A stretch of DNA of 64,000 nucleotides from an uncultured bacterium (lineage in GTDB: Bacteria > Omnitrophota > Omnitrophia > Omnitrophales > Aquincolibacteriaceae). Every line of letters starts with the position of its first letter. The stretch's first letter is position 1. Below are positions 1 to 64,000 of this stretch, one piece after another. The notes under the pieces were generated by a model. That model was not told where the DNA came from and made no database searches. It saw only the letters and a list, made by a program, of their open reading frames with translations. A program made the position numbers and the translations under genes. Location of the stretch: positions 82,468 through 146,467 of the forward strand of contig CAZLTL010000002.1 in NCBI GenBank assembly GCA_964562525.1. The letters are read 5' to 3'.

Positions 1-1
1 C

Positions 2-2512
2 GTTACTTATTCGGATAGCTTTCAAAAACTAAAGCGGCTTCTGCCTTTCTTCCGCGCCTTAGGTTATGGGAAAATTTATTTGTACGGTGGGCTTTATGAA
101 ATGGGCGAAATTTCAAAGCGGCTTCACGGTGTCGCGGCTGATCCATCACGGTATGTGGTGGATGATGACGCATTTCCTCGTACGATGATTCGCGGCGGAT
201 ATGGCGTGAAAGCGGATGGTGTTTTAGCTGACAATAAAGGGAATAGCTTTTCACCTATCAGTATGCGTGATCTCAATCCCCGGCTTTCAGACGCTTATAC
301 GGAAGATAATTTTTCAAAAGGATCGCATGAAAAATCACGCGCGCAGCTAACGGAAGTAGCGGAGGCGGCGAAAGCGCAAGGAATGAAAGTGGTTGCGGAT
401 TTTATCCCGTGGCTCGCGCCGGAAGGTGTTACGGAAGACAATTATAAAATGTTTTTTTACAAAGAGCTTCCGGATGATTTTACGCAAGCGCGATTTAAAA
501 AATCGTTCCCCGATCTTTCTGAAGAACAAAAACAGGAAGCGATGCGCGAGCTGATCGCGAAGGGCGGGTTTTTTGTGAAGCGCTTCGGTGAACCCGGTTC
601 GGACCGGCTGGTTTTAATCCGTCATATGTATAACGAGCCCGGCGTGGATCAAGCCATGCCGAATCCTTTTCATCCGCTGACGCAGGAATATTATTTGAAT
701 ACTTTGAAGGACCGCTTAGCGGAAGGCGTTGAGGAAGTCCGTGTTGATTTAGCTCACAAGCTTCTGCGTCAAAATTTAAAACCCATTTTTGATGGGTGGC
801 TTGTTGACGGCTGGCAAGTGGGGCCGGGCGGAGAGTACCGTGAAAGTGAAGAGCCTTTTGAAACCGTTATCCGCCAAGCGAAAGCTTATGCGGCCGAAAA
901 AGGGCAAGTGATGGAGTTTGATATGGAGGCTTACGATGTGATTGGGCCGGAGCATGTTGCCGTCCACCGCCACTTGCAGTCGATCGGCGCGGACCGGGCG
1001 TATTTTGTACCCGTTCATCATGATTACCGCCGGCTTGCTAAGGGAGAAATCGACACCAATCATTTTCAGGGGCTTTTTGAACTTGTGCATAATCTTAAAA
1101 ATGGCAAGCTGTCCGGAAGAGATGTGACGCCTTTGCTGGAAATGATTTTTGCTTCAAATTATGACGAGCCCTCATTGAATCAAATGGGCGGACCTAAGCG
1201 TGCGATGTGGCTTTTACTTTTGTTAATGGCGAAATCCGGCGTTCCCGTGCTCATGGATTTTCGTGACATGCTCGATCATTTCGGTCAATTTATTCCTATT
1301 CCCGGATCAAGCCATCCGTTTCCGACTTTGAGTGAACGCGAAAGACGGCGTGATTTTAATGGGCTTATTTCTGAGCTTGAGCGCGCGCCCTCGATCCAAG
1401 AGGCTCGAGCGTTAAATGAGCTTGAAGCCTCTGAGAAACCGATCAACCTTGTTTTTTTAGATAACGAAAAACGGTATCAATTTATCAGCGCGGCATGGAA
1501 TAACCCCGGTCTTGAAGCGGGCGCATCTCCTGAGTGGAGGGTGGCGGTGATGAATTTTAAACCGCATGATGATCAAGTTATTTGGGTTGATTCTCCGGTG
1601 AAAGAAGGCGCGTGGGAGGCTGTGGATTCAACGACCGGAGAAATATTCCAAATAGAAAAAGGCAGGATTCGAGGCGTTGTCATGCCAAGTACATTGTCTT
1701 ATCGAACGCTTCGAATTGTTCCGGCCGCGAGGTCAGAAGTGAGAGCGGCTACAGCAGAAGATGGTTTTGTCGCGGCAGGTGAAGCGGCGCGAATGCTGTC
1801 TGTCAATCATTCCACGCATTTTGTTCCTGCGGCGATTGTGGCGGGGAATCAATCCGCGGCTGTTGGAGTTGATGTTGGCGCGCGTCAAAGAAATATGGAA
1901 AGCTTGATGCGTGCTTTAGAACAACGCGCACACGCACATTTTTCAAAATCCAAAAAAGAGCCGCTGCATCTTGGTTTTGCGATCGCGTATGATTCCGAAG
2001 CCGAAGCGGAAATGCTTTTATTTGCGGAAAAAATTCAAGAGCTGAAGCTTTTGTACGGTGACCGCGTTCAAAATCATTTCAAAGTGCTTTTGACGCCGGC
2101 GCAAGCTGCCGATGAAAGCATTAAAAAATTTACGGCCACTCTCAAGTTGAAGGGTGCGCTGGCTAAAGAAATTTCAACCGCGGTGACGGTTTCGAGCGAG
2201 CTCAAAGATCGGCATTTCTTCGCTTATGGTTTGGAAAATTTGGGAATCAGCTCCGAGGAGCTTTTTGCGGAAGTCAGACATTTGGCGGTTGATTCGGATT
2301 ATTCCATGCAGGATGTTTTTCCCGTCGCTTTGGCGCTTAATTTATATACCGCGTTTGAACCCAGGTTGGACGTGGGGCTGGTTGAAAAAATCCCTCAGCA
2401 CTTTCAGCATGTGCTTGGTTTGCGCAAGGGTCGGCTTTCTGTTTTGGCCGGATTTTTGGAAGCGCAGCTTTTCGAAGCTCAGGTTCAAAAACTTATCGCT
2501 TCCATGGCGTAA
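2..2512 (+). CDS. Large protein with divergent alpha-amylase-family (GH13-like) core motifs; 5' end probably lies outside the window
   Basis: ORF track gives 80..2512 (TTG start), but the same frame stays open back to nt 2 and reads protein-like (..LPFFRALGYGKIYLYGGLYEMGE..). Motifs KVVADFIPW, VRVDLAHKL and FVPVHHDY resemble GH13 regions I, II and IV; this is weak and needs an HMM search. Confidence 0.35.
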   Translation, partial: VTYSDSFQKLKRLLPFFRALGYGKIYLYGGLYEMGEISKRLHGVAADPSRYVVDDDAFPRTMIRGGYGVKADGVLADNKGNSFSPISMRDLNPRLSDAYTEDNFSKGSHEKSRAQLTEVAEAAKAQGMKVVADFIPWLAPEGVTEDNYKMFFYKELPDDFTQARFKKSFPDLSEEQKQEAMRELIAKGGFFVKRFGEPGSDRLVLIRHMYNEPGVDQAMPNPFHPLTQEYYLNTLKDRLAEGVEEVRVDLAHKLLRQNLKPIFDGWLVDGWQVGPGGEYRESEEPFETVIRQAKAYAAEKGQVMEFDMEAYDVIGPEHVAVHRHLQSIGADRAYFVPVHHDYRRLAKGEIDTNHFQGLFELVHNLKNGKLSGRDVTPLLEMIFASNYDEPSLNQMGGPKRAMWLLLLLMAKSGVPVLMDFRDMLDHFGQFIPIPGSSHPFPTLSERERRRDFNGLISELERAPSIQEARALNELEASEKPINLVFLDNEKRYQFISAAWNNPGLEAGASPEWRVAVMNFKPHDDQVIWVDSPVKEGAWEAVDSTTGEIFQIEKGRIRGVVMPSTLSYRTLRIVPAARSEVRAATAEDGFVAAGEAARMLSVNHSTHFVPAAIVAGNQSAAVGVDVGARQRNMESLMRALEQRAHAHFSKSKKEPLHLGFAIAYDSEAEAEMLLFAEKIQELKLLYGDRVQNHFKVLLTPAQAADESIKKFTATLKLKGALAKEISTAVTVSSELKDRHFFAYGLENLGISSEELFAEVRHLAVDSDYSMQDVFPVALALNLYTAFEPRLDVGLVEKIPQHFQHVLGLRKGRLSVLAGFLEAQLFEAQVQKLIASMA

Positions 2513-2577
2513 AGAGAATTTCCGGGCTTTCCCTCCATACCAAATCGGGGGTGGTCACTCCCAATGTGGCCTGGGTT

Positions 2578-2612
2578 GGTCTTTAGTCGGTAGTCTTTAG
2601 TCGGTAGTCTGT
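2578..2612. promoter_or_regulatory. Tandem heptamer array (GGTCTTT AGTCGGT AGTCTTT AGTCGGT AGTCTGT) ending 14 nt before the cysE ATG
   Basis: Five contiguous 7-nt units of consensus (T)AGTCTN read directly; the same unit type and the same 14-nt spacing to a start codon recur at 32431..32465. Confidence 0.4.
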
Positions 2613-2625
2613 GTTAAAATTCCGC

Positions 2626-3303
2626 ATGTCAAATTTCATCTATAAAGTTAAGGCTGATTTTCACGGCTGCATTGAACGTGACCCCGCGGCGCAAACACCA
2701 TTCGGCTGGCTCGAGGTTCTTTTACTTTGCCCGGGCTTTCACGCGGTTTTGCTTTACCGTATCGCGCATGTGATTCATTCCTGGGGCGTGCCTGTTTTAC
2801 CGCGTTTCCTTTCTCAGGTTGGCCGATTCTTAACCGGCGTTGAAATTCATTCCGGCGCAAAAATCGGCGCAGGGCTTTTTATTGACCATGGTATGGGTGT
2901 GGTTATCGGTGAGACTTCCGAAATCGGCGAGAATGTGACCTTGTATCAAGGCGTTACGCTCGGAGGCACCGGTAATGAGCGCGGTAAGCGCCATCCGACT
3001 TTGGGTGACCATGTGGTGGTGGGTGCGGGCGCTAAGGTTTTAGGCAATATTCGTATCGGAAATTCGGTGAAAATCGGAGCCGGTTCGGTTGTTGTTCATC
3101 CCGTGCCGGATAATTGCACCGTGGTGGGCGTTCCGGCGGAGATTGTCCGTAAAGAAGGCAAAAAAGTCGCCTGCATTGATCTGGAGCATGGTGACTTGCC
3201 CGATCCTGTGCGCGAACTTAAAAACCGCGTACGTGCCTTGCAAAAAGAAATCGAAACCCTGGAAGCCCATCTTAAAATTCAGTCGGAAAAGTCAGACACT
3301 TAG
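2626..3303 (+). CDS. cysE: Serine O-acetyltransferase (short type)
   Basis: DPAA motif; ..FLTGVEIHSGAKIGAGLFIDHGMGVVIGETSEIGENVTLYQGVTLGGTG..RHPTLGD.. hexapeptide-repeat left-handed beta-helix typical of CysE. The track start is GTG 2611; ATG 2626 sits 14 nt after a heptamer array. Confidence 0.85.
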   Translation: MSNFIYKVKADFHGCIERDPAAQTPFGWLEVLLLCPGFHAVLLYRIAHVIHSWGVPVLPRFLSQVGRFLTGVEIHSGAKIGAGLFIDHGMGVVIGETSEIGENVTLYQGVTLGGTGNERGKRHPTLGDHVVVGAGAKVLGNIRIGNSVKIGAGSVVVHPVPDNCTVVGVPAEIVRKEGKKVACIDLEHGDLPDPVRELKNRVRALQKEIETLEAHLKIQSEKSDT

Positions 3304-3427
3304 ACTTTCTTCACTTTATTATTTAGCTCCTCGAGCCGTAAATAAGGAGGCAGTTTGTTGCCGTGACGCCGATGTGCGCGGTAGTTTTAATTTAGCTCTC
3401 ATTTTATAAATGGTTTGCGGAGGATTT

Positions 3428-3913
3428 ATGGTAGTTAAGAGATTGGGTCAAAAGGGGTTTACGCTGGTTGAAATTTTAATTGTGATCGCGGTGCTCGGTC
3501 TTTTGGTGACGATTGCCTTGCCCGCACTTTTGCGTAACCGGATTATTGCCAATGAAGCCGCCGCAAAATCCAATTTACAAACTTTCGCGGGCGCGATGGA
3601 GTCTTACCGTTCCGCTCAAGCGGCCCCTGCTTATCCGACGGATATGGATGATTTAACAAGCGCGATTCCTCCTTATTTGGATACGACTTGGGGCACGGGA
3701 ACAACCTTGACCAAGAGCGGATATGATTTAACTTATGTGCGCACGGACGGCACGATTTACGCATTGATCGCGGAGCCCGATCAAGTGAATGTGACCGGCA
3801 ATAATTCTTTTTGCGTGGATGAAACCGGTTTGATTTGGACTTCCGCGACCGCTGCGGGTGCTTTTACTGCTTCGCCTTGTTCCGGCGGGACCGGCGCGGC
3901 GACCATCGCTTAA
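3428..3913 (+). CDS. Type IV pilin / type II secretion pseudopilin-like protein (prepilin N-terminal methylation motif)
   Basis: N-terminus ..GQKGFTLVEILIVIAVLGLLVTIALPAL.. is the class III prepilin signal (G|FTLVE followed by a hydrophobic helix). SD GCGGAGG precedes ATG 3428; the track start is 3410. Confidence 0.7.
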   Translation: MVVKRLGQKGFTLVEILIVIAVLGLLVTIALPALLRNRIIANEAAAKSNLQTFAGAMESYRSAQAAPAYPTDMDDLTSAIPPYLDTTWGTGTTLTKSGYDLTYVRTDGTIYALIAEPDQVNVTGNNSFCVDETGLIWTSATAAGAFTASPCSGGTGAATIA

Positions 3914-3920
3914 TTTTTGC

Positions 3921-4337
3921 ATGAGTTCAAAATACTTTTCCTATTCCGACGGCGGCGCCCGCGGCAACCCAGGCCCTGCCGCGATCGGCGTGCTCATTTG
4001 CGATGAAAAAGGCACGACTGTTTTCGAGCAAGGCGAGACCATTGGCGACAACACCAACAATGTCGCGGAATACCAAGCGGTGATTAAAGCGCTGCAAATC
4101 ATGGAAGGCTTGGGAGCGCATGAAATTGTGCACCACATGGACAGTGAGCTTGTGACTAAACAATTGCGCGGAGAATATCGCTTGAAGGCTGAGCATTTGC
4201 GCCCTTTTTTTCTTAAAGTCAAAGAGCTCGAGAAAAAATTCAAAAAAATTACTTATATCCACGTTCCGCGCGAACATCCGCAAATGCGAAGGGCGGATCG
4301 CCAAGTGAATCGCGCTCTGGACGAAGCTGGTTTTTAA
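3921..4337 (+). CDS. rnhA: Ribonuclease HI
   Basis: SDGGARGNPGPAAIGVLI.. plus ..NNVAEYQAVIKAL.. and an HxxD region, the classic RNase H type 1 signature. ATG is at 3921; the track ORF begins earlier at GTG 3858 and overlaps the pilin gene. Confidence 0.8.
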   Translation: MSSKYFSYSDGGARGNPGPAAIGVLICDEKGTTVFEQGETIGDNTNNVAEYQAVIKALQIMEGLGAHEIVHHMDSELVTKQLRGEYRLKAEHLRPFFLKVKELEKKFKKITYIHVPREHPQMRRADRQVNRALDEAGF

Positions 4338-4694
4338 ATGCAAATTTTCTGGATTGCCCTCATCGGAGTTTTTGGCGGAATTATGAGCGGTCTTTTGGGT
4401 GTCGGCGGCGGACTTATTTTTGTACCGCTGATGACTTTTTTACTGGGCTTCACCATTCATCAGGCCGTTGGAACTTCGCTTTTGATTATTATTCCGACTT
4501 CGATTGTCGGCGTTTGGGTGCACGCATCGCAGGGGCACGTGCAAATCAAGACCGCCCTTCTCATTGCCAGCTTTGCAATTTTAGGCGCCTGGTTGGGCTC
4601 ACATTTTTCAGGCAAAATTGACCCCATTCTTCTCAAACGTCTTTTCGCGGCCTTTTTAGTTTTGATCGCGCTTAAGCTTGTTTTTGGTAAGTAG
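4338..4694 (+). CDS. Half-size TauE/SafE (TSUP, DUF81) family membrane protein
   Basis: Gly-rich TM helices (GGIMSGLLGVGGGLIFVPLM) typical of TSUP. It has only 118 aa, one 4-TM repeat unit, and starts in the TAAATG overlap with the rnhA stop. Confidence 0.5.
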   Translation: MQIFWIALIGVFGGIMSGLLGVGGGLIFVPLMTFLLGFTIHQAVGTSLLIIIPTSIVGVWVHASQGHVQIKTALLIASFAILGAWLGSHFSGKIDPILLKRLFAAFLVLIALKLVFGK

Positions 4695-4722
4695 CTCAAC
4701 TTTGATCGCGTCCGATAATCTC

Positions 4723-4748
4723 TAGTTTTAGTCTTCTCTAAGTCTCTC
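4723..4748. promoter_or_regulatory. Degenerate heptamer array (TAGTTTT AGTCTTC TCTAAGT CTCTCC) upstream of ccsB
   Basis: Two or three AGTCT-type units about 78 nt upstream of ccsB ATG 4826. Confidence 0.25.
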
Positions 4749-4825
4749 CCGAAAGAGCTTCCAAGCCGCTGGGGCGGGACTTATAATACCTCCTCTTCCG
4801 AGCTTCAGAACAACGGGCTGAGATC

Positions 4826-6604
4826 ATGGCTATTAAATCATCCGAAAAAAAGGTGGGGCAGAGTCTTTTTTTAAACGGCGCTATTCCGCGCGCCGTGTTT
4901 CGCTTTTTTGCGTCACTTCAGTTGGCAATCGGCACACTTTCCGCGCTGATGATTATTTTGGCGGTAGGAACGATTATCGAATCTCGCTTTAATGCCGATG
5001 CTGCCCGTATTTTGGTTTATGACACACCTTGGCTGACGCTTATTTTAGTTATTCTTGTGCTGAATCTGGCTTGTTCTGCGGCAGATCGTTTGCCCTGGCA
5101 AAAAAAGCATATTGGTTTTGTTCTGACGCACTTGGGTATCATTATTATTCTTGCCGGATCGCTTGCGACTCAAAAAGCTGCGGTGGACGGACAAATGTCG
5201 ATGACCGAAGGCTCTTCGGGTAAATGGGTGACGCTCAGAGAGCCGATGATTTATGTTTACTCGCAAGCTTTCAAAGAAGAACGCATGCTTCCTATGAAGG
5301 AGCGCGCCTTACGCTGGAAAGGAAAAGAAAAAATCGCGCATTTTCAGTCGGAAGATAAAAAAGCCGAGATTTTACTGACTCAGTTTTATCCGAACGTAAA
5401 ATCCGAAGAAGTTTGGGTTCCGGCTGAAAAAGGTCCCGCCGCAATTCGTGTTTCATTGTGGAATAACTTTGTGAATGTTACCAAGTGGCTTGCGGATACT
5501 CCGGCGGCGCGCGAACTACCTTTGGGACCGGCAACACTGAAATGGGCGGATTCATTCATTGAGGCCGCCGCTTCTCCGCAAACGGCATCGATTGAAATCA
5601 AATCAGAAAACGGAAGCTGGGCCATTCCGCTTCCCGATAAAACCGCGCTTCCTTTTGAGCAAAGCCTCGCGGGCGGTGCTGCGGTTAAAATTTTATCGGT
5701 TTATCAATACGCTTATGTTGAAGAGAACACTTTGAAAGAAGGTTTGCCGCCGGCGCATGCCGATAATCCTGCCGCGGTGCTTGAAATTACGAAAGATGGA
5801 AAAACCGAAAAGCATACGGTTTTCGCGCAATTTCCTGATTTTCCGACAGTGCATGGTAAGCCCGACAGCGAGTTCGGATTTCAGGCTCGGTACGCAGATC
5901 CGCGATTTGTGCCCAGCGCGGAAAGACATGAACTGCGTTTTGTTTCTCAGCCGGACGGCGTTTATTATCAAGTTGCCAATAAGGATCAGCTGACTCAGGG
6001 CAAAGTGGTTGTCGGACAGGAAGTTCAAACCGGCTGGATGGATTTAAAATTTAAAATAGAAGAAGTGTTGCCTCAGGCTAAGGCCGATGTGCAAATTACT
6101 CCGCTCGATGATGATGACCCGAGTGAAGCGGCCGTTGCGGCAGTGAAGCTGGATATTCACGGTTCGCAAACTCAATCTTTTTGGATGACGGAAGGATTGC
6201 AAAAAAGTCTTATGGTGGAGGGCGGTTTGTTTGAAATGGTTTATGGTCGCCGTCAGCTTCCGCTTGGCTTTGAAGTGATGCTGAAAGACTTTCGCATTAA
6301 ATTTGATCCCGGCACCGAAAGACCCGCGGCTTATGAAAGCGATGTGGTCGTCAAAGACTTTACGCATGGAAAATCATTTGAACAAACTATTTCAATGAAT
6401 AAGCCTTTGGTTTATCGGGGGTTTCATATTTATCAGGCAGGCTATCAGCAGAATCCTGACGGCACGGAAGCTTCCGTTTTTGCTGTCGCGCGCGACCCCG
6501 GCATTCCGATGAAATACGCCGGCGCGGCGATTATGGTTTTTGGAATTTTATTGATGTTTTATACGCGCGCTTACTCATCGCGCAACGAAAAAGGACTCAA
6601 ATGA
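4826..6604 (+). CDS. ccsB: Cytochrome c biogenesis protein CcsB/ResB family
   Basis: N-terminal TM helices, a large soluble (periplasmic) domain and a C-terminal TM; sits directly upstream of ccsA with an overlap (ATGA at 6601). Confidence 0.7.
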   Translation: MAIKSSEKKVGQSLFLNGAIPRAVFRFFASLQLAIGTLSALMIILAVGTIIESRFNADAARILVYDTPWLTLILVILVLNLACSAADRLPWQKKHIGFVLTHLGIIIILAGSLATQKAAVDGQMSMTEGSSGKWVTLREPMIYVYSQAFKEERMLPMKERALRWKGKEKIAHFQSEDKKAEILLTQFYPNVKSEEVWVPAEKGPAAIRVSLWNNFVNVTKWLADTPAARELPLGPATLKWADSFIEAAASPQTASIEIKSENGSWAIPLPDKTALPFEQSLAGGAAVKILSVYQYAYVEENTLKEGLPPAHADNPAAVLEITKDGKTEKHTVFAQFPDFPTVHGKPDSEFGFQARYADPRFVPSAERHELRFVSQPDGVYYQVANKDQLTQGKVVVGQEVQTGWMDLKFKIEEVLPQAKADVQITPLDDDDPSEAAVAAVKLDIHGSQTQSFWMTEGLQKSLMVEGGLFEMVYGRRQLPLGFEVMLKDFRIKFDPGTERPAAYESDVVVKDFTHGKSFEQTISMNKPLVYRGFHIYQAGYQQNPDGTEASVFAVARDPGIPMKYAGAAIMVFGILLMFYTRAYSSRNEKGLK

Positions 6605-8316
6605 AGAACAGAACAAATCGGCTTTCGGCTTTATTGCTTTTGCTTTCTCCGCTGTTTTTTTTCGGATCTTTTTCATCTTCTGCGATTGCCGCGGAGACCG
6701 TGTGGACGGAAACTTTGGCAAAAATTCCGGTTCAGCAAGGCGGCAGAGTGAAGCCCTTTGAAACGTTTGCGCGTGAAACCATTCTTTATGTTACGGGCAA
6801 AACAGCTTGGGAGAAAAAACCAGCCGTTGAAACGGTTTGGGATTGGATGGCGGCCCCGCAAAAATGGTTCAGTCAGCCTTTGATTTATGTCGGCGCTCCA
6901 CAGATTCGCGATGAATTCGGCCTCAAGCTGATTCGTAAACGTGTTTCACCCGAAGTGGTATTGGGGGAAAAAAACTTCGCGCAAAAAGTGCAGGATGCCA
7001 TTCACCGTCGCGAAAAGAAAGAGGCTCTTTCGTTCAATGATAAAAAGCGCATTGAAATTTATGAGCGTGCGGTATTCATGAGTCAGCTGGGTTCAGGCGA
7101 ATTGCCCGGCTGGATTCCTGAAACCAATAATCCGCATGGCGCGTGGATGCGCTTCAGTGATTTTGTAGCTGAAGAACCGAAAGAGTGGATGAAGGCTTTA
7201 CCCCGGGAAGCGGTTGATAACTTTAAAAAGTCTGCCGAGCAATTTGCTGCTGCTTTTCATGAAGGCGAAAGCGCTTTAAGCGTTAAAAATAAAGCCGCCG
7301 AAGATTTCAAAACGGCTTTGAGTTTAATTTGGAGCGGGGCGGGCTTGGTGATTGACCAAGGGACATTGGATCGGGAAATTTTTTACAACCGTCTGCATGC
7401 ATTCGGCCGCGGGTCTAAGCTTTATTTGATGGCGGCGCTTTTCTTTTTTGTGGCTTTGGTTTCGAATCGCCGACGCAAACAAGAACGCGATTATCCGCTT
7501 TGGGTGGGATTGGGTATTTATGCCGGCGCGATCGCGCTCCATGTTTTGGGTTTCTATTTACGCTGTTCTATTTCGGGACGAGCGCCTGTGACCAACATGT
7601 ATGAATCGATTGTCTGGGTATCGTTAGCCGCCGCGTTGTTTGCCGTCCCGATCTTTTTTTATTTGAAAAATGTCGCGGTGATGATCATGGCTTCTTGTGT
7701 CGCGGCATTAGGATTACTTGTTGCCGAATCTTTTCCTGCGGTGTTGGATCCTGCGCTATCTCCGCTTGTTCCGGTTTTACGCAGCAACTTATGGCTGACC
7801 GTGCATGTCTTAACCATCACGATGAGTTATGGTGCTTTCGCGCTGGCTTGGGCTTTGGGACATATTGTTGTTTTTGGTTATGTCTTCCGCAAGCAGACGG
7901 AAAGCTTGGCTTCGCTCGCAAACGCGGTTTATCGCGCGATTCAAATCGGCGTGGTGCTTCTCGCGGCGGGAACGGTGCTCGGCGGAGTTTGGGCGAATTA
8001 TTCCTGGGGCCGTTTTTGGGGCTGGGATCCGAAAGAAACCTGGGCGTTGATTGCCCTGCTTGGATACTTGATTGTTTTGCATGGCCGTTTTATCGGATGG
8101 TTTGGATCTTTCGGAATTGCCATGGGTGCGGTGCTCGCGTTTATGGGCGTTGTGATGGCATGGTATGGTGTTAATTTCGTGTTAGCTGCGGGATTGCATA
8201 GTTATGGTTTCGGCGGCGGGGGATATTCTTCGGTGTCCACGGTTGTTCTTTTGGATTTGGCTTTGATGGCCGCCGCTGCGTGGTTTTACCGGCAAAAGCA
8301 AAGAGGAAGCAAATGA
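6601..8316 (+). CDS. ccsA: Cytochrome c-type biogenesis protein CcsA (heme exporter / cytochrome c synthase subunit) with long N-terminal extension
   Basis: Trp-rich WWD signature ..WANYSWGRFWGWDPKETWALIALLGY.., multiple TM helices and a conserved His. Confidence 0.8.
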   Translation: MKNRTNRLSALLLLLSPLFFFGSFSSSAIAAETVWTETLAKIPVQQGGRVKPFETFARETILYVTGKTAWEKKPAVETVWDWMAAPQKWFSQPLIYVGAPQIRDEFGLKLIRKRVSPEVVLGEKNFAQKVQDAIHRREKKEALSFNDKKRIEIYERAVFMSQLGSGELPGWIPETNNPHGAWMRFSDFVAEEPKEWMKALPREAVDNFKKSAEQFAAAFHEGESALSVKNKAAEDFKTALSLIWSGAGLVIDQGTLDREIFYNRLHAFGRGSKLYLMAALFFFVALVSNRRRKQERDYPLWVGLGIYAGAIALHVLGFYLRCSISGRAPVTNMYESIVWVSLAAALFAVPIFFYLKNVAVMIMASCVAALGLLVAESFPAVLDPALSPLVPVLRSNLWLTVHVLTITMSYGAFALAWALGHIVVFGYVFRKQTESLASLANAVYRAIQIGVVLLAAGTVLGGVWANYSWGRFWGWDPKETWALIALLGYLIVLHGRFIGWFGSFGIAMGAVLAFMGVVMAWYGVNFVLAAGLHSYGFGGGGYSSVSTVVLLDLALMAAAAWFYRQKQRGSK

Positions 8317-9194
8317 AGAACTTATACCGATTCAGTCTTTTTACCGCTTTTTCAGGCGCGGTTTTGATTGTTGCCGGCGGGCTGGTTAAAAGCCATGAAG
8401 CCGGTTTGTCCGTGCCGGATTGGCCGCTTTCTTACGGTGAATGGATGCCGCCGATGGTCGGTAAAATTTTTTGGGAACACGGACATCGCATGATCGCGAC
8501 CTTTGTCGGATTTTTGACTTTGATCGGAACATTTTGGACGCATTTCACCAAAGGCGCGTCTTCTTCTTTAAAAAGCTTTTCCCGAGTTTTGGTTTGGCTT
8601 GTGATTTTGCAGGGGGTTTTTGGCGGAGCGACCGTGCTTTTGAATTTACCCCCGATGGTATCGATTATTCACGGTGTTTTAGGGCAGGTGTTTTTCTCAG
8701 CTCTTTGTCTTTTTGCTTACGCGGTGAAGCGCGAAAGCGAGCCGCTTCAGTTGACGCTTTCAGATGAAACAAAAACCCGCCTCGAAAAGGCTTTTCGTTT
8801 AGCGCGGGTCACTTTATTTATTTTTCTTTTTCAGCTTTTGCTGGGCGCGGCAACGCGGCATCTTCGGCATTTACACATCGCGTTAACACATACCGTTTTT
8901 GCGTTAGTGGTCGTAGCGCATGTTATTTTGGTTTACCTCCGAGTTTCACATTTAGAACTGAAAGACAAAGGCTTGTCACAAACCGCGCACTTCTTACTTG
9001 CCGCGGTTATGCTGCAAGTTGTGCTGGGCGCGGGTAGTTTGGGGTTTACCCAGCTGATGGCTCGTTTGCAAGATCCGTCACAGGCGCAAATCGTGTTTAC
9101 GACGTTCCATCAAAGTTTGGGCGCGGGGCTTTTGGCTGCCATGGCGCTTTTAACCTTGATGCTTTCAAAACGGTTAAACGCAGCTACCCGCTGA
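8313..9194 (+). CDS. ctaA: Heme A synthase (COX15/CtaA family)
   Basis: ..VKSHEAGLSVPDWPLSYGEWMPP.. matches the CtaA/COX15 motif; polytopic membrane protein with conserved His. ATG 8313 overlaps the ccsA stop; the track start is 8280. Confidence 0.7.
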   Translation: MKNLYRFSLFTAFSGAVLIVAGGLVKSHEAGLSVPDWPLSYGEWMPPMVGKIFWEHGHRMIATFVGFLTLIGTFWTHFTKGASSSLKSFSRVLVWLVILQGVFGGATVLLNLPPMVSIIHGVLGQVFFSALCLFAYAVKRESEPLQLTLSDETKTRLEKAFRLARVTLFIFLFQLLLGAATRHLRHLHIALTHTVFALVVVAHVILVYLRVSHLELKDKGLSQTAHFLLAAVMLQVVLGAGSLGFTQLMARLQDPSQAQIVFTTFHQSLGAGLLAAMALLTLMLSKRLNAATR

Positions 9195-9200
9195 TTTTTT

Positions 9201-10049
9201 GTGTTAAAAGTTCTTTCCGAGCTGACAAAAATTCGGCTGGTCTTTTTGACCGTGATGAGTGCGATGGTCGGCTTTTATTTAGCGCCCGAAGCTTTCCGCT
9301 GGGGTGATTTTGTTTGGATGACGCTTGGGACCGGTCTTGCCGCCGCCGGCGCGATGGCTTTGAATGAGTGGATGGAGCTGGATGAAGATAGCCGGATGAA
9401 GCGCACGCAAAACCGTCCGCTGCCTACCGGAAAAATCAGACCGAATCCGGCGTTTTGGATTGGATTTGGTTTTTGCGCGGCCGGTTTGGCGCTTTTGATT
9501 TTAACCGGTTCTGAGCTTTGCGCGTTGGTAACCATCGCGATTGTCGGCTCGTATCTTTTTGCTTATACTCCGGCCAAGAAACGCTCTTCGCTCAATACGA
9601 TTTTGGGCGCCATACCGGGAGCGTTACCTCCGGTTGCGGGTTGGGCGGCGAGCTCGGGCGCAGTGCCTTTTCAGGCTTGGGTTTTGGCGAGCATTATTTT
9701 TTTATGGCAGTTGCCGCACTTTTTGTCTTTGGCGTGGGTGTATCGCGAAGATTATGAAAAGGCCGGCTTTGTGATGCTGACCGTGGAAGAAAAAAATCCC
9801 GCGCGCATCCGTGAAAAGCTGATGCTGTATACTTTCGCCTTGGTACCGGTCAGTTTGATTCCGTCTTTGGCGGGCATGACCGGAAAAATTTACTTTTTAG
9901 GCGCATTGGTTTTAGGTGTTTTGTTTTGCTGGAAAGCGGTGAAAGATTTACGCGATCTTGATAAGGGCGCGAAACCTTTTTTTCTTTATTCTGTTTTTTA
10001 TTTGTTTTTGCTTCAGATTTTGATGGTCGCCGACAAAGTTCGGCATTAA
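9201..10049 (+). CDS. ctaB: Protoheme IX farnesyltransferase (heme O synthase, UbiA family)
   Basis: NEWMELDEDSRMKRTQNRPLPTGKI is the UbiA prenyltransferase D-rich motif; second motif ..YREDYEKAGF..; 7-9 TM helices. Confidence 0.8.
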   Translation: MLKVLSELTKIRLVFLTVMSAMVGFYLAPEAFRWGDFVWMTLGTGLAAAGAMALNEWMELDEDSRMKRTQNRPLPTGKIRPNPAFWIGFGFCAAGLALLILTGSELCALVTIAIVGSYLFAYTPAKKRSSLNTILGAIPGALPPVAGWAASSGAVPFQAWVLASIIFLWQLPHFLSLAWVYREDYEKAGFVMLTVEEKNPARIREKLMLYTFALVPVSLIPSLAGMTGKIYFLGALVLGVLFCWKAVKDLRDLDKGAKPFFLYSVFYLFLLQILMVADKVRH

Positions 10050-10055
10050 GGCTTT

Positions 10056-10994
10056 ATGATTCGTATCCAAAATTTGGAATTCAGTTACGGAAAAAGAAAA
10101 GTTTTAAACAATGTTTCCCTCGATATTCCCGAGGGAACGATTTTTGGCATGCTGGGACCCAATGGTTCCGGCAAAACAACTTTGTTCCGAATACTCAGCA
10201 CCTTGCTTTCACCCGAAAAAGGCAGCGCGACCTGGTTTGGGCACGATTTATTTTGCGAAGCTTCCGCGGTGCGTGAAACTCTGGGGATTGTTTTTCAATA
10301 CCCCAGTTTGGACGCACAGCTGACCGTTGAAGAAAATTTAAAATGTCAGGGCGCGCTTTATGGCCTGAGCGGCGCTGATTTAAAACAAAGAATTGAAGTG
10401 CGCCTAAAGAAGCTTGGTGTGTGGGATCGGCGAGGCGATAAAGTCAAAACTCTGTCTGGCGGACTGAAGCGGCGCGTGGAGCTTGCCAAGGCGCTTTTGC
10501 ATGATCCGCAAGTTTTGCTTTTGGATGAACCCTCGACCGGTCTTGATCCTCGCGCGCGCGCCGAGTTTTGGGATTTTCTTTTGGAGATGAACCGCGAAAA
10601 AAAAATGACGCTTTTGGTGACGACGCACATGATGGAAGAAGCCGAAAAATGTTCACAGCTTGTGATTTTGGACAGGGGCGAGGTGATCGCCCAGGGTTCG
10701 CCCGCACATTTAAAAGCGGAGTTATCGGAAGGGTATATTTTAATTGAAACAGCGGCGCAGGATGAGCTTGCCGAAGAAGTGACACGCATATTTCAGGCGC
10801 GCGTTGAAAAAACGGCCCGAGGACTTCGGATTGAAAGCGCCGCGCCTCAAAAACTAATGGCGGATTTAGTGGCGAGGTTTTCCGAAAAAGTAAGTTCGGT
10901 TGCTTTTCATCGGGCTAGTTTAGAAGATGTTTTCTTGAAAAAAACAGGCCGCTCGTTTGACAGCGAGGAAGAGACTATCCATGCAAAAAAATAA
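10056..10994 (+). CDS. ABC transporter ATP-binding protein (ABC-2 / NosF-like exporter ATPase)
   Basis: Walker A GPNGSGKTT, signature LSGGLKRRV, Walker B LLLDEPSTGLD, H-loop. Confidence 0.85.
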   Translation: MIRIQNLEFSYGKRKVLNNVSLDIPEGTIFGMLGPNGSGKTTLFRILSTLLSPEKGSATWFGHDLFCEASAVRETLGIVFQYPSLDAQLTVEENLKCQGALYGLSGADLKQRIEVRLKKLGVWDRRGDKVKTLSGGLKRRVELAKALLHDPQVLLLDEPSTGLDPRARAEFWDFLLEMNREKKMTLLVTTHMMEEAEKCSQLVILDRGEVIAQGSPAHLKAELSEGYILIETAAQDELAEEVTRIFQARVEKTARGLRIESAAPQKLMADLVARFSEKVSSVAFHRASLEDVFLKKTGRSFDSEEETIHAKK

Positions 10995-11757
10995 ATCTCA
11001 GCACGGGGGATGGGGCGCTGTGGGAATGCTTTGGTGGCGCGAAGTGATCCGTTTTTACCGTCAGCCCAGCCGGGTTGCCGCAGCCATTTTGTCGCCCTTT
11101 CTTTTTTGGTTTTTGATCGGGTCGGGCGTCGGGCGCTCTTTTTCGGCAAGCGGAGAATCCTATTTGAATTATTTTTTTCCGGGCTCGATTTTACTTGTGA
11201 TTTTATTTGCCGCTGTTTTCTCGACGATTTCCATCATTGAGGACCGCCGCGAAGGCTTTCTTCAGGCTGTCATGGCATCACCCGTGTCGCGCGCGTCCAT
11301 TCCGCTCGGGAAAATTTTAGGCAGCGCCACATTAGCTTTTTTACAAAGCGGCTTATTCATTCTTTTAGCATGGGTTGCGGGCATCCGTTATTCTGTTGCG
11401 CAGCCTTGGGCGATTGTCGCCGCGGTCGCCCTGGCGTCGCTCTTATTCGCGACACTCGGGTTTTTAATGGCCTGGCAATTCCGTTCAATTCAGGGTTTTC
11501 ACGCGGTGATGAATATGCTGTTGATGCCCATGTGGTTTTTGTCGGGAGCTCTATTTCCTGCGGAAGGAGCTTCCGGTTGGATTCAGTTTTTGATGGCAAT
11601 TAACCCGCTTTATTACGGGCATCAATTTTTAAGCGCAGCTTTCGGCAATGCCGCGGCCGATGCTTCGGGCTCGGCTTTGATTATGCTTGCTTCTGTTTTT
11701 GCTCTTTGGATTTTGGCGGCTTTTCAAGTTGCCAAGAAAAAAGGAATGGATTCTTAA
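10981..11757 (+). CDS. ABC-2 type transporter permease (NosY-like)
   Basis: Six-TM hydrophobic profile; overlaps the stop of the preceding ATPase gene; the track start is 10957. Confidence 0.7.
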   Translation: MQKNKSQHGGWGAVGMLWWREVIRFYRQPSRVAAAILSPFLFWFLIGSGVGRSFSASGESYLNYFFPGSILLVILFAAVFSTISIIEDRREGFLQAVMASPVSRASIPLGKILGSATLAFLQSGLFILLAWVAGIRYSVAQPWAIVAAVALASLLFATLGFLMAWQFRSIQGFHAVMNMLLMPMWFLSGALFPAEGASGWIQFLMAINPLYYGHQFLSAAFGNAAADASGSALIMLASVFALWILAAFQVAKKKGMDS

Positions 11758-11924
11758 ACCTGCTTGATCAAATCTTTGCCCCGCTCGGACAGTTGCGTCC
11801 TTGCGGCGCAAAACTCGCAGGGCTAAAGATTTTGACTCAAACAGGTTTTGTGGGCGAGGTCGGTAAGCAGAGCTTCGCCCGTTATGATTTGTGCTCATAA
11901 ATTCGTGCTAAGGAAAAGAATAAA

Positions 11925-12515
11925 ATGAAAAAATGGCAGTTAATTTTGGTTGCGGTGATGCTGGTTGCGGCGGCATTTTGGGCTTCGGTAAAAAATGTTA
12001 AAACGGAATTGCCCGATTATGGCCCTGTTCCTGCTTTTGAATTTCAGGATCAAAGCAGCCAAACCTTTTCGAGCGCTGCCTTGGAAAATAAAGTTTGGGT
12101 AGCCGGATTTATTTTTACGCGCTGCATGGGGCCTTGCCCGATCATTTCGGCTAAAATGGCTGAGCTTAAAAAGCGTTTGAGTTATTCACCGCGCTTTGCG
12201 TTGGTTTCGTTTTCTGTCGATCCCGAGCATGACACCCCTGAGAAATTAGCCTCTTATGCTGAGAAGTTTAAACGAGAAGGTAAGCCCCAATGGCATTTCT
12301 TGACGGGCGCCAAAGAAAAAATCTATGAGTTGGCGGTACAGACATTTAAGCAAACCGCGTCAGAAGATATTCAGCAGTCCGATGTTCAGCAGAAGTTCAT
12401 GCATGGAACCCGCTTAGTGCTGATCGATAGCCAAGGGCGCATACGCGGTTTTTATGACAGCCAAGATTCCGCGATGACGAATCATCTCGAGCGGGATATC
12501 CGGGCTATTCTTTAA
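11925..12515 (+). CDS. SCO1/SenC family copper chaperone (thioredoxin fold)
   Basis: N-terminal TM anchor; ..GFIFTRCMGPCP.. CxxxC motif and a conserved downstream His, typical of SCO1/SenC. Confidence 0.75.
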   Translation: MKKWQLILVAVMLVAAAFWASVKNVKTELPDYGPVPAFEFQDQSSQTFSSAALENKVWVAGFIFTRCMGPCPIISAKMAELKKRLSYSPRFALVSFSVDPEHDTPEKLASYAEKFKREGKPQWHFLTGAKEKIYELAVQTFKQTASEDIQQSDVQQKFMHGTRLVLIDSQGRIRGFYDSQDSAMTNHLERDIRAIL

Positions 12516-12528
12516 TAAAGGTTATCCA

Positions 12529-12942
12529 ATGCAGTTATCTGATTTTCCGGCTTTAAACGCCTGTCTTAATTCCACTAGCGCTGTTTTTTTATTGCTGGGC
12601 TTTTACTTTATTAAAAACAAAAAAATCAATGCGCATCGGGCTTGCATGCTCATTGCGGCCGTCGCTTCCACGGTCTTTCTGATTTGTTATTTGTATTATC
12701 ACTATCATCATGGTTCGACTAAATTTCAGGGGCAGGGATGGATTCGCCCCGTTTATTTCACCATTTTGATTACCCATACCATTTTAGCCATGGTGAATTT
12801 GCCCATGATTATCAAAACTTTTTGGTATGCTCTTCGCGGCGATTTTGAAAAGCATAAAAAAATAGCCCGCCTCACATTTCCGGTTTGGCTGTATGTGTCC
12901 GTGACAGGCGTTATTATTTATTTAATGCTTTATCGTCTTTGA
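12529..12942 (+). CDS. DUF420 family membrane protein (commonly linked to heme-copper oxidase loci)
   Basis: Four TM helices and a 137-aa size; position after SCO1 in an oxidase-assembly cluster fits the family. Confidence 0.55.
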   Translation: MQLSDFPALNACLNSTSAVFLLLGFYFIKNKKINAHRACMLIAAVASTVFLICYLYYHYHHGSTKFQGQGWIRPVYFTILITHTILAMVNLPMIIKTFWYALRGDFEKHKKIARLTFPVWLYVSVTGVIIYLMLYRL

Positions 12943-13118
12943 AAAGGTTCTAAACTAGCAATTGCGCCTTGTTTATGGTCGCAGACCACATCCAAATACT
13001 TTTGAGAGAACAGTCAAAAATGGCGGTTTTCTGCCGATAAGAGTTCTTTAAAACGTTATTATTTCGATCAGCGGTTGTGCTTTTACGCACAGAGCTAAAC
13101 AAAATCGCAAGGAGCTTT

Positions 13119-14636
13119 ATGAATATTCAAATTTCGTCTTTATCCAAACTTTCCGGCAATGCAGATTTATTTTTTATCGGAGCCTTTGAAGGCGAAGACT
13201 TCGAAAAGTCAGCGGCGAAGATTGAGCCGGCGTTGGCTTCTGTTTTAGATGACGCAAAAGGGCGTAAACGTTTTATTGGCGCCTTTGATACCTCCGTCGA
13301 ATTATATGGGCAGTCTTCCAAGGCTGCCGAAGTGATCGTGCTCGGACTAGGACAAAAGAAAAACTACCGTTCTCTCTGCCTTCGAAAAACCATGGCAAAA
13401 ATCGCGCAGGTTGCCGCGGCGCGCAAAGCCAAAAAAGTACGCGTCGCGCTTGAGAGCTTTTCGGGCGGAAGCGTGAAAGCCGAAGATGTTGCCGCGGCCG
13501 CGGCGGGCATGCCGTATTTGGCGCTTTATAAATTCGATGCATATGTTCAGAAAAAGAAAGATGTCAAAGGCTGGCGCGACGGGCTTCCGCAAACCATCGA
13601 GCTTGTGGCCGCTTTAAAGCAAAATCCGAAAGCCTTGAATCAAGCCGCGGAGCGCGCTGAAAAAATCACGGAAGCTGTGATTCGCGCGCGCGATATCAAT
13701 AATCAACCCGCCAATATTATGACTCCGCAAGAGCTTGCCGAAACTGCGGAAAAGCTAGCCAAAGAAAAAAAATTGGGCTGCGAAGTTCTTGGCGTCCCGG
13801 AGCTGAAGAAAAATAAGATGGGCGGAATTTTAGCCGTGGGACAGGGCAGTGAAAACGCGCCGCGTTTTGTTGTCTTGGAATACGGAAAAGAATTCAAATC
13901 CAAAGGAACAATTTGCTTGGTCGGTAAAGGCGTTACCTTTGATACCGGCGGAATTTCGCTCAAGCCCGGCGCGCGCATGGAAGAAATGAAATATGATAAG
14001 TCCGGTGCGGTTGCCGTAATTTCCACGATGGGATTGCTGGCGGACTTGAAACCTTCCGTGCATGTGGTCGGATTAACTCCTCTCGTGGAAAACAATGTTT
14101 CCAATAATCCGCAACGCCCCGGCGATATCATTACTTTTATGAATGGCAAAACCGCTGAAATTTTGAATACGGACGCTGAGGGACGGCTTATTTTGGCGGA
14201 TGCTTTGGTGTATGCCGCGAAGTATGAACCTAGCGCGATTGTGGATATCGCGACTTTAACCGGTGCGGTTGTGGCAACGTTGGGAGATAAAGCTTCCGGT
14301 ATGTTGGGCAATAATGAAAAGCTAAAAAGCCAAATTCAAAAAGCCGGCGAAGCGGTAGGCGAGCGCGTTTGGGAATTACCGCTTTGGGATGAATATGGTG
14401 AAGCCATTAAGGGGCACCACAGCGATCTTTACAATATTGGCGGTCCTTACGGCGGAACCATTACCGCGGCGATGTTTTTAAAGGAATTTGTGCCCGAGAA
14501 CACACCTTGGGTTCATTTAGATGTAGCCGGAACAGCCTGGGCTACGGCCAATAAGTTTGATTGCCAAAAAGGCGCTACCGGCATGGGCGTGCGCCTTTTC
14601 ACCGAGTTTGTGGCGAATTGGAAGAAATTGAAATAA
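13119..14636 (+). CDS. pepA: Leucyl aminopeptidase (M17 family)
   Basis: NTDAEGRLILADAL M17 signature and GKGVTFDTGGISLKP; SD AAGGAG precedes ATG 13119; the track start is 13077. Confidence 0.85.
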   Translation: MNIQISSLSKLSGNADLFFIGAFEGEDFEKSAAKIEPALASVLDDAKGRKRFIGAFDTSVELYGQSSKAAEVIVLGLGQKKNYRSLCLRKTMAKIAQVAAARKAKKVRVALESFSGGSVKAEDVAAAAAGMPYLALYKFDAYVQKKKDVKGWRDGLPQTIELVAALKQNPKALNQAAERAEKITEAVIRARDINNQPANIMTPQELAETAEKLAKEKKLGCEVLGVPELKKNKMGGILAVGQGSENAPRFVVLEYGKEFKSKGTICLVGKGVTFDTGGISLKPGARMEEMKYDKSGAVAVISTMGLLADLKPSVHVVGLTPLVENNVSNNPQRPGDIITFMNGKTAEILNTDAEGRLILADALVYAAKYEPSAIVDIATLTGAVVATLGDKASGMLGNNEKLKSQIQKAGEAVGERVWELPLWDEYGEAIKGHHSDLYNIGGPYGGTITAAMFLKEFVPENTPWVHLDVAGTAWATANKFDCQKGATGMGVRLFTEFVANWKKLK

Positions 14637-14730
14637 AACGCTCTTTTCGGCTAAAATTTCAAGACTGAAGTTCTGAAAATAAAGGCCGATAATTCAGGGT
14701 GGATTCAATCATTCTTTCTGAGGAGGCATT

Positions 14731-15204
14731 ATGAAAAAACCGGTTTCATTCTTTATTTTTATTCTCATGGCATTGACTTCAATTTCCTTGCCGGCCCGCG
14801 CTGAGGGTATAAAACAGGGCGTTTCGTCCTTTGTTTTGCCGACCACCGGACAATATATGAACGGTGAGTTCAATGATGGTAAAACGAAGCTAATGGCGAC
14901 GATGGAAGTGGCCGCCATTACGACGACGGTGATTTTAGCGAGCGTGGTCGGTGGGCCGGTGGTTTGGGCCGGCATCGGACCGTTGATCGCGAATCATACC
15001 TGGAGCGGTTATGATGCGTACAAAACTGCCAAAGAGAAAAATGATCCCTATACCAACTATAATAATTACGGCGACCAGCAGGTGTATGACGCGCGCCGCG
15101 ATTTAGATTTAGCCCGTCAGCAGCGCTACGATTATTCCAACAATCAAAATTTGAGTTTAAGAGAGAGAATGCGTCTTGCGGCCGAACAAGCCAGCCGCGG
15201 ATAA
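14731..15204 (+). CDS. Hypothetical secreted protein
   Basis: Signal peptide MKKPVSFFIFILMALTSISLPARA; no recognisable domain; followed by a rho-independent terminator. Confidence 0.5.
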   Translation: MKKPVSFFIFILMALTSISLPARAEGIKQGVSSFVLPTTGQYMNGEFNDGKTKLMATMEVAAITTTVILASVVGGPVVWAGIGPLIANHTWSGYDAYKTAKEKNDPYTNYNNYGDQQVYDARRDLDLARQQRYDYSNNQNLSLRERMRLAAEQASRG

Positions 15205-15220
15205 AAGCTAATTATTTAAT

Positions 15221-15264
15221 AAAGCCCCGCGGCTTGATTTTAATCAGCCACGGGGCTTTTTTCT
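15221..15264 (+). terminator. Rho-independent terminator after 14731..15204
   Basis: Stem AAGCCCCG / CGGGGCTT with a long loop, followed by TTTTTTC. Confidence 0.5.
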
Positions 15265-15265
15265 T

Positions 15266-16597
15266 ATGGAAAATCCTTCAAAACCCATAGCCATTCCTGT
15301 TTCGCGGATTCTTTCGCAGCTCAAGTTTGCATCTAAAGCTTGGCGTGAATGGAGCCGGGACCGTTCTTTGCCCGCGGACCGTTTACTGGCCAACGTTTTT
15401 CTAGAGAATCGCAAAGTGCTGGGTTCCCGCGACCGTAAGTTTATTTCCGGCTGCGTCCATGAAGCTTTGCGCAATTTCACCTATTACGATTATTGGATTC
15501 AAAAATTCGCGCAAAGCGATGTGCGTGATCCCGTGAAATACGCGAAGTTTATTTGTTTGATGGGTGCTGCCAGCGACGGCTCGGTGGACGCTCCGCTTTT
15601 CACATCGGTTTGGAATGAAATTAAAGATCAGGCTCAGCTCGATAATCCCGCGCAATTATTCGACGTCATCCGCGAGAAAAAAACAATTCAAGCGGAAGCC
15701 GATGTTTCGCGCTCCGGATGGCTGGCGCTCAGATATTCATTTCCGGTTTGGCTGGTTGAGCGCTGGATCAAGGCTTGGGGCGATGCGGAATGTGAAGCTT
15801 TGCTGAAAGCAACGCATGACCGGCCGCCGCTCGTGATCCGGGTTAATACGCTTAAAATTACCCGTGATGGTTTGATCAAAAGTTTGCCCGCAGAATTTGC
15901 CGCCGAAGCCATGCCGAAGACTTCGACCGCGATTTCTTTTCCTCAGCATGTTTCTCTCAAGGGCACCGAGGCTTTTTTGGGCGGCGACTTCGAGGTTCAA
16001 TCCGAAGCCAGTCAGCGTGTGATTGAAATCGCGAATCCTCAGCCCGGTGAAAAAGTGTGGGACGTTTGCGCGGGTAGCGGCGGAAAAACATTACATCTTG
16101 CCGCGATGATGAAAAACCAAGGCGTCATTTACGCGACCGACCTGCGTTCTTTGGCGCTTAAAGAGCTCAAAGTTCGCGCGGACCGCGCGGGCGTTAAGAA
16201 CATCAAAGTCGCGGATGTGCAGCGCTTTTACAAGCGCGAGACCGACGAAAAATTTGATAAAATCTTCGTGGACGCGCCTTGTTCCGGTACCGGCACGCTG
16301 GGCCGCGCGCCTGATCTTAAGTGGCGCCTGAGCGAAGGCAGTTTTAAAGAGCACGCTAAGACTCAGCTTGAAATTCTGGAGATGACATTGCCTTATTTGA
16401 AAGAAGGCGGAAAAATATTTTATATGACCTGTTCGATTGATACGGAAGAAAATGAACAAGTCGCCCAAACTTTTTTGACCCGTCATCCCGGGCTTGCGCG
16501 TGACGCGGCAACGGGTGAGAATGGTTACCGGGTTTGGCCGCACCGCGAAAATACGGATGGTTTTTTTATGGCAGGGTTTGTTTTGAATAAAAAATAG
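15266..16597 (+). CDS. rsmB: rRNA cytosine-C5 methyltransferase, NOL1/NOP2/Sun (RsmB/RsmF) family
   Basis: SAM motif ..VWDVCAGSGGKT.., ..DAPCSGTGTLGR.. with the catalytic Cys, and the PRE C-terminal region. Confidence 0.7.
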   Translation: MENPSKPIAIPVSRILSQLKFASKAWREWSRDRSLPADRLLANVFLENRKVLGSRDRKFISGCVHEALRNFTYYDYWIQKFAQSDVRDPVKYAKFICLMGAASDGSVDAPLFTSVWNEIKDQAQLDNPAQLFDVIREKKTIQAEADVSRSGWLALRYSFPVWLVERWIKAWGDAECEALLKATHDRPPLVIRVNTLKITRDGLIKSLPAEFAAEAMPKTSTAISFPQHVSLKGTEAFLGGDFEVQSEASQRVIEIANPQPGEKVWDVCAGSGGKTLHLAAMMKNQGVIYATDLRSLALKELKVRADRAGVKNIKVADVQRFYKRETDEKFDKIFVDAPCSGTGTLGRAPDLKWRLSEGSFKEHAKTQLEILEMTLPYLKEGGKIFYMTCSIDTEENEQVAQTFLTRHPGLARDAATGENGYRVWPHRENTDGFFMAGFVLNKK

Positions 16598-16606
16598 GGA
16601 GGCGTC

Positions 16607-16966
16607 GTGAAAAATCGAATGAGTTTGTTTTTATTATTGGTTCTTCTTATTCCCGCGGTTTGTTTTGCGTCAGAGACGGGTGAAAAAAAGCGCGGTATTG
16701 TTTCCGGAATTTTATTTTTGGAAGGCCGCGGTTTTTCAAATTTTTTACTCTTTCCGGCTGAATGGGGACATTTACCCAAATCGGAAACAAACGGAATCAT
16801 CGGGTATTTCCCTGTTCTGCTAACGCACACAACTGCCCGCATTTTTTCAGGCGCTGCGGATATTGTTTTTATGCCGCTGATGTATCCCTTCAGCAAGTAT
16901 GATGATTCGATTCCGAAGAGTATGGGATGGGGCGAATTTCCTTGGCAAAAACCAAGCGAATCCTGA
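16607..16966 (+). CDS. Small secreted protein, member of a three-copy paralogous family
   Basis: Signal peptide; shares a K+xGxVxG..N...P.. and ..R..G..D.V..P...PF pattern with 18593..19210(-) and 37555..37899. Confidence 0.5.
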   Translation: MKNRMSLFLLLVLLIPAVCFASETGEKKRGIVSGILFLEGRGFSNFLLFPAEWGHLPKSETNGIIGYFPVLLTHTTARIFSGAADIVFMPLMYPFSKYDDSIPKSMGWGEFPWQKPSES

Positions 16967-17091
16967 AAAAGGCCCTCGCTTCATTGCGTCCTTCGCTTTC
17001 TCCCGCGATGTATTCATCAATACACCTTGGTCGGGTGCTTGGATGCGCCTAGCGTCTAATCCTTTTTGAGCTATTTCATATACAGCTGCCC

Positions 17092-17832
17092 ATGAAGTCT
17101 GAGAATATCTACATCATTCTTTCGCACCCCTTCAAGGCGGATAATATCGGGTCCGCCGCAAGGGCGATCAAGAATATGGGGTTTTCAAATTTACGGATCG
17201 TGGCGCCGCGCCGCAATTGGCGTAAAAGAGCCGCGGTTCTGGCTTGCAACGCCCAGGATATTTTAAAAAACATGGAAGTTTTTCCGACATTATCCGCGGC
17301 CGTACAAGATTTGAATTGGACCGTGGGGACAACTTGCCGGATGGGATCACGGCGCGGAAAATTTATCGGATTCAGCCGTTTTGTTGAAACCGCGAAACAA
17401 AAATCTTCAGCTCTTAAAATAGGAATTGTTTTTGGCCGCGAAGATAAGGGGCTTAATAATGAAGAACTGGATTGCTGCGATAAGCTGGTTAGCTTGCCTG
17501 CGGATGAGACTTACCCTTCGTTGAATCTCGCCCAGGCAGTGATGGTGACGGTTTTTTCATTGGCGCGTGAAAAGCTTGCGGGCGTTTCAAAGATCGGAGC
17601 ATTTGAAGAAAAAGCAGATACTTTGCTGGATAAAGCGGGCATTCAAAGCGCTTTGAGTCTTATGGCAGAAGCCTTAGAATGTGTGGGTTTTTATAAAGGC
17701 AAAGACGGTAAATTAGACCGGATTATGAAAATGACGGAAGCGCTTTTTAAGCGCGCCGGCATGCATCAGTATGAAGCGCAAATGATCAAAGGCGTTTCAG
17801 CAAGGCTGATTCAAAAAGTTTCAGAGAAATAA
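17092..17832 (+). CDS. SpoU/TrmH-family RNA 2'-O-methyltransferase (TrmJ-like)
   Basis: ..IILSHPFKADNIGSAARAIKNMGFSNLRIVAP.. and ..GIVFGREDKGLNNEEL..LVSLP.. SPOUT motifs. Confidence 0.7.
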   Translation: MKSENIYIILSHPFKADNIGSAARAIKNMGFSNLRIVAPRRNWRKRAAVLACNAQDILKNMEVFPTLSAAVQDLNWTVGTTCRMGSRRGKFIGFSRFVETAKQKSSALKIGIVFGREDKGLNNEELDCCDKLVSLPADETYPSLNLAQAVMVTVFSLAREKLAGVSKIGAFEEKADTLLDKAGIQSALSLMAEALECVGFYKGKDGKLDRIMKMTEALFKRAGMHQYEAQMIKGVSARLIQKVSEK

Positions 17833-17844
17833 TAAGGAGTATTT

Positions 17845-18393
17845 ATGGATGAAAAAGAATTAAAAGCCGCGTTGCTTAAACTGATTTTAGAAAAAGCACT
17901 TCGTCGCGGGGACTTCACGCTTGCCTCCGGAAAAAAGGCCTCATTTTATTTGGACGGAAAACAAATCACGCTGGATCCGCAAGGGTTGTTTTTAACCGGC
18001 AAAGTTATTTTAGCCATGCTGCATGGAGTTAAGGTGGACGCGGTTGGCGGACCGACCCTGGGGGCGGACCCGATTGCCGCGGCGGTATCGCTTTTGAGTT
18101 CTCAGAGCGGTAAACCATTGCGCGCGTTTATTGTCCGCAAGGAAGCTAAGAAACACGGAACGCAAAAAATGGTGGAAGGTCCCGCGATTCAGCCCGGCGA
18201 TCATGTGGTCATGTTGGAAGACGTGATTACGACAGGCGGCTCCGTTTTGAAAGCGATTCAGGATGTTGAAGCGCTTGGTGCTAAAGTTGTAAAAACAATT
18301 TGCCTGGTTGACCGCAATGAAGGCGCCGCGCAGACGCTTGATAAATACGGTTACTCGCCGATTTTCACTCTCGAAGATCTCGGCGTCTCGTAA
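17845..18393 (+). CDS. pyrE: Orotate phosphoribosyltransferase
   Basis: ..GDFTLASGKKASFYLD.. and PRPP-binding motif VVMLEDVITTGGSV; followed by a strong terminator. Confidence 0.7.
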   Translation: MDEKELKAALLKLILEKALRRGDFTLASGKKASFYLDGKQITLDPQGLFLTGKVILAMLHGVKVDAVGGPTLGADPIAAAVSLLSSQSGKPLRAFIVRKEAKKHGTQKMVEGPAIQPGDHVVMLEDVITTGGSVLKAIQDVEALGAKVVKTICLVDRNEGAAQTLDKYGYSPIFTLEDLGVS

Positions 18394-18411
18394 GTTTCGT
18401 TTCTTTTAAGT

Positions 18412-18457
18412 AAAAAGGCCGCACTGATATTTTCAGTGCGGCCTTTCTCTTTTTTAT
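18412..18457 (+). terminator. Rho-independent terminator after pyrE
   Basis: AAAGGCCGCACTGA..TCAGTGCGGCCTTT 14-bp stem followed by CTCTTTTTTAT. Confidence 0.75.
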
Positions 18458-18540
18458 GATTTACTGCAAGTGCTCTGGGTTTGCGGTTGCGCCTGTTAAG
18501 GCGCAGAGCAAAATATGATGAACAAATCTTATCTATGAAA

Positions 18541-18581
18541 AGAAAAAGCCCCGTGGAAGATTCCACGGGGCTTTTATTTTC
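18541..18581. terminator. Bidirectional terminator hairpin (serves the minus-strand gene 18593..19210 and the + strand)
   Basis: GCCCCGTGGAA-GA-TTCCACGGGGC flanked by an A-run 5' and TTTTATTTT 3'. Confidence 0.7.
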
Positions 18582-18592
18582 GCTGGCGAAAA

Positions 18593-19210
18593 TTATTTGT
18601 TCACGTAGCGTGCGCTGCCTGAACCGTACGGAGAACCGTTTTTATCAACATAACGGTTGTTCTTGTCGACATAAGCGTTGCTGTCCGTTGCCCAAGTTGT
18701 TGAACCTGCGGGAGCTGCGGCCCAAGTGCCTGCGGCTGCCGGAGCAACATACTGTGAACCTTCCCAATTTTTTCCGGCATCGGGTGATTCAAGACAGTTA
18801 GTGTAGGAACGAGAAACGGGAATACCATTAAACGAAGGAACCCAGAAAGTTGCAACGTCGATGATACCTGAACCCGCGCGTACAACGGTGCAGCCCAAGC
18901 CACTTCCGAGACCGGCCAAAGTACCGATAATCGGCGGACCGCTTTTGGTCTTATCAACCGTTTGAACGATAAGATCAACAGGGCTTGTGATTACATTGAG
19001 GAGTCCGCGTCCAACCATTCCCAAAGCTTTGCGGCCGTAAGAAGGTGATTCTGCCATGGTCCAAACATCCGCTGCATGCGCGTTCGGTGTCATCATAGCG
19101 AGAATTAAGAAAAGGCATCCCAGCCCTTTAAGTGATTTCATGCGTTCCTCCTTAAAAAAGTTCCAATAAAAAAATAGATTTCGTGCGGACAATAGATGCA
19201 GATGATACAT
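18593..19210 (-). CDS. Secreted protein, longest member of the three-copy paralogous small secreted family
   Basis: Signal peptide MKSLKGLGCLFLILAMMTPNAHA; core ..YGRKALGMVGRGLLNVITSPVDLI...VATFWVPSF aligns with the 37555 and 16607 proteins; has a Tyr/Asn/Gly-rich C-terminal tail. Confidence 0.5.
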   Translation of the reverse strand: MYHLHLLSARNLFFYWNFFKEERMKSLKGLGCLFLILAMMTPNAHAADVWTMAESPSYGRKALGMVGRGLLNVITSPVDLIVQTVDKTKSGPPIIGTLAGLGSGLGCTVVRAGSGIIDVATFWVPSFNGIPVSRSYTNCLESPDAGKNWEGSQYVAPAAAGTWAAAPAGSTTWATDSNAYVDKNNRYVDKNGSPYGSGSARYVNK

Positions 19211-19439
19211 GGAAGACTAGGTTGAATCAATATTTTTAGTGGTGGTTTTTAGAGTGAGATTTTTCCGAAGTCATTGGCGCATGTGTTTTTGCAAACAGAG
19301 GAGTATTTTTTTTAGCGTTGATTTTGGGTGTTCTGTCACGGAAGTTTGTATGAGAAGTGCGCTGGTTGTTTTGAGTCCAAAAGCCTGTTTTTTGTGTTAA
19401 AACGCGCTTGGAGACTTTAATCAACAAAAAAGTCGCATT

Positions 19440-19530
19440 CTTAACCTTATTTATAGTAATAACTTACAATAATTAGCATCTATAGCATTTATAACAAACA
19501 TTGACAATTTATAGTGCTTCAGATACTTTA
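19440..19530. promoter_or_regulatory. AT-rich upstream region with three direct TnTATAG repeats and a TTGACA -35-like hexamer, upstream of the excisionase-family HTH gene
   Basis: tttatagtaat (about 19452), atctatagcat (about 19478), atttatagtgc (about 19507), spaced roughly 27-29 bp; TTGACA at about 19500. Confidence 0.3.
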
Positions 19531-19591
19531 TGTTGTGAGATCTAGCATAATCGATCATAGAACTAGCAATATGAAACAAGGAAGGTAGTTT

Positions 19592-19804
19592 ATGGACCAG
19601 AAACCGGAAGATCAGGGACAATTCCCAAGACGGGAAAGAACTCAGATTATGACGCCCAAAGAAGCGGCGAAATATCTGGGCTTCCATCTTGTGACCATTT
19701 ATCGTCTGTTGAAGAAGCAGGAAATTCCCGCTACAAAAATCGGCGGACAATGGCGTTTCAAGAAAGACATTTTGGATGAATGGTTGATGAGCCGCATGAA
19801 ATAA
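19592..19804 (+). CDS. Excisionase-family (MerR-like) helix-turn-helix DNA-binding protein
   Basis: ..MTPKEAAKYLGFHLVTIYRLLKKQEIPATKIGGQWRFKKDILDEWL.. matches the excisionase-family HTH; SD AAGGAAGG; preceded by a 380 bp AT-rich region with direct repeats. Confidence 0.6.
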   Translation: MDQKPEDQGQFPRRERTQIMTPKEAAKYLGFHLVTIYRLLKKQEIPATKIGGQWRFKKDILDEWLMSRMK

Positions 19805-19840
19805 ACAAACCGGAGGTGCTTGATGCAGTCCGTTGAGTCT

Positions 19841-20740
19841 TTATGGTTTGCGGAGAGCAGAAGTTCGCGCCGTTATGTTTGTTTCGGCTTTGATGGAAAC
19901 TTCTATTGGCATCTCAAAAAATCCGCGTTTTAACCAGCCGAGGCCGACCATTTTTTTAAGAAATGGAGAATAGGTCCGGCTGGTCAAGCGGCCGATTTCA
20001 GCGCCGCTCTGAATATCTAAAATCATCGCGCCGTTTTCAGGAGATTTTTCTGCGTCCCACTCCAATCTGACAAAAGAGCGGTTCAGCCTTTTGTAAGTTT
20101 CAATTTTCGCGACAACTTCTTGTCCCGGATAGCAGCCCTTAGTTTCGCTGGCCGCGATTTTTTCCAAAAGTGTTTCTGAAAGCATGATGCTTTCGTCAAA
20201 ATCTTTTCCGTAAGCGAGCATTCCGTTTTCAATCCGCAGCATTTCACGCGCATTCTCCGTTCCCATGCCTGCTCCAGCCGGAATTTTTTCTGATGCGGGC
20301 ACTAAGACACGGGCGCACTTCAAATGTTTTTGCCGGCCGATTTGAGCCGAGGCGCCGAGCCGATTTAGAAAATCTTCCTTCTTCGGTCCCCAAACTTCCA
20401 GCAATTGCCAATCTGCGGAGAGGTCATTTATTTGGACGTCTTCAGTAATAATATATCGGTCCAGTTTTTTAGAAATGATATCGGCTTGCCCCGCGACGCT
20501 TAAAAGCAAAATAGAATCCGCATTTTTAATCGCGGTCATATAAGCCGCGATGTGGCTTGTTGCGGTGAGCAGCGCTGCTTCGCGCCATTCGCCCAGGATC
20601 ATGCTTTCAATATCCTGCGACAAAATACTGTGTAAAAAAGAAACGGCATCCGAGCCCGAGACGCGCAGCAAACAAAAGTCTTTAATGGGAAAAATCAAAA
20701 CTTCCGGAGGAGTCATTTTGTCATGCGTAGAGTTATGCAT
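19841..20740 (-). CDS. ygfZ: Folate-binding YgfZ / aminomethyltransferase (GcvT)-like protein
   Basis: GcvT-fold features and ~300 aa length; overlaps mutY by 8 nt in an operon arrangement. Confidence 0.55.
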   Translation of the reverse strand: MHNSTHDKMTPPEVLIFPIKDFCLLRVSGSDAVSFLHSILSQDIESMILGEWREAALLTATSHIAAYMTAIKNADSILLLSVAGQADIISKKLDRYIITEDVQINDLSADWQLLEVWGPKKEDFLNRLGASAQIGRQKHLKCARVLVPASEKIPAGAGMGTENAREMLRIENGMLAYGKDFDESIMLSETLLEKIAASETKGCYPGQEVVAKIETYKRLNRSFVRLEWDAEKSPENGAMILDIQSGAEIGRLTSRTYSPFLKKMVGLGWLKRGFFEMPIEVSIKAETNITARTSALRKP

Positions 20741-21776
20741 TGCAGTTTAAAACCTCATCGATGATTTTTTGATAAACCGCGGGAAAAGCATAATTTTTAA
20801 TTTCTTTTTTTGTGATCCAGCAGGAGTCGGAGCGCGTTTTGAATGCTTTTGCCGAAACCGGCGCTTTAAATGAATGAAGTGTAATTTGATAACGGGTGAA
20901 TCCATGCTTGTGGCTGCGGAGTTTTTGAAGCGCCTCCGCTTTGACGTTGAGCTCGGACAAGCCTTTTTTCAGATTTGTGAAGTGCGGTAAAGTCCAAAGG
21001 CCTGCCCAGCGGTCGCCGTTCTTTTGTTTTTGAATCAAAATCCGCTCTCGCGCATCAACCGGCGCCAACGCGTAAAAAATCTGTTTGGTTATTTTTGTTG
21101 CCGGTGTTTTAACGGGAAAGCATTCCTGCTTATTCCGGCGGCGCGCTTCGCAGGTAAAAGAAACCGGGCATTTTCCGCAATCTGGATTTTTAGGAAAACA
21201 AACCGTGGCACCCAATTCCATAAGCGCTTGGTTAAAGTCGCCGATATTTTTTTCAGGGAGCAGGCTTTCAGCTTTTTCCCAAAGATTTTCCACCGTGGTT
21301 TTAAGCGCGGTGTTTTCTTGAATCGCGAAAAGACGAGTCAGAATTCGAATGACATTACCATCCAGTACGGGCTTCTTTTTTTCAAATGCAATGCTGGCGA
21401 CCGCGCCTGCGGTGTAGCGACCGATGCCCGGCAAGTTCAGCAGAGACTGAAAATCGGAAGGTAGCTTTCCGCCTTGTTCGCGGCAAACGGCTTGCGCGTT
21501 AAGCCGCAGCATTTTTGCGCGGCGGTAATAACCCAGACCTTGCCATTGTTTTAAAACTTCACCCTCGCTTGCGGAGGCCAGCGTCTCAAAATCAGGGAAT
21601 TGTCTCAGCCAGCGCTCGTAATAAGGGATGACGGTGTCTACCTGAGTTTGCTGGAGCATGATTTCCGAAACCAAGATGGCGTAAGGATCGCGTGTGCGGC
21701 GCCAAGGCAAGTCGCGCTTGGAGCGCTGATACCAGGCTTGAAGTGCGGACCTGAATTTTTTAATTTGAAACGGCAT
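20733..21776 (-). CDS. mutY: A/G-specific adenine DNA glycosylase
   Basis: ..WYQRSKRDLPWRRTRDPYAILVSEIMLQQTQV.. HhH-GPD with ..LPGIGRYTAGA.., a 4Fe-4S Cys cluster (C-x6-C-x2-C-x5-C) and a C-terminal NUDIX-like domain. Confidence 0.85.
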   Translation of the reverse strand: MPFQIKKFRSALQAWYQRSKRDLPWRRTRDPYAILVSEIMLQQTQVDTVIPYYERWLRQFPDFETLASASEGEVLKQWQGLGYYRRAKMLRLNAQAVCREQGGKLPSDFQSLLNLPGIGRYTAGAVASIAFEKKKPVLDGNVIRILTRLFAIQENTALKTTVENLWEKAESLLPEKNIGDFNQALMELGATVCFPKNPDCGKCPVSFTCEARRRNKQECFPVKTPATKITKQIFYALAPVDARERILIQKQKNGDRWAGLWTLPHFTNLKKGLSELNVKAEALQKLRSHKHGFTRYQITLHSFKAPVSAKAFKTRSDSCWITKKEIKNYAFPAVYQKIIDEVLNCNA

Positions 21777-21881
21777 AGATGCTTTATCCTGAGTTGGCTA
21801 TATAATACGCGTTCATCGGGTCCGCGCAAATCAAACAAAAGAGATTGTTTTGCTGTTTGAATAAGTAAAAAAAGGAATGAG

Positions 21882-22295
21882 ATGAAGGCTTGGATTCAAA
21901 GTAAAAATGGGATGATGGCAGCTGCGGTATGCGCGATTGCCTTTCTGCTTTTGATTTCACATTTTTTTGGCGGTTTTTCACCTTCCGCTGTGCGTGTTCT
22001 GGATACGCGCATTTCATTTCGATTTACCGCCTACGAAGACAAGGAAGAGCATTTTATTGCTTACTCGCTTGAAAACACCAAGAAAAGAAAAGTCAAAGCC
22101 GCGGTCCGGGTTCAATTGGGCGCCAATGGGGTGGCCGGCTTTTTCCAGCCCTTGAAAGATATGCGCGATGCGGCTGTTTTAGAGCCGCTTGAGACAAAAG
22201 CGTTTGTGACCAAAATCGAGCTTCCAAAATCAAAAGTTCCCAAGAATAAAGATTTGAGCGCGAAAGTGAAAGTGAAGCGGGTTTCCCGCGCCTAG
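21882..22295 (+). CDS. Hypothetical secreted protein
   Basis: N-terminal hydrophobic signal-like segment; first gene of three consecutive or overlapping exported-protein ORFs. Confidence 0.45.
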   Translation: MKAWIQSKNGMMAAAVCAIAFLLLISHFFGGFSPSAVRVLDTRISFRFTAYEDKEEHFIAYSLENTKKRKVKAAVRVQLGANGVAGFFQPLKDMRDAAVLEPLETKAFVTKIELPKSKVPKNKDLSAKVKVKRVSRA

Positions 22296-22300
22296 AATTT

Positions 22301-22885
22301 GTGAAAAAATCTCTCCTCTTTTGGATTTTGGTTTGTTCTCTGCAGGTGGGCTGCGCCGCGATTTACGGCTGGAATATTCACGCGCCCGGACTTTTATCCG
22401 ATGAATTTGCGCGCGATATTCCGCAAGTTTCAAAGCGTGTCGCGCTTTATATTCCCGAAGGCCAAAAAGAATTTATCTCCAAAGACAAAGGGACGTTTTG
22501 GTCGGATCCGCAAACCTATTACATCGGCGAGGCCTTTGTCCCGATGCTGATCGAGTCTTTTCAAAGCGGCTTCACAGAATTTATTTTAATGGAGGCTTTG
22601 CCCAATCCCGACATCATGAATCAGTACGCGATTGATGCCGTGGTGGTTTCCGAAATCAAAGATTTTTCAAACCGTAAAACTTTACCTGCGCAAGGGCTTG
22701 ATATTTATACGGAAACAACGGTGTTTAACCGTGATTTAAAACTCATTCGCCGCTTTGAAACTCGCGGCACCAGCGAAGCGAAAGGAACATTCGCCAAAAA
22801 AGGCGGATTGGAAGTAAATCTCAATGCTGCGATTGAAGGAAACCTGCGTGAAACCGTCTTACAGGTGCAGGAGGCAATTAAATGA
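22301..22885 (+). CDS. Hypothetical lipoprotein
   Basis: Signal peptide with lipobox ..LQVGC|AAIYG; 4-nt overlap with the next ORF. Confidence 0.5.
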   Translation: MKKSLLFWILVCSLQVGCAAIYGWNIHAPGLLSDEFARDIPQVSKRVALYIPEGQKEFISKDKGTFWSDPQTYYIGEAFVPMLIESFQSGFTEFILMEALPNPDIMNQYAIDAVVVSEIKDFSNRKTLPAQGLDIYTETTVFNRDLKLIRRFETRGTSEAKGTFAKKGGLEVNLNAAIEGNLRETVLQVQEAIK

Positions 22886-23526
22886 AGTACGGAGACCAGC
22901 GGCCGGAGGCCAGAGGGTTGTTAGTTTTAAGTTTAATTCTTTGTTTTTCTCTCGGCGCACCGGCCTCCGGCCTCCAGCCCGTGTTTGCCAATGAAGTTTT
23001 GAATTCGCAGGAAATAGCCATGCCGTCTTCCGGTGCCGCTGTCATGGTTCGCGAAAACTCCAAAACCGGCACGCCTTATATCGTGATCACGGATCCCAAA
23101 GCTCCTCGATCTGATTTGGCCTCGCTTGATTCCAACAAATATCGCCGACCCGATTACCGCATGCTCGAAAAAAACGTGACCGCGAAAGATGTCGGGTATG
23201 ACGGTCCGTATAGTTCCAAGAAGAAAATATATATTCTCGCCGCAAGTTTGGCGGTTGCCGGAGCTGGAGCGGCGATCGCGGCGCCTGCGATTGCGCCTGC
23301 CGCGGCCGCAACCGGAGCTGTGGGAAGTGCCGCAGGTCCTGCCGTTGCAGCTGTTGGCGCAGGATCGGCATTAGCCGTAGCGGCAAAAAAATATCAGGAT
23401 CATTTCGAAAACCTGCCCGACGATTACAGCCGTGAATCGGAATCAAAAATCATCGAGACGGAAACGGACTTTTATCAAATGTATGTATCAAAGGTCGATA
23501 GGCGACCTTTTCAAAATCAGAACTGA
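22882..23526 (+). CDS. Hypothetical secreted protein with an Ala/Gly-rich low-complexity segment
   Basis: Signal peptide; ..AASLAVAGAGAAIAAPAIAPAAAATGAVGSAAGPAVAAVGAGSALAVAA.. Confidence 0.45.
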   Translation: MKYGDQRPEARGLLVLSLILCFSLGAPASGLQPVFANEVLNSQEIAMPSSGAAVMVRENSKTGTPYIVITDPKAPRSDLASLDSNKYRRPDYRMLEKNVTAKDVGYDGPYSSKKKIYILAASLAVAGAGAAIAAPAIAPAAAATGAVGSAAGPAVAAVGAGSALAVAAKKYQDHFENLPDDYSRESESKIIETETDFYQMYVSKVDRRPFQNQN

Positions 23527-23625
23527 TAAATCAGAAATCAAAACCATAGCCCAAAGCCTTTTAGATATTTGTAAAATCTTGGAGCCTTTAAGTTATGGTT
23601 CTGATCTTTGATTTTTAAACTATGA
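23525..23625. repeat. Repeat family A (palindromic REP/MITE-like element, about 100 bp), copy A1
   Basis: Arms ..AAATCAGAAATCAAAACCATAG.. and ..CTTTAAGTTATGGTTCTGATCTTTGATTT.. are inverted repeats; shared with A2-A5. Confidence 0.7.
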
Positions 23626-23634
23626 GTTATCTTT

Positions 23635-24489
23635 GTGCCTGAACTTCCCGAAGTCGAAACCATCAAAAATGATTTAGTGCGCGCCGGGCTTTGCGCGCGG
23701 ACGGTCGCCACAGCGGATATTTTTTGGCACCGTACATTGGCGCGTCCTTCCGCTGTTGAATTTCAAAAGCAAATCAAAAGCATGAGAATTGAAAAGCTTT
23801 CCCGCCGCGGCAAGTATTTGATATTGGAGTTGATGTCTCGCGGGCCTCAGGGCTCCGGCCGCCGGCCTGCGTTTTTAATTATGCACTTGAGGATGAGCGG
23901 ACGCATCGATTTAAAAGAAGCCGGTTTTGTTCCTCGTACGCATGATCGCGCACGGCTTGTCTTGGATGACGGAAGCCAACTCGTATTTCATGATACGCGC
24001 AAATTTGGACGCTGGTATTTTGTGGATGATGCCGAAAAAATTGTCGGCAAGCTCGGCATCGAACCGCTCGATAAGAATTTTACGGTCGGGTGGCTGGCTG
24101 AAAAAATAAAAAGCAAAAGCCGTGCTTTAAAACCGCTTTTGCTTGATCAGTCTTTTGTCGCGGGAATCGGCAACATCTATGCCGACGAGGCGCTTTGGTA
24201 TGCGAAGCTGCATCCCGAAACCAATTCGGCCAAATTAAAGGCGGAAGAAATTAAAGCGTTGCACGCGGGAATTGTAAAAGCGATTGAGTTGGGCATTCGC
24301 AACGCAGGAACTTCCATGGGAGTCGGCAAGGCTAACTTTTATAGCGTGGGTGGGAAGCGCGGGGGTAATCAAGAAAAGCTGAAAGTGTTTCGGCGAACCG
24401 GCGAAAAATGTCCGCGGTGTCATGCTAAAATTGTGCGCATTGTGGTGGGGCAGCGAAGCACGCATCTTTGTCCGAAATGCCAAAAATAG
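23635..24489 (+). CDS. mutM: Formamidopyrimidine-DNA glycosylase
   Basis: N-terminal PELPEVE with catalytic Pro2/Glu3 (GTG start), H2TH region, C-terminal zinc finger CPRCHAKI..THLCPKCQ. Confidence 0.85.
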   Translation: MPELPEVETIKNDLVRAGLCARTVATADIFWHRTLARPSAVEFQKQIKSMRIEKLSRRGKYLILELMSRGPQGSGRRPAFLIMHLRMSGRIDLKEAGFVPRTHDRARLVLDDGSQLVFHDTRKFGRWYFVDDAEKIVGKLGIEPLDKNFTVGWLAEKIKSKSRALKPLLLDQSFVAGIGNIYADEALWYAKLHPETNSAKLKAEEIKALHAGIVKAIELGIRNAGTSMGVGKANFYSVGGKRGGNQEKLKVFRRTGEKCPRCHAKIVRIVVGQRSTHLCPKCQK

Positions 24490-24497
24490 ATCAAAAT

Positions 24498-24600
24498 GCA
24501 TAAATCAGAAAGCAGAGCTATAGATTAAAACCGTTCGGATTTTCGAAAATCTTTGAATTTTAAGTTATGGTTCTGATTTCTGATCTTTGAACTCTGATCT
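24498..24600. repeat. Repeat family A, copy A2 (3' of mutM)
   Basis: ..ATAAATCAGAAAGCAGAGCTATAGATTAAAACC...TTTTAAGTTATGGTTCTGATTTCTGATCTTTGA.. Confidence 0.7.
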
Positions 24601-24615
24601 AAAACAGGGGGGATA

Positions 24616-25020
24616 ATGGAACAGCATTTTAAGAAAGCGCGCAAAATCACTTTCGGCATGATGATTAGTCTCGTGACTATGGGGTTGGTCGTGTTGCTCC
24701 TTTCCGGCGCGCGCGGTTATGGCGGTTCCTCTGAAGCAAAGATGAACTTTTTCAGGCTTATCCTTTTTGTTTTTGCTTTTGCTCAAATCGCCATGGCCGG
24801 AGCGATTTATGCCGGCGCGACGCGTCTGAAGACGTCTGTGAATGCCGGCAAAAAACTCGTTTCGCAAATCATTGCCTGCGCGCTTTGTGAATCGGTAGGT
24901 GTTTTTGGTTTTGCTCTCGCGATCATGACAAAAGCCTTTACAGACTATGCTATGTTCGCCGTGATCGCCTTGGCTGCCTTGCTATTTTATTTTCCCAAAG
25001 AAAAAGATTGGAAGGATTGA
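24616..25020 (+). CDS. Hypothetical small membrane protein
   Basis: Three or four TM helices; no recognisable family. Confidence 0.45.
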   Translation: MEQHFKKARKITFGMMISLVTMGLVVLLLSGARGYGGSSEAKMNFFRLILFVFAFAQIAMAGAIYAGATRLKTSVNAGKKLVSQIIACALCESVGVFGFALAIMTKAFTDYAMFAVIALAALLFYFPKEKDWKD

Positions 25021-25340
25021 TGATGTCTCAAATATTTGTGCTCGCGTTCGCTCAAGCTAAGCCCGGCTGTTCCGAAAAACTCGAAAAAGCTTTCCGCACG
25101 GCCATGCCGCCGACGCATGCCGAGCCGGGCTGTATCAAGTACGCGCTGCAGCAATCGCAGGAAAATAAAAGCGAATTTGTCATGGTGGAAAAATGGTCTT
25201 CAAAAGAAGCTCTCGACAATCACCTTAAAACACCGCATATTCAGGCGCTTTTTAAACAGCTGCCCGACTTACTTGCCGCGCCGATCCGCATTCAGGTGCT
25301 GGACTCGATTCAAGAGGGTTCGCCTGAAAAGCTGATCTGA
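25020..25340 (+). CDS. Antibiotic-biosynthesis-monooxygenase (ABM) domain protein
   Basis: ~100 aa ferredoxin-like ABM pattern (..FVLAFAQAKPG..KYALQQSQEN..FVMVEKWSSKEALDNHLKTPH..); ATGATG start overlaps the previous stop. Confidence 0.55.
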   Translation: MMSQIFVLAFAQAKPGCSEKLEKAFRTAMPPTHAEPGCIKYALQQSQENKSEFVMVEKWSSKEALDNHLKTPHIQALFKQLPDLLAAPIRIQVLDSIQEGSPEKLI

Positions 25341-25447
25341 AAGCAGAGCAGAGTTCAAAGATCAGAAATCAAAACCACAGATCAAAGCTTTTGAGACGTT
25401 TGAAATCTTTGAGCTTTAAGTTATGGTTCTGATTTTTAAGTTTTAAA
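25341..25447. repeat. Repeat family A, copy A3 (3' of the ABM gene)
   Basis: ..CAAAGATCAGAAATCAAAACCACAGATCAAAG...CTTTAAGTTATGGTTCTGATTTTTAAG.. Confidence 0.7.
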
Positions 25448-25464
25448 TTATTAACTAGGATTTT

Positions 25465-27396
25465 ATGGCGCTTATTAGTTTGCAGGGCGTTTCGCTTGCG
25501 TTCGGCGGCCCAAAATTGTTCGATGAAATGACGCTTCAAATCGAACTTGGTGAGCGCGTCGCTTTGCTTGGACGTAACGGTACGGGAAAAACCACGCTCA
25601 TGCGCGTGATCGCGCGCGAAATTTCATTGAACGAAGGTTCGGTTGTTTATCAGAAGAACAGCCGCGTGGCGTATCTTCCGCAGGAAGTGCCGGTCGATCT
25701 CGAAGGCACGGTTTTTGAAGTAGTCATCTCCGGCATGGGCGACCAGGTGAAATTGATCCGTGATTACCATCATGTGGCGCATCTGCTGCAAACCGAATAC
25801 AGCGAACAGCTCATGAAACGGCTCGACACTTTGCAGTCCGAAATGGACCGCACCAATGGCTGGGAAATTAACCAGCAAGTGGAACAAGTTGTCGCGCAAG
25901 TTCGGCTCGATCCTGAAAGTGACTTTAAAACTTTATCCGGCGGACAAAAGCGACGCGCTCTTTTAGCCAAAGCGCTTGTTTTAAAACCCGATTGTTTGTT
26001 GCTCGACGAACCGACCAACCATTTGGATATTGAATCCATCGACTGGCTCGAAGCTTTTTTGAAAGAATTCAAAGGCACCATTATTTTCGTCACTCATGAC
26101 CGTATGTTTATGACGCGGCTCGCCACTAAAATTGTGGAGCTCGACCGAGGTAAACTTTTCAGCTGGTCTTGCGATTACCCGACTTTTCTTGAGCGTAAAC
26201 AAATGGCCCTTGATGCCGAAGCCGCCGAGGGCGCGCGCTTTGATAAAAAGCTGGCGCAAGAAGAAGTTTGGATTCGTCAGGGAATTAAAGCCCGCCGCAC
26301 CCGTAACGAAGGCCGCGTGCGCGAACTTGAAAAATTGCGTTTGCAGAAAAAAGCTCAACGCAAACAAATCGGCAAAGTCAAAATGCAGGCACAGGAAGCG
26401 GATGTTTCAGGGCAGGTGGTGACGAAGGCCGATCATATTTACCAGGCTTACGGCGATAAGAATCTGATCGAAAATTTTTCAACGCGCATTATGCGCGGCG
26501 ATAAAATCGGCATCATCGGCCCCAACGGCTGCGGAAAAACCACTTTGCTTAAAATCTTGCTCGGACAAATGCCTCCGCAAAAAGGCACGGTGCATTTGGG
26601 CACGAACTTGCAAGTGGCGTATTACGATCAGCTGCGCGAAGAGCTGGATGGAGAAAAAACCGTCATGCAAAACGTCGCCGATGAAGGCGACTTTGTGCAC
26701 ATCAACGGCAAGGCGCGTCACGCCATGGGCTATTTGATGGATTTTCTTTTTTCTCCCGAGCGCGCGCGCACTCCCGCGAAAGTTTTATCGGGCGGCGAAC
26801 GTAACCGTCTTTTTCTTGCGCGCCTTTTTACTAAGCCTTGCAATACTTTGGTGATGGACGAACCCACCAACGATCTCGACATTGAAACCTTAGAATTGCT
26901 CGAAGAACTTTTGATCGAATTTTCAGGTACGGTGATTGTCGTCAGCCATGACCGCGAATTTTTAAACAAAGTGGTTACTTCAACCATTGTGTTGGACGGT
27001 AAAGGCAAAATCGAAGAATACATCGGCGGCTATGATGATTGGGTGCGCCAGCACAACTCCAAAGCCGAAACGGTTCAGCAGCAAATCGAACACGAAGAAG
27101 AGGATGAGCCCCAGCCTAAGAAAAAAGAGCCTGAGCCTGAGAAAAAAACCGCAGTTAAAAAAATGACCATGGGGGAGAAGCTCGAGCTCGAAAAACTTCC
27201 CGCGCAGATCGATAAGCTGGAAACTGAGCAAAAAGAAATTTATCTGCGCATGGCCGACCCCATGTTTCGCCATGGTAAGGCGGAGGAGATTGCCCAAATC
27301 AAACAGCGCCTCAAAGACATCGCCGAAGAGCTTAAGACGGCTTATGCCCGCTGGGAAGTTTTGCTTGAGAAAGAAAAAGAATCTCCCAAAAAATAA
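25465..27396 (+). CDS. uup: ABC-F family ATPase (Uup/YheS-like, two ABC domains, no TMD)
   Basis: Two Walker A motifs (GRNGTGKTT; GPNGCGKTT), two LSGGQ/LSGGE signatures, a linker and a charged coiled-coil C-terminus. Confidence 0.85.
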   Translation: MALISLQGVSLAFGGPKLFDEMTLQIELGERVALLGRNGTGKTTLMRVIAREISLNEGSVVYQKNSRVAYLPQEVPVDLEGTVFEVVISGMGDQVKLIRDYHHVAHLLQTEYSEQLMKRLDTLQSEMDRTNGWEINQQVEQVVAQVRLDPESDFKTLSGGQKRRALLAKALVLKPDCLLLDEPTNHLDIESIDWLEAFLKEFKGTIIFVTHDRMFMTRLATKIVELDRGKLFSWSCDYPTFLERKQMALDAEAAEGARFDKKLAQEEVWIRQGIKARRTRNEGRVRELEKLRLQKKAQRKQIGKVKMQAQEADVSGQVVTKADHIYQAYGDKNLIENFSTRIMRGDKIGIIGPNGCGKTTLLKILLGQMPPQKGTVHLGTNLQVAYYDQLREELDGEKTVMQNVADEGDFVHINGKARHAMGYLMDFLFSPERARTPAKVLSGGERNRLFLARLFTKPCNTLVMDEPTNDLDIETLELLEELLIEFSGTVIVVSHDREFLNKVVTSTIVLDGKGKIEEYIGGYDDWVRQHNSKAETVQQQIEHEEEDEPQPKKKEPEPEKKTAVKKMTMGEKLELEKLPAQIDKLETEQKEIYLRMADPMFRHGKAEEIAQIKQRLKDIAEELKTAYARWEVLLEKEKESPKK

Positions 27397-27839
27397 GCTC
27401 TGAATAAGATCCCGAATCTAAGGAAACAGATCCGGAATTTGTGCCGGTTCCGGGCTTTTGCAACCGCCTTCGCTTCTTTGTCTTTAAAATAAATTTGCTT
27501 TCCCCCTTGAATATGGGGATAGATCGTGCACCCTTTAATCATAGGCACGATTTTGAAGCTGTACTCAAAGGAGGCCATATGAACGAAGATTGGGATATCG
27601 AATAACAGCATTCCGCTAAACTGATATTTCGCTTGCTCTGATGGTCTGCGACCACAGGCAGTACTCGCTTCGCTGTTAAATACCGCGGAAGCATAAGCAA
27701 ACCCCTGACCGCGCGCATGCCTTTGTATTACCCCGATCGATGATTTAGCCTCCCTCTGAAAAAGCATATCCCCGCTATAAGCCCTTTGTCCGCGCGCTCA
27801 AAATGGATTCATTGAAATAGATGAACCAAGCGAGGCGTT

Positions 27840-28115
27840 ATGAAAAAATATTTGTTTGTAAGTACTGTCGTTGTTCTTGTTTTAATTTTTAGCGCTCCTG
27901 TTTTTGCTTATTCGGTTTCGGTTCAAGCCAAACTTCAAAATACGTGGGAACAAAAAGGTTCGCTTTGGGATGGAGCGGCGCTTCTGTTTTCGAATTTCAA
28001 AGCCGGCCAAAATAAAAATGCGGGCGTTGCTAAAGTGACGCGGCCGGTTGTGGTGCAGGAGCCGGAGTGGAGTCAGCAGTTGAATTCGATGCGTGCGTTT
28101 GCAACATCAGCTTAA
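27840..28115 (+). CDS. Small hypothetical secreted protein
   Basis: Signal peptide MKKYLFVSTVVVLVLIFSAPVFA; 91 aa; followed by a hairpin plus T-run inside repeat family D. Confidence 0.4.
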   Translation: MKKYLFVSTVVVLVLIFSAPVFAYSVSVQAKLQNTWEQKGSLWDGAALLFSNFKAGQNKNAGVAKVTRPVVVQEPEWSQQLNSMRAFATSA

Positions 28116-28119
28116 TTTG

Positions 28120-28200
28120 CTCAGTCGCCGCATGGCTTTTGTCCTCACCGCCGGACGGGCTAGCCGCTCCAAAGCCGCGGCTGGCTTCGGAAAGCCTTTT
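28120..28200. repeat. Repeat family D, copy D1
   Basis: CTCAGTCGCCGCATGGCTTTTGTCCTCACCGCCGGACGGGCTAGCCGCTCCAAAGCCGCGGCTGGCTTCGG; compare D2. Confidence 0.6.
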
Positions 28201-28202
28201 TT
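28176..28202 (+). terminator. Hairpin plus T-run inside repeat D1, after 27840..28115
   Basis: GGCTTCGGAAAGCC followed by TTTTTTG. Confidence 0.4.
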
Positions 28203-28213
28203 GCTACGGTATT

Positions 28214-28240
28214 TTTTGAACAAATGATTTTGTTCAAAAA
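28214..28240. repeat. Perfect 12-4-12 palindrome TTTTTGAACAAA-TGAT-TTTGTTCAAAAA
   Basis: Read directly; the arms resemble the family-B terminal inverted repeats (..GTTCAAAA..). Confidence 0.5.
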
Positions 28241-28329
28241 CACCTGTCGCTCAAGCGCCGATCTTTAAATAAAAGGGAATCGTTGATTTCCGCGATGCCG
28301 CAAAAAAGTGCTTTCCTGTATAAAGCAGA

Positions 28330-28402
28330 GGCGGTTGCCTTCGGCGTTTCCCGTCTTATTGCTTCCTCAGCTCGTGAATCTCGCTTCGGAAGCTGGCGCT
28401 TG
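28330..28402. repeat. Repeat family E, copy E1 (immediately upstream of arsR)
   Basis: ..TTGCCTTCGGCGTTTCCCGTCTTATTGCTTCCTCAGCTCGTGAATCTCGCTTCGG.. Confidence 0.65.
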
Positions 28403-28428
28403 ACTATATCTGCTTATGCAGATATAGT
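28403..28428. promoter_or_regulatory. Perfect palindrome ACTATATCTGC-TTAT-GCAGATATAGT abutting the arsR start; candidate ArsR operator
   Basis: 11-bp arms with a 4-bp spacer read directly; ArsR/SmtB repressors classically bind inverted repeats overlapping their own promoter. Confidence 0.5.
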
Positions 28429-28785
28429 TTGATTATGAAATTGAAAGACACGCAGGTTATTTTTGGGGCTTTGGCGGACGCGACGCGTTTCCGTATTTTG
28501 AATTTGCTCTCCGAAGGGGAGCTTTGCGTTTGCGACATCATGCAGGTTTTAAAAGCGCCGCAGTCGAAGATATCTCGGCATTTGTCTTATTTGCGCCGCG
28601 CGGGGCTTGTGGATGCGCGCAAAGAGGGCCTGTGGATGCATTACCGGCTCGCTAAGCCGAAGATCAAAGTTTTAAAGGCGGTGTTTCAGTCTTTCGGCTG
28701 CTGCCGAGAAGATTTTGCCGAGCTACAAAATGATTTGAATGAATTTCGTAAAAATAAAAACTGTCTAGTCTCTTGCTGTAAGTGA
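28429..28785 (+). CDS. arsR: ArsR/SmtB family metalloregulator
   Basis: wHTH with the canonical ..ELCVCDIMQVL.. metal site in helix alpha-3; C-terminus ends ..NCLVSCCK; a perfect palindrome abuts the start (TTG 28429 or ATG 28435). Confidence 0.8.
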   Translation: MIMKLKDTQVIFGALADATRFRILNLLSEGELCVCDIMQVLKAPQSKISRHLSYLRRAGLVDARKEGLWMHYRLAKPKIKVLKAVFQSFGCCREDFAELQNDLNEFRKNKNCLVSCCK

Positions 28786-28814
28786 TTTAGTTAAAATCAA
28801 AGGGGGTGAGAATC

Positions 28815-28850
28815 ATGGACGGTTGTTGCGGAAGCGGATGCTGCAAATAG
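28815..28850 (+). CDS. Candidate 11-aa cysteine-rich micro-ORF (MDGCCGSGCCK) between arsR and acr3
   Basis: SD AGGGGGTGAG lies 4 nt upstream of ATG 28815; four Cys in 11 residues; it ends in CCK like the ArsR C-terminus. Not in the ORF track because it is under 60 aa. Confidence 0.3.
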   Translation: MDGCCGSGCCK

Positions 28851-28927
28851 GCATTCCAATCACTCCCCACAAAGATGATGACGATCATCTTTGCCGGGAG
28901 TTTTTAAACATATGAAAAGTTGAATCG

Positions 28928-29989
28928 ATGCAAAAGCTTTCTTTTTTAGACCGGTATTTAACAGTTTGGATTTTTGCGGCCATGGCCGTGGGCGTGGCGC
29001 TTGGGTATTTCTTTCCCGGCGTTGAACGGGTTATTAATTCATTTCAAGTTGGCACGACGAATATTCCCATCGCGGCAGGACTCATTCTGATGATGTATCC
29101 ACCCCTTGCCAAGGTTCGCTATGAAGAACTGGGGGATGTTTTTAAGAATAAAAAAATTCTGATTCTAAGCCTCATCCAAAACTGGGTGATCGGTCCGGTG
29201 CTCATGTTTGTTTTGGCGGTTCTTTTTTTACGCGACCAGCCCGAATATATGGCCGGCCTTATTTTAATCGGCCTCGCGCGCTGTATTGCCATGGTGATTG
29301 TTTGGAATAAACTCGCCGAAGGCAATTCCGAATATGCCGCGGGGCTTGTGGCCTTCAACAGTGTGTTTCAGGTTTTATTTTTCAGCGCATACGCCTATTT
29401 CTTTATTTCATTTTTACCCAAGCTTTTCGGTATGGAAAGTTTCGCCGTAGCGGTTTCTATGCGCCAAATTGCCGAAAGTGTTTTTATTTATCTCGGCATT
29501 CCGTTTCTGGCGGGCATGATCACGCGATTCAGTTTGCTTAAAGCAAAAGGCGCCGCTTGGTATGAAAATCAATTTTTGCCCAAAATTAGCCCGCTAACTC
29601 TCGCGGCTTTGCTTTTCACCATTTTGATCATGTTCAGCCTCAAAGGAAATTACATCGTTCAAATCCCGCTGGATGTCGTCAAAATCACGCTCCCGCTTCT
29701 GATTTATTTTGTCGTCATGTTTCTTTTCAGTTTTTGGATGTCAAAAATAGCCGGCGCTGATTATTCCAAATCCGTCACGCTTTCATTCACCGCTGCGAGC
29801 AATAACTTTGAGCTCGCCATCGCGGTTGCCATCGCTGTTTTCGGCGTGAATTCCGGGCAAGCGTTTACCGCCGTGATCGGGCCGCTTGTCGAAGTGCCCG
29901 TCATGATTGGCTTGGTGCATGTTGCATTTTGGATTCGCGGAAAATATTTTAAAAATATCGAGATCAAACAAACCGAGGGTTGCTGCTGA
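28928..29989 (+). CDS. acr3: Arsenite efflux permease, ACR3 family
   Basis: 10-TM BART-superfamily profile; N-terminal ..[16 protein letters not shown].. and ..[17 protein letters not shown].. are typical of ACR3. Confidence 0.85.
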
Positions 29990-29990
29990 T

Positions 29991-30410
29991 ATGAAAAAAA
30001 GTGTTTTAATTCTCTGTACGGGCAATTCATGCCGCTCGCAAATGGCAGAGGGCATTTTGCGGCATTTCGGTTCCGATAAGTTCAATGTTTTAAGCGCGGG
30101 CACAAAGCCGTCAGTTGTGAACAAGACTGCAATTAAAGTGATGCAGGAAATCGGCATCGATATCTCAGAGCATCGATCGAAACACATTGATGAGTTTTTA
30201 GGTCAAAAAATAGATTTTATTATTTCAGTTTGCGACAATGCCAAAGAATCTTGCCCGATCTTTCCGGGCGGAACGACTCGTCTGCATTGGCCGTTTCCGG
30301 ATCCGCCTCACGACAAAGATATTACCGAAGCTGTTTTGAATGAGTTTCGGAAAGTGCGTGATTTGATTCTTGTTCGGTTTAAGGCTTTGGGGGAGACGGG
30401 GAAGTTTTAG
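29991..30410 (+). CDS. arsC: Arsenate reductase (thioredoxin-coupled LMW-PTP type)
   Basis: ..VLILCTGNSCRSQMAEG.. P-loop C-x5-R; downstream Cys and Asp residues; ATG 29991 lies 1 nt after the acr3 stop (the track ORF starts earlier at 29907). Confidence 0.85.
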   Translation: MKKSVLILCTGNSCRSQMAEGILRHFGSDKFNVLSAGTKPSVVNKTAIKVMQEIGIDISEHRSKHIDEFLGQKIDFIISVCDNAKESCPIFPGGTTRLHWPFPDPPHDKDITEAVLNEFRKVRDLILVRFKALGETGKF

Positions 30411-30487
30411 ATTTCTTGTCGCTACTGCTCTTGGCTTGTCATCCTCGCGAATGCGGGGATCCAGTGATTGACTCTCATGATGGTTCC

Positions 30488-30565
30488 TCGACTTGAAACT
30501 CTTCGTCTGCTCAGACAGTCGCGTCCGTTGGCGCGAAACTCGCATTCGAAGAGTTTCAATTCGAG
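30488..30565. repeat. Repeat family C, diverged partial copy C5 (reverse orientation, 3' of arsC)
   Basis: Reverse complement ..GAGTTTCGCGCCAACGGACGCGACTGTCTGAGCAGACG.. parallels the C core GAGTTCTGCGCCGAYAGGACGCAGCTGTYTGAGC. Confidence 0.4.
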
Positions 30566-30611
30566 TCTCTTCCGCAAAAGGGGCGGTGGGCTGTCAAAGG
30601 AGAAAGCCTTG

Positions 30612-30682
30612 GCTTTGCCTTCGGCGTTTCCCGTCATATTTGCCCCCTCGGCTAGTGAATCTCGCCTTTGGGAGCAGTTTTT
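30612..30682. repeat. Repeat family E, copy E2 (downstream of arsC, same orientation as E1)
   Basis: ..TTTGCCTTCGGCGTTTCCCGTCATATTTGCCCCCTCGGCTAGTGAATCTCGCCTTTGG.. is about 80% identical to E1. Confidence 0.65.
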
Positions 30683-30743
30683 ATCCTCAAAATATCGGTT
30701 GCGATTGATTTAAAATCTGACAGAATTCACAGCAGACTAAAGA

Positions 30744-30775
30744 CCAAAGACTGACGACCAATGACTTTTTCAGAG
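30744..30775. promoter_or_regulatory. Tandem heptamer array in inverse orientation (AGACTAA AGACCAA AGACTGA CGACCAA TGAC) upstream of the 30822 island ORF
   Basis: Reverse complement of the TAGTCTN unit, four or more copies; it forms an imperfect inverted repeat with the 32431..32465 array across the island ORF. Confidence 0.4.
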
Positions 30776-30821
30776 CCAGTATCTTTGGAAATATTCCGAT
30801 CCCTGCTGCGATAAGGACTTC

Positions 30822-32381
30822 ATGAGAATTGTTAGGCTTCAAAAAGCGGTTAGTATAATTGCTTCGGAAATTCGAAATAATATTGAGAATCATCGTCTGC
30901 CCAAATTGGTTCGAGATGAAATAAAGGCAATCATTTCAGAGTATGTGGAAGAAATCTATAAAATCGCGGCCGTAAACTCTCTTGAAAAGCGAATTGTTGA
31001 GTTGAAGAAGGCGGATCTATCTTCTATAGCAAAAGTTTTGGACATTATTTTAGAATACCATCCCCCCAAATATACTCTTACTTTTGCGGATGAAAAAACA
31101 AGAGAAGTTGACCCGATACAAAAGATCAATGAGCTTAAGAGTTGGATTTCCAATGCTGATGGCAATCAAATTAAATTGGGCTCAATGGAAATATTATTTC
31201 GATTGGAGCTTGTTTTTGATTCCAAAATGAATGAGATAATGATGGCTTTTGAAAAGAGAAGCCCTGTTTTTAAGAGAGTCAAACAAGATGTTCTTGCTAA
31301 ACTTAAAAAAGTTAGAAAAGATGACCTGTTATTGTTGTGGGCAGATTTGAAATCTAAGTTTCGAAATAAAGATGATGATCATCACGGCTACGTTTTTTAT
31401 AAAGATATTATTCCTGAGGATTTTTGGGATATATCACCCAAGTCAATTTCGTTAGATGAGGTGGCGGAAAGATATGCAGATTTTATTGTCGAATATAAAC
31501 CGCTTACTGTGCGGAGAATGATAGCTGAAGGTTACAATGCTTACCCAGTTGGGCCATTGGGGATTGCCCGCAGCCTAGCCCTCTCCTCATCTCAAGGAAA
31601 AAATAATGTTTCGGAGTTTGATGTGTTGGTAATTCGAACTTTAAGCAAAGTTATTAGCCTTTTTGAGAAAATTACATATGCAAATAAATCAGAACTAGCC
31701 AGAGCTATTAACGCCAATCAAGACTCGTTTGTTTTTGACGGTGAGTTTTTTCAAGCCGCAAAAAAAGAATTGGAGGAAATGCGAAATAATTCGTCGGTGA
31801 GTTTTGTGGAAAGCCTTTCAGCGTCTATGGAAAGATTAAATAGCTACGCCATGGAAAATCAAAGTTCTGGCTCTAAAGTTGAAAGACTGCTCTTTAACTA
31901 TAAGCTCTCGCGTGAGGTTTCGCCCCCTGATATTTCAGCTGGTAAGAAAAATGAAATAGCTCTACAGAAGGATCTTTGTAAGTTTCTCATAGAGAATGAT
32001 ATTGTTGCATATGGGAAAATCTTTGGTAGAAGCCAAATTGATTTTTATATAAAAGAAGGGGAGCTTCCGATTGCTGAAGAGTATGTTGTGGAAACAAAAG
32101 TTTTTCGTAGAGGCAGGGCTGTTAATCCAAGTGTGATAAAGGCAAATTTAGTGCAGTTGCAATCTTACATGGATATTCACAAGCAGCCGCGCGGTATTTT
32201 GGCTATTTATAACTATTCGGATGATTTGATTTACGTGCCCGATAAACGTTGGTTGCATGGACAATACTGGATATTGGTGGTTAATATTGGGACAGCAACA
32301 GCAAGCAAAAGGAAAAGGTCTTTAAAAATCGTTGAATCAAGCAGCCCCAAAAATTTGATAGATATAATAGTTAATGCGTAG
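30822..32381 (+). CDS. Hypothetical 519-aa protein in an AT-rich (probably acquired) segment; no recognisable domain
   Basis: Long uninterrupted ORF at roughly 37% GC against a ~50% background; flanked by inverted heptamer arrays. The C-terminal region (..QIDFYIKEGELPIAEEYVVETKVF..) has a D..E.K arrangement faintly reminiscent of PD-(D/E)xK nucleases; this is inference only. Confidence 0.55.
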   Translation: MRIVRLQKAVSIIASEIRNNIENHRLPKLVRDEIKAIISEYVEEIYKIAAVNSLEKRIVELKKADLSSIAKVLDIILEYHPPKYTLTFADEKTREVDPIQKINELKSWISNADGNQIKLGSMEILFRLELVFDSKMNEIMMAFEKRSPVFKRVKQDVLAKLKKVRKDDLLLLWADLKSKFRNKDDDHHGYVFYKDIIPEDFWDISPKSISLDEVAERYADFIVEYKPLTVRRMIAEGYNAYPVGPLGIARSLALSSSQGKNNVSEFDVLVIRTLSKVISLFEKITYANKSELARAINANQDSFVFDGEFFQAAKKELEEMRNNSSVSFVESLSASMERLNSYAMENQSSGSKVERLLFNYKLSREVSPPDISAGKKNEIALQKDLCKFLIENDIVAYGKIFGRSQIDFYIKEGELPIAEEYVVETKVFRRGRAVNPSVIKANLVQLQSYMDIHKQPRGILAIYNYSDDLIYVPDKRWLHGQYWILVVNIGTATASKRKRSLKIVESSSPKNLIDIIVNA

Positions 32382-32430
32382 AAAAAAGGTGCTGCGCACC
32401 AAAGGGACAAGTAAGTTTTGACCTGAATTA

Positions 32431-32465
32431 TAGTCTGTAGTCTTCAGTCGTTGGTCGTTAGTCTT
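32431..32465. promoter_or_regulatory. Tandem heptamer array (TAGTCTG TAGTCTT CAGTCGT TGGTCGT TAGTCTT) ending 14 nt before ATG 32479
   Basis: Five contiguous 7-nt units; immediately followed by SD AGGAG. Confidence 0.4.
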
Positions 32466-32478
32466 AATAGGAGTATTT

Positions 32479-32955
32479 ATGGCAAAAGTTAAAAAAGCAA
32501 AAGCAGTGAAGGCGCCGAAAGCGCCGAAGAAGTCAAAAGCGGTGGAAGCGCCGTTTATGCCGACGATTGTTGAGGGGCTGGCGAAGCTCGTTGAGCGGCT
32601 TGAGATTGTTGAGCGCAAGATTGATCAGGTGAATAGCCGTATTTCGAACACGCTTTTTGAAATTCGCGACAACCTTCAGCAGAACACCCGTCAAAATGCG
32701 TCGCATGAACAAAACCCTTATGGATATTCGCGTCCTCAGGCACCGTTGCCGCAGCGCCAAATGTATCAAGTGATTTGCGCGGACTGTAAGAAGAACACGG
32801 AAGTGCCTTTCAAGCCGGGCGATCGTCCCGTGTATTGCAAAGAATGTTTCGCCGCCCGCAAAGCGGGGAATGTTCCTGTCAGCGCCCCCAAACCCGCTGC
32901 GCCCGTTGCTGTTATCGAAAAGAGCGGCAAAGTGAAGACCAAGAAAAAGAAATAA
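32479..32955 (+). CDS. Lys-rich (histone H1-like tails) coiled-coil protein with a C-terminal CxxC-x16-CxxC zinc ribbon
   Basis: N-terminus AKVKKAKAVKAPKAPKKSKA; central coiled coil; ..CADCKKNTEVPFKPGDRPVYCKEC..; C-terminus ..KVKTKKKK. SD AGGAG precedes ATG 32479. Its 3' end abuts a MITE-like element that is followed by a diverged duplicate of the gene tail. Confidence 0.5.
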   Translation: MAKVKKAKAVKAPKAPKKSKAVEAPFMPTIVEGLAKLVERLEIVERKIDQVNSRISNTLFEIRDNLQQNTRQNASHEQNPYGYSRPQAPLPQRQMYQVICADCKKNTEVPFKPGDRPVYCKECFAARKAGNVPVSAPKPAAPVAVIEKSGKVKTKKKK

Positions 32956-32969
32956 AGATTTTCGGATTT

Positions 32970-33128
32970 AAATTTTGTTTTTTGTTCAGCGATTCAATTC
33001 CGCCGCGAGTTCTGAGCGAAGCATCAGCTGTGTGAGCGCCGGAATGAATCGCGGAGCCCGCGCCGGCTCCGGAGGCGCAAGGCCATCCGCCGGTGAGGAT
33101 AAAAAGCCTATCGGCACCTGAGATAATC
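32970..33128. repeat. Repeat family C (about 150 bp), copy C1, sitting in the 3' end of gene 32479..32955
   Basis: ..TCCGCCGCGAGTTCTGAGCG...CAGCTGTGTGAGCGCCGGAATGAATCGCGGAGCCCGCGCCGGCTCCGGAGGCGCAAGG...GAGATAA.. is about 85% identical to C2 over ~140 bp. Confidence 0.7.
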
Positions 33129-33130
33129 CC

Positions 33131-33186
33131 GCCCCTGTCGCGGTTGCTCAAGCCCCCACAAAAGCAAAGACCAAGAAAAAGAAATA
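33131..33186 (+). pseudogene. Diverged duplicate of the 3' tail of gene 32479..32955 (..PVAVAQAPTKAKTKKKK*), separated from the gene by repeat C1
   Basis: cctgtcgcggttgctcaagcccccacaaaagcaaagaccaagaaaaagaaataa translates to PVAVAQAPTKAKTKKKK-stop. The gene itself ends ..PVAVIEKSGKVKTKKKK-stop with the identical final 21 nt. Confidence 0.5.
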
Positions 33187-33194
33187 ATTTTCTC

Positions 33195-33232
33195 AAGCCC
33201 CGGACCGCCTTTGCGGATCCGGGGTTTTTTAT
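33195..33232 (+). terminator. Rho-independent terminator downstream of 32479..32955 and its duplicated tail
   Basis: CCCCGGACCGCCTTTGCGGATCCGGGG followed by TTTTTTAT. Confidence 0.75.
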
Positions 33233-33359
33233 TTCCGCCCTCTGATTCTATTTATAGGTTAAATCAATGAACATTAATTAAATTATCTATTTTATAAATG
33301 CCTACTCCGGGCGTTATATTTCTCGCGAATGGCATTGTTTCAAAAGCAAGAGGAGGCGT

Positions 33360-33485
33360 TATGGAAACCTTGATCTTTGTGGCGATGGGAGCTTTGATTT
33401 TAGGGGGTGCTGTTTATGCGCGTTACAAAGCCCTCAAATCAATGGCGGTTGCGCGGGTGATGCCGCGTCGAGCGAGCAGGAATTA
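33360..33485 (+). CDS. Candidate 41-aa single-TM micro-protein
   Basis: SD AGGAGG lies 6 nt upstream of ATG 33360; METLIFVAMGALILGGAVYARYKALK.. is one TM helix plus a basic tail. The track shows a longer 62-aa ORF from 33298. Confidence 0.3.
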
Positions 33486-33536
33486 GTATTTGCGGTTTTG
33501 CCGATGTGCGGCAAAAAAATGAAATAGGAGGGTGAA

Positions 33537-33863
33537 ATGCTGATTGTCACAACGCCTTCGGTTGAAGGCCAAAAAATAAAAAGTCATTTGGGGCTGGTTA
33601 CGGGTGAGGTGATTTTGGGCGCAAACATATTTAAAGATTTGTTTGCCGGAATTCGCGACATCGTTGGCGGTCGAGCGGAAGCCTATGAAAAAGAATTACG
33701 CAAAGCCAAAGACCTTGCTGTTCAGGAAATGATCCAAAACGCGAAACAGCTGGGCGCCAACGGGATTGTCGGTGTTGATTTGGATTATGACTCCATTACC
33801 GCCAACAGTAGCATGTTGATGGTGAGCGCGAGCGGGACAGCGGTTGTTTTTGAAAACAGTTAA
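33537..33863 (+). CDS. ybjQ: YbjQ/UPF0145 family protein
   Basis: ..[52 protein letters not shown].. is the characteristic UPF0145 pattern. Confidence 0.7.
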
Positions 33864-33884
33864 AGGGTAGCTGAGGAGGGGCGT

Positions 33885-34793
33885 ATGGATTCGGAACATC
33901 GTTCAATTTTAACTTTGGCTTTGATGGCTGCTTTTGCTGATCGGCACAAAGCGGACGCGGAGCGTGACGCAATTAAAAAGGTCGCCGAGTCGCTTTCTCC
34001 GGGAGCGGGTGAAAATATACCCGCGATTTGTCAGGATATTTTGTTGATGCGCATAAGCTCCGAACAAGCCGTTCAAGGATTGACTCGCCCCGAAACTCGG
34101 CGGTTGGCCTATGAGATGGCGGTTTGCGTGTGCGATTCGGATGGCGAGCAGACGCCTGATGAAAAAGCGTTTCTCAAAAATTTAAGCACTCAGCTGGGGC
34201 TCGATAAAAAAGAGGCTGAACAGATGAGTCAGCAGGCTGATACGTTGGTTGCGGCTCCGATTCGAGAGACTTATTCCGCTCCACAAAACACCAACGATCC
34301 CATGATATTGAATTATTCGATTTTAAACGGCGCGCTTGAGCTTTTGCCCGATTCGATATCGTCTTTAGCCATTATTCCTCTGCAAATGAAGATGGTTTAC
34401 CGTATCGGCAAGAGTTATGGTTTTGAATTGGATCGAGGGCATATCAAAGACTTCATCGCGACCGCGGGCGTGGGGCTAACATCCCAGTATCTTGAAAAAA
34501 TCGGCTCCAAGATTATCGGGAAAGTGATCGGTAAAGCCGGCGGAAAGATTTTAGGCGGGTTAGGACGGCAAGCGACAAGTTCCGCATTTTCTTTCGCGAC
34601 GACTTACGCGTTAGGACAGGTTGCGAAAACTTACTATGCCGGCGGGCGAAAATTAAGCACGGCTGATTTAAAAGCGACATTTCAAAATATTTTCAATCAG
34701 GCGAAAACGATGGAGTCACGCTATCAGGGGGAAATGGCCGAGAAGGCGAAGACGTTGGATCTCAAACAAATTTTAGCTTCGGTAAGAAATTAG
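33885..34793 (+). CDS. Hypothetical protein with a TerB-like N-terminal region and a Gly-rich C-terminal region
   Basis: ..LTLALMAAFADRHKADAERDAIKKVAE.. and a second ..LAYEMAVCVCDSDGEQTPDEKAFL.. repeat (TerB-like pair); C-terminus ..GKVIGKAGGKILGGLG.. Confidence 0.45.
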   Translation: MDSEHRSILTLALMAAFADRHKADAERDAIKKVAESLSPGAGENIPAICQDILLMRISSEQAVQGLTRPETRRLAYEMAVCVCDSDGEQTPDEKAFLKNLSTQLGLDKKEAEQMSQQADTLVAAPIRETYSAPQNTNDPMILNYSILNGALELLPDSISSLAIIPLQMKMVYRIGKSYGFELDRGHIKDFIATAGVGLTSQYLEKIGSKIIGKVIGKAGGKILGGLGRQATSSAFSFATTYALGQVAKTYYAGGRKLSTADLKATFQNIFNQAKTMESRYQGEMAEKAKTLDLKQILASVRN

Positions 34794-34812
34794 AAGCGTT
34801 TTCAAAGAGAAA

Positions 34813-35544
34813 TCAGCGGTTCAAATATTTGCGGTATGCGGTTGCGATCATGTTGGATGTGATCGCGTATGTTGCGCTGCCTACGACTTGGCCCGCGCTG
34901 ATCATGCCGAGCAAATTGCCGTTGCCGTCCAAAATCGGTGAGCCGCTGTCGCCTTTGTATGCTTTGAAATTAATTTGAAGCGAGGTTACGCGCTGAACGC
35001 CGTCGATTGGATCAATTCCCAAAGCGCTGATGGCTCCTCCCGTTAGCGTTCCCTCCAGCCATTGCGCGCGGCCCATGGCATAAACCGGCATGCCAACCGG
35101 CGCGGCGTCGGAATTCGCGAAAGAAATTGTGTCGAGCGCGAACGGCGGATGAACTCCGATAAAAGCGATATCCTGCGACGGCACTTCATGCAAAACTTTA
35201 GCATCCAACTTGGTTCCGTCAAAAAGCGTAACGACAATATTTTGCTTACCCCGCAAAGTGTGCGCAGCGGTCACGATCAAACCATCTGAGCTCAAAATAA
35301 TTCCTCCGCCGACTTGTACCGAGGCCACGCGGCGCATTCGTTGCACCACTAAAACCTGTCCCGTCGCGGGATCGAAAATGCCTTGAGGCTGTCCGTCTTT
35401 GAAAATCGCTGCGTCAATCGCTTCAATGCTGACGACTGCTTTGCCTTTTTCAAGCACACGATGAACCGGCGATTCCTGTGCCATGAGCGGAGCATCCGAA
35501 ACAAGCAGACAAAACATTAAAATAAAAGCTGCTACATTTTTCAT
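34813..35544 (-). CDS. Secreted trypsin-like (S1 family) serine protease
   Basis: Signal peptide; catalytic His in ..TAAHTL.., Asp in ..DIAFI.., Ser in GDSGSPILD. Confidence 0.75.
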   Translation of the reverse strand: MKNVAAFILMFCLLVSDAPLMAQESPVHRVLEKGKAVVSIEAIDAAIFKDGQPQGIFDPATGQVLVVQRMRRVASVQVGGGIILSSDGLIVTAAHTLRGKQNIVVTLFDGTKLDAKVLHEVPSQDIAFIGVHPPFALDTISFANSDAAPVGMPVYAMGRAQWLEGTLTGGAISALGIDPIDGVQRVTSLQINFKAYKGDSGSPILDGNGNLLGMISAGQVVGSATYAITSNMIATAYRKYLNR

Positions 35545-35569
35545 GTAACTATTCTATACTTTTATTGAT

Positions 35570-35791
35570 ATGACAAATCAATCATCAAATGATCCTCTGC
35601 ATGGCGTGACCCTTGAGCAAGTTGTCACAAGGCTGGTCGAGCACTATGGCTGGCAAGAGCTGGGAAAAATTGTGCGCATTAATTGCTTCAACTTTGACCC
35701 CAGCATTACCTCCAGCTTGCGGTTTTTGCGCAAAACCCCCTGGGCGCGCAAACAAGTCGAAGAGCTGTATGTCATCGCTTTCGGAAAATGA
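35570..35791 (+). CDS. DUF2132 (VF530-like) small conserved protein
   Basis: ..[60 protein letters not shown].. matches my memory of the DUF2132 consensus. Confidence 0.5.
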
Positions 35792-35904
35792 CCCTGCTTG
35801 GTACGGTTGATTTCTTACTCCGAATAAGGTAGTTTCCTCGCTCTCAAAGTTAATAAATGAATTTGGAACCCGCGGTTGCGCCTTCGGCGCAGAGCAGAAA
35901 TATA

Positions 35905-37494
35905 ATGGAAAACGAGATTTCAAAACGGCGGACATTCGCCATTATCGCTCACCCTGACGCGGGTAAAACCACGCTCACGGAAAAATTTTTGCTTTATGGC
36001 GGCGCGATTCAGCTCGCGGGTTCGGTTACCGCACGCAAAGAACAGCGCGCGACGGCTTCCGACTGGATGGAGCTTGAAAAGCAGCGCGGCATTTCAATCA
36101 GTTCAACTTTGCTGCAATTTGATTATGGTCCCTACCGTATCAATTTGCTCGATACTCCGGGCCACAAAGATTTTTCCGAAGATACTTACCGTGTTTTGAT
36201 GGCGGTGGATGCTGTCATTATGGTCATGGACGGCGGCAAAGGTATTGAAAGCCAAACGCGCAAACTTTTTGAGATTTGCCATCGCCGTAAAATTCCTACT
36301 TTTACATTCGTGAACAAAATGGATCGCCCCAGCTTGTCGCCGCTGGAGCTGATTGACCAGCTTGAGAATGTTTTGAAAATCGATGCTTATCCCGTGAATT
36401 GGCCTCTCGGTAATGGAAAAGATTTCAAAGGCGTGTATGACCGCGTGAATAAAGAGGCGCATATGTTTGAGCGTGTTCCGGGCGGCGCGTATCGTCCCCC
36501 CGTTTCAGTCAGCGATTTTTCGGATCCGTTTGTGAAAAGCAAAATGGATGAAGACAGCTACAAACAGGCCGCCGAAGAGCTGGATCTTTTAAGCGGCGCG
36601 CATGTTGATTTTGATATGCAGGATGTGATCGACGGTAATACCACGCCGGTTTTTTTTGGCAGCGCTGTGAATAACTTTGGCGTTGAACTTTTGCTGAAGG
36701 GTTTTTTGAAATATTCGCAAGGTCCCACGCCGCGCAAATCCGCGGGAGAGATTGTGCCTGTGGACCACGATAAATTTTCGGGGTTCGTTTTCAAGATGCA
36801 AACCAATATGGATCCGATGCACCGCGACCGCATCGCGTTTATCCGCGTTTGTTCGGGCAAGTTTACGCGCGACCTGCAGGTTACCAACGTTCGCACTGGC
36901 GACAAAGTGCGCCTTGGTAGCACACATAAACTTTTCGGACAAAACCGCGAAGTCGTTGAAGACGCTTATGCGGGAGACATTCTCGGCGTGGTTGTGAAAA
37001 CCGATTTCCGCGTCGGCGATACCGTTACCGAAGACAGAAGCATTGTGTACAACGAAATTCCTAAATTCGCGCCCGAATGTTTCGGCTATTTGAATAACCC
37101 TGAACCGGGCAAATACAAAGCCTACCGCAAAGGTATCGAGCAGCTCCTTGCCGAAGATATTGTGCAGGTCTTTCAGCTGAAAGAACCTTGGAAAAGTGAC
37201 CCCTTGCTTGGCGCGGTTGGGCCGTTGCAATTTGAGGTTTTGCAATACCGCCTTGAAAGTGAATACGGTGCCAAGTCAGATTTGACACGTGCTCCATGGC
37301 AGCTGTTGCGTTGGATTCACACGAGCCTTGATGATGACACTTTGAAACTCAAGGTTCCCTCCGGGGGAGCTTTTGGGGTGGATGAAAACGGCCGGCGTGT
37401 TCTGATTTTCGGCAGTGAATGGTCGATGAATTATTATCGCGACAAAAATCCCGACATCTTGCTTTTCGATTCTCCGAACCTGCTTCCTGTCTAA
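35905..37494 (+). CDS. prfC: Peptide chain release factor 3
   Basis: ..RRTFAIIAHPDAGKTTLTEK.. G1 motif, DTPGH, NKMD; 529-aa size; ATG 35905 gives the canonical N-terminus (the track ORF starts at 35857). Confidence 0.85.
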   Translation: MENEISKRRTFAIIAHPDAGKTTLTEKFLLYGGAIQLAGSVTARKEQRATASDWMELEKQRGISISSTLLQFDYGPYRINLLDTPGHKDFSEDTYRVLMAVDAVIMVMDGGKGIESQTRKLFEICHRRKIPTFTFVNKMDRPSLSPLELIDQLENVLKIDAYPVNWPLGNGKDFKGVYDRVNKEAHMFERVPGGAYRPPVSVSDFSDPFVKSKMDEDSYKQAAEELDLLSGAHVDFDMQDVIDGNTTPVFFGSAVNNFGVELLLKGFLKYSQGPTPRKSAGEIVPVDHDKFSGFVFKMQTNMDPMHRDRIAFIRVCSGKFTRDLQVTNVRTGDKVRLGSTHKLFGQNREVVEDAYAGDILGVVVKTDFRVGDTVTEDRSIVYNEIPKFAPECFGYLNNPEPGKYKAYRKGIEQLLAEDIVQVFQLKEPWKSDPLLGAVGPLQFEVLQYRLESEYGAKSDLTRAPWQLLRWIHTSLDDDTLKLKVPSGGAFGVDENGRRVLIFGSEWSMNYYRDKNPDILLFDSPNLLPV

Positions 37495-37554
37495 GTCGTA
37501 AAAGTTTTTTTAGAAACTGCCGATATATTCCTCACAACCATCCATGGGGGATTT

Positions 37555-37899
37555 ATGAAAAAATTATTGTCCGTTTTTGTTTTTATTCTTTTTCTTGCGC
37601 CGCAATCCGGATTTTCATCCGCGGCATTTAATGAATTTCCACCCAGCCAATGGACCAAGGGTATGAGCTATGGCGAAAAAACGGTGGGCAAGGTTGGTTT
37701 TGGTTTGGTTAATATTTTGCTCGGCTGGACTGCGCTTGGAACCGAATACTTTCAAGATCCTGAAACCAATGTGGGCGTTTATTTTCTGCGCTCAATCGCT
37801 CGCACCGTGACAAATACAGTCGGCGGCGCTTTGCATGTGGTGACTTTTCCGGCGCCGTTTGATATTCCGCTCCCCGGCGGCGGCACCGCCTTCGAATAA
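37555..37899 (+). CDS. Small secreted protein, paralogous family member
   Basis: Signal peptide; ..YGEKTVGKVGFGLVNILLGW...HVVTFPAPF aligns with 18593(-) and 16607. Confidence 0.5.
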   Translation: MKKLLSVFVFILFLAPQSGFSSAAFNEFPPSQWTKGMSYGEKTVGKVGFGLVNILLGWTALGTEYFQDPETNVGVYFLRSIARTVTNTVGGALHVVTFPAPFDIPLPGGGTAFE

Positions 37900-37904
37900 T
37901 AAGT

Positions 37905-38035
37905 CGTTGAAAAGGCTTCGTCTGCGGCGTTAAATTCGTCACTCCCTTGTGCGGTGTAGGTTTCACTACACCTCCGCGGTCGTTCGAATTTGCCTAGCAT
38001 CCGAAACCTTTTGAACGACTTTTTGCAGACAAGAG
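37905..38035. repeat. Repeat family B (MITE-like, about 110 bp, terminal inverted repeats GTCGTTCAAAAG / CTTTTGAACGAC), copy B1
   Basis: Conserved core ..CGTCTGCGGCG...CTTGTGCGGYGTAGGTTTCACTACRCCTCCGCGG...GCCTAGCATCC..; TIRs read at both ends. Confidence 0.7.
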
Positions 38036-38059
38036 TCTTCGCTGAACTTTGCTGCCGAT

Positions 38060-38110
38060 GAACACGGCGCTTGTGGTCGTAGACCATTCCTTTCGCCTCA
38101 TTCGCAAGAA
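38060..38110. repeat. Repeat family D fragment D3
   Basis: ..GGCGCTTGTGGTCGTAGACCATTCCTTTCGCCTCATTCGCAAG.. matches the D2-specific insert plus flanks. Confidence 0.4.
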
Positions 38111-38194
38111 TCATTCCCTTTACCGCGCATGTTTCTCAACATTGCCTTGCTGAAAAAAAACAAATCAGGATGGAAATTTAGAATAGCAAAAGCT

Positions 38195-38250
38195 TTAGGT
38201 TTTGATCTATGGCTTTGAGCTCTGAGCTTTAACTTATCAGTTTCAAAAAA
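38195..38250. repeat. Repeat family A, partial or diverged copy A5
   Basis: ..GGTTTTGATCTATGGCTTTGAGCTCTGAGCTTTAACTTATCAG.. resembles the right arm of A4. Confidence 0.4.
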
Positions 38251-38254
38251 GGCG

Positions 38255-39064
38255 TTAGCCTTTTTTGATGGGGCTGATGCCGACATGACGATAGGGCTCG
38301 ATGGCTTTCAGCATGGCTTCGTGAATGAGCCCGTTTGACGCGACATTTTGCCGGCCTTTGAGCGTCATCGGATTACCTGAGTAATCCGAAACTTTTCCGC
38401 CGGCTTCGGTCACAAGCAGCATGCCCGCGGCTTTATCCCAAGCTTCAATGTTCGCTTCCCAATATCCGTCAAACCGTCCGCAGGCCACATAACACATATC
38501 GAGCGCGGCTGCGCCCACACGGCGGATATCATGTGTCAAAAGCAGAAAAGCTTTGATCATCGCCAAATAGTCGTCGATGCGTTCTTTGCGGTCATACGGA
38601 AATCCCGTTGCCATAAGTGAATGCGAAAGCGACTTGGTTTCGGAAACAAAAATTCTTTTCCCGTTTAAGAAAGATCCCGCTCCCTTGGCTGCGAAGAACA
38701 TCTCATCGCGGAAAGGGTCATAAATCGCGCCCATCATGATGACGCCTTCTTCTTCATAGGCGATGGAAACGCAAGAAGCCGGAAAAGTGTGGGCAAAGTT
38801 GGTTGTGCCGTCAATCGGGTCAATAATCCAGCGGTGATGTGAGCCTTCAATGGCAGCTGACTCTTCTGAGAGGATTGAGTGGTCGGGAAAAGCGCCCAGA
38901 ATTTTATCTAAAACGATTTTTTCGCACTCTTTATCCGTTTCCGTCACGATGCTGATCTCGGTCTTCTCCGCAAAGCTTCCGCGCGCGGAAATTTTCGCCA
39001 ACATATGCTTGCCGGCCGTGCTTGCCGCGTCCAATAGCACGCTTTTAATTTTGTCTCTGTTCAT
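38255..39064 (-). CDS. suhB: Inositol monophosphatase family protein
   Basis: ..WIIDPIDGTTNFAH.. metal-binding motif and a downstream ..WD.AAG.. motif of the IMPase/FBPase fold. Confidence 0.8.
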   Translation of the reverse strand: MNRDKIKSVLLDAASTAGKHMLAKISARGSFAEKTEISIVTETDKECEKIVLDKILGAFPDHSILSEESAAIEGSHHRWIIDPIDGTTNFAHTFPASCVSIAYEEEGVIMMGAIYDPFRDEMFFAAKGAGSFLNGKRIFVSETKSLSHSLMATGFPYDRKERIDDYLAMIKAFLLLTHDIRRVGAAALDMCYVACGRFDGYWEANIEAWDKAAGMLLVTEAGGKVSDYSGNPMTLKGRQNVASNGLIHEAMLKAIEPYRHVGISPIKKG

Positions 39065-39187
39065 ATAGAATGCTCTTTCTGATTTGGCTCCCTGCCTATC
39101 GGCAGGCAGGTGCGCAGCCTGCGCCCTGCTAAGGCCGCCATTCTAGCGAACGGCAGTGAACTTGTAATTATTATTTAAGGAGAAATT

Positions 39188-40273
39188 ATGTCATATAAAA
39201 TTACTTTGATTCCCGGTGACGGTGTCGGTCCGGAAATCGCGGAAGCTTCCAAAATTGCCATTGAATCCACCGGCGTTAAAATCGAGTGGGATGTTCAGTC
39301 CGCCGGCGTGGATGTGATGGAAAAAGAAGGCACGCCGCTTCCTCAGCGCGTGATTGATTCCATCCGCAAAAATAAAATCGCTTTAAAATCTCCGATCACG
39401 ACTCCGGTCGGCGGCGGTTTCCGTTCAGTGAATGTCGCGCTCCGCAAAGAGCTTGATCTTTACGCGTGCGTGCGTCCCTGCAAATCGTATGAAGGTGTGC
39501 GTTCCCGTTACAAGAATATTGATCTCGTCATCGTGCGCGAAAACACCGAAGATCTTTATGCGGGCATTGAATTTCAAAAGGGAACGCCCGAAGCGAATCA
39601 GATTCTCGAGCTTTCTTCCAAGCTTTCGCAGAAAAAAATCCGTCCCGATTCCGGCGTCAGCATTAAGCCGATTTCGGTTTCCGGTTCCGAACGCATTGTG
39701 AAATATGCTTTTGAATACGCGCGCAAGTACAAGCGCAAGAAGGTGACCGCGGTTCATAAAGCCAACATCATGAAATTTTCCGACGGGCTTTTTCTTGAAG
39801 TGGCGCGTAATGTTGCGAAGCAATACAACGACATTCAATTCGAAGACCGCATCGTAGACAATATGTGCATGCAGTTGGTTCAAAAGCCCGAAGATTATGA
39901 TGTGTTGGTGTTGCCGAATCTTTACGGCGATATCGTTTCCGATCTTTGCGCTGGCTTAATCGGCGGTCTCGGCGTGGCTCCGGGCGCGAACATCGGCGAA
40001 GGCGGCATGCTTTTCGAAGCGACGCATGGTTCCGCGCCGAAATACAAGGGTTTGAATAAAGTGAATCCGACCGCAGTGATTTTGTCGGGCATGTTGATGC
40101 TGCGTTATATCGGTGAAACCGCCGCCGCGGACAAACTTGAAAAGGCCGTTGCTGCCGTGATCAAAGAAGGCAAAGATGTGACTTACGACATGAAAAATGA
40201 TCGCAATGATCCGAGCGCGGTTGGCACGATGCAAATGGCGGAAGCGATCGCAAAGAAAGTTAAGCAAGCTTAA
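39188..40273 (+). CDS. icd: Isocitrate dehydrogenase (NAD-type IDH/IMDH family beta-decarboxylating dehydrogenase)
   Basis: ..[13 protein letters not shown].., ..[17 protein letters not shown].., ..HGSAPKY.. family motifs; placement in a TCA gene cluster favours IDH over LeuB. Confidence 0.75.
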
Positions 40274-40279
40274 CTTTCT

Positions 40280-40398
40280 TAGTTCAAAGATTAGAAATCA
40301 AAAATCAGAACCATAGATTAAAGATTTCAAGCCGTCCGGGCATCTTTGAATTTTGAGTTATGGTTTTGAGCTCTGATCTTTGATTTCTAATTTTTAAA
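40280..40398. repeat. Repeat family A, copy A4 (3' of icd)
   Basis: ..AAAGATTAGAAATCAAAAATCAGAACCATAGATTAAAGATTTC...TTTTGAGTTATGGTTTTGAGCTCTGATCTTTGATTTC.. Confidence 0.7.
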
Positions 40399-40408
40399 AA
40401 CGAGAGGT

Positions 40409-41347
40409 TTGAATATTATGGGTTATCCAAAAGTAACGGTAGTGGGTGCAGGTTTCGTAGGCGCAACAACAGCACAGCGTATTCTTGAAAAAGAAATCGC
40501 AGATGTGGTTTTGATTGATGTCGTTGAAGGTTTGCCCCAAGGCAAAGCTCTCGACATGATGGAGTCGGCGCCGACTGAAAAGTTCCGCACGAAAATTGTA
40601 GGTACGAATAATTATGCGGATACCGCGAACTCCGACGTGGTTGTGATCACCGCCGGTCTCGCTCGTAAGCCCGGTATGACCCGTGATGATTTGCTTTTCA
40701 AGAACGCCGAAATCGTCGGCGACATCGTTGAAAACATTGTGAAGCATTCTCCGAATACGATTTTGATCATCGTCACCAATCCTTTGGATGTCATGGTGTA
40801 TCTTGCCTGGAAAAAATCCGGTTTTCCGGCGAACCGCGTGATTGGTATGGCAGGCGAACTTGATTCCGCGCGTATGGCGTATTTCATCGCCGAAAAAACC
40901 GGCGTTCCGGCGGGCGAAGTTGAAGCCATCGTTCTCGGTGGGCACGGCGACCAAATGGTGCCGGTACCGCAGCACACGAAAGTTCAGGGTAAACCTTTGC
41001 CGCAAGTTTTAGACAAAGACACGATTGAAAAAATCAATCAGCGCACGCGCGACGGCGGCGCCGAAATTGTCGGTTTGCTTAAAACCGGTTCCGCTTACTA
41101 CGCACCGTCCGCTTCATCGGTACGCATGGTGCGTTCAATTTTGCAGGACAAAAAAGAAACCATCGCCAGCTGCGTTCTTCTCAAAGGCGAATACGGCATC
41201 AACGATATTTATGTCGGCGTGCCCGTGGTGCTTGGTCGCAAAGGCGTTGAGAAAGTTGTCGAGCTGCCTTTAACTGCTGATGAGTCCAAAGCGCTTCATG
41301 TTTCCGCAAATCATGTCAAAGAAAACTGCGACAAACTGAAACTTTAA
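40409..41347 (+). CDS. mdh: Malate dehydrogenase (LDH-like MDH)
   Basis: ..[13 protein letters not shown].. Rossmann motif, ..[16 protein letters not shown].., catalytic His in ..GGHGD.. Confidence 0.85.
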
Positions 41348-41355
41348 TTGGAGAG

Positions 41356-44061
41356 ATGAATATCGTGGATAGTTTTAAAAGCAAATCGGTTCTCAAGGTC
41401 GGCAATAAAACCTTTTCTATTTTTAAACTGTCCGCGGTAAAAAGTCTCGCAGGTCTTCCGCTCGAACAGCTTCCGTATTCCGTCCGCATTTTAATCGAGA
41501 ATCTTTTGCGTCGCGAAGACGGCAAATCGGTTTTAAAAGCCGATATTGAAGCGCTACGTAATTGGAATCCGAAAGAAAAATCTCAGAAGGAAATTGCTTT
41601 CACGCCCGCGCGCGTGATCTTGCAAGATTTTACCGGTGTGCCTTGTGTGGTGGATCTCGCTGCGATGCGCGACAAAATGAAAGAGTTTGGCAAGGACCCG
41701 AAGAAAATCAATCCGCTTGAACCCGTGGATTTGGTGATCGATCACTCTGTTCAGGTGGATGCGTTTGGTAATGCCGGCGCGCTTGCTGAAAACACCCGTA
41801 TTGAATTTGAACGCAATCAAGAGCGGTATGAGTTTTTGAAGTGGGGACAAAAAGCGCTTTCTGATTTTCGCGCCGTTCCGCCGGGTATGGGCATTGTCCA
41901 TCAGGTTAATTTGGAATATCTCGCGTCGGTTGTTATTACCAAAAATGTGAATGGTGAAACGCTCGCTTATCCCGATACCTTGGTCGGAACCGATTCGCAT
42001 ACCGTCATGATTAACGGTCTCGGCGTTTTGGGTTGGGGCGTGGGCGGTATTGAAGCCGAAGCCGCGATGCTCGGTCAGCCTTCCTCGATGCTGATTCCGG
42101 AAGTTGTGGGCTTTAAATTTACCGGCAAACTTCCCGAAGGCGCGACCGCAACAGATCTAGTTTTGACTGTGACGCAAATGCTGCGCAAAAAAGGTGTGGT
42201 TGAAAAGTTCGTTGAGTTTTATGGCTCAGGTCTCGATTCGCTTTCACTTGCCGACCGCGCGACGGTGGCGAATATGGCGCCTGAATACGGCGCGACGATG
42301 GGTTTCTTTCCTGTGGATGACGAAGCCGTCAACTACTTGCGCGTTTCCGGACGCAGTGAAGAACAAATCGCATTGATTGAAGCTTACTTGAAAGAACAGG
42401 GGCTTTTCCGCACAAAAAATTCTCCCGACCCGGTTTTTTCCGACACGCTTGAACTTGATCTTGGCACCGTCAAGCCTTGTCTTGCCGGTCCGAAGCGTCC
42501 GCAAGACCGCGTGGCGCTGTCCGATGTGAAAGCTAATTTTCAAGCTGCCGTTCCGGGCTTTCAGATTTCCAAGGCGGGTTCTTCCGCAGCCGTTGCAACT
42601 TTGGAAAAAGTAAAAGTGAAATATGCCGGCCAAGAATTTGATTTGGAAAATGGCGCCGTAACGATTGCTGCGATCACAAGCTGCACGAATACATCGAATC
42701 CGTCGGTGCTTATGGCTGCGGGGCTTGTCGCGAAAAAAGCCGCCGCGCTGGGACTTAAAGCCAAGCCGTGGGTGAAGACTTCGCTCGCGCCGGGATCGAA
42801 AGTGGTTACTGAATATTTGCGAGCGTCCGGGCTTTTGTCCGAACTTGAGAAAACCGGTTTTTTTGTCGTGGGTTACGGCTGCACCACTTGCATCGGAAAT
42901 TCAGGGCCTTTGCCGGAAGAAATCGGCAAAGCCGTAAAAGATAATAACTTGGTCGCCGCCGCCGTGATTTCGGGCAACCGCAATTTTGAAGGCCGTGTGA
43001 ACCCGCTTGTGAAAGCGAACTATCTCGCATCGCCGCCGCTGGTTGTGGCTTATGCGTTGGCGGGCTCGGTTGAAAAAGATCTCACCACCGAGCCGGTCGC
43101 GAATGACAAAAACGGCAAACCTGTTTATCTCAAAGATATTTGGCCATCGAACAAAGAAGTTGCCGACGCCGTCGCGCAAGTGACGCGCAAAATGTTTGAA
43201 AAAGAATACTCCGTTGTTTTTGACGGTGATAAAAATTGGCAATCCATTCAAGTTGCCGAAGGCGATACTTTTAAATGGAGCGATAAATCGACTTACATCA
43301 AAAAAGCGCCTTACTTTGACGGTATGCAGGCGGAGCCCGCGAAATTAAACGACATTAAAGATGCGCGTGTTTTGGTGATGGTGGGCGACTCGGTAACCAC
43401 GGATCATATTTCTCCCGCGGGCAATATTGCTAAAGACGGTCCTGCAGCGAAGTATTTGATGGATAACGGCGTGACGGCAAAAGATTTTAATTCTTATGGC
43501 GCGCGTCGCGGCAATCACGAAGTGATGGTGCGCGGAACTTTTGCGAATATCCGTTTAAAAAATTTGATCGCACCCGGCACGGAAGGCGGCGTGACGCGTC
43601 TTTTGCCTGATGGTAAAACAATGTCGATTTTTGATGCCGCGCAGGAATACGCAAAAAAGAAAACACCGTTGATTGTGATCGCGGGCAAAGAATACGGCAC
43701 GGGTTCATCGCGCGATTGGGCTGCGAAAGGACCGATGTTGCTTGGTATCAAAGCCGTCATCGCGGAAAGCTTTGAACGTATTCACCGCAGTAATTTAATC
43801 GGAATGGGAATTTTGCCGCTTATTTTTACCGACGGACAAACTCCCGCGTCATTGGGTTTGACAGGCGAAGAAACCTTTACGATTGAGGGTATTTCAAGCA
43901 TTAAACCAGGACAAGTTGTTAAGGTGCGAGCCTCGGGGCTCGGGGCTCAGGCCTCCGGACTTGAATTTAGTGTTAAATGCCGCATTGATACGCCGGTGGA
44001 GCTGGAATACTTCAAACACGGCGGGATTTTACAGTATGTCCTCCGCCAGCTCATCAAGTAG
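41356..44061 (+). CDS. acnA: Aconitate hydratase A
   Basis: ~900 aa; Fe-S ligand Cys (..SCTNTSNP.., ..[10 protein letters not shown]..); ..[10 protein letters not shown].. swivel-domain motif. Confidence 0.9.
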
Positions 44062-44062
44062 G

Positions 44063-44596
44063 ATGAAAAAAGAGCAGAGAAAGATCTACAGGCCCAAGGT
44101 TGGGCGACATGTTTTTATTCATCCTTCCGCTGTGGTGGAAGGGCGCGTTAAAATCGGCGATTACTCTTCCGTTTGGCCGAATTGCGTTTTGCGCGGCGAC
44201 ATCAACACGATTACGATCGGTAAACGCACCAATATCCAAGACCTCACCTGTATTCATCTCGAAACCAATCACGGAACCAAAATAGCTGATGATGTGACTG
44301 TCGGACATCAAGTAACCTTGCATGCTTGCACGATTAAACAGTATTCCTTGATTGGGATCCAATCAATCATTTTAGATGGAGCTGTAGTCGGAGAATGTTG
44401 TTTGGTTGGAGCCGGAAGCTTAGTGACGCATGGCCAAAAATTGAAGCCTTACTCCCTTTACCTCGGAAAACCCGCGAAATATATCCGTTCGCTTAAAAAA
44501 GAAGAAATCGAGAAGCTGAAAAATTGGGGCAAGCGTTATGTGAAGTACGCGGCCAATTACGCAACCGGAATGTATCAGCCCTATTCTCCGCGTTAA
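44063..44596 (+). CDS. Gamma-carbonic anhydrase-like hexapeptide-repeat protein (PaaY/CaiE/YrdA family)
   Basis: Left-handed beta-helix repeats with conserved His (..CIHLETNHGT.., ..VGHQVTLHAC..); MKKEQ start sits 1 nt after the acnA stop (the track ORF starts earlier, inside acnA). Confidence 0.7.
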   Translation: MKKEQRKIYRPKVGRHVFIHPSAVVEGRVKIGDYSSVWPNCVLRGDINTITIGKRTNIQDLTCIHLETNHGTKIADDVTVGHQVTLHACTIKQYSLIGIQSIILDGAVVGECCLVGAGSLVTHGQKLKPYSLYLGKPAKYIRSLKKEEIEKLKNWGKRYVKYAANYATGMYQPYSPR

Positions 44597-44739
44597 AAAA
44601 AAGCTTGGTTCTCAGTGATTCTTCGCTAAAATAAAATTTCTTCAAAGGGTTCAGCGCTTTCGCTGAAGGGTTATCGTAGATGGTGGGGCCGCCATTTGCT
44701 CATAGTGTTACCTTGTCTGATAAAACGAGAGGAACAGCG

Positions 44740-45723
44740 ATGACTGCTAAAAATCTAAACACTGCCAAGCTTGCCTTATTCACTGCCTCTTTTCTGTTTT
44801 GCGGCGGTTATTCCGTGTTTGCTCAAAACGAGGCAGCGAATTTTTTCTCGGGAATTAATTGGCAAGAGAAGCTTTTTCGCATAGCTATTATTTTATTGGT
44901 TGGGGCAGCGTTATTTAAACTGCTGAAAATCGGCGTTGCGAAAATGACTCTCAGGGCTTCCGAGAAGAATGCTTTGCGTGAAAGCGAGCAGGCGTTGCAA
45001 TTTAAAACGCTTTTACAGCTCGTTAATTGGACCGGCTCGATTCTCATTGTCGGGACTGTCTCCTACATGCTGCTTGAAAATTTCGGCATCAACATGGCCC
45101 CTCTTTTAGCCGGAGCCGGCATTGCGGGACTTGCTTTTGGCTTTGGCGGACAATATCTCATTCGCGATGTGATCAACGGCATTTTTATTTTAATCGAAGG
45201 GCAATACCGGATTGATGACGTGGTTAAAATCGGTGAGCATGGCGGCTTGGTAGAGTCGGTGAATTTGCGCCATACCCGGCTCCGTGATTTGGAAGGACGT
45301 GTGATTTATATTCCAAACGGAGAAATAAAATCCGTGATCAACTTTACGAAAGAGTTTTCTTACGCTCTTTTTGATCTCGGCGTGGCTTACAAAGAAAATG
45401 TTGATGACGTTATGAGAGTCGTCATTGAAACCGCGAAAGAGATGCGCGGGCATGAATACTTCAATAAGCTGATTTTGAATGATATAGAAATGCTGGGCGT
45501 GGACGGCTTTGAATCATCGCAGGTTACGATTAAGTGCCGCATCAAAACGCTTCCGATCAAACAGTGGGAAGTGGCGCGTGAATTTCGGCGCCGTTTAAAA
45601 AACCGCTTCGATGAATTGGGCATCGAGATTCCTTTTCCGCATCAAACCGTTTACTTTGGCTCCGCCAAAGAAAATGATTTTCTAAGACAGGCATTTTCAA
45701 AGGCGAAGGGTGAACGCCCATGA
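44740..45723 (+). CDS. Small-conductance mechanosensitive channel (MscS family)
   Basis: N-terminal TM helices, then ..GQYLIRDVINGIFILIEGQYRIDDVVKIG..GLVESVNLRHTRLRDLEGRVIYIPNGE.. MscS beta-domain motif; the track start is 44680. Confidence 0.65.
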   Translation: MTAKNLNTAKLALFTASFLFCGGYSVFAQNEAANFFSGINWQEKLFRIAIILLVGAALFKLLKIGVAKMTLRASEKNALRESEQALQFKTLLQLVNWTGSILIVGTVSYMLLENFGINMAPLLAGAGIAGLAFGFGGQYLIRDVINGIFILIEGQYRIDDVVKIGEHGGLVESVNLRHTRLRDLEGRVIYIPNGEIKSVINFTKEFSYALFDLGVAYKENVDDVMRVVIETAKEMRGHEYFNKLILNDIEMLGVDGFESSQVTIKCRIKTLPIKQWEVAREFRRRLKNRFDELGIEIPFPHQTVYFGSAKENDFLRQAFSKAKGERP

Positions 45724-47972
45724 ACCTCAAAGTTATATTTAGATTAGTGGGAAGTTTGACCGCTGTGGTTTTGGCGGTTGCGCTTTACTTTGCTTTTTCC
45801 AGCAGTCATCAAGAAAAATTGCGTTTATTGGGAGATATTGAGAAGCGCGCGGTTTTGCTTGCTGACGGAGTCAGCGACTCGCTCAGAGGACATCTTGCCG
45901 CGGGGCGGCAAGAGCCGGCGCAAAAGATCGCCGAAAAATTTTCAAACCGTGAAAAAATTCTAGGTCTTGCGGTTCAAACGGCTGACGGACAAGCTCAAAT
46001 CTTCTCTCCGAGCGTGAAATCTTATCTGGAAAGCGCGCAGCAAAAATGGCTGGATCACCGGCTTTCCAACTCTGAACAAAACAGCTTTTCCTATTTTTCA
46101 TGGACAACGGCGCCCCCCTTGCATGTTTACTCGGCAAAGTTGGATGAGACCGTCCCGGACGGCGGACTCTATTTGACGGTGTATCAGGATGCGTCTATCG
46201 TTAAAGAGCGCGTGATGCGCATATGGGTTGTGACCTTCTTGCGTGTCGGCGCGCAGGTGCTATTGATTATTTTGGTGTGCCTTGCTGTGATTCATACCAA
46301 TATTACCGCGCCGATTCGCGACGCGGTTTATTGGCTGCGCGGTGTTCGGCTGGGAAAAGAAACCAATGACCTTAAAGCGAGTTCACGTGACCTTTTAGGG
46401 CCGCTCGCAGATGAGGTCGGACGCATCGCGCGCAGTTTGCAAAATGCGCGCATTAAAGCGGAAAAAGAAGCTCGGCTCCGAAACCAAGGCGCTGCGATTT
46501 GGACGCCGGAAAGATTAAAAGAGCTGGTCAAAGATAAGTTAGAGACGGGATCGCTTTATGTCATCGCGAATCGCGAGCCTTATATTCATGAGCATGGAAA
46601 AAAAGGCATTGAGTGTATGACTCCGGCAAGCGGGCTTGTCACCGCGATCGAACCTTTGCTTAAGGCTTGCGGAGGAACTTGGATCGCGCATGGAAGCGGA
46701 AACGCGGATAAAGAAACCGTCGGTCCTGGAGACCGTTTGCGCGTACCGCCCGAACAGCCCGAATATACCTTGCGTCGAATTTGGCTTTCGGAGGAAGAAG
46801 AGAAAGGGTATTACTACGGATTCTCGAATGAAGGGCTTTGGCCGCTTTGTCATATCGCGCATCATCGCCCGATTTTTCGGGTGGAAGACTGGAATTATTA
46901 CCAATCCGTCAACCGCAAGTTTGCGGACGCGCTTTTGGAAGAAATTCGCGATCAAAAAGACCCTGTGATTTTAGTGCAGGATTATCATTTTGCGCTGATA
47001 TCGAAGATGATCAAAGATGCCCGCCCTGATGCACGCATCGCGATTTTTTGGCATATTCCGTGGCCGAATCCCGAATCTTTCGGTATTTGTCCCTGGCGCG
47101 TGGAGATTTTAGAGGGGATGCTTGGGGCGGACATTTTGGGATTTCATACGCAATTTCATTGTAATAATTTTATGGAAACAGTGGACCGCTTTTTGGTTTC
47201 GCGCATCAATTATGAAAATTTTAGCATTTTTCAAAATAACCAAATTTCACTCGTGCGCCCCTATCCGATCAGTATTCCCGCTGATTCCGCTTCTGAGGAA
47301 GAAGATATCAATCCGCCAAGCGTGAAAGAGTTGCTGACAGAACATGGCGTTGAAGCCGAAATGATCGGTGTCGGCGTTGATCGCTTGGATTACACCAAGG
47401 GATTGGTAGAGCGTTTTCTCAGCCTCGAAACTTTTTTTCTGAAACATCCCGGATATATCGGAAAGCTGTGCTTTGTTGAGCTCGGAGCGCCGACACGCTC
47501 CGCGATTCCGAAATATGCCCAATTTATGCAGGAAGTGGAATCGGAGGTGGAACGAATTAATCAACGGTTTCAAACTAAAAATTGGAAACCGATATTGTTT
47601 TTGAAAAAAAACCACAGCCACGCGGTTATTAACCGTTTTTATAAAGCCGCGCGGTTTTGTTTTGTCAGCTCTTTGCATGACGGTATGAATTTGGTTGCCA
47701 AAGAATTTGTTGCGGCGCGGGCGGATCAACGCGGAGTTTTAATTTTGAGTCAATTTACCGGCGCCGCGCGTGAAATGGAAGACGCGCTGATTGTGAATCC
47801 GTATGATTTTGAGCAATCCGCCGGGGCGATTTTTCAGGCGCTGCAAATGCCTGGGGCCGAACAAGAGCGGCGTATGCTTTTTTTGCGGCAAGGCGTGATC
47901 GAAAATAATATTTACCGCTGGGCTGCGATTTTAATGGGTGATTTGAGCCGTTTGCGTGTTGTGTCTTCATAG
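45720..47972 (+). CDS. otsA: Alpha,alpha-trehalose-phosphate synthase (GT20) with an N-terminal two-TM periplasmic sensor-like / HAMP-like extension
   Basis: C-terminal ~470 aa carry GT20 OtsA motifs (..EPYIHEH.., ..GFSNEGLWPLCHIAHHRP.., ..ILVQDYHFALIS.., ..FWHIPWP.., ..GADILGFHT..). N-terminal ~280 aa is TM1, a ~140-aa soluble domain, TM2 and an amphipathic linker, not found in canonical OtsA. Confidence 0.8.
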   Translation: MNLKVIFRLVGSLTAVVLAVALYFAFSSSHQEKLRLLGDIEKRAVLLADGVSDSLRGHLAAGRQEPAQKIAEKFSNREKILGLAVQTADGQAQIFSPSVKSYLESAQQKWLDHRLSNSEQNSFSYFSWTTAPPLHVYSAKLDETVPDGGLYLTVYQDASIVKERVMRIWVVTFLRVGAQVLLIILVCLAVIHTNITAPIRDAVYWLRGVRLGKETNDLKASSRDLLGPLADEVGRIARSLQNARIKAEKEARLRNQGAAIWTPERLKELVKDKLETGSLYVIANREPYIHEHGKKGIECMTPASGLVTAIEPLLKACGGTWIAHGSGNADKETVGPGDRLRVPPEQPEYTLRRIWLSEEEEKGYYYGFSNEGLWPLCHIAHHRPIFRVEDWNYYQSVNRKFADALLEEIRDQKDPVILVQDYHFALISKMIKDARPDARIAIFWHIPWPNPESFGICPWRVEILEGMLGADILGFHTQFHCNNFMETVDRFLVSRINYENFSIFQNNQISLVRPYPISIPADSASEEEDINPPSVKELLTEHGVEAEMIGVGVDRLDYTKGLVERFLSLETFFLKHPGYIGKLCFVELGAPTRSAIPKYAQFMQEVESEVERINQRFQTKNWKPILFLKKNHSHAVINRFYKAARFCFVSSLHDGMNLVAKEFVAARADQRGVLILSQFTGAAREMEDALIVNPYDFEQSAGAIFQALQMPGAEQERRMLFLRQGVIENNIYRWAAILMGDLSRLRVVSS

Positions 47973-47990
47973 AGTGAAACAAGGTGTTGC

Positions 47991-49799
47991 GTGAGCGATA
48001 AATATCCGTATGGGTTGATCGGAAATTGCATGGTTTCGGCGCTTGTGTCCAAGGATGCGAGCGTGGACTGGCTTTGCATGCCTTATTTTGATTCGCCGTC
48101 GCTTTTTACGGAACTGCTCGATAAAAAGAACGGCGGATCTTTTAAAATTGAAGGCATCAATACCGTGCGCATTCATCAGGAATATGTCCGGTTTACTCCG
48201 ATTTTAAAAACCCGCGTTGAAACTCAAGACGGTGTTTTTGATATTTATGATTTTATGCCCCGCTATGAAGCGGACGGAGGACATTTCTATTGTCCCGCCG
48301 AGCTTCATCGAAGCATTCGTGTGATTTCGGGAAATCCGCGCATCCGTGTTCGTTTAAACATTCGCCCTAATTACGGAAAAAACGGCTGCCGAGTCGAGCG
48401 CTCAAAAGAGCATCTCAAATTTTTATCTGACGGCGGTGAATACCACAGTTATTATTTTTATTCCGACATTCCTTTTGAAGATGTGCTTGAGGCGCGCGAC
48501 TTTGTGATTCCCGGGTCAGCCTATTTTGTTTTGTCGTATCATCAGAAAATAAGGCCGTTCAACGCGGATTTGGCTTACGTAGAATTTGAAAGAACCAAAA
48601 GCCATTGGCTGGGCTGGTCTTACCGCTCGCATTTACCGGAAAAGTATCGTGACATGCTTATCCGTTCATTGATTACGCTGAAGCTTTTGATGTATCAAAA
48701 TACCGGCGCCGTGATTGCCGCTCCGACCACTTCGCTTCCGGAAACCGCGGGCAAAGACCGCAATTGGGATTACCGTTTCTGCTGGATCCGCGATGCGTCG
48801 ATGATTGTGGAGCTTTTTGCCCGCTTGGGCCATGTGACTTCATCCGCTAAATACATGCGTTTTATCTTGGACCGGATGCTTTTAAAAAATAACGGCGTGG
48901 CCATTATGTACGGCATTCACGGCGAGACGCAGCTGCAAGAAAAAATACTCGAGCATTTACCCGGCTACCGCGATTCAAGGCCGGTGAGAATCGGCAACGA
49001 GGCATACATTCAAACGCAGAATGACCTTTACGGTGAATTGCTCGACGCGATTTATACTTATTTTGAATCGCATGCCGACGCGAGCTTTCAATTTGACCAC
49101 GAATTGTGGACGGCGGTGCGGACGCTTGTCCGTTCTTCCAAAAAAGTTTGGAGAGAGCCCGATAACGGAATCTGGGAATATCGCGGCGCAAAACAACATC
49201 ATGTTTTTTCCAAATTGATGAATTGGGTTGCGATGGACCGCGGCGGGCGCATTGCCAAGATTATCGGTAAAAAAGATTTTGCGGAAGACTGTTTTAAAAA
49301 CGCCGAAGAAGTTCGGAAAGATATTTTAGAAAATGGCTGGAATGAAGAGTGTCAGGCTTTCACGATGTATTATGGTTCCCGTCACGCTGACGCGGCGGTG
49401 CTTTTGATGCTGCATTACGGATTTTTACCCAAGAATGACCCGCGCATGGTGAAGACGGTTGATTTTTGTTACAGAGAGCTGGTGCGTGACGGCTTGTCGA
49501 TGCGCTACACGGCCGAAGATGATTTTGGAACGCCTGAAAGCACCTTTTTGATTTGTACCTTTTGGATGGTTAACGCATTGCATATGGTCGGCCGCAGCAA
49601 GGAAGCGCAAGAGATGTTTGCCCGCGCCGTCGGCTCGGCGAACCATCTGGGCTTGATGGCCGAAGGCGTGGAGCCCAAGACAGGCGCGCAAACCGGCAAT
49701 TTCCCTCAAGGCTATTCGCATATGGCATTCATTCAAACCGTGCTTTTTCTCGAAACGGATTATGACTGGGGGCCGCATATCCGGCCCTTGCAAAACTGA
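47991..49799 (+). CDS. Glycoside hydrolase family 15 protein (glucoamylase/trehalase-like)
   Basis: N-terminal beta-sandwich (..YGLIGNCMVSALVSKDASVDWLCMPYFDSPSLF..) and a C-terminal (alpha/alpha)6 barrel with ..WDYRFCWIRDAS.., characteristic of bacterial GH15; sits between otsA and otsB. Confidence 0.75.
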   Translation: MSDKYPYGLIGNCMVSALVSKDASVDWLCMPYFDSPSLFTELLDKKNGGSFKIEGINTVRIHQEYVRFTPILKTRVETQDGVFDIYDFMPRYEADGGHFYCPAELHRSIRVISGNPRIRVRLNIRPNYGKNGCRVERSKEHLKFLSDGGEYHSYYFYSDIPFEDVLEARDFVIPGSAYFVLSYHQKIRPFNADLAYVEFERTKSHWLGWSYRSHLPEKYRDMLIRSLITLKLLMYQNTGAVIAAPTTSLPETAGKDRNWDYRFCWIRDASMIVELFARLGHVTSSAKYMRFILDRMLLKNNGVAIMYGIHGETQLQEKILEHLPGYRDSRPVRIGNEAYIQTQNDLYGELLDAIYTYFESHADASFQFDHELWTAVRTLVRSSKKVWREPDNGIWEYRGAKQHHVFSKLMNWVAMDRGGRIAKIIGKKDFAEDCFKNAEEVRKDILENGWNEECQAFTMYYGSRHADAAVLLMLHYGFLPKNDPRMVKTVDFCYRELVRDGLSMRYTAEDDFGTPESTFLICTFWMVNALHMVGRSKEAQEMFARAVGSANHLGLMAEGVEPKTGAQTGNFPQGYSHMAFIQTVLFLETDYDWGPHIRPLQN

Positions 49800-49809
49800 T
49801 TGGCTGTTC

Positions 49810-50598
49810 ATGGCAGAGCATTTTTCGAAGGCCTTGTCTGAAATTTTAAATTTACCGGTAAGCCAAAAGCTTGTTTTCTGCCTCGATTTTGACGGTACTT
49901 TGGCGCCGATTCGGCGTAAACCCAGCCATGTGAAAGCGTCCGCGGCGCTCTTAAAGTTTTTAAAGCAAGCCGCCGCGCTTCCTTCCTGCAAAGTCGCGAT
50001 TGTCAGCGGCAGACAGCTTAAAGACCTTAAGCGCAAGCTTCGCGTTCCGGGAATTATTTTGGCCGGCAGCCATGGTTTGGAATGGAATATTCGCGCTGAT
50101 CGGGACTTGTCGCGTTTTAAGAAATTAAAAAAACTTCAAAGCCAATGGGACAAGGTTTTGCGGCGCATGAAGGGGGTTTCAATCGAGAACAAGCCGTTTT
50201 CTTTTGTGGTGCATTACCGGCGCGCTTCGCGTAAACAGCAAGAACAAGTGAGCGCTTTTTTCTTGAAGCAGCACGATGATTTGGCCAGGAAAGGTTTTGA
50301 ATGGACCCTGGCGCACAAGGCTTTTGAGATTTTTGAGTCTCAGCGTGGACGCAAGGAGCATGTCAGCCGCGATTTGATGGAGCGCTTTCAGGGGGCGTGC
50401 ATGATCGCGGCGGGGGATGATGTTACTGATTTTGAAATGCTGCGCCACGGAACACGGTTTGGGTGGGCCGCGACGGTGGGCTTTAAGCTGAGAGGCATCC
50501 AATATTTTGCCAAGGGGCCGGGTGATTTTGTGCGTTGTCTCAATCGGATTCTTGCGCCCAGGCTTCGCGCCGCGCGTGACGCGCAAAAAAAAAGCTGA
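49810..50598 (+). CDS. otsB: Trehalose-6-phosphate phosphatase (HAD family)
   Basis: HAD motif I ..FCLDFDGTLAP..; motif II ..IVSGR..; motif IV ..AAGDDVTD..; ATG 49810 (the track ORF starts at 49762). Confidence 0.7.
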   Translation: MAEHFSKALSEILNLPVSQKLVFCLDFDGTLAPIRRKPSHVKASAALLKFLKQAAALPSCKVAIVSGRQLKDLKRKLRVPGIILAGSHGLEWNIRADRDLSRFKKLKKLQSQWDKVLRRMKGVSIENKPFSFVVHYRRASRKQQEQVSAFFLKQHDDLARKGFEWTLAHKAFEIFESQRGRKEHVSRDLMERFQGACMIAAGDDVTDFEMLRHGTRFGWAATVGFKLRGIQYFAKGPGDFVRCLNRILAPRLRAARDAQKKS

Positions 50599-50654
50599 AA
50601 TTTTTTTAAAATAGTGTTTTTGGCGCCCCGAAAACGCTCGCCAGAATAGGCTTT

Positions 50655-51821
50655 TTGGGTATAATGTGCGCCATGTCACAGCTAGAAACCAACGAAAAAG
50701 CGGAATTTGCGAAAGGCCTTGAAGGTATTGTTGCCGGAGAGACGGCGCTTTCGCTTGTTGACGGCAAGAATAGCAAACTCTACTACCGCGGCATTTCAGT
50801 CGAAGAATTTGTCGGGCACTCCTGTTTTGAAGAAGTTGTTTATCTGCTTTGGAATTTACGCTTCCCGAAAAAATCCGAACTCGAAGAATTCAAAAAAGGG
50901 TTAGCTGAAAATCGTTTTATTTCTCAGGCTTTTATTGATTGGCTTGCTTTGCTTCCTAAAACCGCGCATCCGATGTCGGTTTTACGCACGGCCGTTTCCG
51001 AAATGGGCTGCTTTGATAAAGATGCCGACAAGATGGACGCTGTTTCTTTAAAGCGCATGGCGCATGATCTCACCGCCAAAATTCCGACGATTCTTGCCGC
51101 GTATCATCGCGTGCGCGAAGGCAAAAAGCCGATTCTTCCGGATGTGTCGCTTTCGCACGCCGCGAATTTCCTTTATATGCTGAACGGCGAAAAGCCTTCG
51201 CCTGAAATGGAAAAGGCCCTCGACACTTATTTGATTCTGCTCGCGGACCATGGTTTTAACGCGTCTACTTTTTCGGCGCGTGTTACGGTCGCGACACTTT
51301 CGGATATGTACTCCGGAGTCACCGCCGCGATCGGCGCCTTGAAAGGCGACTTGCATGGCTCCGCGGTTCAAAATGTGATGCAGATGTTTCTTGAAATCGG
51401 CGAACCGGAAAAGGCCGCGCAATATGTGAATGATGCGTTTGCCGCTAAGAAAAAAATTATGGGTTTTGGACACCGCATTTACAAAGAAGTGGATCCGCGA
51501 GCGACCGCTTTTCGCGGCGTTGCGGAAGCTTTGGCAACAAGCCAAGGCGGCGAAAAGAAATGGGTTCAGATGGCGGCCAATATTGAAAAAGCCGTGCACG
51601 CGCATAAAAAGATTCCCTGCAATGTGGATTTCTTTTCATCGTATGTGCTTTATACCGTGGGTTTTCCGGTAGATTTTTTTACGACGATTTTTGCCGCAAG
51701 CCGGGTTTCCGGCTGGACGGCGCATGTGATCGAGCAGTTGGGTAATAATCGTTTGATTCGCCCTGAGGCGATATATACCGGCCCAATGAACGAGCACTAC
51801 ATTCCAATCGACGCTCGTTGA
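50655..51821 (+). CDS. gltA: Citrate synthase
   Basis: ..GFGHRIYKEVDPRA.. citrate-synthase signature; ..HGSAVQNVM..; catalytic His and Asp pattern. The start could be the third Met (50673). Confidence 0.85.
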   Translation: MGIMCAMSQLETNEKAEFAKGLEGIVAGETALSLVDGKNSKLYYRGISVEEFVGHSCFEEVVYLLWNLRFPKKSELEEFKKGLAENRFISQAFIDWLALLPKTAHPMSVLRTAVSEMGCFDKDADKMDAVSLKRMAHDLTAKIPTILAAYHRVREGKKPILPDVSLSHAANFLYMLNGEKPSPEMEKALDTYLILLADHGFNASTFSARVTVATLSDMYSGVTAAIGALKGDLHGSAVQNVMQMFLEIGEPEKAAQYVNDAFAAKKKIMGFGHRIYKEVDPRATAFRGVAEALATSQGGEKKWVQMAANIEKAVHAHKKIPCNVDFFSSYVLYTVGFPVDFFTTIFAASRVSGWTAHVIEQLGNNRLIRPEAIYTGPMNEHYIPIDAR

Positions 51822-51825
51822 AAAA

Positions 51826-51935
51826 GTCTGTCTGCGGCATTCCAAACTCGCTTCCTTGTGCGGCGTAGGTTTCTACTACGCCTCCGCGGGCGCTCGTTTG
51901 AGCTTTGCATCCAGAGCTTTTTGAACGAGCAAAAA
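51826..51935. repeat. Repeat family B, copy B2 (3' of gltA)
   Basis: ..GTCTGCGGCATTCCAAACTCGCTTCCTTGTGCGGCGTAGGTTTCTACTACGCCTCCGCGG...CTTTTTGAACGAGC.. Confidence 0.7.
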
Positions 51936-51979
51936 GTAGCGTTTAACAAACATAGAATTATGATAAGAAAGTTTGTGCG

Positions 51980-53179
51980 ATGAACATTCATGAATATCAG
52001 GCTAAGGAAATTTTCAAAAAGTACGGCATTCCCGTTGCTTCCACCGGGCGTTTAGCCAAAACACCTGACGAAGCTTATGCCGCGGCGAAGTCGATTTTGA
52101 CTCCGGGAGAAATCATTGCCGCTAAAGCACAGGTGCATGCCGGCGGACGCGGAAAAGGCGGCGGAATCAAGATCGCCAAAACCCCCGAAGATGTCAAAGC
52201 GTTTGCCGAAAAAATGCTCGGTAAAAGTTTGGTGACACCGCAAACCGGTCCCGAAGGCAAGCCGATTCACTCGATTTGGATGGAATCCTCGCTGGGCCTT
52301 AAGAAAGAATTTTATGTCGGCATTGTTCTTGATCGCGGAACTTGCCAGGGATGTTTGATTGCGTCTTCCGCGGGCGGAATGGATATCGAAGAAGTCGCGG
52401 CGCATCATCCTGAAAAAATGGTTCGCCAACTTTTCTCGGTGCAAACCGGACTTATCAAATCGGACGCGGTTCAGGTTGCCTCAAAATTAATCGAAGACAA
52501 GAAATATCAAGATCAGCTTGCTGATGTATTTGTCGCGCTTTCCAAGATTTTTATCGACTTGGATGTGTCGCTGATTGAAATCAATCCGCTCGCGATTATG
52601 GACGACGGCAAATTGCTCGCGATTGACGCGAAAATTAATTTCGACGACAACGCGCTTTTCCGCCACCCGGAAATTGCCGCGATGTATGACCCTTCGCAGG
52701 ATGACAGCCGCGAAGTGGAAGCTAAAAAATTTGATCTTAGCTATGTTGGGCTTGATGGTGAAATCGGCTGCGTTGTGAACGGCGCGGGTCTCGCGATGGC
52801 GACCATGGATATCATTAAGTACGAAGGTGCGGAACCGGCTAACTTTTTGGATGTCGGCGGCGGTGCGAGTCAAGAAAAAGTCGCGGCGGCATTTAATATT
52901 CTTTTGAGCGATAAGCGTGTGAAAGCGATTTTGATCAATATTTTCGGCGGCATTATGCGCTGTGATGTTCTCGCAAAAGGGATTTTGCAGGCGGTTGAAT
53001 CTTTGTCGCCCGAGCGTCGCGCACAGCTTGACCGCACACCGATCGTGGTGCGGCTTGAAGGCACAAACGCCAAAGAAGGTCGCGAAATTTTAGCGAATTC
53101 AAATATTAAAATTTTCTCGGTAACGGATTTCAAAGAAGCCGCCAAGAAAGTTGTCGCCGAATTGAAGAAGGTTAAATAA
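51980..53179 (+). CDS. sucC: Succinyl-CoA synthetase beta subunit
   Basis: [19 protein letters not shown].. ATP-grasp N-terminus; ..[15 protein letters not shown]..; CoA-ligase C-terminal domain. Confidence 0.9.
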
Positions 53180-53181
53180 GT

Positions 53182-54060
53182 ATGAGTATCCTCGTAAATA
53201 AAAATACAAAAGTTTTGGTTCAGGGTATTACCGGTACGCATGGCGCATTTCACGCTGAAAAAATGGTTGAGTACGGAACAAAGATTGTCGGCGGTGTGAC
53301 CCCCGGCAAAGGCGGACAAAAAGCCGTTTGCAATGTTCCGGTTTTTAATTCCGTTAAAGAAGCCCGCGAACAAACCGGCGCCAACGCGTCGATTATTTAT
53401 GTGCCTGCGAAATTCGCAATTGCCGCGGTTCAGGAAGCGGTTGATGCCGGCATTGAACTTGTTGTTTGTATCACTGAAGGTATTCCCGCTCTCGATATGG
53501 CGAAAATTAAGCCGACTCTCGCTGGTAAGAAAACTCGTTTGATCGGGCCTAATTGCCCGGGACTTATTACGCCCGAAGAATGTAAGCTCGGCATTATGCC
53601 CGGGTACATTCATAAAAAAGGCCCTGTCGGTGTGGTTTCGCGCAGCGGAACTTTGACTTATGAAGCGGTTTGGCAGTTGACGGAATTGGGTATCGGCCAA
53701 TCGACTTGCGTTGGTATCGGCGGCGACCCGATTATCGGAACGAATTTCGTGGATGTACTCGATCTTTTCAACAAAGATCCTGAAACCGAAGCCATTGTCA
53801 TGATCGGTGAAATTGGCGGCAGCGCGGAAGAAGAAGCCGCGGAGTTTATCAAGAAGTACGTTAAGAAACCGGTCGTCAGCTTTATTGCGGGTGCGACGGC
53901 TCCGAAGGGAAAACGCATGGGCCATGCCGGCGCGATTATTTCCGGCGGTTCCGGCAAAGCGGAAGATAAAGTTGCTTGCCTCAAGGCGGCAGGGGTTTTT
54001 GTGGCTCCGTCACCGGCATTGTTGGGCGTCACAGTTCGCGACGCTCTAAAAAGAGCATGA
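53182..54060 (+). CDS. sucD: Succinyl-CoA synthetase alpha subunit
   Basis: ..[14 protein letters not shown].., ..[10 protein letters not shown].., phosphohistidine loop ..SRSGTLTYE.. / ..[10 protein letters not shown].. Confidence 0.9.
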
Positions 54061-55412
54061 GCGAAAACCTCGATCACGCCTACGACGAGTACCTTAAATC
54101 TAAATCTGATCAGGCAATGCAGTCCATTGCCGCGTTTCAGAAAAAAATTGCCGCTTCCGATTTAAAGTACGGAAAAAATTCCATTCCGACTTTTTTCAAA
54201 CCTATTTTTCTCGCACCGCGCCAAACACATCTCGTGAAGCGCGTTACGTCCACCCTGCAGCAAGTCGTGAACACCGCAATCCGTATTTACTTTGAAGACA
54301 ATCGCTTCGCGCGCTATTTTCGTCTTACGCCTGAAATCGAAAATCTTGTGAAAATTGATCCCGGTTATTCGTCGGCGGTGGTATTTGCGCGCTTTGACGG
54401 TATTTTGGAGGGCGGACGGCTTAAGTTCGCTGAGTTTAACTGTGATTCGCCTGTAGGCGCGGCGTATTCCACTTTGCTATCCGATCAATTGCTTTCCGAC
54501 CCGCTCTTTAAAGCTTTTGCCGACGAACACGCGGTGGAGCCTTTCCGGCCCGCGGATGATATTTTAAATGCTTTGTTATCTGTGTATGAAGAGTTTGGCG
54601 GATTCGAAACACCGACTATCGCCATCATGGACTGGAAAAATGTTCGTACGCGCCCCGAGTTTGTGCTTTTACAAAAACGTTTTGAAGAGCGCGGCTACCG
54701 CACGCTGATTGTGGACCCGCGCGAGCTGACTTTTAAAGGCGGCAAGCTTTACTCGAAAGAAACCCGCGTCCATTTAATTTACCGCCGCGCTCTTGTCGAG
54801 GAGCTCGCGATTCAAAATGATGAAATTCAGGATTTTTTAAATGCTTACCGCGAGCGCGCCGTTTGCGTTGTGAACCCTTTGCGTTCCGCGATTGGCAGTC
54901 ACAAAGGCATGCTTTCGATTTTGACGCACCCTTATTTCGATTCTTTTTTCACGCAATCTGAAAACCAAATCAAGCATGAGCATTTGCCGTGGACGCGCCA
55001 GGTCGCGGACGCGGAAGATTTTTTCGGCCATCAAAAAATGTATTTAGTCGATTTTCTCAAAGATGAAAAAGATTCTCTGGTGGTGAAGCCCAGCCGCAAA
55101 GAGCCGCACCGCGAAATTCGCGTCGGCGCCGATACGTTTGACGATATTTGGAATGAAACCATTTCTTGGGCGATGAATGAAAATGCCGTCATGCAGGAAT
55201 TTGTTTCAGTGCCCACAACAACGGTCCCCAAAGTTTCCGACGGTAAAATTGACTGGGATTATAAAAAATATAATTTCAGCGCCCTCGCGGTAGCCGGAAA
55301 AATGTGCGGCGCATTCAGCCGTCTGAGCGATACGAATGTGATAAGAGTTGCTGACCAGGGCGGACTAATACCCGCATTCTGGTCGGACCAAACCGCCGAC
55401 GCCTTTCAGTAA
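54057..55412 (+). CDS. ATP-grasp superfamily protein (glutathionylspermidine-synthase-like / circularly permuted ATP-grasp type)
   Basis: ..[16 protein letters not shown].. resembles the E(Y/F)N(A/C)D(T/S)P motif of GspS-like and circularly permuted ATP-grasp proteins; its start ATGA overlaps the sucD stop. The track ORF begins at 53976 in another phase of sucD. Confidence 0.4.
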
Positions 55413-55427
55413 CTCGGCGATTGAAAA

Positions 55428-55550
55428 CAGCTCGTCTGCTTCGTTGCAAACTCGCAACTTTCGGTCAATGTGCGTTTTCAGCACACCTCCCTCACTTGCT
55501 CGTTTACGCCTAGCATCCAAGCTGTTTTGAATCACCTTTCATCTTAGGTG
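55428..55550. repeat. Repeat family B, diverged copy B4 (3' of the ATP-grasp gene)
   Basis: ..TTGAAAACAGCTCGTCTGC...CGCCTAGCATCCAAGCTGTTTTGAA.. has TIRs and the shared CGTCTGC and GCCTAGCATCC blocks, but the centre differs. Confidence 0.55.
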
Positions 55551-55654
55551 GGCTCATTTTGAATTACTGAACCAAACGTCTCGCATCTAAAGCCTTCTCC
55601 TTAGATTTTTAATATTGCGGTTCCTTTATTCATAATGGAATCCCGCTGGCGCTT

Positions 55655-55815
55655 TGTTTTTTATTAATTTCAGCATTCAAAGTCCGCCGCGAGTTCTGCG
55701 CCGATAGGACGCAGCTGTTTGAGCGCCGGACTTGAATGCGGAGCCTGCGCCGGCTCCGGAGGCGCAAGCCTGTCCGGCGATGAGGACACAAAGCCCATCG
55801 GCGTTTGAGATAAAG
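55655..55815. repeat. Repeat family C, copy C2
   Basis: ..GTCCGCCGCGAGTTCTGCGCCGATAGGACGCAGCTGTTTGAGCGCCGGACTTGAATGCGGAGCCTGCGCCGGCTCCGGAGGCGCAAGCC...GAGATAA.. Confidence 0.7.
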
Positions 55816-55859
55816 AGGGTGAAGGGAAACTTCCCTTAAAACACAACCGAAGGTATAAT

Positions 55860-56279
55860 TTGCGCATGTCCAAATCCTTCACGCTTGAGCAAGTCAATCA
55901 AATGCTGCCCGATATTGCGCGTCGCTTCGCGCTGATTGCCGAAAAACGTTCCGTTTATCTCCGTGTGCATGACGCGATTTTTGTGCAGGAGCTCGCCAAT
56001 AACGCTGAGAAGCAGTCCGGCGCCGATCTTTTTGCGGGCGACCTTGAAAAAGATATTCAAAGCCTCGAAGAAACGATTTTTGACCTTTCCAAAGAAATCG
56101 ACGAACTGATCAGCTTGGGCTGTATTTTGCGCAGCATGGATCAGGGGTTGATTGATTTTCCGGGTGAGCTGCGCGGTGAGCGTGTTTATTTCGCTTGGAA
56201 AACAGGCGAAAAGCAAATCGCTTTTTACCGCAAGCGCAGTGCTGTGGGCGCTTCTGCAGAACGTATTTCTCTCGGCTGA
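55860..56279 (+). CDS. Hypothetical conserved protein (DUF2203-like)
   Basis: ..LIDFPGELRGERVYFAWKTGEKQIAFYRKR.. C-terminal pattern; 139 aa; flanked by repeat elements on both sides. Confidence 0.4.
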   Translation: MRMSKSFTLEQVNQMLPDIARRFALIAEKRSVYLRVHDAIFVQELANNAEKQSGADLFAGDLEKDIQSLEETIFDLSKEIDELISLGCILRSMDQGLIDFPGELRGERVYFAWKTGEKQIAFYRKRSAVGASAERISLG

Positions 56280-56291
56280 TTTCTTACTTCT

Positions 56292-57158
56292 TTAAATCTG
56301 CGGCGGCGGGGCAATTTCATCGATTGGAACCGATTCCGGAATTTCTATTTCCCACGCCTCATCCGGAAAGCCCGGCTGAAGCGTGACATTTGAAATGTTC
56401 ATGACCGTTCGGTCTTCCGTTTCGGGGTGGGTAACAATGGTTTGCGGCGCGTAATAAAACTTCGTATTGATCCGGTCAAATTTATTTTTCATTCTCTTGA
56501 ATTTTTCGCGCACGATGACCGTGGTCGCGGTGCCGTCGGGCGTCAAAAAAGTTTCATGCTCCACTTGCCCATGCTTATTTAAAATAATCCGCCGCGCCAT
56601 ATAACGGATGCTCTGATAGGGCTTCGCGATTTCAATCTCCATGCCTTCGCCCACACCGTTTGCGCTTACGGCCTGGTCTTCAGAAAAAGGCTCGGGCGAG
56701 GCCGCGCGGTAAAGATCGAGCGGTTTGAGGTGACTGTCAAAATCCAGAGAATACTCCAGCTGGTACATATTCCCGAACCAGGCGCGGTTCATTCCCGGCA
56801 TATAAAGCATAAAATCCAAGTCATCGTTTTTGAAAATAAAAACCGGCAAACCCGATTCGCCCATGCAATCCATCAGAAGTTTTTTTCGCAGAGGATCAAA
56901 AAGCAAAGTGCCCGAACAGCGGCTTTGCGCGCCGTTCGCTTTATAAAAAAGTAATTCAATCGACGCGGCGAAAGGCGTCCAGTTTTTATTGCGGAAATAA
57001 GTATCGGTCGCTTGCTTCAGTTCGAGAACCGTTTTCGGCTCAGCCGCAAAAGCAAAGCAGGTAAAAGATAAAAAGGTTGCGAGAAAAACCAGAGACCGTA
57101 GGCCGGTGCTTTGGGTCCCGCCTTTGGGCTTCGGGCTCCGGGCTACTTTAAAGTGCAG
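56292..57158 (-). CDS. Hypothetical secreted protein (possibly LolA-like fold)
   Basis: Signal peptide ..LRSLVFLATFLSFTCFAFAAEP..; the track ORF extends to 57188 and overlaps pgsA, so the true start is probably internal. Confidence 0.45.
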   Translation of the reverse strand: MHFKVARSPKPKGGTQSTGLRSLVFLATFLSFTCFAFAAEPKTVLELKQATDTYFRNKNWTPFAASIELLFYKANGAQSRCSGTLLFDPLRKKLLMDCMGESGLPVFIFKNDDLDFMLYMPGMNRAWFGNMYQLEYSLDFDSHLKPLDLYRAASPEPFSEDQAVSANGVGEGMEIEIAKPYQSIRYMARRIILNKHGQVEHETFLTPDGTATTVIVREKFKRMKNKFDRINTKFYYAPQTIVTHPETEDRTVMNISNVTLQPGFPDEAWEIEIPESVPIDEIAPPPQI

Positions 57159-57759
57159 CATCGGCTTCCGCGGATGCAGGTCTTTCAAGCGTGTTCTTCG
57201 TGTACATAATGCGTTGATAAACTGTCCAAACCGAGCCCGCGAAAGAAATCAAAAGCAGGGGTTTCAGCAAAAAAGGAAGCAAAATACCGACGCCTACGGC
57301 GGCCCAGCGGGTTTCACGGGTAAAAATACCCACCGAACATTTTTCAATGAAGTTTTCAGCCCGCGCCTTAGCATAGCTGACTCCGAAAGAAGCGATGATC
57401 AAACCGATTGAGACTGCGATCCAAAATGGCTCGTCTTGATTAAAGAAGTGGAGCGCAATTCCGCCGAATAAGAATCCATCCGCGAAACGATCCATGGTGG
57501 AGTCGAAAAAAGCGCCGAATTTCGATTCTTTGCCCGAGAGCCGCGCAAGCGGGCCGTCCACGGCATCGCAAACTCCGCCCAGCGCCATAAAAATCGCGCC
57601 GACAAGCAAAGAGCTATTTGAAAAGCAATAACCCGCCAAAAAGCTTAAAGCCACGCCGGCAATGGTGAGTTGGTTCGGCGTTACGCCCTTACGGTTTAAA
57701 GCATCGGCCCAGCTGTTTAAAATGGAAACAACTTGGGGGTAGAATTTTTCTCTTAACAT
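57148..57759 (-). CDS. pgsA: CDP-alcohol phosphatidyltransferase (PgsA-like)
   Basis: ..DAVDGPLARLSGKESKFGAFFDSTMDRFAD.. is the D-G-x2-A-R-x8-G-x3-D-x3-D motif; 4-5 TM helices. Confidence 0.7.
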   Translation of the reverse strand: MLREKFYPQVVSILNSWADALNRKGVTPNQLTIAGVALSFLAGYCFSNSSLLVGAIFMALGGVCDAVDGPLARLSGKESKFGAFFDSTMDRFADGFLFGGIALHFFNQDEPFWIAVSIGLIIASFGVSYAKARAENFIEKCSVGIFTRETRWAAVGVGILLPFLLKPLLLISFAGSVWTVYQRIMYTKNTLERPASAEADAAL

Positions 57760-57784
57760 TTTTCTCTCTCCAGAAGGCTGTTGA

Positions 57785-57892
57785 AAAAGGTCGTTCGCAT
57801 CGTTACAAACCGCGCTTCCTTGTGCGGCGTAGGTTTCACTACGCCTCCGCGGTCGCTTGTTTGATGCCTTGCGTCCGTCCCTTTTTGAACAG
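57785..57892. repeat. Repeat family B, copy B3 (between pgsA and csaA)
   Basis: ..TTGAAAAAGGTCGTTCGC...CTTCCTTGTGCGGCGTAGGTTTCACTACGCCTCCGCGGTCG...CTTTTTGAACAGCC.. Confidence 0.7.
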
Positions 57893-58031
57893 CCTATATA
57901 ATTCTCAGATTAAATGAAATGATGACTTCGATCGGCAAGTATTGTATTTTCTCTTCCGTTGAGATTCAACAAGTGAAAAAAGACTTTTTACGGCTGCGGT
58001 TCGCGTAGCTCAGAGCAAAGGATAAAGACAG

Positions 58032-58364
58032 ATGGATAAAATTAAAATCGAAGATTTTGGCAAGTTGGATTTGCGCGTCGCAACCGTTTTGGACGTTGCT
58101 CCGCATCCGAACGCCGACCGTTTATACGTGCTTCAGCTGCAAGTCGGCGCGGAACGCAAGCAAATCGTGGCCGGCGTACGCAAGTTTTACGGCATCGATG
58201 AGTTGCGCGGCCGAAAAATCGTCATCGTTAATAATCTCGAACCTTCCGTAATTCGCGGTGTTGAATCGAACGGCATGTTGCTGGCGGCGTCGAATGCAGA
58301 GAAGACGGCGTTGTCGTTGATTGGACCTGAGAGACAACTCGACGATGGATGTAGGGTAGGGTAA
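58032..58364 (+). CDS. csaA: tRNA-binding domain protein (CsaA/YgjH family)
   Basis: ..KLDLRVATVLDVAPHPNADRLYVLQLQVG..QIVAG.. Myf/EMAP-II-like OB fold. Confidence 0.7.
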   Translation: MDKIKIEDFGKLDLRVATVLDVAPHPNADRLYVLQLQVGAERKQIVAGVRKFYGIDELRGRKIVIVNNLEPSVIRGVESNGMLLAASNAEKTALSLIGPERQLDDGCRVG

Positions 58365-58455
58365 AGCTCAGTCGCCGCATGGCTATTTCGCCTCACCGCC
58401 GGCTGGGCGCTTGTGGTCGTAGACCAAGCCGCTCCGAAGCCGCGGCGGGCTTCGC
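58362..58455. repeat. Repeat family D, copy D2 (has an internal about 20 bp insert relative to D1)
   Basis: CTCAGTCGCCGCATGGCTATTTCGCCTCACCGCCGGCTGGGCGCTTGTGGTCGTAGACCAAGCCGCTCCGAAGCCGCGGCGGGCTTCG. Confidence 0.6.
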
Positions 58456-58525
58456 ATTCAAGTCCGGCGCTCAGACAGCTGCGTCCTGTCGGCGCAGAAC
58501 TCGCGGCGGACTATAAATGCTGAGA
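58455..58525. repeat. Repeat family C, partial copy C3 (reverse orientation)
   Basis: Reverse complement reads ..TCCGCCGCGAGTTCTGCGCCGACAGGACGCAGCTGTCTGAGCGCCGGACTTGAA.. Confidence 0.6.
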
Positions 58526-58547
58526 ATCTTCGGAAGAAAATAAAAAC

Positions 58548-59372
58548 GTGTTTAAGCTGATTAAAAAAATCCTGATCTCGCTCGCCGTGCTTGCGGCGCT
58601 GGTTTATATTTCAGCGTGCGCGTATCTTTATTCCCAGCAAGATAAAATTCTTTTTCCGGGGAATCACACGCCGGCTGATTTCAAATACTCTTTCGATATT
58701 CCTTTCGAAGAAGTTTTGATTGAAGTCGATGGCGCCAAACTGCATGGCCTTTATTACCCCGCAGAAGGGGATCCTAAGGGCATGATCATTTTCTTTCACG
58801 GCAACTCCGAACGTGCCGAGCAATTCGGCGAATCGGCCGATGTGTTTACCTCGCGTGGTTGGGATTACTTCATTCCCGATTACCGCGGTTACGGCAAAAG
58901 CACAGGTGAGGTGACAAGCGAAGCGCAGTTTTTGGCGGATATTGACCGTATTTACGAATGGGCGCGCGCGAAGTATCCCGAAAATAAAATTGTTTTCGCG
59001 GGCCGTTCCATGGGCGCTGTGCCGGCCGCGTATTTAGCCTCCAAGCATCAGCCCAAAGTCACGGTTATGATCGCGGCTTTTTACAATGTTGCCGCTATGA
59101 AAGATATTCGCTATCCATTTTTGCCCGATTTTCTTTTGAATTATGAATTTCCGAATAATAAATGGATTGCCGAATCGAAAAGCCCCATTTATTTGGTGCA
59201 TGGCACCGAAGATAAAACCGTGCCTTATGAGCACTCCCTCAGGCTTTCGCCCTTAGCCAAAGCTCCGCACAAGCATTTCTCCGTACCCGGCGCAGGGCAT
59301 AGCAACTTACAAGAATTTCCCATTTACCACGAAATTTTGTATTACATCCTCAAGCTCGACGACCCGGCCTAA
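58548..59372 (+). CDS. Alpha/beta-hydrolase fold protein
   Basis: N-terminal TM anchor; ..IIFFHGNSE..; nucleophile elbow GRSMG; ..LVHGTEDKTVP..; C-terminal His. Confidence 0.7.
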   Translation: MFKLIKKILISLAVLAALVYISACAYLYSQQDKILFPGNHTPADFKYSFDIPFEEVLIEVDGAKLHGLYYPAEGDPKGMIIFFHGNSERAEQFGESADVFTSRGWDYFIPDYRGYGKSTGEVTSEAQFLADIDRIYEWARAKYPENKIVFAGRSMGAVPAAYLASKHQPKVTVMIAAFYNVAAMKDIRYPFLPDFLLNYEFPNNKWIAESKSPIYLVHGTEDKTVPYEHSLRLSPLAKAPHKHFSVPGAGHSNLQEFPIYHEILYYILKLDDPA

Positions 59373-59569
59373 TATTTCAGCATAAAACGCATCGCGTTTT
59401 TCCGCTTTATTGCCCCCACCCCTTGAGAGCTGATTTGAACCCCTCTTTTTCAGCATCGCTTGTTAGGCTGAAAAAGGATAACCAGGAAAGCCGCAGATAC
59501 ACTTGCCCAGGCTTTCACCGTTTCTAGCCTCCACCCAACTTTGGCGAGGAAAGCCCGGGAAAACAGTCC

Positions 59570-59625
59570 GGAGATAGGAGTTCTGCGCCGCAGGACGCAG
59601 TTGTTTGACTAGCGCCGGATCTGTT
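59570..59625. repeat. Repeat family C, partial copy C4
   Basis: ..GAGTTCTGCGCCGCAGGACGCAGTTGTTTGACTAGCGCCGGATCTG.. Confidence 0.5.
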
Positions 59626-59705
59626 TTTCGGGCATCTATCCCATTTTGTTAATTGAACAAAACTGTGCTTCTCTTTTAAAAGAGCTTTGCTATAATCCTC
59701 GACCT

Positions 59706-61025
59706 ATGAACACAGCCACACAGACAGATCAGCTCGATGTAAAACCTTTTCGCGCCTACCGGTACAACCCGGCACGCGTCGATTTCAAAAAAGTCATCGC
59801 ACCGCCGTATGACGTCATTTCACCGGCAAAGCAAGATCATCTCTATGGTTTGTCGCCGTTCAACGTGGTTCGCCTTATTCTGAATAAAAAAGAACCCGCA
59901 GATAACGATACTTTCAACACTTACTCCCGCGCCGCCGAAGCTTTCAACACTTGGATTCAAGAGCAAGTTTTCATGCGCGATGACAATCCTTGTTTTTATG
60001 TTTACCGTCAGTCTTATGTTGCGCCGGACGGCAAGCGCCGCGAACGCACCGCACTGCTCGGCAAAATCAAAGTTGAGCCTTTTGAAAAAGGTCTCATCAT
60101 TCCGCATGAAATCACTTTGAAAGGCCCGCGCGCTGACCGCATGAATTTGATCAAAAAAATTCACACTAATCTTTCGCCTGTATTCGGCCTTTATAAAGAT
60201 CAGGGCGGCGAAACGCATAAGCTCATTTCAAGCGCCGCGCAAGGCAAGCCTGTTTTTGACCTCATTGATGAAGACGGCATCGGTCAAACCATGTGGGTTG
60301 TTACCGACCACAAACTTTGCCAGCAAATTTCCGAAAGCTTCAAAGATAAAAAAGTTTATATCGCCGATGGTCATCATCGTTATGAAACTTCACTTGAATA
60401 CGCTCAGCTCAAGCGCGCCGAAGAAAAAACACCGCCGAAAAGCGCTCAGCCTTACGATTACACTTTGATGGCTTTCGTTTCTTTTAGTGATCCCGGATTC
60501 ATGGTGATGCCGACGCATCGCCTCATGATCAAGCTTACGCTTCCGCAAGATCAAATGCTGGCTCAGCTCAAAACACAATTTAATGTTGAAGAAATTGCCG
60601 CAGAGAAAATCGAATCCACTTTAGACAATGGCCCCGATCTTCCGGTTCGTCTCGGCCTCGTTTTCAAAGATAAGTCTTATTTGCTTACGCTTAAAGATCC
60701 GCAAGCCGCGAAAAAAGTTCTCGGCTGGGACAAGCCCGACGTTTGTTTGGATTTGAATGTGAACATTCTTGGCTATCTTGTTTTCAGCAAACTTCTTAAC
60801 TTTCCCGCGGATAAATGGGAAGGTAACTTGAAGTTTGAGCATGAAGCCAAGCCTTCAATCGAAGCCGTTAAAAAAGGCGAAGTTGAAGCCGCATTCATTC
60901 TTAAAGCCGCTCCGATTGCGATGCTTGAGAAGCTGGGTGCGGTTCAGGAGAGAATGCCGCAGAAGTCGACGTACTTCTACCCTAAGTTAGCCAGCGGCAT
61001 TGTCTTCCACCACCACAGCGCCTAA
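59706..61025 (+). CDS. DUF1015 family protein
   Basis: N-terminus ..VKPFRAYRYNP.. and ~440 aa length match DUF1015; the track ORF begins at 59646. Confidence 0.55.
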   Translation: MNTATQTDQLDVKPFRAYRYNPARVDFKKVIAPPYDVISPAKQDHLYGLSPFNVVRLILNKKEPADNDTFNTYSRAAEAFNTWIQEQVFMRDDNPCFYVYRQSYVAPDGKRRERTALLGKIKVEPFEKGLIIPHEITLKGPRADRMNLIKKIHTNLSPVFGLYKDQGGETHKLISSAAQGKPVFDLIDEDGIGQTMWVVTDHKLCQQISESFKDKKVYIADGHHRYETSLEYAQLKRAEEKTPPKSAQPYDYTLMAFVSFSDPGFMVMPTHRLMIKLTLPQDQMLAQLKTQFNVEEIAAEKIESTLDNGPDLPVRLGLVFKDKSYLLTLKDPQAAKKVLGWDKPDVCLDLNVNILGYLVFSKLLNFPADKWEGNLKFEHEAKPSIEAVKKGEVEAAFILKAAPIAMLEKLGAVQERMPQKSTYFYPKLASGIVFHHHSA

Positions 61026-61029
61026 AATT

Positions 61030-61150
61030 CGCTGAAAATTGCCGTCTGCGGCGTTGCGAATCTCGCAACTCTCGTCAACGTATTAGCACATACGCCTCCT
61101 CAGTTACTCAATTCGCGCCTAGCATCCAATCAATTTTGATCGAATTTTTC
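61030..61150. repeat. Repeat family B, diverged copy B5 (3' of the DUF1015 gene, at the left edge of the terminal AT-rich island)
   Basis: ..GCCGTCTGCGGCGTTGCGAATCTCGC...ACGCCTCCTCAG...CGCCTAGCATCCAATCAATTTTGATCGAATTTTTCAAACG.. Confidence 0.55.
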
Positions 61151-61298
61151 AAACGCTGACAAAAGCTCGCACCTTGCTTGAAACCAATGGATGACTGTGT
61201 ACCCAAAACACCTTTGACAGGTCTTATTATCAGGCGGAGAATATTGCACTTATGCGATTTTATATTACGCATCTCCTCGTTACACTGCCAAAATCTCC

Positions 61299-62768
61299 AT
61301 GAAATTTTTAATCGATACAAATATTTTTATTCCATTAGAACCTACTCAGCCAAACGAAGTGGGGCAAAAGGCTGACCGTGCAGCTGAATTTTTTAGATTA
61401 GCCGCAGACAGTGGTAATCAGATTTATTTGCACCCTTTAATTAAGACAGACTTTGAGCGTGATACAAATAAAGATCGCCAAAAATTAAGAACTCAGATGT
61501 TAAAGCGGTATAGTTATTTGGTTAATCCGCCCGAATTGAATTCTGTGCTAAATGCAGTTATTGGGACGGCGCCGGAAGGCTCAAATGATTGGGTCGATAA
61601 CAATCTTATTTCGGCATTGCATGGTGATGCAGTTGATTATTTAGTTACAGATGATGACGAGATTCATAAAAAAGCTAAGAAACTAAATCTTTCCGACCGA
61701 GTTTTAACAACTAACGATGCAATAGGTTTGCTTGCAAAGTTTTATGACAAAGCATTGGTTCCGCCGCCTGCAGTTCAAAGCACGCAAGCATATTCATTAA
61801 ATGAAGCCGATCCTATTTTTGATGAGCTGAGGTCAAAATACCCTGATTTCGATGGCTGGTTAAAGAAATGTAAGCGTGAACATCGGCAGACGTGGGTGAT
61901 TGCCCCCTCGGAATCTAAGTTGGCAGCAATTTGTATAATTAAAAAAGAAACACCGGAGGAGTACGGTTTAACTGGCAAAGTAATGAAGGTTTGTCTTTTT
62001 AAAGTTAGCCCAGACTTTGCGGGCTATAGGTTTGGTGAACTTTTGTTGAAAGCAGTGTTTACGCATGCTCACGAAAATTCTTATGATGGATTATTCGTTA
62101 CAACTTTTTCAGAGCAGCAGCAGCTGATTAGAATGTTTAATGACTTTGGATTTATAGAAATATCAGAAAAAACAAATTTGGGCGAGGTGGTTTTAATAAA
62201 AAAAATGAAACCCACTACGAAGGACTATCAAAGCCTCGATTCTTTAACCTTAAATATTCGGTTTGGACCATTTGTAACGAAGTTTGAAAGCACCCCATGC
62301 TATATCATTCCGGTGCAGCCGCGATTTCATAGCCTTCTTTTTCCGGAAGCCGAGAAACAGGCATCGCTTTTTTCTGGCCAAAATCCGTTTGGTAATAGTA
62401 TCCGCAAGGCATATTTATCGCAGGCGGTTATAAAAACATTGCCGGAAGGCTCCAATATTTTATTTTATCGATCCGAAGATCAAAAAGCTGTTACAGTGCT
62501 AGGAATTGCAGAAACGACTATGCGATCGCAGGATGCTATGCAAGTAGCTCGTTTTGTTGGGAAGCGGACCGTTTACTCGTTTGAGGAGATTCAAAGGATA
62601 ACTGCAAAAGAAACCATAGTGATATTATTTCGTCAAATAAAAGTGCTAAAAGTGCCGATAACTTACGACGAATTGAAAGGCGCAGGCATTTTAAATGGTC
62701 CACCCCAATCCATTACAACTATTCCACAAGGAGGCATACCATGGCTAAAGACGAGACTGGAGATGTAG
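61299..62768 (+). CDS. Three-domain protein: N-terminal PIN-like nuclease, central GNAT acetyltransferase, C-terminal PUA/ASCH-like region (AT-rich island)
   Basis: MKFLIDTNIFIP.. with further conserved acidic residues (..VDNNLISAL.., ..DYLVTDDD..) fits a PIN domain. GNAT motif A ..VSPDFAGYRFGELLLKAV.. and motif B ..LIRMFNDFGFIE.. are present. C-terminal ~170 aa are uncharacterised. Codon usage is AT-rich at roughly 36% GC. Confidence 0.5.
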   Translation: MKFLIDTNIFIPLEPTQPNEVGQKADRAAEFFRLAADSGNQIYLHPLIKTDFERDTNKDRQKLRTQMLKRYSYLVNPPELNSVLNAVIGTAPEGSNDWVDNNLISALHGDAVDYLVTDDDEIHKKAKKLNLSDRVLTTNDAIGLLAKFYDKALVPPPAVQSTQAYSLNEADPIFDELRSKYPDFDGWLKKCKREHRQTWVIAPSESKLAAICIIKKETPEEYGLTGKVMKVCLFKVSPDFAGYRFGELLLKAVFTHAHENSYDGLFVTTFSEQQQLIRMFNDFGFIEISEKTNLGEVVLIKKMKPTTKDYQSLDSLTLNIRFGPFVTKFESTPCYIIPVQPRFHSLLFPEAEKQASLFSGQNPFGNSIRKAYLSQAVIKTLPEGSNILFYRSEDQKAVTVLGIAETTMRSQDAMQVARFVGKRTVYSFEEIQRITAKETIVILFRQIKVLKVPITYDELKGAGILNGPPQSITTIPQGGIPWLKTRLEM

Positions 62769-63127
62769 CATTATTATCCATTCACCCTAAATATGCCGAA
62801 GCAATTCTAGAGGGGCGCAAGAAGGTTGAGTTTCGAAAAATTAACTTCACAAAAGAAATAAAAGAAATATTTATTTACGCGACTAGCCCTATTCAAAAAG
62901 TTATCGGCACATTTAGCGTGAAAGAATTGGATTCAGATAGCCCTAAGTCTTTATGGAAAAAATATGGTTCCGTTGGTGAGATATCACATCGAGATTATAA
63001 GGATTATTATAAAAATCATGATGTCGGAATGGCTATAGTGATCGATTCAGCGAGTTCTTTCGAGAGCCCCATGTCATTATCAGACTTTGGTATTAATGTC
63101 GCGCCGCAAAGCTTTGTTTACTTATAA
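62741..63127 (+). CDS. ASCH domain protein (PUA-like fold)
   Basis: ..LLSIHPKYAEAILEGRKKVEFRK.. is a typical ASCH N-terminal beta-strand plus Gly-Arg/Lys motif; 128 aa; its start overlaps the upstream gene by 28 nt (translational coupling). Confidence 0.6.
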   Translation: MAKDETGDVALLSIHPKYAEAILEGRKKVEFRKINFTKEIKEIFIYATSPIQKVIGTFSVKELDSDSPKSLWKKYGSVGEISHRDYKDYYKNHDVGMAIVIDSASSFESPMSLSDFGINVAPQSFVYL

Positions 63128-63163
63128 GTTTTGGGGTGCATTCAAAGATAAGCGGTAAGAGGC

Positions 63164-63598
63164 ATGTCGGAAGATAAGTGGGAATACATATTGAAGCTAG
63201 ATGAGGAGCTGCTTAAGGGCGGCATAATATTATCCGAGTGGACCAGCGCTCTTATTCGGGATTCGGACAAAGCGTTCTGTGCCGACGCAAATATTGCAAC
63301 CATTGTGCTTGTTCAAGCTGGTTTAGAGTCTTACCTCAAGGCCGAATTCTTTTCCGATGACTCCACCGCCAAACTATCATTTTTTGAGATGATAAATGAT
63401 AGCTCTATGGATAAAAACTTAAAATGCAAAATGCATGATCTGCGGAAAAACCGAAACAAATGGATGCATATTAATGATCCCTGGGATGATGCTGCGCTTT
63501 TGAAGTATGGCGATAATTTTGAAAACACACTCGAGCAGGATGCAAAAGAAGCGATTAAACTACTGAGGCAAGTGATTTATCAAAATCCGTGCGTTTGA
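63164..63598 (+). CDS. Hypothetical protein with an Rx4H (HEPN-like) motif
   Basis: Predicted alpha-helical, 144 aa; ..LRKNRNKWMHIND.. contains R-N-x3-H, as in HEPN RNase active sites. Assignment is speculative. Confidence 0.4.
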   Translation: MSEDKWEYILKLDEELLKGGIILSEWTSALIRDSDKAFCADANIATIVLVQAGLESYLKAEFFSDDSTAKLSFFEMINDSSMDKNLKCKMHDLRKNRNKWMHINDPWDDAALLKYGDNFENTLEQDAKEAIKLLRQVIYQNPCV

Positions 63599-63641
63599 TT
63601 TTTTAAAAGTTGGAATTTTTTAAAGCTAACGAGATAAACAA

Positions 63642-64000
63642 ATGAATGAAATAGTAAAATTGGAAGAGGCCCAGCATTTTCTTTCTCTTTGCGAAAAAGA
63701 AAGTGGGAAAAAAGAGTTCCAATTTTATCTCAGCGCTTTTTTAAGCGCCTCTCGCAGCGTGCTGCAGTATGCCCGTGAAGAGGCCAAGCTGAAAGCCCAG
63801 GGACTAACTTGGTACAATAAATGGATGCAGACAGACGCGTTTATTTTTTTTAAAGATAAACGGGATTTTAATATTCATAGCGCCCCTGTTTCCTCGCGTG
63901 CAACTCATCATATTTCCGCAGAGATCAGCATTAAGGTATCCACTGCTGTAAAATTAGAAATAAGAGACAAAAACAACGTCCTCTTAGGTTCGCATGACTC
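63642..64000 (+). CDS. Hypothetical protein, 3'-truncated by the window end; has an Rx4H motif and a shared NKWM segment
   Basis: ATG 63642 and an open frame to the window end; ..NKWMQ.. and ..KRDFNIH.. echo the previous gene; AT-rich. Confidence 0.35.
   Translation, partial: MNEIVKLEEAQHFLSLCEKESGKKEFQFYLSAFLSASRSVLQYAREEAKLKAQGLTWYNKWMQTDAFIFFKDKRDFNIHSAPVSSRATHHISAEISIKVSTAVKLEIRDKNNVLLGSHD

Follow-up and report, generated by a model that had tools for sequence, protein, structure and literature searches.

A candidate stand-alone defence nuclease encoded by a low-GC gene in a strain-variable island slot of Omnitrophota, and the heptamer repeats beside it

A foreign-looking gene that stands between two facing arrays of 7-nt repeats raises the question of whether gene and arrays form one mobile unit, and of what the gene does. 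We investigated such a locus in a stretch of 64,000 nucleotides (the window) from an uncultured bacterium of the phylum Omnitrophota, whose defence biology is, to our knowledge, almost unknown. A sequence-only reading had described a single AT-rich ORF bracketed by inverted heptamer arrays and had taken it for a minimal mobile cassette carrying a defence gene, perhaps a PD-(D/E)xK nuclease. What it observed was right as to the ORF, its GC content, its neighbours and the presence of both arrays, and wrong as to the coordinates of the upstream array and the association of such arrays with this gene in particular. Its interpretation fared similarly: a foreign gene, a nuclease and a defence context are upheld, and the arrays as ends of a minimal mobile cassette are not. 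The parts of the locus, in window coordinates, are the following.

27397..34812, no strand: variable island of about 7.4 kb between the ABC-F gene and a trypsin-like protease gene; missing in one relative (L151), where the trypsin-like gene directly follows ABC-F
28335..28394: internal second copy of the left flank, 88% identical
30615..30675, plus strand: left homology flank of the slot, conserved and non-coding, with 80-85% identity to two relatives (L146 and L148)
30783..30821, plus strand: leader and ribosome-binding region, moderately conserved before three different cargo genes in a three-way alignment of the window, L148 and L146
30822..32381, plus strand: ORF519, cargo gene of the variable slot and candidate stand-alone defence nuclease
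32382..32430, plus strand: conserved right flank, which begins at the stop codon and contains the hairpin GGTGC-TGC-GCACC

ORF calling and translation returned the frame as it had been claimed, with an ATG start and 519 aa. Its GC content is 0.369 and its GC3 0.340, versus 0.45-0.52 and 0.45-0.57 in the neighbouring genes, and in a scan of all 1560-nt windows of the 64 kb it has the lowest GC (z = -4.2), in agreement with the low GC noted earlier. Because ORF519 combines this extreme composition with absence from the same position in relatives, it is a foreign, horizontally acquired gene, as had been supposed. No domain had been recognised in it by eye, and Pfam and PADLOC searches with the window protein likewise gave no match. 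Its family is rare, with 175 clusters in 1.84 billion representatives and lengths mostly of 500-530 aa, and unannotated, with neither a Pfam nor a PADLOC model. A literature search for its sole public accession (WP_127111604) returned nothing. In divergent members, only the addition of a TPR or HTH was seen.

We then compared the locus with those of related strains. ORF519 is preceded by genes for ArsR, an ACR3/SBF carrier and an LMWP-type ArsC and followed by a gene for a Lys-rich treble-clef zinc-finger protein, the same neighbours that had been described from sequence. The island as a whole contains small ORFs, arsR-ACR3-arsC, ORF519, the zinc-finger gene, YbjQ and TerB/DUF697. The genes next to ORF519 have to do with metals and stress and not with defence. 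A sister strain (L148/L149) has the same gene order from ABC-F to ArsR-ACR3-ArsC, with 88.6% nucleotide identity in the ars operon, and the gene after its arsC is an AIPR abortive-infection gene (604 aa; PF10592, E = 2e-42). This gene resembles ORF519 in being a single large gene of low GC (0.371) in the same slot; the two have no sequence relationship, so that AIPR is an alternative cargo and not a homologue. Another relative (L146) carries three small ORFs there, including one of 122 aa. The small ORFs have no known link to defence. Past their stop codons, ORF519, AIPR (L148) and the 122-aa ORF (L146) all have the segment 32382..32430 in common. Its hairpin looks like a terminator on the minus strand. 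An Rfam search of the 28-34 kb region gave only noise, and a tRNA search of the whole window found none.

These comparisons suggest that ORF519 is horizontally acquired cargo of a slot that has arsC on one side and the zinc-finger gene on the other, within a small genomic island of Candidatus Omnitrophota. On the left, the slot would be bounded by the non-coding segment of about 60 nt together with the leader, and on the right by the hairpin segment. Between these flanks, strains would exchange the 519-aa gene, the 604-aa AIPR gene or the three small ORFs, and homologous recombination in the shared flanks would be the simplest explanation. Defence hotspots, such as those of an E. coli pan-genome study (PMC10121019), combine conserved flanking genes with variable defence cargo. 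Compared with these, the slot is similar in its conserved flanks and in the alternative, compositionally foreign, defence-type cargo of close strains, and differs in being very small, with a single gene and exchange boundaries within tens of nucleotides of start and stop codons, in lying inside a metal-resistance island, and in having three alleles so far. Conserved flanks and alternative defence cargo in related genomes, the marks of a defence hotspot, are thus both present among the three alleles sampled (ORF519, AIPR and the small ORFs), with a recognised defence gene in one sister strain only. The locus appears to be a very compact hotspot, in which single genes are swapped between conserved untranslated flanks, and these flanks could serve in practice to look for more cargo genes in uncultured lineages.

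We then investigated the protein, for which the following parts were delimited.

30822..31931, plus strand: N-terminal helical domain, residues 1-370, putative sensor or regulatory domain, from the AlphaFold2 model
31935..32378, plus strand: predicted C-terminal PD-(D/E)xK nuclease domain, residues ~372-519, from invariant residues, the model and profile matches
31953-31955, plus strand: codon of E378, catalytic residue of the predicted nuclease
32040-32042, plus strand: codon of D407, catalytic residue of the predicted nuclease
32091-32093, plus strand: codon of E424, catalytic residue of the predicted nuclease
32097-32099, plus strand: codon of K426, catalytic residue of the predicted nuclease
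32154-32156, plus strand: codon of Q445, grouped with the catalytic codons of the predicted nuclease

The D..E.K residues pointed out in the sequence-only reading are D407, E424 and K426. All three are invariant across 62 family sequences, as are E378, G398, Q445, Y449 and N488. The AlphaFold2 model (pLDDT 92.1, pTM 0.83) contains the alpha-beta-beta-beta-alpha-beta core that defines the fold of the PD-(D/E)xK superfamily, with helices at residues 378-391 and 436-452 and strands at 395-401, 404-411, 420-428 and 457-464. In this core, the acidic residue E378 lies in the first helix, D407 on beta-2 and E424xK426 on beta-3, the arrangement of the superfamily signature. The family profile aligned to McrC (7vsr_M and 6hz4_M) with E = 0.002 over D..ExK..Q, and family members gave weak matches to NERD, PDDEXK_9, Mrr_cat and Hjc in Pfam, all below the family thresholds. 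The top Foldseek neighbours (MspJI, McrC, BamHI, FokI, Hjc, Cas4 and SPARDA) are all PD-(D/E)xK enzymes, with E > 0.1. The invariant residues and the modelled core, together with weak profile matches to McrC, NERD, Mrr, Cas4 and LmuA, bear out the nuclease guess and show the C-terminal part of ORF519 to be a predicted nuclease domain of the PD-(D/E)xK type, in which the E-D-ExK catalytic set is intact. The helical domain modelled alone reached a pLDDT of 93.2 and a pTM of 0.87, and its best Foldseek match in the PDB had E = 1.1 and a probability of 0.05. D65, K160, W173, L357, K361 and E365 in this part are nearly invariant in the family. As modelled, the N-terminal 370 residues are a new all-helical domain joined to the nuclease.

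ORF519 was then set against known nuclease systems. It shares with McrC the E...D...ExK...Q motif and the core fold in its C-terminal ~150 residues, but the likeness extends over no more than ~95 residues of the nuclease core, the N-terminal 370 residues show no relationship to McrC, and, unlike in McrBC, no gene for a McrB-type AAA+ GTPase adjoins. Likeness to Mrr, NERD and Cas4-type domains amounts to weak matches of the family, all below threshold (in PADLOC, Cas4 in 5 of the 62 members). Lamassu LmuA (PDLC03853) is matched by 10/62 members with a best E of 8.6e-9; in member P0091, residues 273-436, which comprise the helices before the nuclease core and the first half of the core, align to positions 434-595 of the 655 in the profile. 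However, the window protein itself does not match this profile, and no SMC-like LmuB or LmuC gene occurs at any homologue locus examined. Shedu (SduA, DUF4263) is a single-gene defence nuclease found in defence islands, with variable N-terminal domains and a PD-(D/E)xK domain. ORF519 is similarly one protein in which a PD-(D/E)xK nuclease is joined to a non-catalytic N-terminal domain; however, SduA is missing from the complete list of PADLOC matches (nine families) for the 62 members and is not matched by the window protein either, and DUF4263 is not among the Pfam matches listed for the family.

The guess of a defence function gains contextual support from the AIPR gene in the same slot of the sister strain and from homologues that lie in defence or mobile contexts elsewhere. 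One homologue locus contains AbiEi/AbiEii and an integrase, and another a type I HsdR and DUF4747; resolvases with a TIR protein, and HNH with AbiJ, DACNV-DAC and RelA/SpoT, are found in further contexts. No neighbour is common to the homologue loci compared, so no conserved partner gene emerged. Guilt by association from about ten loci makes ORF519 a candidate for an anti-phage role. On balance, we think it rather likely that ORF519 is the cargo of a strain-variable island slot, that its helical domain and nuclease form a stand-alone anti-phage or anti-mobile-element protein, and that the arrays are not parts of an element. Acting alone, the protein would sense or gate through its helical domain and then cut DNA with the nuclease, and the DNA might be that of the invader or, in an abortive-infection mode, that of the cell itself. 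If this is true, an uncharacterised family of ~175 clusters, here from Omnitrophota, would be added to the anti-phage repertoire.

A nuclease can also reach a variable region by chance and serve another end, as a toxin or addiction module, or as an enzyme for recombination or repair in a mobile element. PD-(D/E)xK domains have many roles, some homologue loci contain resolvases or integrases, Xre-type HTH genes stand on both sides of the homologue in one of them (L001), and in the window the genes around ORF519 are for metal resistance. Such a non-defence role nevertheless seems unlikely to us, since the family lacks a conserved antitoxin or partner gene, has no relatives in 2.9 million viral contigs, recurs beside Abi, restriction-modification and TIR genes, and occupies here a slot that holds AIPR in the sister strain.

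The defence reading leaves the arrays to be explained. Three arrays of five units each bear on the matter.

2578..2612, plus strand: array A3, the same heptamer in forward orientation before the ATG (2627) of a hexapeptide acyltransferase gene
30734..30768, plus strand: array A1 (units AGACTAA, AGACCAA, AGACTGA, CGACCAA and TGACTTT), in reverse orientation to ORF519 and 54 nt upstream of its ATG
32431..32465, plus strand: array A2 (units TAGTCTG, TAGTCTT, CAGTCGT, TGGTCGT and TAGTCTT), forward-oriented, within the leader of the zinc-finger gene

The downstream array was found exactly where it had been placed, and the upstream one at 30734..30765, or 30734..30768 when all five units are counted, 10 nt away from the 30744..30775 given for it. 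The inverted match between the two is real: A1 and A2 make up an inverted repeat of 33 nt with 82% complementarity. However, A1 and A2 agree at 28/35 positions, A1 and A3 at 25/35 and A2 and A3 at 26/35, and random arrays drawn from the same pool of units reach at least 28/35 with P = 0.30. The resemblance between A1 and A2 is no greater than that of either to A3, which lies far from ORF519 and shows that the arrays are not peculiar to this gene.

Could the arrays still be the ends of a minimal mobile cassette, that is, of a non-autonomous transposon-like or recombinase-dependent element consisting of ORF519 and two inverted arrays? The inverted repeat does flank a single gene of low GC, and of the three arrays in the 64 kb, two are no more than 1.7 kb apart. 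In a transposon or MITE, the repeats are the boundaries of the insert and travel with it, with a target-site duplication. Here, 32382-32430 and the leader at 30783-30821, which lie between the arrays and ORF519, are common to relatives with other cargo. Homology therefore continues inside both arrays, and the swapped unit ends inside them. Three loci without ORF519 (L128-L130) keep three array units at the A2 position before the zinc-finger gene, and A2 belongs to that gene and not to ORF519. The outer flanks, TTCACAGC and AATAGGAG, are unlike each other and show no target-site duplication, and the neighbourhood lacks a transposase or recombinase gene. The expectation that homologues would be flanked by the same arrays also failed, with none in the five homologue loci scanned (L001-L005). 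The bracketing of ORF519 by cassette ends is thus largely refuted, and we regard this reading as highly improbable. It is a tempting misreading of short host repeats that happen to face each other across a foreign gene. The insertion of ORF519 into a pre-existing close inverted array pair was also considered and was rejected on the same array-ORF sequences shared with relatives that have other cargo.

The arrays might instead be cis-elements common to ORF519 and the zinc-finger gene, either as sites of one regulator or through a long-range 5'/3' pairing of A1 with A2 in RNA, by which the expression of both genes would be coupled. Their facing orientation would then carry meaning, but none for mobility. 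The predicted A1 x A2 duplex (-34.6 kcal/mol, versus -11.9 +/- 3.3 with shuffled A2) speaks for this, as do the position of two arrays, whose last GTC lies 18 nt before the start codons at 32479 (A2) and 2627 (A3), and the close inverted array pairs with very stable hairpins found at a fixed site in three strains. However, A1 is predicted to pair equally well with the distant A3 (-32.2 kcal/mol). Furthermore, neither of the two relatives with this slot (L148 and L146) has A1; at its stretch they have degenerate forward GTC units and then GGGCTATAAT. Between strains, the units at the same position differ completely (AGTCTKN versus CTCGGGN, the latter in four copies at the A2 position of L146), which argues against a sequence-specific binding site. 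We find a shared cis-element quite unlikely. A1 itself is part of the slot's variable promoter region and stands in place of a TATAAT box that relatives have. In a sigma-70 promoter scan, sites were no commoner than in shuffled sequence, and none was found upstream of ORF519. A minus-strand 71-aa ORF (30637..30422), considered as the gene served by A1, was rejected, since L146 does not conserve its ATG.

The wider distribution of such repeats is better described as a property of the host. A three-unit GACY heptamer pattern has 9 matches in the window and 0 in 100 shuffles, and in a scan of a genome collection, unrelated phyla are among the matches listed for the five-unit pattern. Of the 13 period-7 repeats in the window, nine fall into the zones -100..+80 nt around gene starts; these zones cover ~19% of the sequence, so that ~2.5 of 13 would be expected by our own estimate. 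The arrays belong to a class of short period-7 repeats that is proper to the host lineage and clusters at gene starts and in leaders, and they are not parts of an element. They probably affect the initiation of transcription or translation of the adjacent genes.

Comparable repeats are known. TAACTGA heptamers are directly repeated upstream of start codons in Beggiatoaceae, cyanobacteria and Bacteroidetes, and heptamer repeats in this position have been proposed as post-transcriptional regulatory sites (MacGregor 2015, PMC4679880). Like these repeats and the cyanobacterial STRR heptamers, the arrays are mostly intergenic runs of 2-6 units of 7 nt. As in the TAACTGA type (PMC4679880), A2 and A3 point forward and end near a start codon, 13-14 nt before the ATG, strains differ in 7-nt steps, forward copies contain stop codons in several frames, and the RNA is unstructured (for A2, z = 0.11). 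In contrast, the unit here is AGTCTNN/GACYNNN, a different repeat family within the same element class, A1 is in reverse orientation and 54 nt from its ATG, and the unit sequence at one site can be wholly replaced between strains of this lineage.

Strains of this lineage vary in the copy number of their period-7 arrays and even in the unit sequence. Since unit replacement is seen at two sites, the start of gene 22882 and the zinc-finger leader, we can imagine a lineage-specific active process that writes 7-nt-periodic repeats in fixed places around gene starts, often as inverted hairpin pairs, and swaps their units between strains. The pair around ORF519 would then be a long-range case that joins the transcript of a defence gene at its 5' and 3' ends, and ORF519 a new single-protein immune nuclease with a new sensor fold; this combination is a long shot, put forward as speculation. 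The lineage could help with this question, as its repeats show enrichment at gene starts and stay in place when strains replace the sequence. At the start of gene 22882, the units are GGCCGGA, GACTATG or ACCAGGA in three strains.

We found that ORF519, the 519-aa cargo gene of the variable slot between arsC and a zinc-finger gene, is of foreign origin. Its existence is confirmed as an ATG-initiated frame with a GC content of 0.369 and a GC3 of 0.340, compared with 0.45-0.52 and 0.45-0.57, respectively, in 12 other window genes. The sequence-only reading had called it clearly lower in GC than its neighbours; in a sliding-window check, it proved to be the GC minimum among all 1560-nt windows of the 64 kb (z = -4.2). 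The surroundings also agree with that reading, which had placed it between an ars module and a Lys-rich zinc-ribbon gene. The features of this region are as follows.

2578..2612, A3, a five-unit array with the same heptamer as A1 and A2, before a hexapeptide acyltransferase gene
27397..34812, variable island of ~7.4 kb with the ars genes, ORF519, the zinc-finger gene, YbjQ (heavy-metal-binding) and TerB/DUF697
28429, ArsR gene, upstream of ORF519
28928, ACR3/SBF carrier gene, upstream of ORF519
end at 30410, LMWP-type ArsC gene, upstream of ORF519
30734..30768, A1, heptamer array in reverse orientation, upstream of ORF519
30783..30821, moderately conserved leader (CTTTGGAAATATTCCGATCCCTGC...) before the ORF519 ATG, from three-way alignments
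30822..32381, plus strand, ORF519
32431..32465, A2, heptamer array in forward orientation, downstream of ORF519
32479, Lys-rich treble-clef zinc-finger gene, downstream of ORF519

The ABC-F protein encoded at 25465 shares 96% identity with its counterpart in a Candidatus Omnitrophica MAG, and its named matches are mostly from Omnitrophica/Omnitrophota. In that MAG, a sister strain (GCA_003535755.1; loci L148/L149), the order ABC-F, small genes, ArsR, ACR3 and ArsC is the same as in the window, and the ars operons are 88.6% identical at the DNA level. The slot of this strain holds an abortive-infection gene after arsC, encoding a 604-aa AIPR protein (PF10592, E = 2e-42), with a GC content of 0.371 versus 0.461 for its locus. 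In L146, a close relative whose zinc-finger gene shows 91% nucleotide identity, the slot contains three small ORFs of 162, 64 and 122 aa. ORF519 is thus in a compact strain-variable slot. Comparison with relatives lacking the insert, which had been proposed as a way to define the site, located its boundaries in a promoter stretch and at the stop codon. These were set by three-way alignments of the window, L148 and L146: the left flank is common to all three strains up to ~30675 and is directly followed by a variable promoter stretch of ~105 nt, while on the right homology restarts at the stop codon, with the segment GAAAAAAGGTGCTGCGCACCAAAGGGACAAGTAAGTTTTGA found after all three differing cargo genes. 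The homology shared on both sides indicates that the exchanged unit is essentially the coding sequence and part of the promoter; homologous recombination between the flanks that the strains share may account for the exchange. L151, a more distant relative (ABC-F 88% identical), has a trypsin-like gene directly after ABC-F and lacks the whole 27397..34812 block, indicating that this block is a variable island. The zinc-finger gene of L151 is located elsewhere, amid metal-efflux genes.

The sequence-only reading had regarded ORF519 as a minimal mobile cassette bracketed by imperfect inverted repeats. The repeats themselves exist: A2 lies where that reading had put it and A1 starts 10 nt earlier, together they form a 33-nt inverted repeat with 82% complementarity, and a three-unit GACY pattern has nine matches in the window versus none in 100 shuffles. 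However, we rejected A1 and A2 as the ends of an inserted gene, on the grounds of A3, the geometry of A2, other genomes, similarity controls and the absence of a target-site duplication. A2 and A3 are alike, both in forward orientation with the last GTC 18 nt 5' of an ATG. L128-L130 encode a zinc-finger protein of 87% identity downstream of a methyltransferase gene and have a three-unit array (TAGTCTG TAGTCTT AAGTCTT) at the A2 position, 19 nt 5' of the ATG; A2 is therefore part of the zinc-finger gene leader. Between relatives, A2 differs in whole 7-nt units. A check of homologues for the same arrays had been proposed; the first five homologue loci retrieved (L001-L005) have no such heptamer array. 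In-register matches are 28/35 for A1/A2, 25/35 for A1/A3 and 26/35 for A2/A3, and arrays assembled at random from their 15 units score at least 28/35 with P = 0.30. The predicted RNA duplex energies are -34.6 kcal/mol for A1 with A2 and -32.2 kcal/mol for A1 with A3. Relative to the swap boundaries, A2 is 50 nt beyond the right one. A1 is inside the variable promoter stretch; its place is taken in both relatives by degenerate forward GTC units and, after them, GGGCTATAAT. The mobile-cassette interpretation is wrong: the inverted repeat arises simply because two copies from a single repeat family face each other, and the repeats around ORF519 are host leader repeats.

A word-indexed search for ORF519 relatives gave eight clusters among 5.8 billion, and an exhaustive search gave 175 clusters among 1.84 billion representatives, most of them 500-530 aa long and aligning end to end. 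One family member has a named public entry, a hypothetical protein of Legionella septentrionalis. E378, G398, D407, E424, K426, Q445, Y449 and N488 are invariant in an alignment of 62 sequences; D407, E424 and K426 are the D..E.K residues in which a possible nuclease had been glimpsed. The AlphaFold2 model (pLDDT 92.1, pTM 0.83) is helical over residues 1-366, apart from one small hairpin, and has an alpha/beta domain at residues 378-518 that begins alpha-beta-beta-beta-alpha-beta, corresponding to the PD-(D/E)xK topology. Across D..ExK..Q, the family profile aligns with the nuclease domain of McrC (E = 0.002), and it weakly matches Hjc. Individual members show weak matches to NERD (9/62), PDDEXK_9 (6/62), Mrr_cat and Hjc, and PADLOC matches to LmuA (10/62, best 8.6e-9) and Cas4 (5/62). 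Foldseek searches of PDB and BFVD with the model gave no significant match; the top non-significant ones, all of that fold, were MspJI, McrC, BamHI, FokI, Hjc, Cas4, SPARDA or Mrr-like phage proteins. These comparisons of sequence and structure agree on one fold, and assignment of the predicted protein to the PD-(D/E)xK superfamily is well supported by motif and topology. The putative catalytic set is intact in ORF519. When the N-terminal 370 residues were modelled by themselves (pLDDT 93.2, pTM 0.87), the PDB gave no neighbour (best match E = 1.1, probability 0.05), and we assign this domain to no known fold. Long Lys-rich C-terminal tails (KKKxKKK...), compatible with nucleic-acid binding, occur in the homologues P0002, P0010, P0011, P0012 and P0013 and are absent from ORF519. 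P0040 has a C-terminal HTH, and P0117 (1074 aa) has TPR repeats before the nuclease domain.

The genes beside ORF519 homologues, at loci counted as independent, are listed below.

L001, Xre regulators, resolvases and a TIR protein
L003, AbiEi/AbiEii and an integrase
L005, type I HsdR and DUF4747
L136, an ankyrin-repeat protein
L140, a DACNV-DAC cyclase and a VRR-NUC-like protein
L141, HNH and AbiJ
L144/145, a RelA/SpoT-like protein

Abi, type I restriction and TIR genes adjoin the family gene at several loci. All-against-all BLAST of 74 neighbouring ORFs and five window genes found no protein common to different loci, suggesting that the gene acts alone. No relatives were found in 2.9 million viral contigs. 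The homologue neighbours, this absence and the AIPR allele of the sister strain support a defence role, making the earlier guess of a defence protein a plausible one. We propose that ORF519 encodes a previously uncharacterised stand-alone defence-island nuclease, its nuclease part being well supported and its defence part plausibly so. Such a protein would act against phages or mobile elements: the helical domain may sense an infection cue or restrain the nuclease, and activation would lead to cleavage of DNA, either that of the invader or, killing the cell, its own.

The repeats belong to a wider class. With TRF, 13 of 30 short tandem repeats in the window have a period of 7 or 14, and nine of the 13 period-7 arrays fall in zones of -100..+80 nt around likely gene starts; such zones make up an estimated ~19% of the sequence, so that ~2.5 arrays are expected and the excess has ~P = 1e-4, albeit from small numbers. 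Folded as RNA, single arrays show no structure (z = 0.1 and 1.0). The nearest parallel described is in Beggiatoaceae, cyanobacteria and Bacteroidetes, whose TAACTGA heptamer direct repeats form short arrays of 2-6 units, differ between strains in 7-nt steps and were proposed as post-transcriptional regulatory sites (PMC4679880). The window units are different (AGTCTKN). At the A2 position before the zinc-finger gene, L146 has another heptamer, CTCGGGN x4 (1470-1500). At the start of an orthologous gene of ~210 aa, three strains each have an inverted heptamer-array pair with unrelated units: GGCCGGA in the window (22882-22985), GACTATG in L151 (7455-7530) and ACCAGGA in L148 (7780-7860), forming stable hairpins with z = -2.3, -6.5 and -9.4, respectively. 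Position and 7-nt periodicity are kept at this site and the sequence is replaced. This repeat turnover and the predicted N-terminal fold of ORF519 are the parts most deserving follow-up.

A second heptamer family, CTCGGGG/GGGCTCC, which in L146 takes exactly the place of A2, also lies inside two window genes (43927-43955 and 57126-57144). In the relatives L133 (7590-7626), L146 (176-225) and L148 (15580-15632), a consensus TATAAT comes after forward GTC units and lacks a good -35 hexamer; its distance from the last GTC is exactly 10 nt in L133 and L146. This suggests that heptamer arrays may overlap not just leaders but promoters too. A scan of genome contigs, selected for the GACY motif and so with no bearing on its conservation, gave GACY heptamer arrays from many phyla, close inverted pairs among them. 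Among the matches listed (L008, L018, L019, L024, L026, L033, L022, L070 and L101), inverted pairs with 10-160 nt between them come from Thermomicrobia, Acidobacteriota, Blastocatellia, Flavobacteriales and others, and cyanobacteria, Planctomycetota and Verrucomicrobiota commonly have long perfect 7-nt tandem arrays.

Other non-coding elements lie near the slot. A conserved segment of ~55 nt has two window copies with 88% identity, one just upstream of the arsR promoter (28335-28394) and one upstream of A1 (30615-30675), and is also present in L146 (101-161) and L148 (15526-15587). A GCC-UUCG-GGC hairpin lies within it, as does a 6-bp stem, GCTCCC/GGGAGC, that shows a compensatory change to GCTTCC/GGAAGC in copy 1; the segment has no match in Rfam. 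Just upstream of arsR, TTGACT and TATAGT hexamers enclose a perfect-looking palindrome (28403-28428; ATATCTGC-TTAT-GCAGATAT), probably the ArsR operator inside the promoter. The interval from arsC to the slot contains a strong hairpin (30487-30565) with 24-nt arms of 88% complementarity and a 31-nt loop, partly conserved in L146 and L148; the minus-strand 71-aa ORF called there in assembly L007 is probably no gene, its start codon not being conserved in L146. Directly after the ORF519 stop codon, a GGTGC-TGC-GCACC hairpin (32388-32400) is conserved after three different cargo genes; its T-run makes it resemble an intrinsic terminator on the minus strand alone, and no minus-strand gene lies to its right. 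Window segments 27498-27605 and 38087-38159 are 79% and 88% identical to L128 4489-4599 and 4789-4861, on a contig otherwise non-syntenic with the window, and may be dispersed non-coding elements.

Follow-up and report, generated by a model that had tools for sequence, protein, structure and literature searches.

What is encoded in the AT-rich right-hand end of the window, by which we mean the whole 64,000-nt stretch of DNA analysed here, and do the genes there act together? The original prediction placed four co-directional genes in this segment and proposed that they form an undescribed RNA-targeting conflict or toxin–antitoxin system. We compared the segment with related genomes and analysed its genes by profile, structure and neighbourhood searches.

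A strain-specific, low-GC insert

The predicted drop in base composition and change in codon usage are borne out by measurement. Positions 61150–64000 have a GC content of 39.7%, compared with 47.8% in the rest of the window (z = −4.7), and are the lowest in GC among 1166 intervals of 2851 nt; the value of roughly 36% given originally is about 4 percentage points too low. The drop begins at ~61.02 kb. Genes 1 and 2 have GC3 values of 0.35 and 0.34, respectively, compared with 0.50–0.54 for the two flanking genes. The features of the segment are as follows:

61024..61148, no strand assigned: short repeated MITE-like element with 18-nt terminal inverted repeats, at the left border of the strain-specific segment
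61214..61242, + strand: sigma-70-like promoter match (TTGACA, 17 nt, GAGAAT), upstream of gene 1
61299–62768, + strand: gene 1, 489 aa
61299..61748, + strand: gene 1 residues 1–150, PIN-like nuclease domain (Pfam in relatives, conserved acidic residues)
61749..62213, + strand: gene 1 residues ~151–305, GNAT acetyltransferase domain (Pfam and Foldseek)
62214..62765, + strand: gene 1 residues ~306–489, PUA-like reader domain of EVE/ASCH fold (Foldseek, Pfam EVE in relatives)
62741–63127, + strand: gene 2, ASCH protein of 128 aa, probable antitoxin or regulator
63164–63598, + strand: gene 3, likely HEPN-superfamily protein (DUF4145-like), 144 aa
63642..64000, + strand: gene 4, partial here, uncharacterised family; RDFNIH conserved at 63861–63878

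The left edge coincides with the MITE-like element, as had been noted. This element is 125 nt long, its arms (61024–61041 and 61131–61148) are 89% complementary and a second copy lies at 55422–55530 (75% identity, E = 6e-10). Homology to two relatives (L093 and L094) breaks off at position 61016, just before the element. On the right, low GC ends ~0.9 kb beyond the window, as seen in an identical public contig (L001). The segment is a strain-specific insert of ~3.7 kb, extending from window position 61017 to ~64757. It is missing from relatives whose flanks are ~88% identical at the nucleotide level, and in one of these the same slot holds two Gp49 + HTH_3 pairs and a RelA_SpoT gene. The claim that the segment was acquired therefore stands, since it is missing from close relatives of the host, whose slot holds other toxin–antitoxin genes. 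The slot itself is best explained as a chromosomal hotspot for toxin–antitoxin and defence genes.

All four genes in the segment are co-directional, and a fifth lies past the window. From the identical public contig, gene 4 has a full length of 181 aa and ends 187 nt beyond the window, and the gene that follows it encodes 157 aa. Gene 2 starts within gene 1, and their coordinates (62741 and 62768) give an overlap of exactly 28 nt, in agreement with the original description. Successive gaps after the pair measure 36, 43 and 62 nt; between the genes of the segment, no convincing terminator was found. Nothing but intergenic DNA and a DUF1015 gene lies upstream of gene 1. The sigma-70-like match there (2333–2361 in L001) is the best promoter-like site of the region. 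It is a match to the consensus alone (10 of 12 positions), and promoter-like sites are in total no more numerous in the region than in shuffled controls.

A probable two-gene core: gene 1 and gene 2

As predicted, gene 1 combines PIN, GNAT and PUA-like (EVE/ASCH-fold) domains in one fusion protein, with evidence for each domain coming from the protein itself, its relatives or its AlphaFold model. For the N-terminal domain, Pfam PIN_3 was matched by 9 of 26 family members (best E = 8.9e-7) and PIN_5 by one, and this copy itself gave no Pfam PIN match at E ≤ 1. In the model, strands and helices alternate over this region; the best PDB sequence matches of the domain were PIN-like RNA-free RNase P enzymes, at values that are not significant (E = 0.13–0.33). 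Because four acidic residues (D6, E14, D55 and D119) never vary in the family and a fifth (D100) shows at least 90% conservation, the PIN domain is probably active.

The GNAT domain is matched directly by Pfam Acetyltransf_1 (residues 166–285, E = 2.1e-7) and was found in all 26 family members scanned. When the model was searched against the PDB with Foldseek, this part matched PaiA, NatD and the toxin TacT1 (7ak8), each with a probability of 1.0, and the model also matched 7byy, a chain deposited as ‘bacterial toxin’ (E = 7e-6). The textbook GNAT cofactor-loop motif is R-x-x-G-x-G/A. The loop of gene 1 reads R-F-G-E-L-L and departs from this motif, so that catalytic competence, as judged from sequence, is not certain.

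The best Foldseek match of the whole gene 1 model was ZmASCH (5y6b, 5guq), obtained through the C-terminal domain (E = 6e-8, target TM-score 0.76–0.79 over 154 columns). Pfam EVE was matched in 6 of 26 relatives, and an hhalign comparison of this reader domain with the gene 2 family gave E = 3.6e-4 at a probability of 37%.

The assignment of gene 2 as an ASCH protein also holds: Pfam ASCH matches above its gathering score (E = 2.7e-4), and the family profile finds ZmASCH in the PDB at E = 4.6e-29, making this Zymomonas mobilis protein (PDB 5GUQ, 5GUS; Kim et al. 2017, PMC5615036) its closest solved relative. ZmASCH is reported to be a weak single-stranded RNA nuclease in vitro, with no activity on single- or double-stranded DNA (PMC5615036). 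Its Tyr47 has an invariant equivalent in the gene 2 family (Y46), and the PQS segment containing the equivalent of Ser128 (S124) is largely conserved, whereas the equivalent of Lys53 is off by one, with Q52 aligned and K53 beside it. By analogy with annotated relatives, gene 2 is a probable antitoxin or regulator.

The association of the two genes is constant. A gene 2 homologue lies directly downstream of gene 1 in 80 of 80 related genomic loci from many phyla, with overlaps that are mostly 28, 34, 25 or 31 nt, 28 nt being the commonest. Any other neighbouring family was present in at most 6 of 81 pair loci, after three larger clusters had been set aside as antisense open reading frames inside gene 1 and gene 2. 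The core is therefore best explained as a two-gene module, consisting of gene 1 and a translationally coupled gene 2. The pair is also mobile: it occurs in 32 plasmid records and in prophage psiM100, and it is matched by PHROG phage families (E = 8e-81 and 5e-36). Since its 142 immediate neighbours are mostly housekeeping genes and include just three type I restriction specificity subunits, they lend no support to enrichment in defence islands.

The pair has been catalogued before. Gene 1 matches PADLOC PDC-M11A (PDLC04421) at E = 1.2e-179, with residues 1–488 aligned to positions 1–485 of the 486-position profile, and gene 2 matches PDC-M11B (PDLC04425) at E = 1.2e-44. The PDC systems are 145 untested phage defence candidates in PADLOC-DB v2. 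(PIN)-GNAT-EVE + ASCH operons appear in Bell et al. 2020 (BMC Biol, PMC7641849), where the passages on these operons credit Iyer et al. 2013. The term ‘undescribed’ therefore fails, as the pair is PDC-M11, fits the operon class as Bell et al. present it in those passages and has annotated relatives named GevT and GevA. On sequence grounds, it is a diverged copy (≤52% identity to the closest other sequence found) of a known, mechanistically unexplained candidate anti-phage or toxin–antitoxin pair, and a literature search found no experimental work on any PIN-containing member. The present copy shares the three-domain fusion, the adjacent ASCH gene, the patchy distribution and the links to mobile elements. 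It differs in having no adjoining AAA_17 ATPase or type I restriction system, and in the HEPN gene that adjoins it, an association absent from the operon passages of Bell et al. (PMC7641849).

GevT (toxin) and GevA (antitoxin) are the names given to a PIN-less pair in the 2025 GenBank record of the lambdoid Escherichia phage PhiR47_2 (PV340567.1). Gene 2 is 43% identical to GevA (E = 1e-30), and gene 1 residues 167–453 are 23% identical to GevT (E = 5e-20). Both pairs consist of a large gene followed by a small one, with an overlap of 23 nt in the phage and 28 nt here. GevT has a different architecture, since it comprises 357 aa rather than 489 and has no PIN domain, and the phage pair occupies the prophage immunity region, being located between cI and kil in lambdoid phages.

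Comparison with the GNAT/RHH type II modules (TacAT, AtaRT and KacAT) reveals a common GNAT fold (TacT1 7ak8, Foldseek E = 3.3e-5) and a common organization as mobile two-gene modules. Here, however, the GNAT domain lies between PIN and reader domains, and the partner is a downstream ASCH protein rather than an upstream ribbon-helix-helix/DUF1778 antitoxin. The downstream position of the small partner also sets the gene order apart from that of classical type II modules; in alpha-proteobacterial plasmids, the small partner lies upstream. A VapBC-type PIN toxin–antitoxin was rejected, as the PIN domain forms the N-terminus of a 489-aa fusion and there is no small upstream gene.

Genes downstream of the pair

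The R-x4-H motif and HEPN assignment originally proposed for gene 3 hold up. Its motif, RNKWMH at 63452–63469, is of the RNxxxH type, and among 54 homologues R94 and R97 are invariant, with N98 and H102 at least 90% conserved. Pfam matches within these 54 sequences, each of them individually weak, comprise DUF4145 (26 sequences, best E = 4.9e-6), HEPN_Cthe2314 (8), HepT-like (6), HEPN_Swt1 (6) and RiboL-PSP (3), and this copy itself matched no HEPN-type Pfam family. DUF4145 is a family that we take to belong to the HEPN clan. Gene 3 is thus likely a HEPN-superfamily protein and a putative RNase. Neither gene 3 nor gene 4 is flanked by a nucleotidyltransferase (MNT) antitoxin gene, a point of difference from the HEPN-superfamily RNases (DUF4145, HepT, Swt1-like and Cthe_2314-like families).

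The gene 3 family is small (231 representative clusters among 1.84 billion) and is matched by no PADLOC model. Of 89 pair loci, 4 (about 4–5%) have a homologue next to the pair and, among loci found through gene 3 itself, the pair is adjacent in 2 of 5; the loci with this arrangement are L025, L033, L100, L101, L104 and L109. Position and orientation relative to the pair vary between loci, and other homologues occur without the pair, beside TIR genes or HicB. Because it is not part of the core yet recurs beside pairs, gene 3 probably serves as a facultative accessory or as a second effector.

For gene 4, the predicted R-x4-H motif was confirmed: within the segment FFKDKRDxNIH, all family members share R74, and conservation of H79 is at least 90%. 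Its sequence profile gave no link to HEPN, and its predicted structure, which has a beta-strand insert, is better fitted by generic four-helix bundles than by HEPN. Judged from its sequences, this is an unannotated family of ~180 aa with a conserved RDxxxH. The NKWM segment reported as common to genes 3 and 4 is literally present in both, but does not make them relatives; the two proteins give a BLASTP E value of 81 and an hhalign probability of 0.3%, and we regard the segment as a chance match.

Homologues of gene 4 were found at none of 89 pair loci, and those of the fifth gene at none of 80 genomic pair loci. Elsewhere, gene 4 homologues stand alone in unrelated contexts. Both genes are best explained as unrelated cargo. 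As some gene 4 family members lie in mobile or defence regions, gene 4 could be a new single-gene defence protein.

Proposed mechanism and alternative readings

We consider it reasonably likely that the insert is a two-gene PIN-GNAT-EVE/ASCH toxin–antitoxin-like module in a toxin–antitoxin and defence hotspot, with gene 3 as an accessory and the rest as cargo. The toxin/immunity or conflict logic of the original prediction remains, by analogy, the best reading. In the mechanism that we infer for the pair, gene 1 would be the toxic effector. Its reader domain would dock on a nucleic acid, probably RNA such as tRNA with a modified base, with acetylation of the target falling to the GNAT domain and RNA cleavage to the PIN domain. 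Gene 2, supplied in fixed proportion through the conserved overlap, would restrain gene 1 either by direct binding or through occupancy of the same ligand; infection by a phage would then disturb the balance between the two, leading to a shutdown of translation. These toxin and antitoxin roles are carried over from the GenBank annotation of the 23%-identical, PIN-less relative and would apply here by analogy.

A different target is conceivable but unlikely. In a reading for which Bell et al. name Iyer et al. 2013 as the source, the pair would be a DNA-modification or modification-sensing system akin to restriction–modification, with the GNAT domain acetylating a base in DNA, the EVE and ASCH domains reading the modified DNA and the PIN-like domain serving as the nuclease. 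In the operon passages of Bell et al. 2020 (PMC7641849), PIN-GNAT-EVE genes are described as often linked with type I restriction systems, and HTH-ASCH and HsdS-ASCH fusions that suggest DNA binding are also reported. In the same direction point the PADLOC candidates, which came to light inside BREX, DISARM, type I RM or Hma systems, and the two ResIII helicases that accompany the three type I specificity subunits among the 142 immediate neighbours. Restriction genes are nevertheless not adjacent at most of the loci examined here. Furthermore, the established activities of PIN_3-type domains and GNAT toxins are mostly on RNA or aminoacyl-tRNA, which argues against a DNA target. So does ZmASCH, the sole characterised close relative of gene 2, which cut single-stranded RNA and neither form of DNA (PMC5615036). 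We find it improbable that the two genes act as writer and eraser, with the GNAT domain placing a mark such as N4-acetylcytidine and the ASCH protein erasing it in the manner of Escherichia coli YqfB. ASCH-fold proteins do include acetylcytidine amidohydrolases, according to the part of the EOLA1 preprint that deals with them, and the acetyltransferase–ASCH pairing is constant across all 80 loci. Against this, the gene 2 profile leads to ZmASCH, and neither YqfB nor an acylcytosine amidohydrolase is named in the annotations of its eight PDB matches at E ≤ 10, so the suggested YqfB-like deacetylase was not upheld. Gene 2 also retains the general ASCH motif K-x-x-E-x-R (K27, E30 and R32), whereas YqfB has Thr at the position of the Glu.

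That ordinary housekeeping RNA-modification or acetyltransferase genes have become AT-rich by chance deserves hardly any credence. Source databases do label gene 1 relatives as RimI-like or YncA-like acetyltransferases, and in other genomes housekeeping genes often lie next to the pair, but it is missing from close relatives of the same organism, is scattered over many phyla, plasmids and phages, has an atypical composition and sits in a slot that holds toxin–antitoxin genes in a relative. The integration of all four (or five) genes into one RNA-targeting system, as first proposed, is decidedly improbable. The genes share one direction with short gaps and no convincing internal terminator, gene 3 homologues recur beside the pair and at one locus (L101) the order gene 3–gene 1–gene 2 is found on one strand, with ~55–75 nt separating gene 3 from gene 1. 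The only constant partners are nonetheless genes 1 and 2, gene 3 being present at few pair loci and gene 4 and the fifth gene at none; gene 4 homologues occur alone elsewhere, and gene 3 also occurs without the pair, near TIR or HicB.

There is a small but appreciable chance that gene 3 is a working third component, a HEPN RNase coupled to the pair and perhaps controlled by it. If so, the locus would define a three-gene variant of the PIN-GNAT-EVE/ASCH system, in which gene 3 could, for example, act as a second effector that acetylation or the ASCH protein turns on or off.

An acquired islet in a variable chromosomal slot

The AT-rich end of the window, from about 61.02 kb, carries the four co-directional genes of the original prediction, with the 28-nt overlap between genes 1 and 2, as recovered by ORF listing. 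The locus continues on L001, a public contig identical to the window across a 5119-nt overlap, which holds the whole of gene 4 and two further genes.

Features of the islet and its right flank (window positions unless stated; sizes of genes 1 to 3 from the ORF listing)
61024-61148: 125-nt element with 18-nt inverted ends, left edge of the islet
61299-62768, co-directional with genes 2 to 4: gene 1, PIN + GNAT + PUA-like fusion, 489 aa
62741-63127, co-directional: gene 2, ASCH protein, 128 aa, overlapping gene 1 by 28 nt
63164-63598, co-directional: gene 3, HEPN-superfamily candidate, 144 aa
From 63642 and off the window end, co-directional: gene 4, RDxxxH-motif family, 181 aa in full (L001)
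Past the window, after gene 4 (L001): fifth gene, 157 aa, N-terminus hydrophobic
After the fifth gene (L001): AHSA1/SRPBCC gene of normal composition

The part of the islet within the window has a GC content of 39.7%, compared with 47.8% (SD 1.7%) in the rest of the window (z = -4.7), and none of 1166 same-size windows was equally low. The predicted drop was therefore borne out, although the 36% first given for it was slightly too low. GC3 is 0.35 in gene 1 and 0.34 in gene 2, compared with 0.50-0.54 in the flanking genes. The MITE-like element expected at the left edge was found with its inverted ends and has a diverged copy at 55422-55530 (75% identity over 115 nt); it looks like a member of a small dispersed repeat family of the host genome. 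A 33-nt fragment at 37992-38024 is a further diverged copy. At the right edge, we found neither a second copy of the element nor flanking direct repeats.

The DUF1015 gene upstream of the islet is present on three metagenomic contigs (protein identity 96%, 94% and 80%), all of which lack genes 1 to 5. Nucleotide homology between L001 and relatives of the host ends at window position 61016, just before the inverted-repeat element, and restarts about 35 nt past the stop codon of the fifth gene. The segment is thus strain-specific, without counterpart in the relatives and atypical in GC, as anticipated for an acquired island, and we conclude that it is a real, acquired conflict islet. In one relative (L094, 7626-11620), the same slot downstream of DUF1015 holds low-GC DNA with two tandem pairs of Gp49 (HigB-like) and HTH_3 genes, together with a RelA_SpoT-domain protein of 347 aa and, after it, a 248-aa protein of no identity; the last two may form a toxic small alarmone synthetase module. 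In a second relative (L093), the slot contains different genes, a PilZ protein among them. The slot is therefore variable and gathers toxin-antitoxin and defence-type cargo, and the locus marks a chromosomal hotspot at which related strains exchange different toxin-antitoxin cargo.

The sequence at the islet's right junction (L001 5877-6096, about 0.76-0.98 kb beyond the end of the window) has two copies in L093 (8984-9202 and 10148-10332; 94-96% identity) and a single one in L094. As we read it, this sequence includes a short ORF encoding a hydrophobic peptide of some 58 aa; it may serve the hotspot as a repeated boundary element.

A conserved two-gene unit

Gene 1 itself matched only GNAT in Pfam (2.1e-7). 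Among 26 relatives, GNAT was matched by all, PIN_3 by 9 (best 8.9e-7) and EVE by 6. Within the N-terminal 150 residues of the family alignment, D6, E14, D55 and D119 are invariant and D100 nearly so, a pattern consistent with an active PIN nuclease. The PIN assignment is made because of the Pfam matches in relatives and these conserved acidic residues; a PDB sequence search with the region returned only non-significant matches, to PIN-like RNA-free RNase P. A confident AlphaFold model derived from the family alignment (pLDDT 87, pTM 0.77) gave as its best PDB match ZmASCH from Zymomonas mobilis (154 columns, E 6e-8, target TM-score 0.76-0.79), followed by GNAT enzymes including the toxin TacT1. 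These lines together uphold the predicted fusion of PIN, GNAT and PUA/ASCH-like domains.

The reading of gene 2 as an ASCH protein also stood, with a Pfam match at 2.7e-4 and a match of its family profile to ZmASCH at 4.6e-29. Profile comparison of the C-terminal domain of gene 1 with the gene 2 family pointed to a weak relation (E 3.6e-4, probability 37%). ZmASCH is the only relative of both PUA-like domains with biochemistry: it is reported to bind nucleic acids and to show weak Mg-dependent ssRNA cleavage, with Tyr47, Lys53 and Ser128 as important residues (PMC5615036). In gene 2, Y46 (invariant) preserves the Tyr and S124 the Ser, whereas the Lys is shifted by one position. Gene 2 also matched positions 183-310 of the 311 in NCBIfam PRK12279 (7.9e-21), the C-terminal part of a model titled "50S ribosomal protein L22/unknown domain fusion protein"; in some organisms, therefore, a ribosomal protein carries an ASCH domain of this type as a fusion. 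In another genomic locus (L005, 10441-10854), a stand-alone ASCH-like ORF lies about 7 kb from the pair and matches gene 2 (2.5e-7) and gene 1 (2.6e-4).

The original prediction took this architecture to be undescribed, which proved incorrect. In PADLOC, PDC-M11A matches gene 1 at 1.2e-179 and PDC-M11B matches gene 2 at 1.2e-44; the abbreviation PDC covers 145 untested candidates, presented by their source as drawn from "guilt by embedding" in known defence systems (bioRxiv 10.1101/2024.01.29.577857). In their account of (PIN)-GNAT-EVE fusions, Bell et al. (2020) report operons almost always containing an ASCH protein gene, predict a function in toxin-antitoxin systems or virus-host conflict, note links of the modules to type I restriction systems and prophages, credit the first description to Iyer et al. 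(2013) and state that no module had been characterised (PMC7641849). The islet core is a diverged member of this known, computationally described and catalogued kind, and we are highly confident in identifying the pair as (PIN)-GNAT-EVE + ASCH, or PDC-M11.

The gene 1 family comprises more than 1,291 clusters, with full-length proteins of about 489 aa, and is spread over many bacterial phyla, archaeal viruses, plasmids and prophages. The 80 pair loci that we examined come from species-representative genomes and span many phyla. A gene 2 homologue lies directly downstream of gene 1 in every one of them, overlapping it by 28 nt in 31 loci and by 34, 25 or 31 nt in most others. Genes 1 and 2 form a strict two-gene unit, and their overlap is conserved. 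Its immediate neighbours are heterogeneous and for the most part housekeeping genes; three larger neighbour clusters are antisense ORFs within genes 1 and 2, and these aside, each neighbour family occurs in at most 6 of 81 loci. A defence-island scan of 142 immediate neighbours, tallied by family, returned three type I specificity subunits, two ResIII helicases and two AAA_17 proteins.

Both genes matched PHROG families over their full length (8e-81 for gene 1, 4.7e-36 for gene 2). Using tblastn, we found that the archaeal prophage psiM100 carries a copy with PIN (ORFD plus ORF5, within "inserted fragment IFa") and that lambdoid Escherichia phages carry copies without it. In phage PhiR47_2 (PV340567.1), PIN-less copies between cI and kil are annotated "GevT toxin" and "GevA antitoxin". 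GevA shares 43% identity with gene 2 (1e-30); GevT aligns with residues 167-453 of gene 1 (5e-20) and, unlike gene 1, has no PIN domain. Gene 1 relatives also occur on 32 plasmids, where ZmASCH-like genes adjoin. The alpha-proteobacterial ASCH gene lies upstream of the gene 1 relative and often carries a helix-turn-helix annotation.

Genes 3, 4 and 5

Gene 3 yielded five clusters in a word-indexed search and 231 representative clusters in an exhaustive profile search. The predicted HEPN-like R-x4-H motif is conserved as R-N-x3-H, with R94 and R97 invariant and N98 and H102 nearly so. Gene 3 itself has no Pfam match; of 54 family members, 26 matched DUF4145 (best 4.9e-6) and 3 to 8 matched each of several named HEPN families, and we read gene 3 as a putative HEPN-superfamily protein. 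PDB sequence searches with the gene 3 and gene 4 families gave nothing meaningful.

A profile search located gene 3 in 4 of 89 pair loci (L025, L033, L104 and L109). Conversely, the pair stands alongside in two of five loci reached through gene 3, L100 and L101 (the latter in the order gene 3, gene 1, gene 2 on a single strand), and is absent from L083, L084 and L102. In L084, the gene 3 homologue lies near HicB; in L083 (1669-3873), it directly follows three genes, two with TIR domains (ThsB_TIR and TIR_2), so this family also accompanies other defence-type genes. The viral-contig scan for gene 3 used a narrower alignment as query. Position and orientation of gene 3 relative to the pair vary among loci. 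Given how rare both families are, a rough estimate makes adjacency by chance negligible. Gene 3 is, we conclude, a recurrent, facultative neighbour of the pair and not a constant partner.

Gene 4 has 123 homologues of about 178 aa, in which its predicted R-x4-H motif is conserved (R74 invariant, H79 nearly so). It matched nothing in Pfam, PADLOC or PHROGs, and viral contigs held no relatives. Its model (pLDDT 80) is a helical bundle with a beta region of lower confidence and a C-terminal helix. Homologues stand alone, in an integrase island, in a transposase-rich region or with a type IIG restriction enzyme on one side and an ATPase-HNH pair on the other, and some have housekeeping surroundings. 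The NKWM segment suggested as kinship between genes 3 and 4 did not hold up (BLASTP E = 81, hhalign probability 0.3%); it lies within a conserved motif in gene 3 and in a variable stretch in gene 4. For the fifth gene, we found no family match and, across the 80 genomic loci, no homologue. The remaining novelty of the islet is the HEPN association and the unannotated gene 4 family.

Proposed working of the pair and a further low-GC gene

Beyond the established architecture, conserved pair and overlap, mobility, strain specificity and site in a toxin-antitoxin hotspot, we propose that gene 1 would be the effector and gene 2 its antidote or regulator, after the GevT/GevA annotation. The reader domain of gene 1 would guide it to nucleic acid bearing a base modification; RNA or charged tRNA would next be damaged by its GNAT and PIN domains, and infection would set the effector free. 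Recognition of modified bases is a known property of the PUA-like fold. We consider a toxin-antitoxin or defence role for the pair reasonably probable; the RNA-directed details are tentative and rather doubtful.

The main rival, which Bell et al. attribute to Iyer et al. (PMC7641849), interprets the pair as a DNA-modification system, and we regard it as improbable. A writer-eraser arrangement of GNAT and ASCH, as well as the predicted four-gene system, are less likely: among the supposed members of the latter, gene 2 is constant beside gene 1 (80/80), whereas gene 3 accompanies only 4/89 pair loci and gene 4 none of the 89.

The pair unites an acetyltransferase and a nuclease with two domains of a modified-base-reading fold, and may therefore act through a chemistry new to immunity, in which a base modification directs the acetylation of a nucleic acid or of charged tRNA. 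The pair is widespread. In the literature collection searched, no experimental paper on GevT/GevA, PDC-M11 or GNAT-EVE was found. One more diverged member, the islet's copy adds little alone; the usable additions are the strict two-gene unit, ZmASCH as a studied relative and a small HEPN family as recurrent neighbour.

Elsewhere in the window, a second low-GC patch (36.9% in 31-32 kb) contains a lone 519-aa ORF (30822-32381) of no obvious identity, which may be another acquired gene. A stretch within its C-terminal part (IDFYI...EEYVVETKVF) resembles, by eye, a PD-(D/E)xK nuclease motif.
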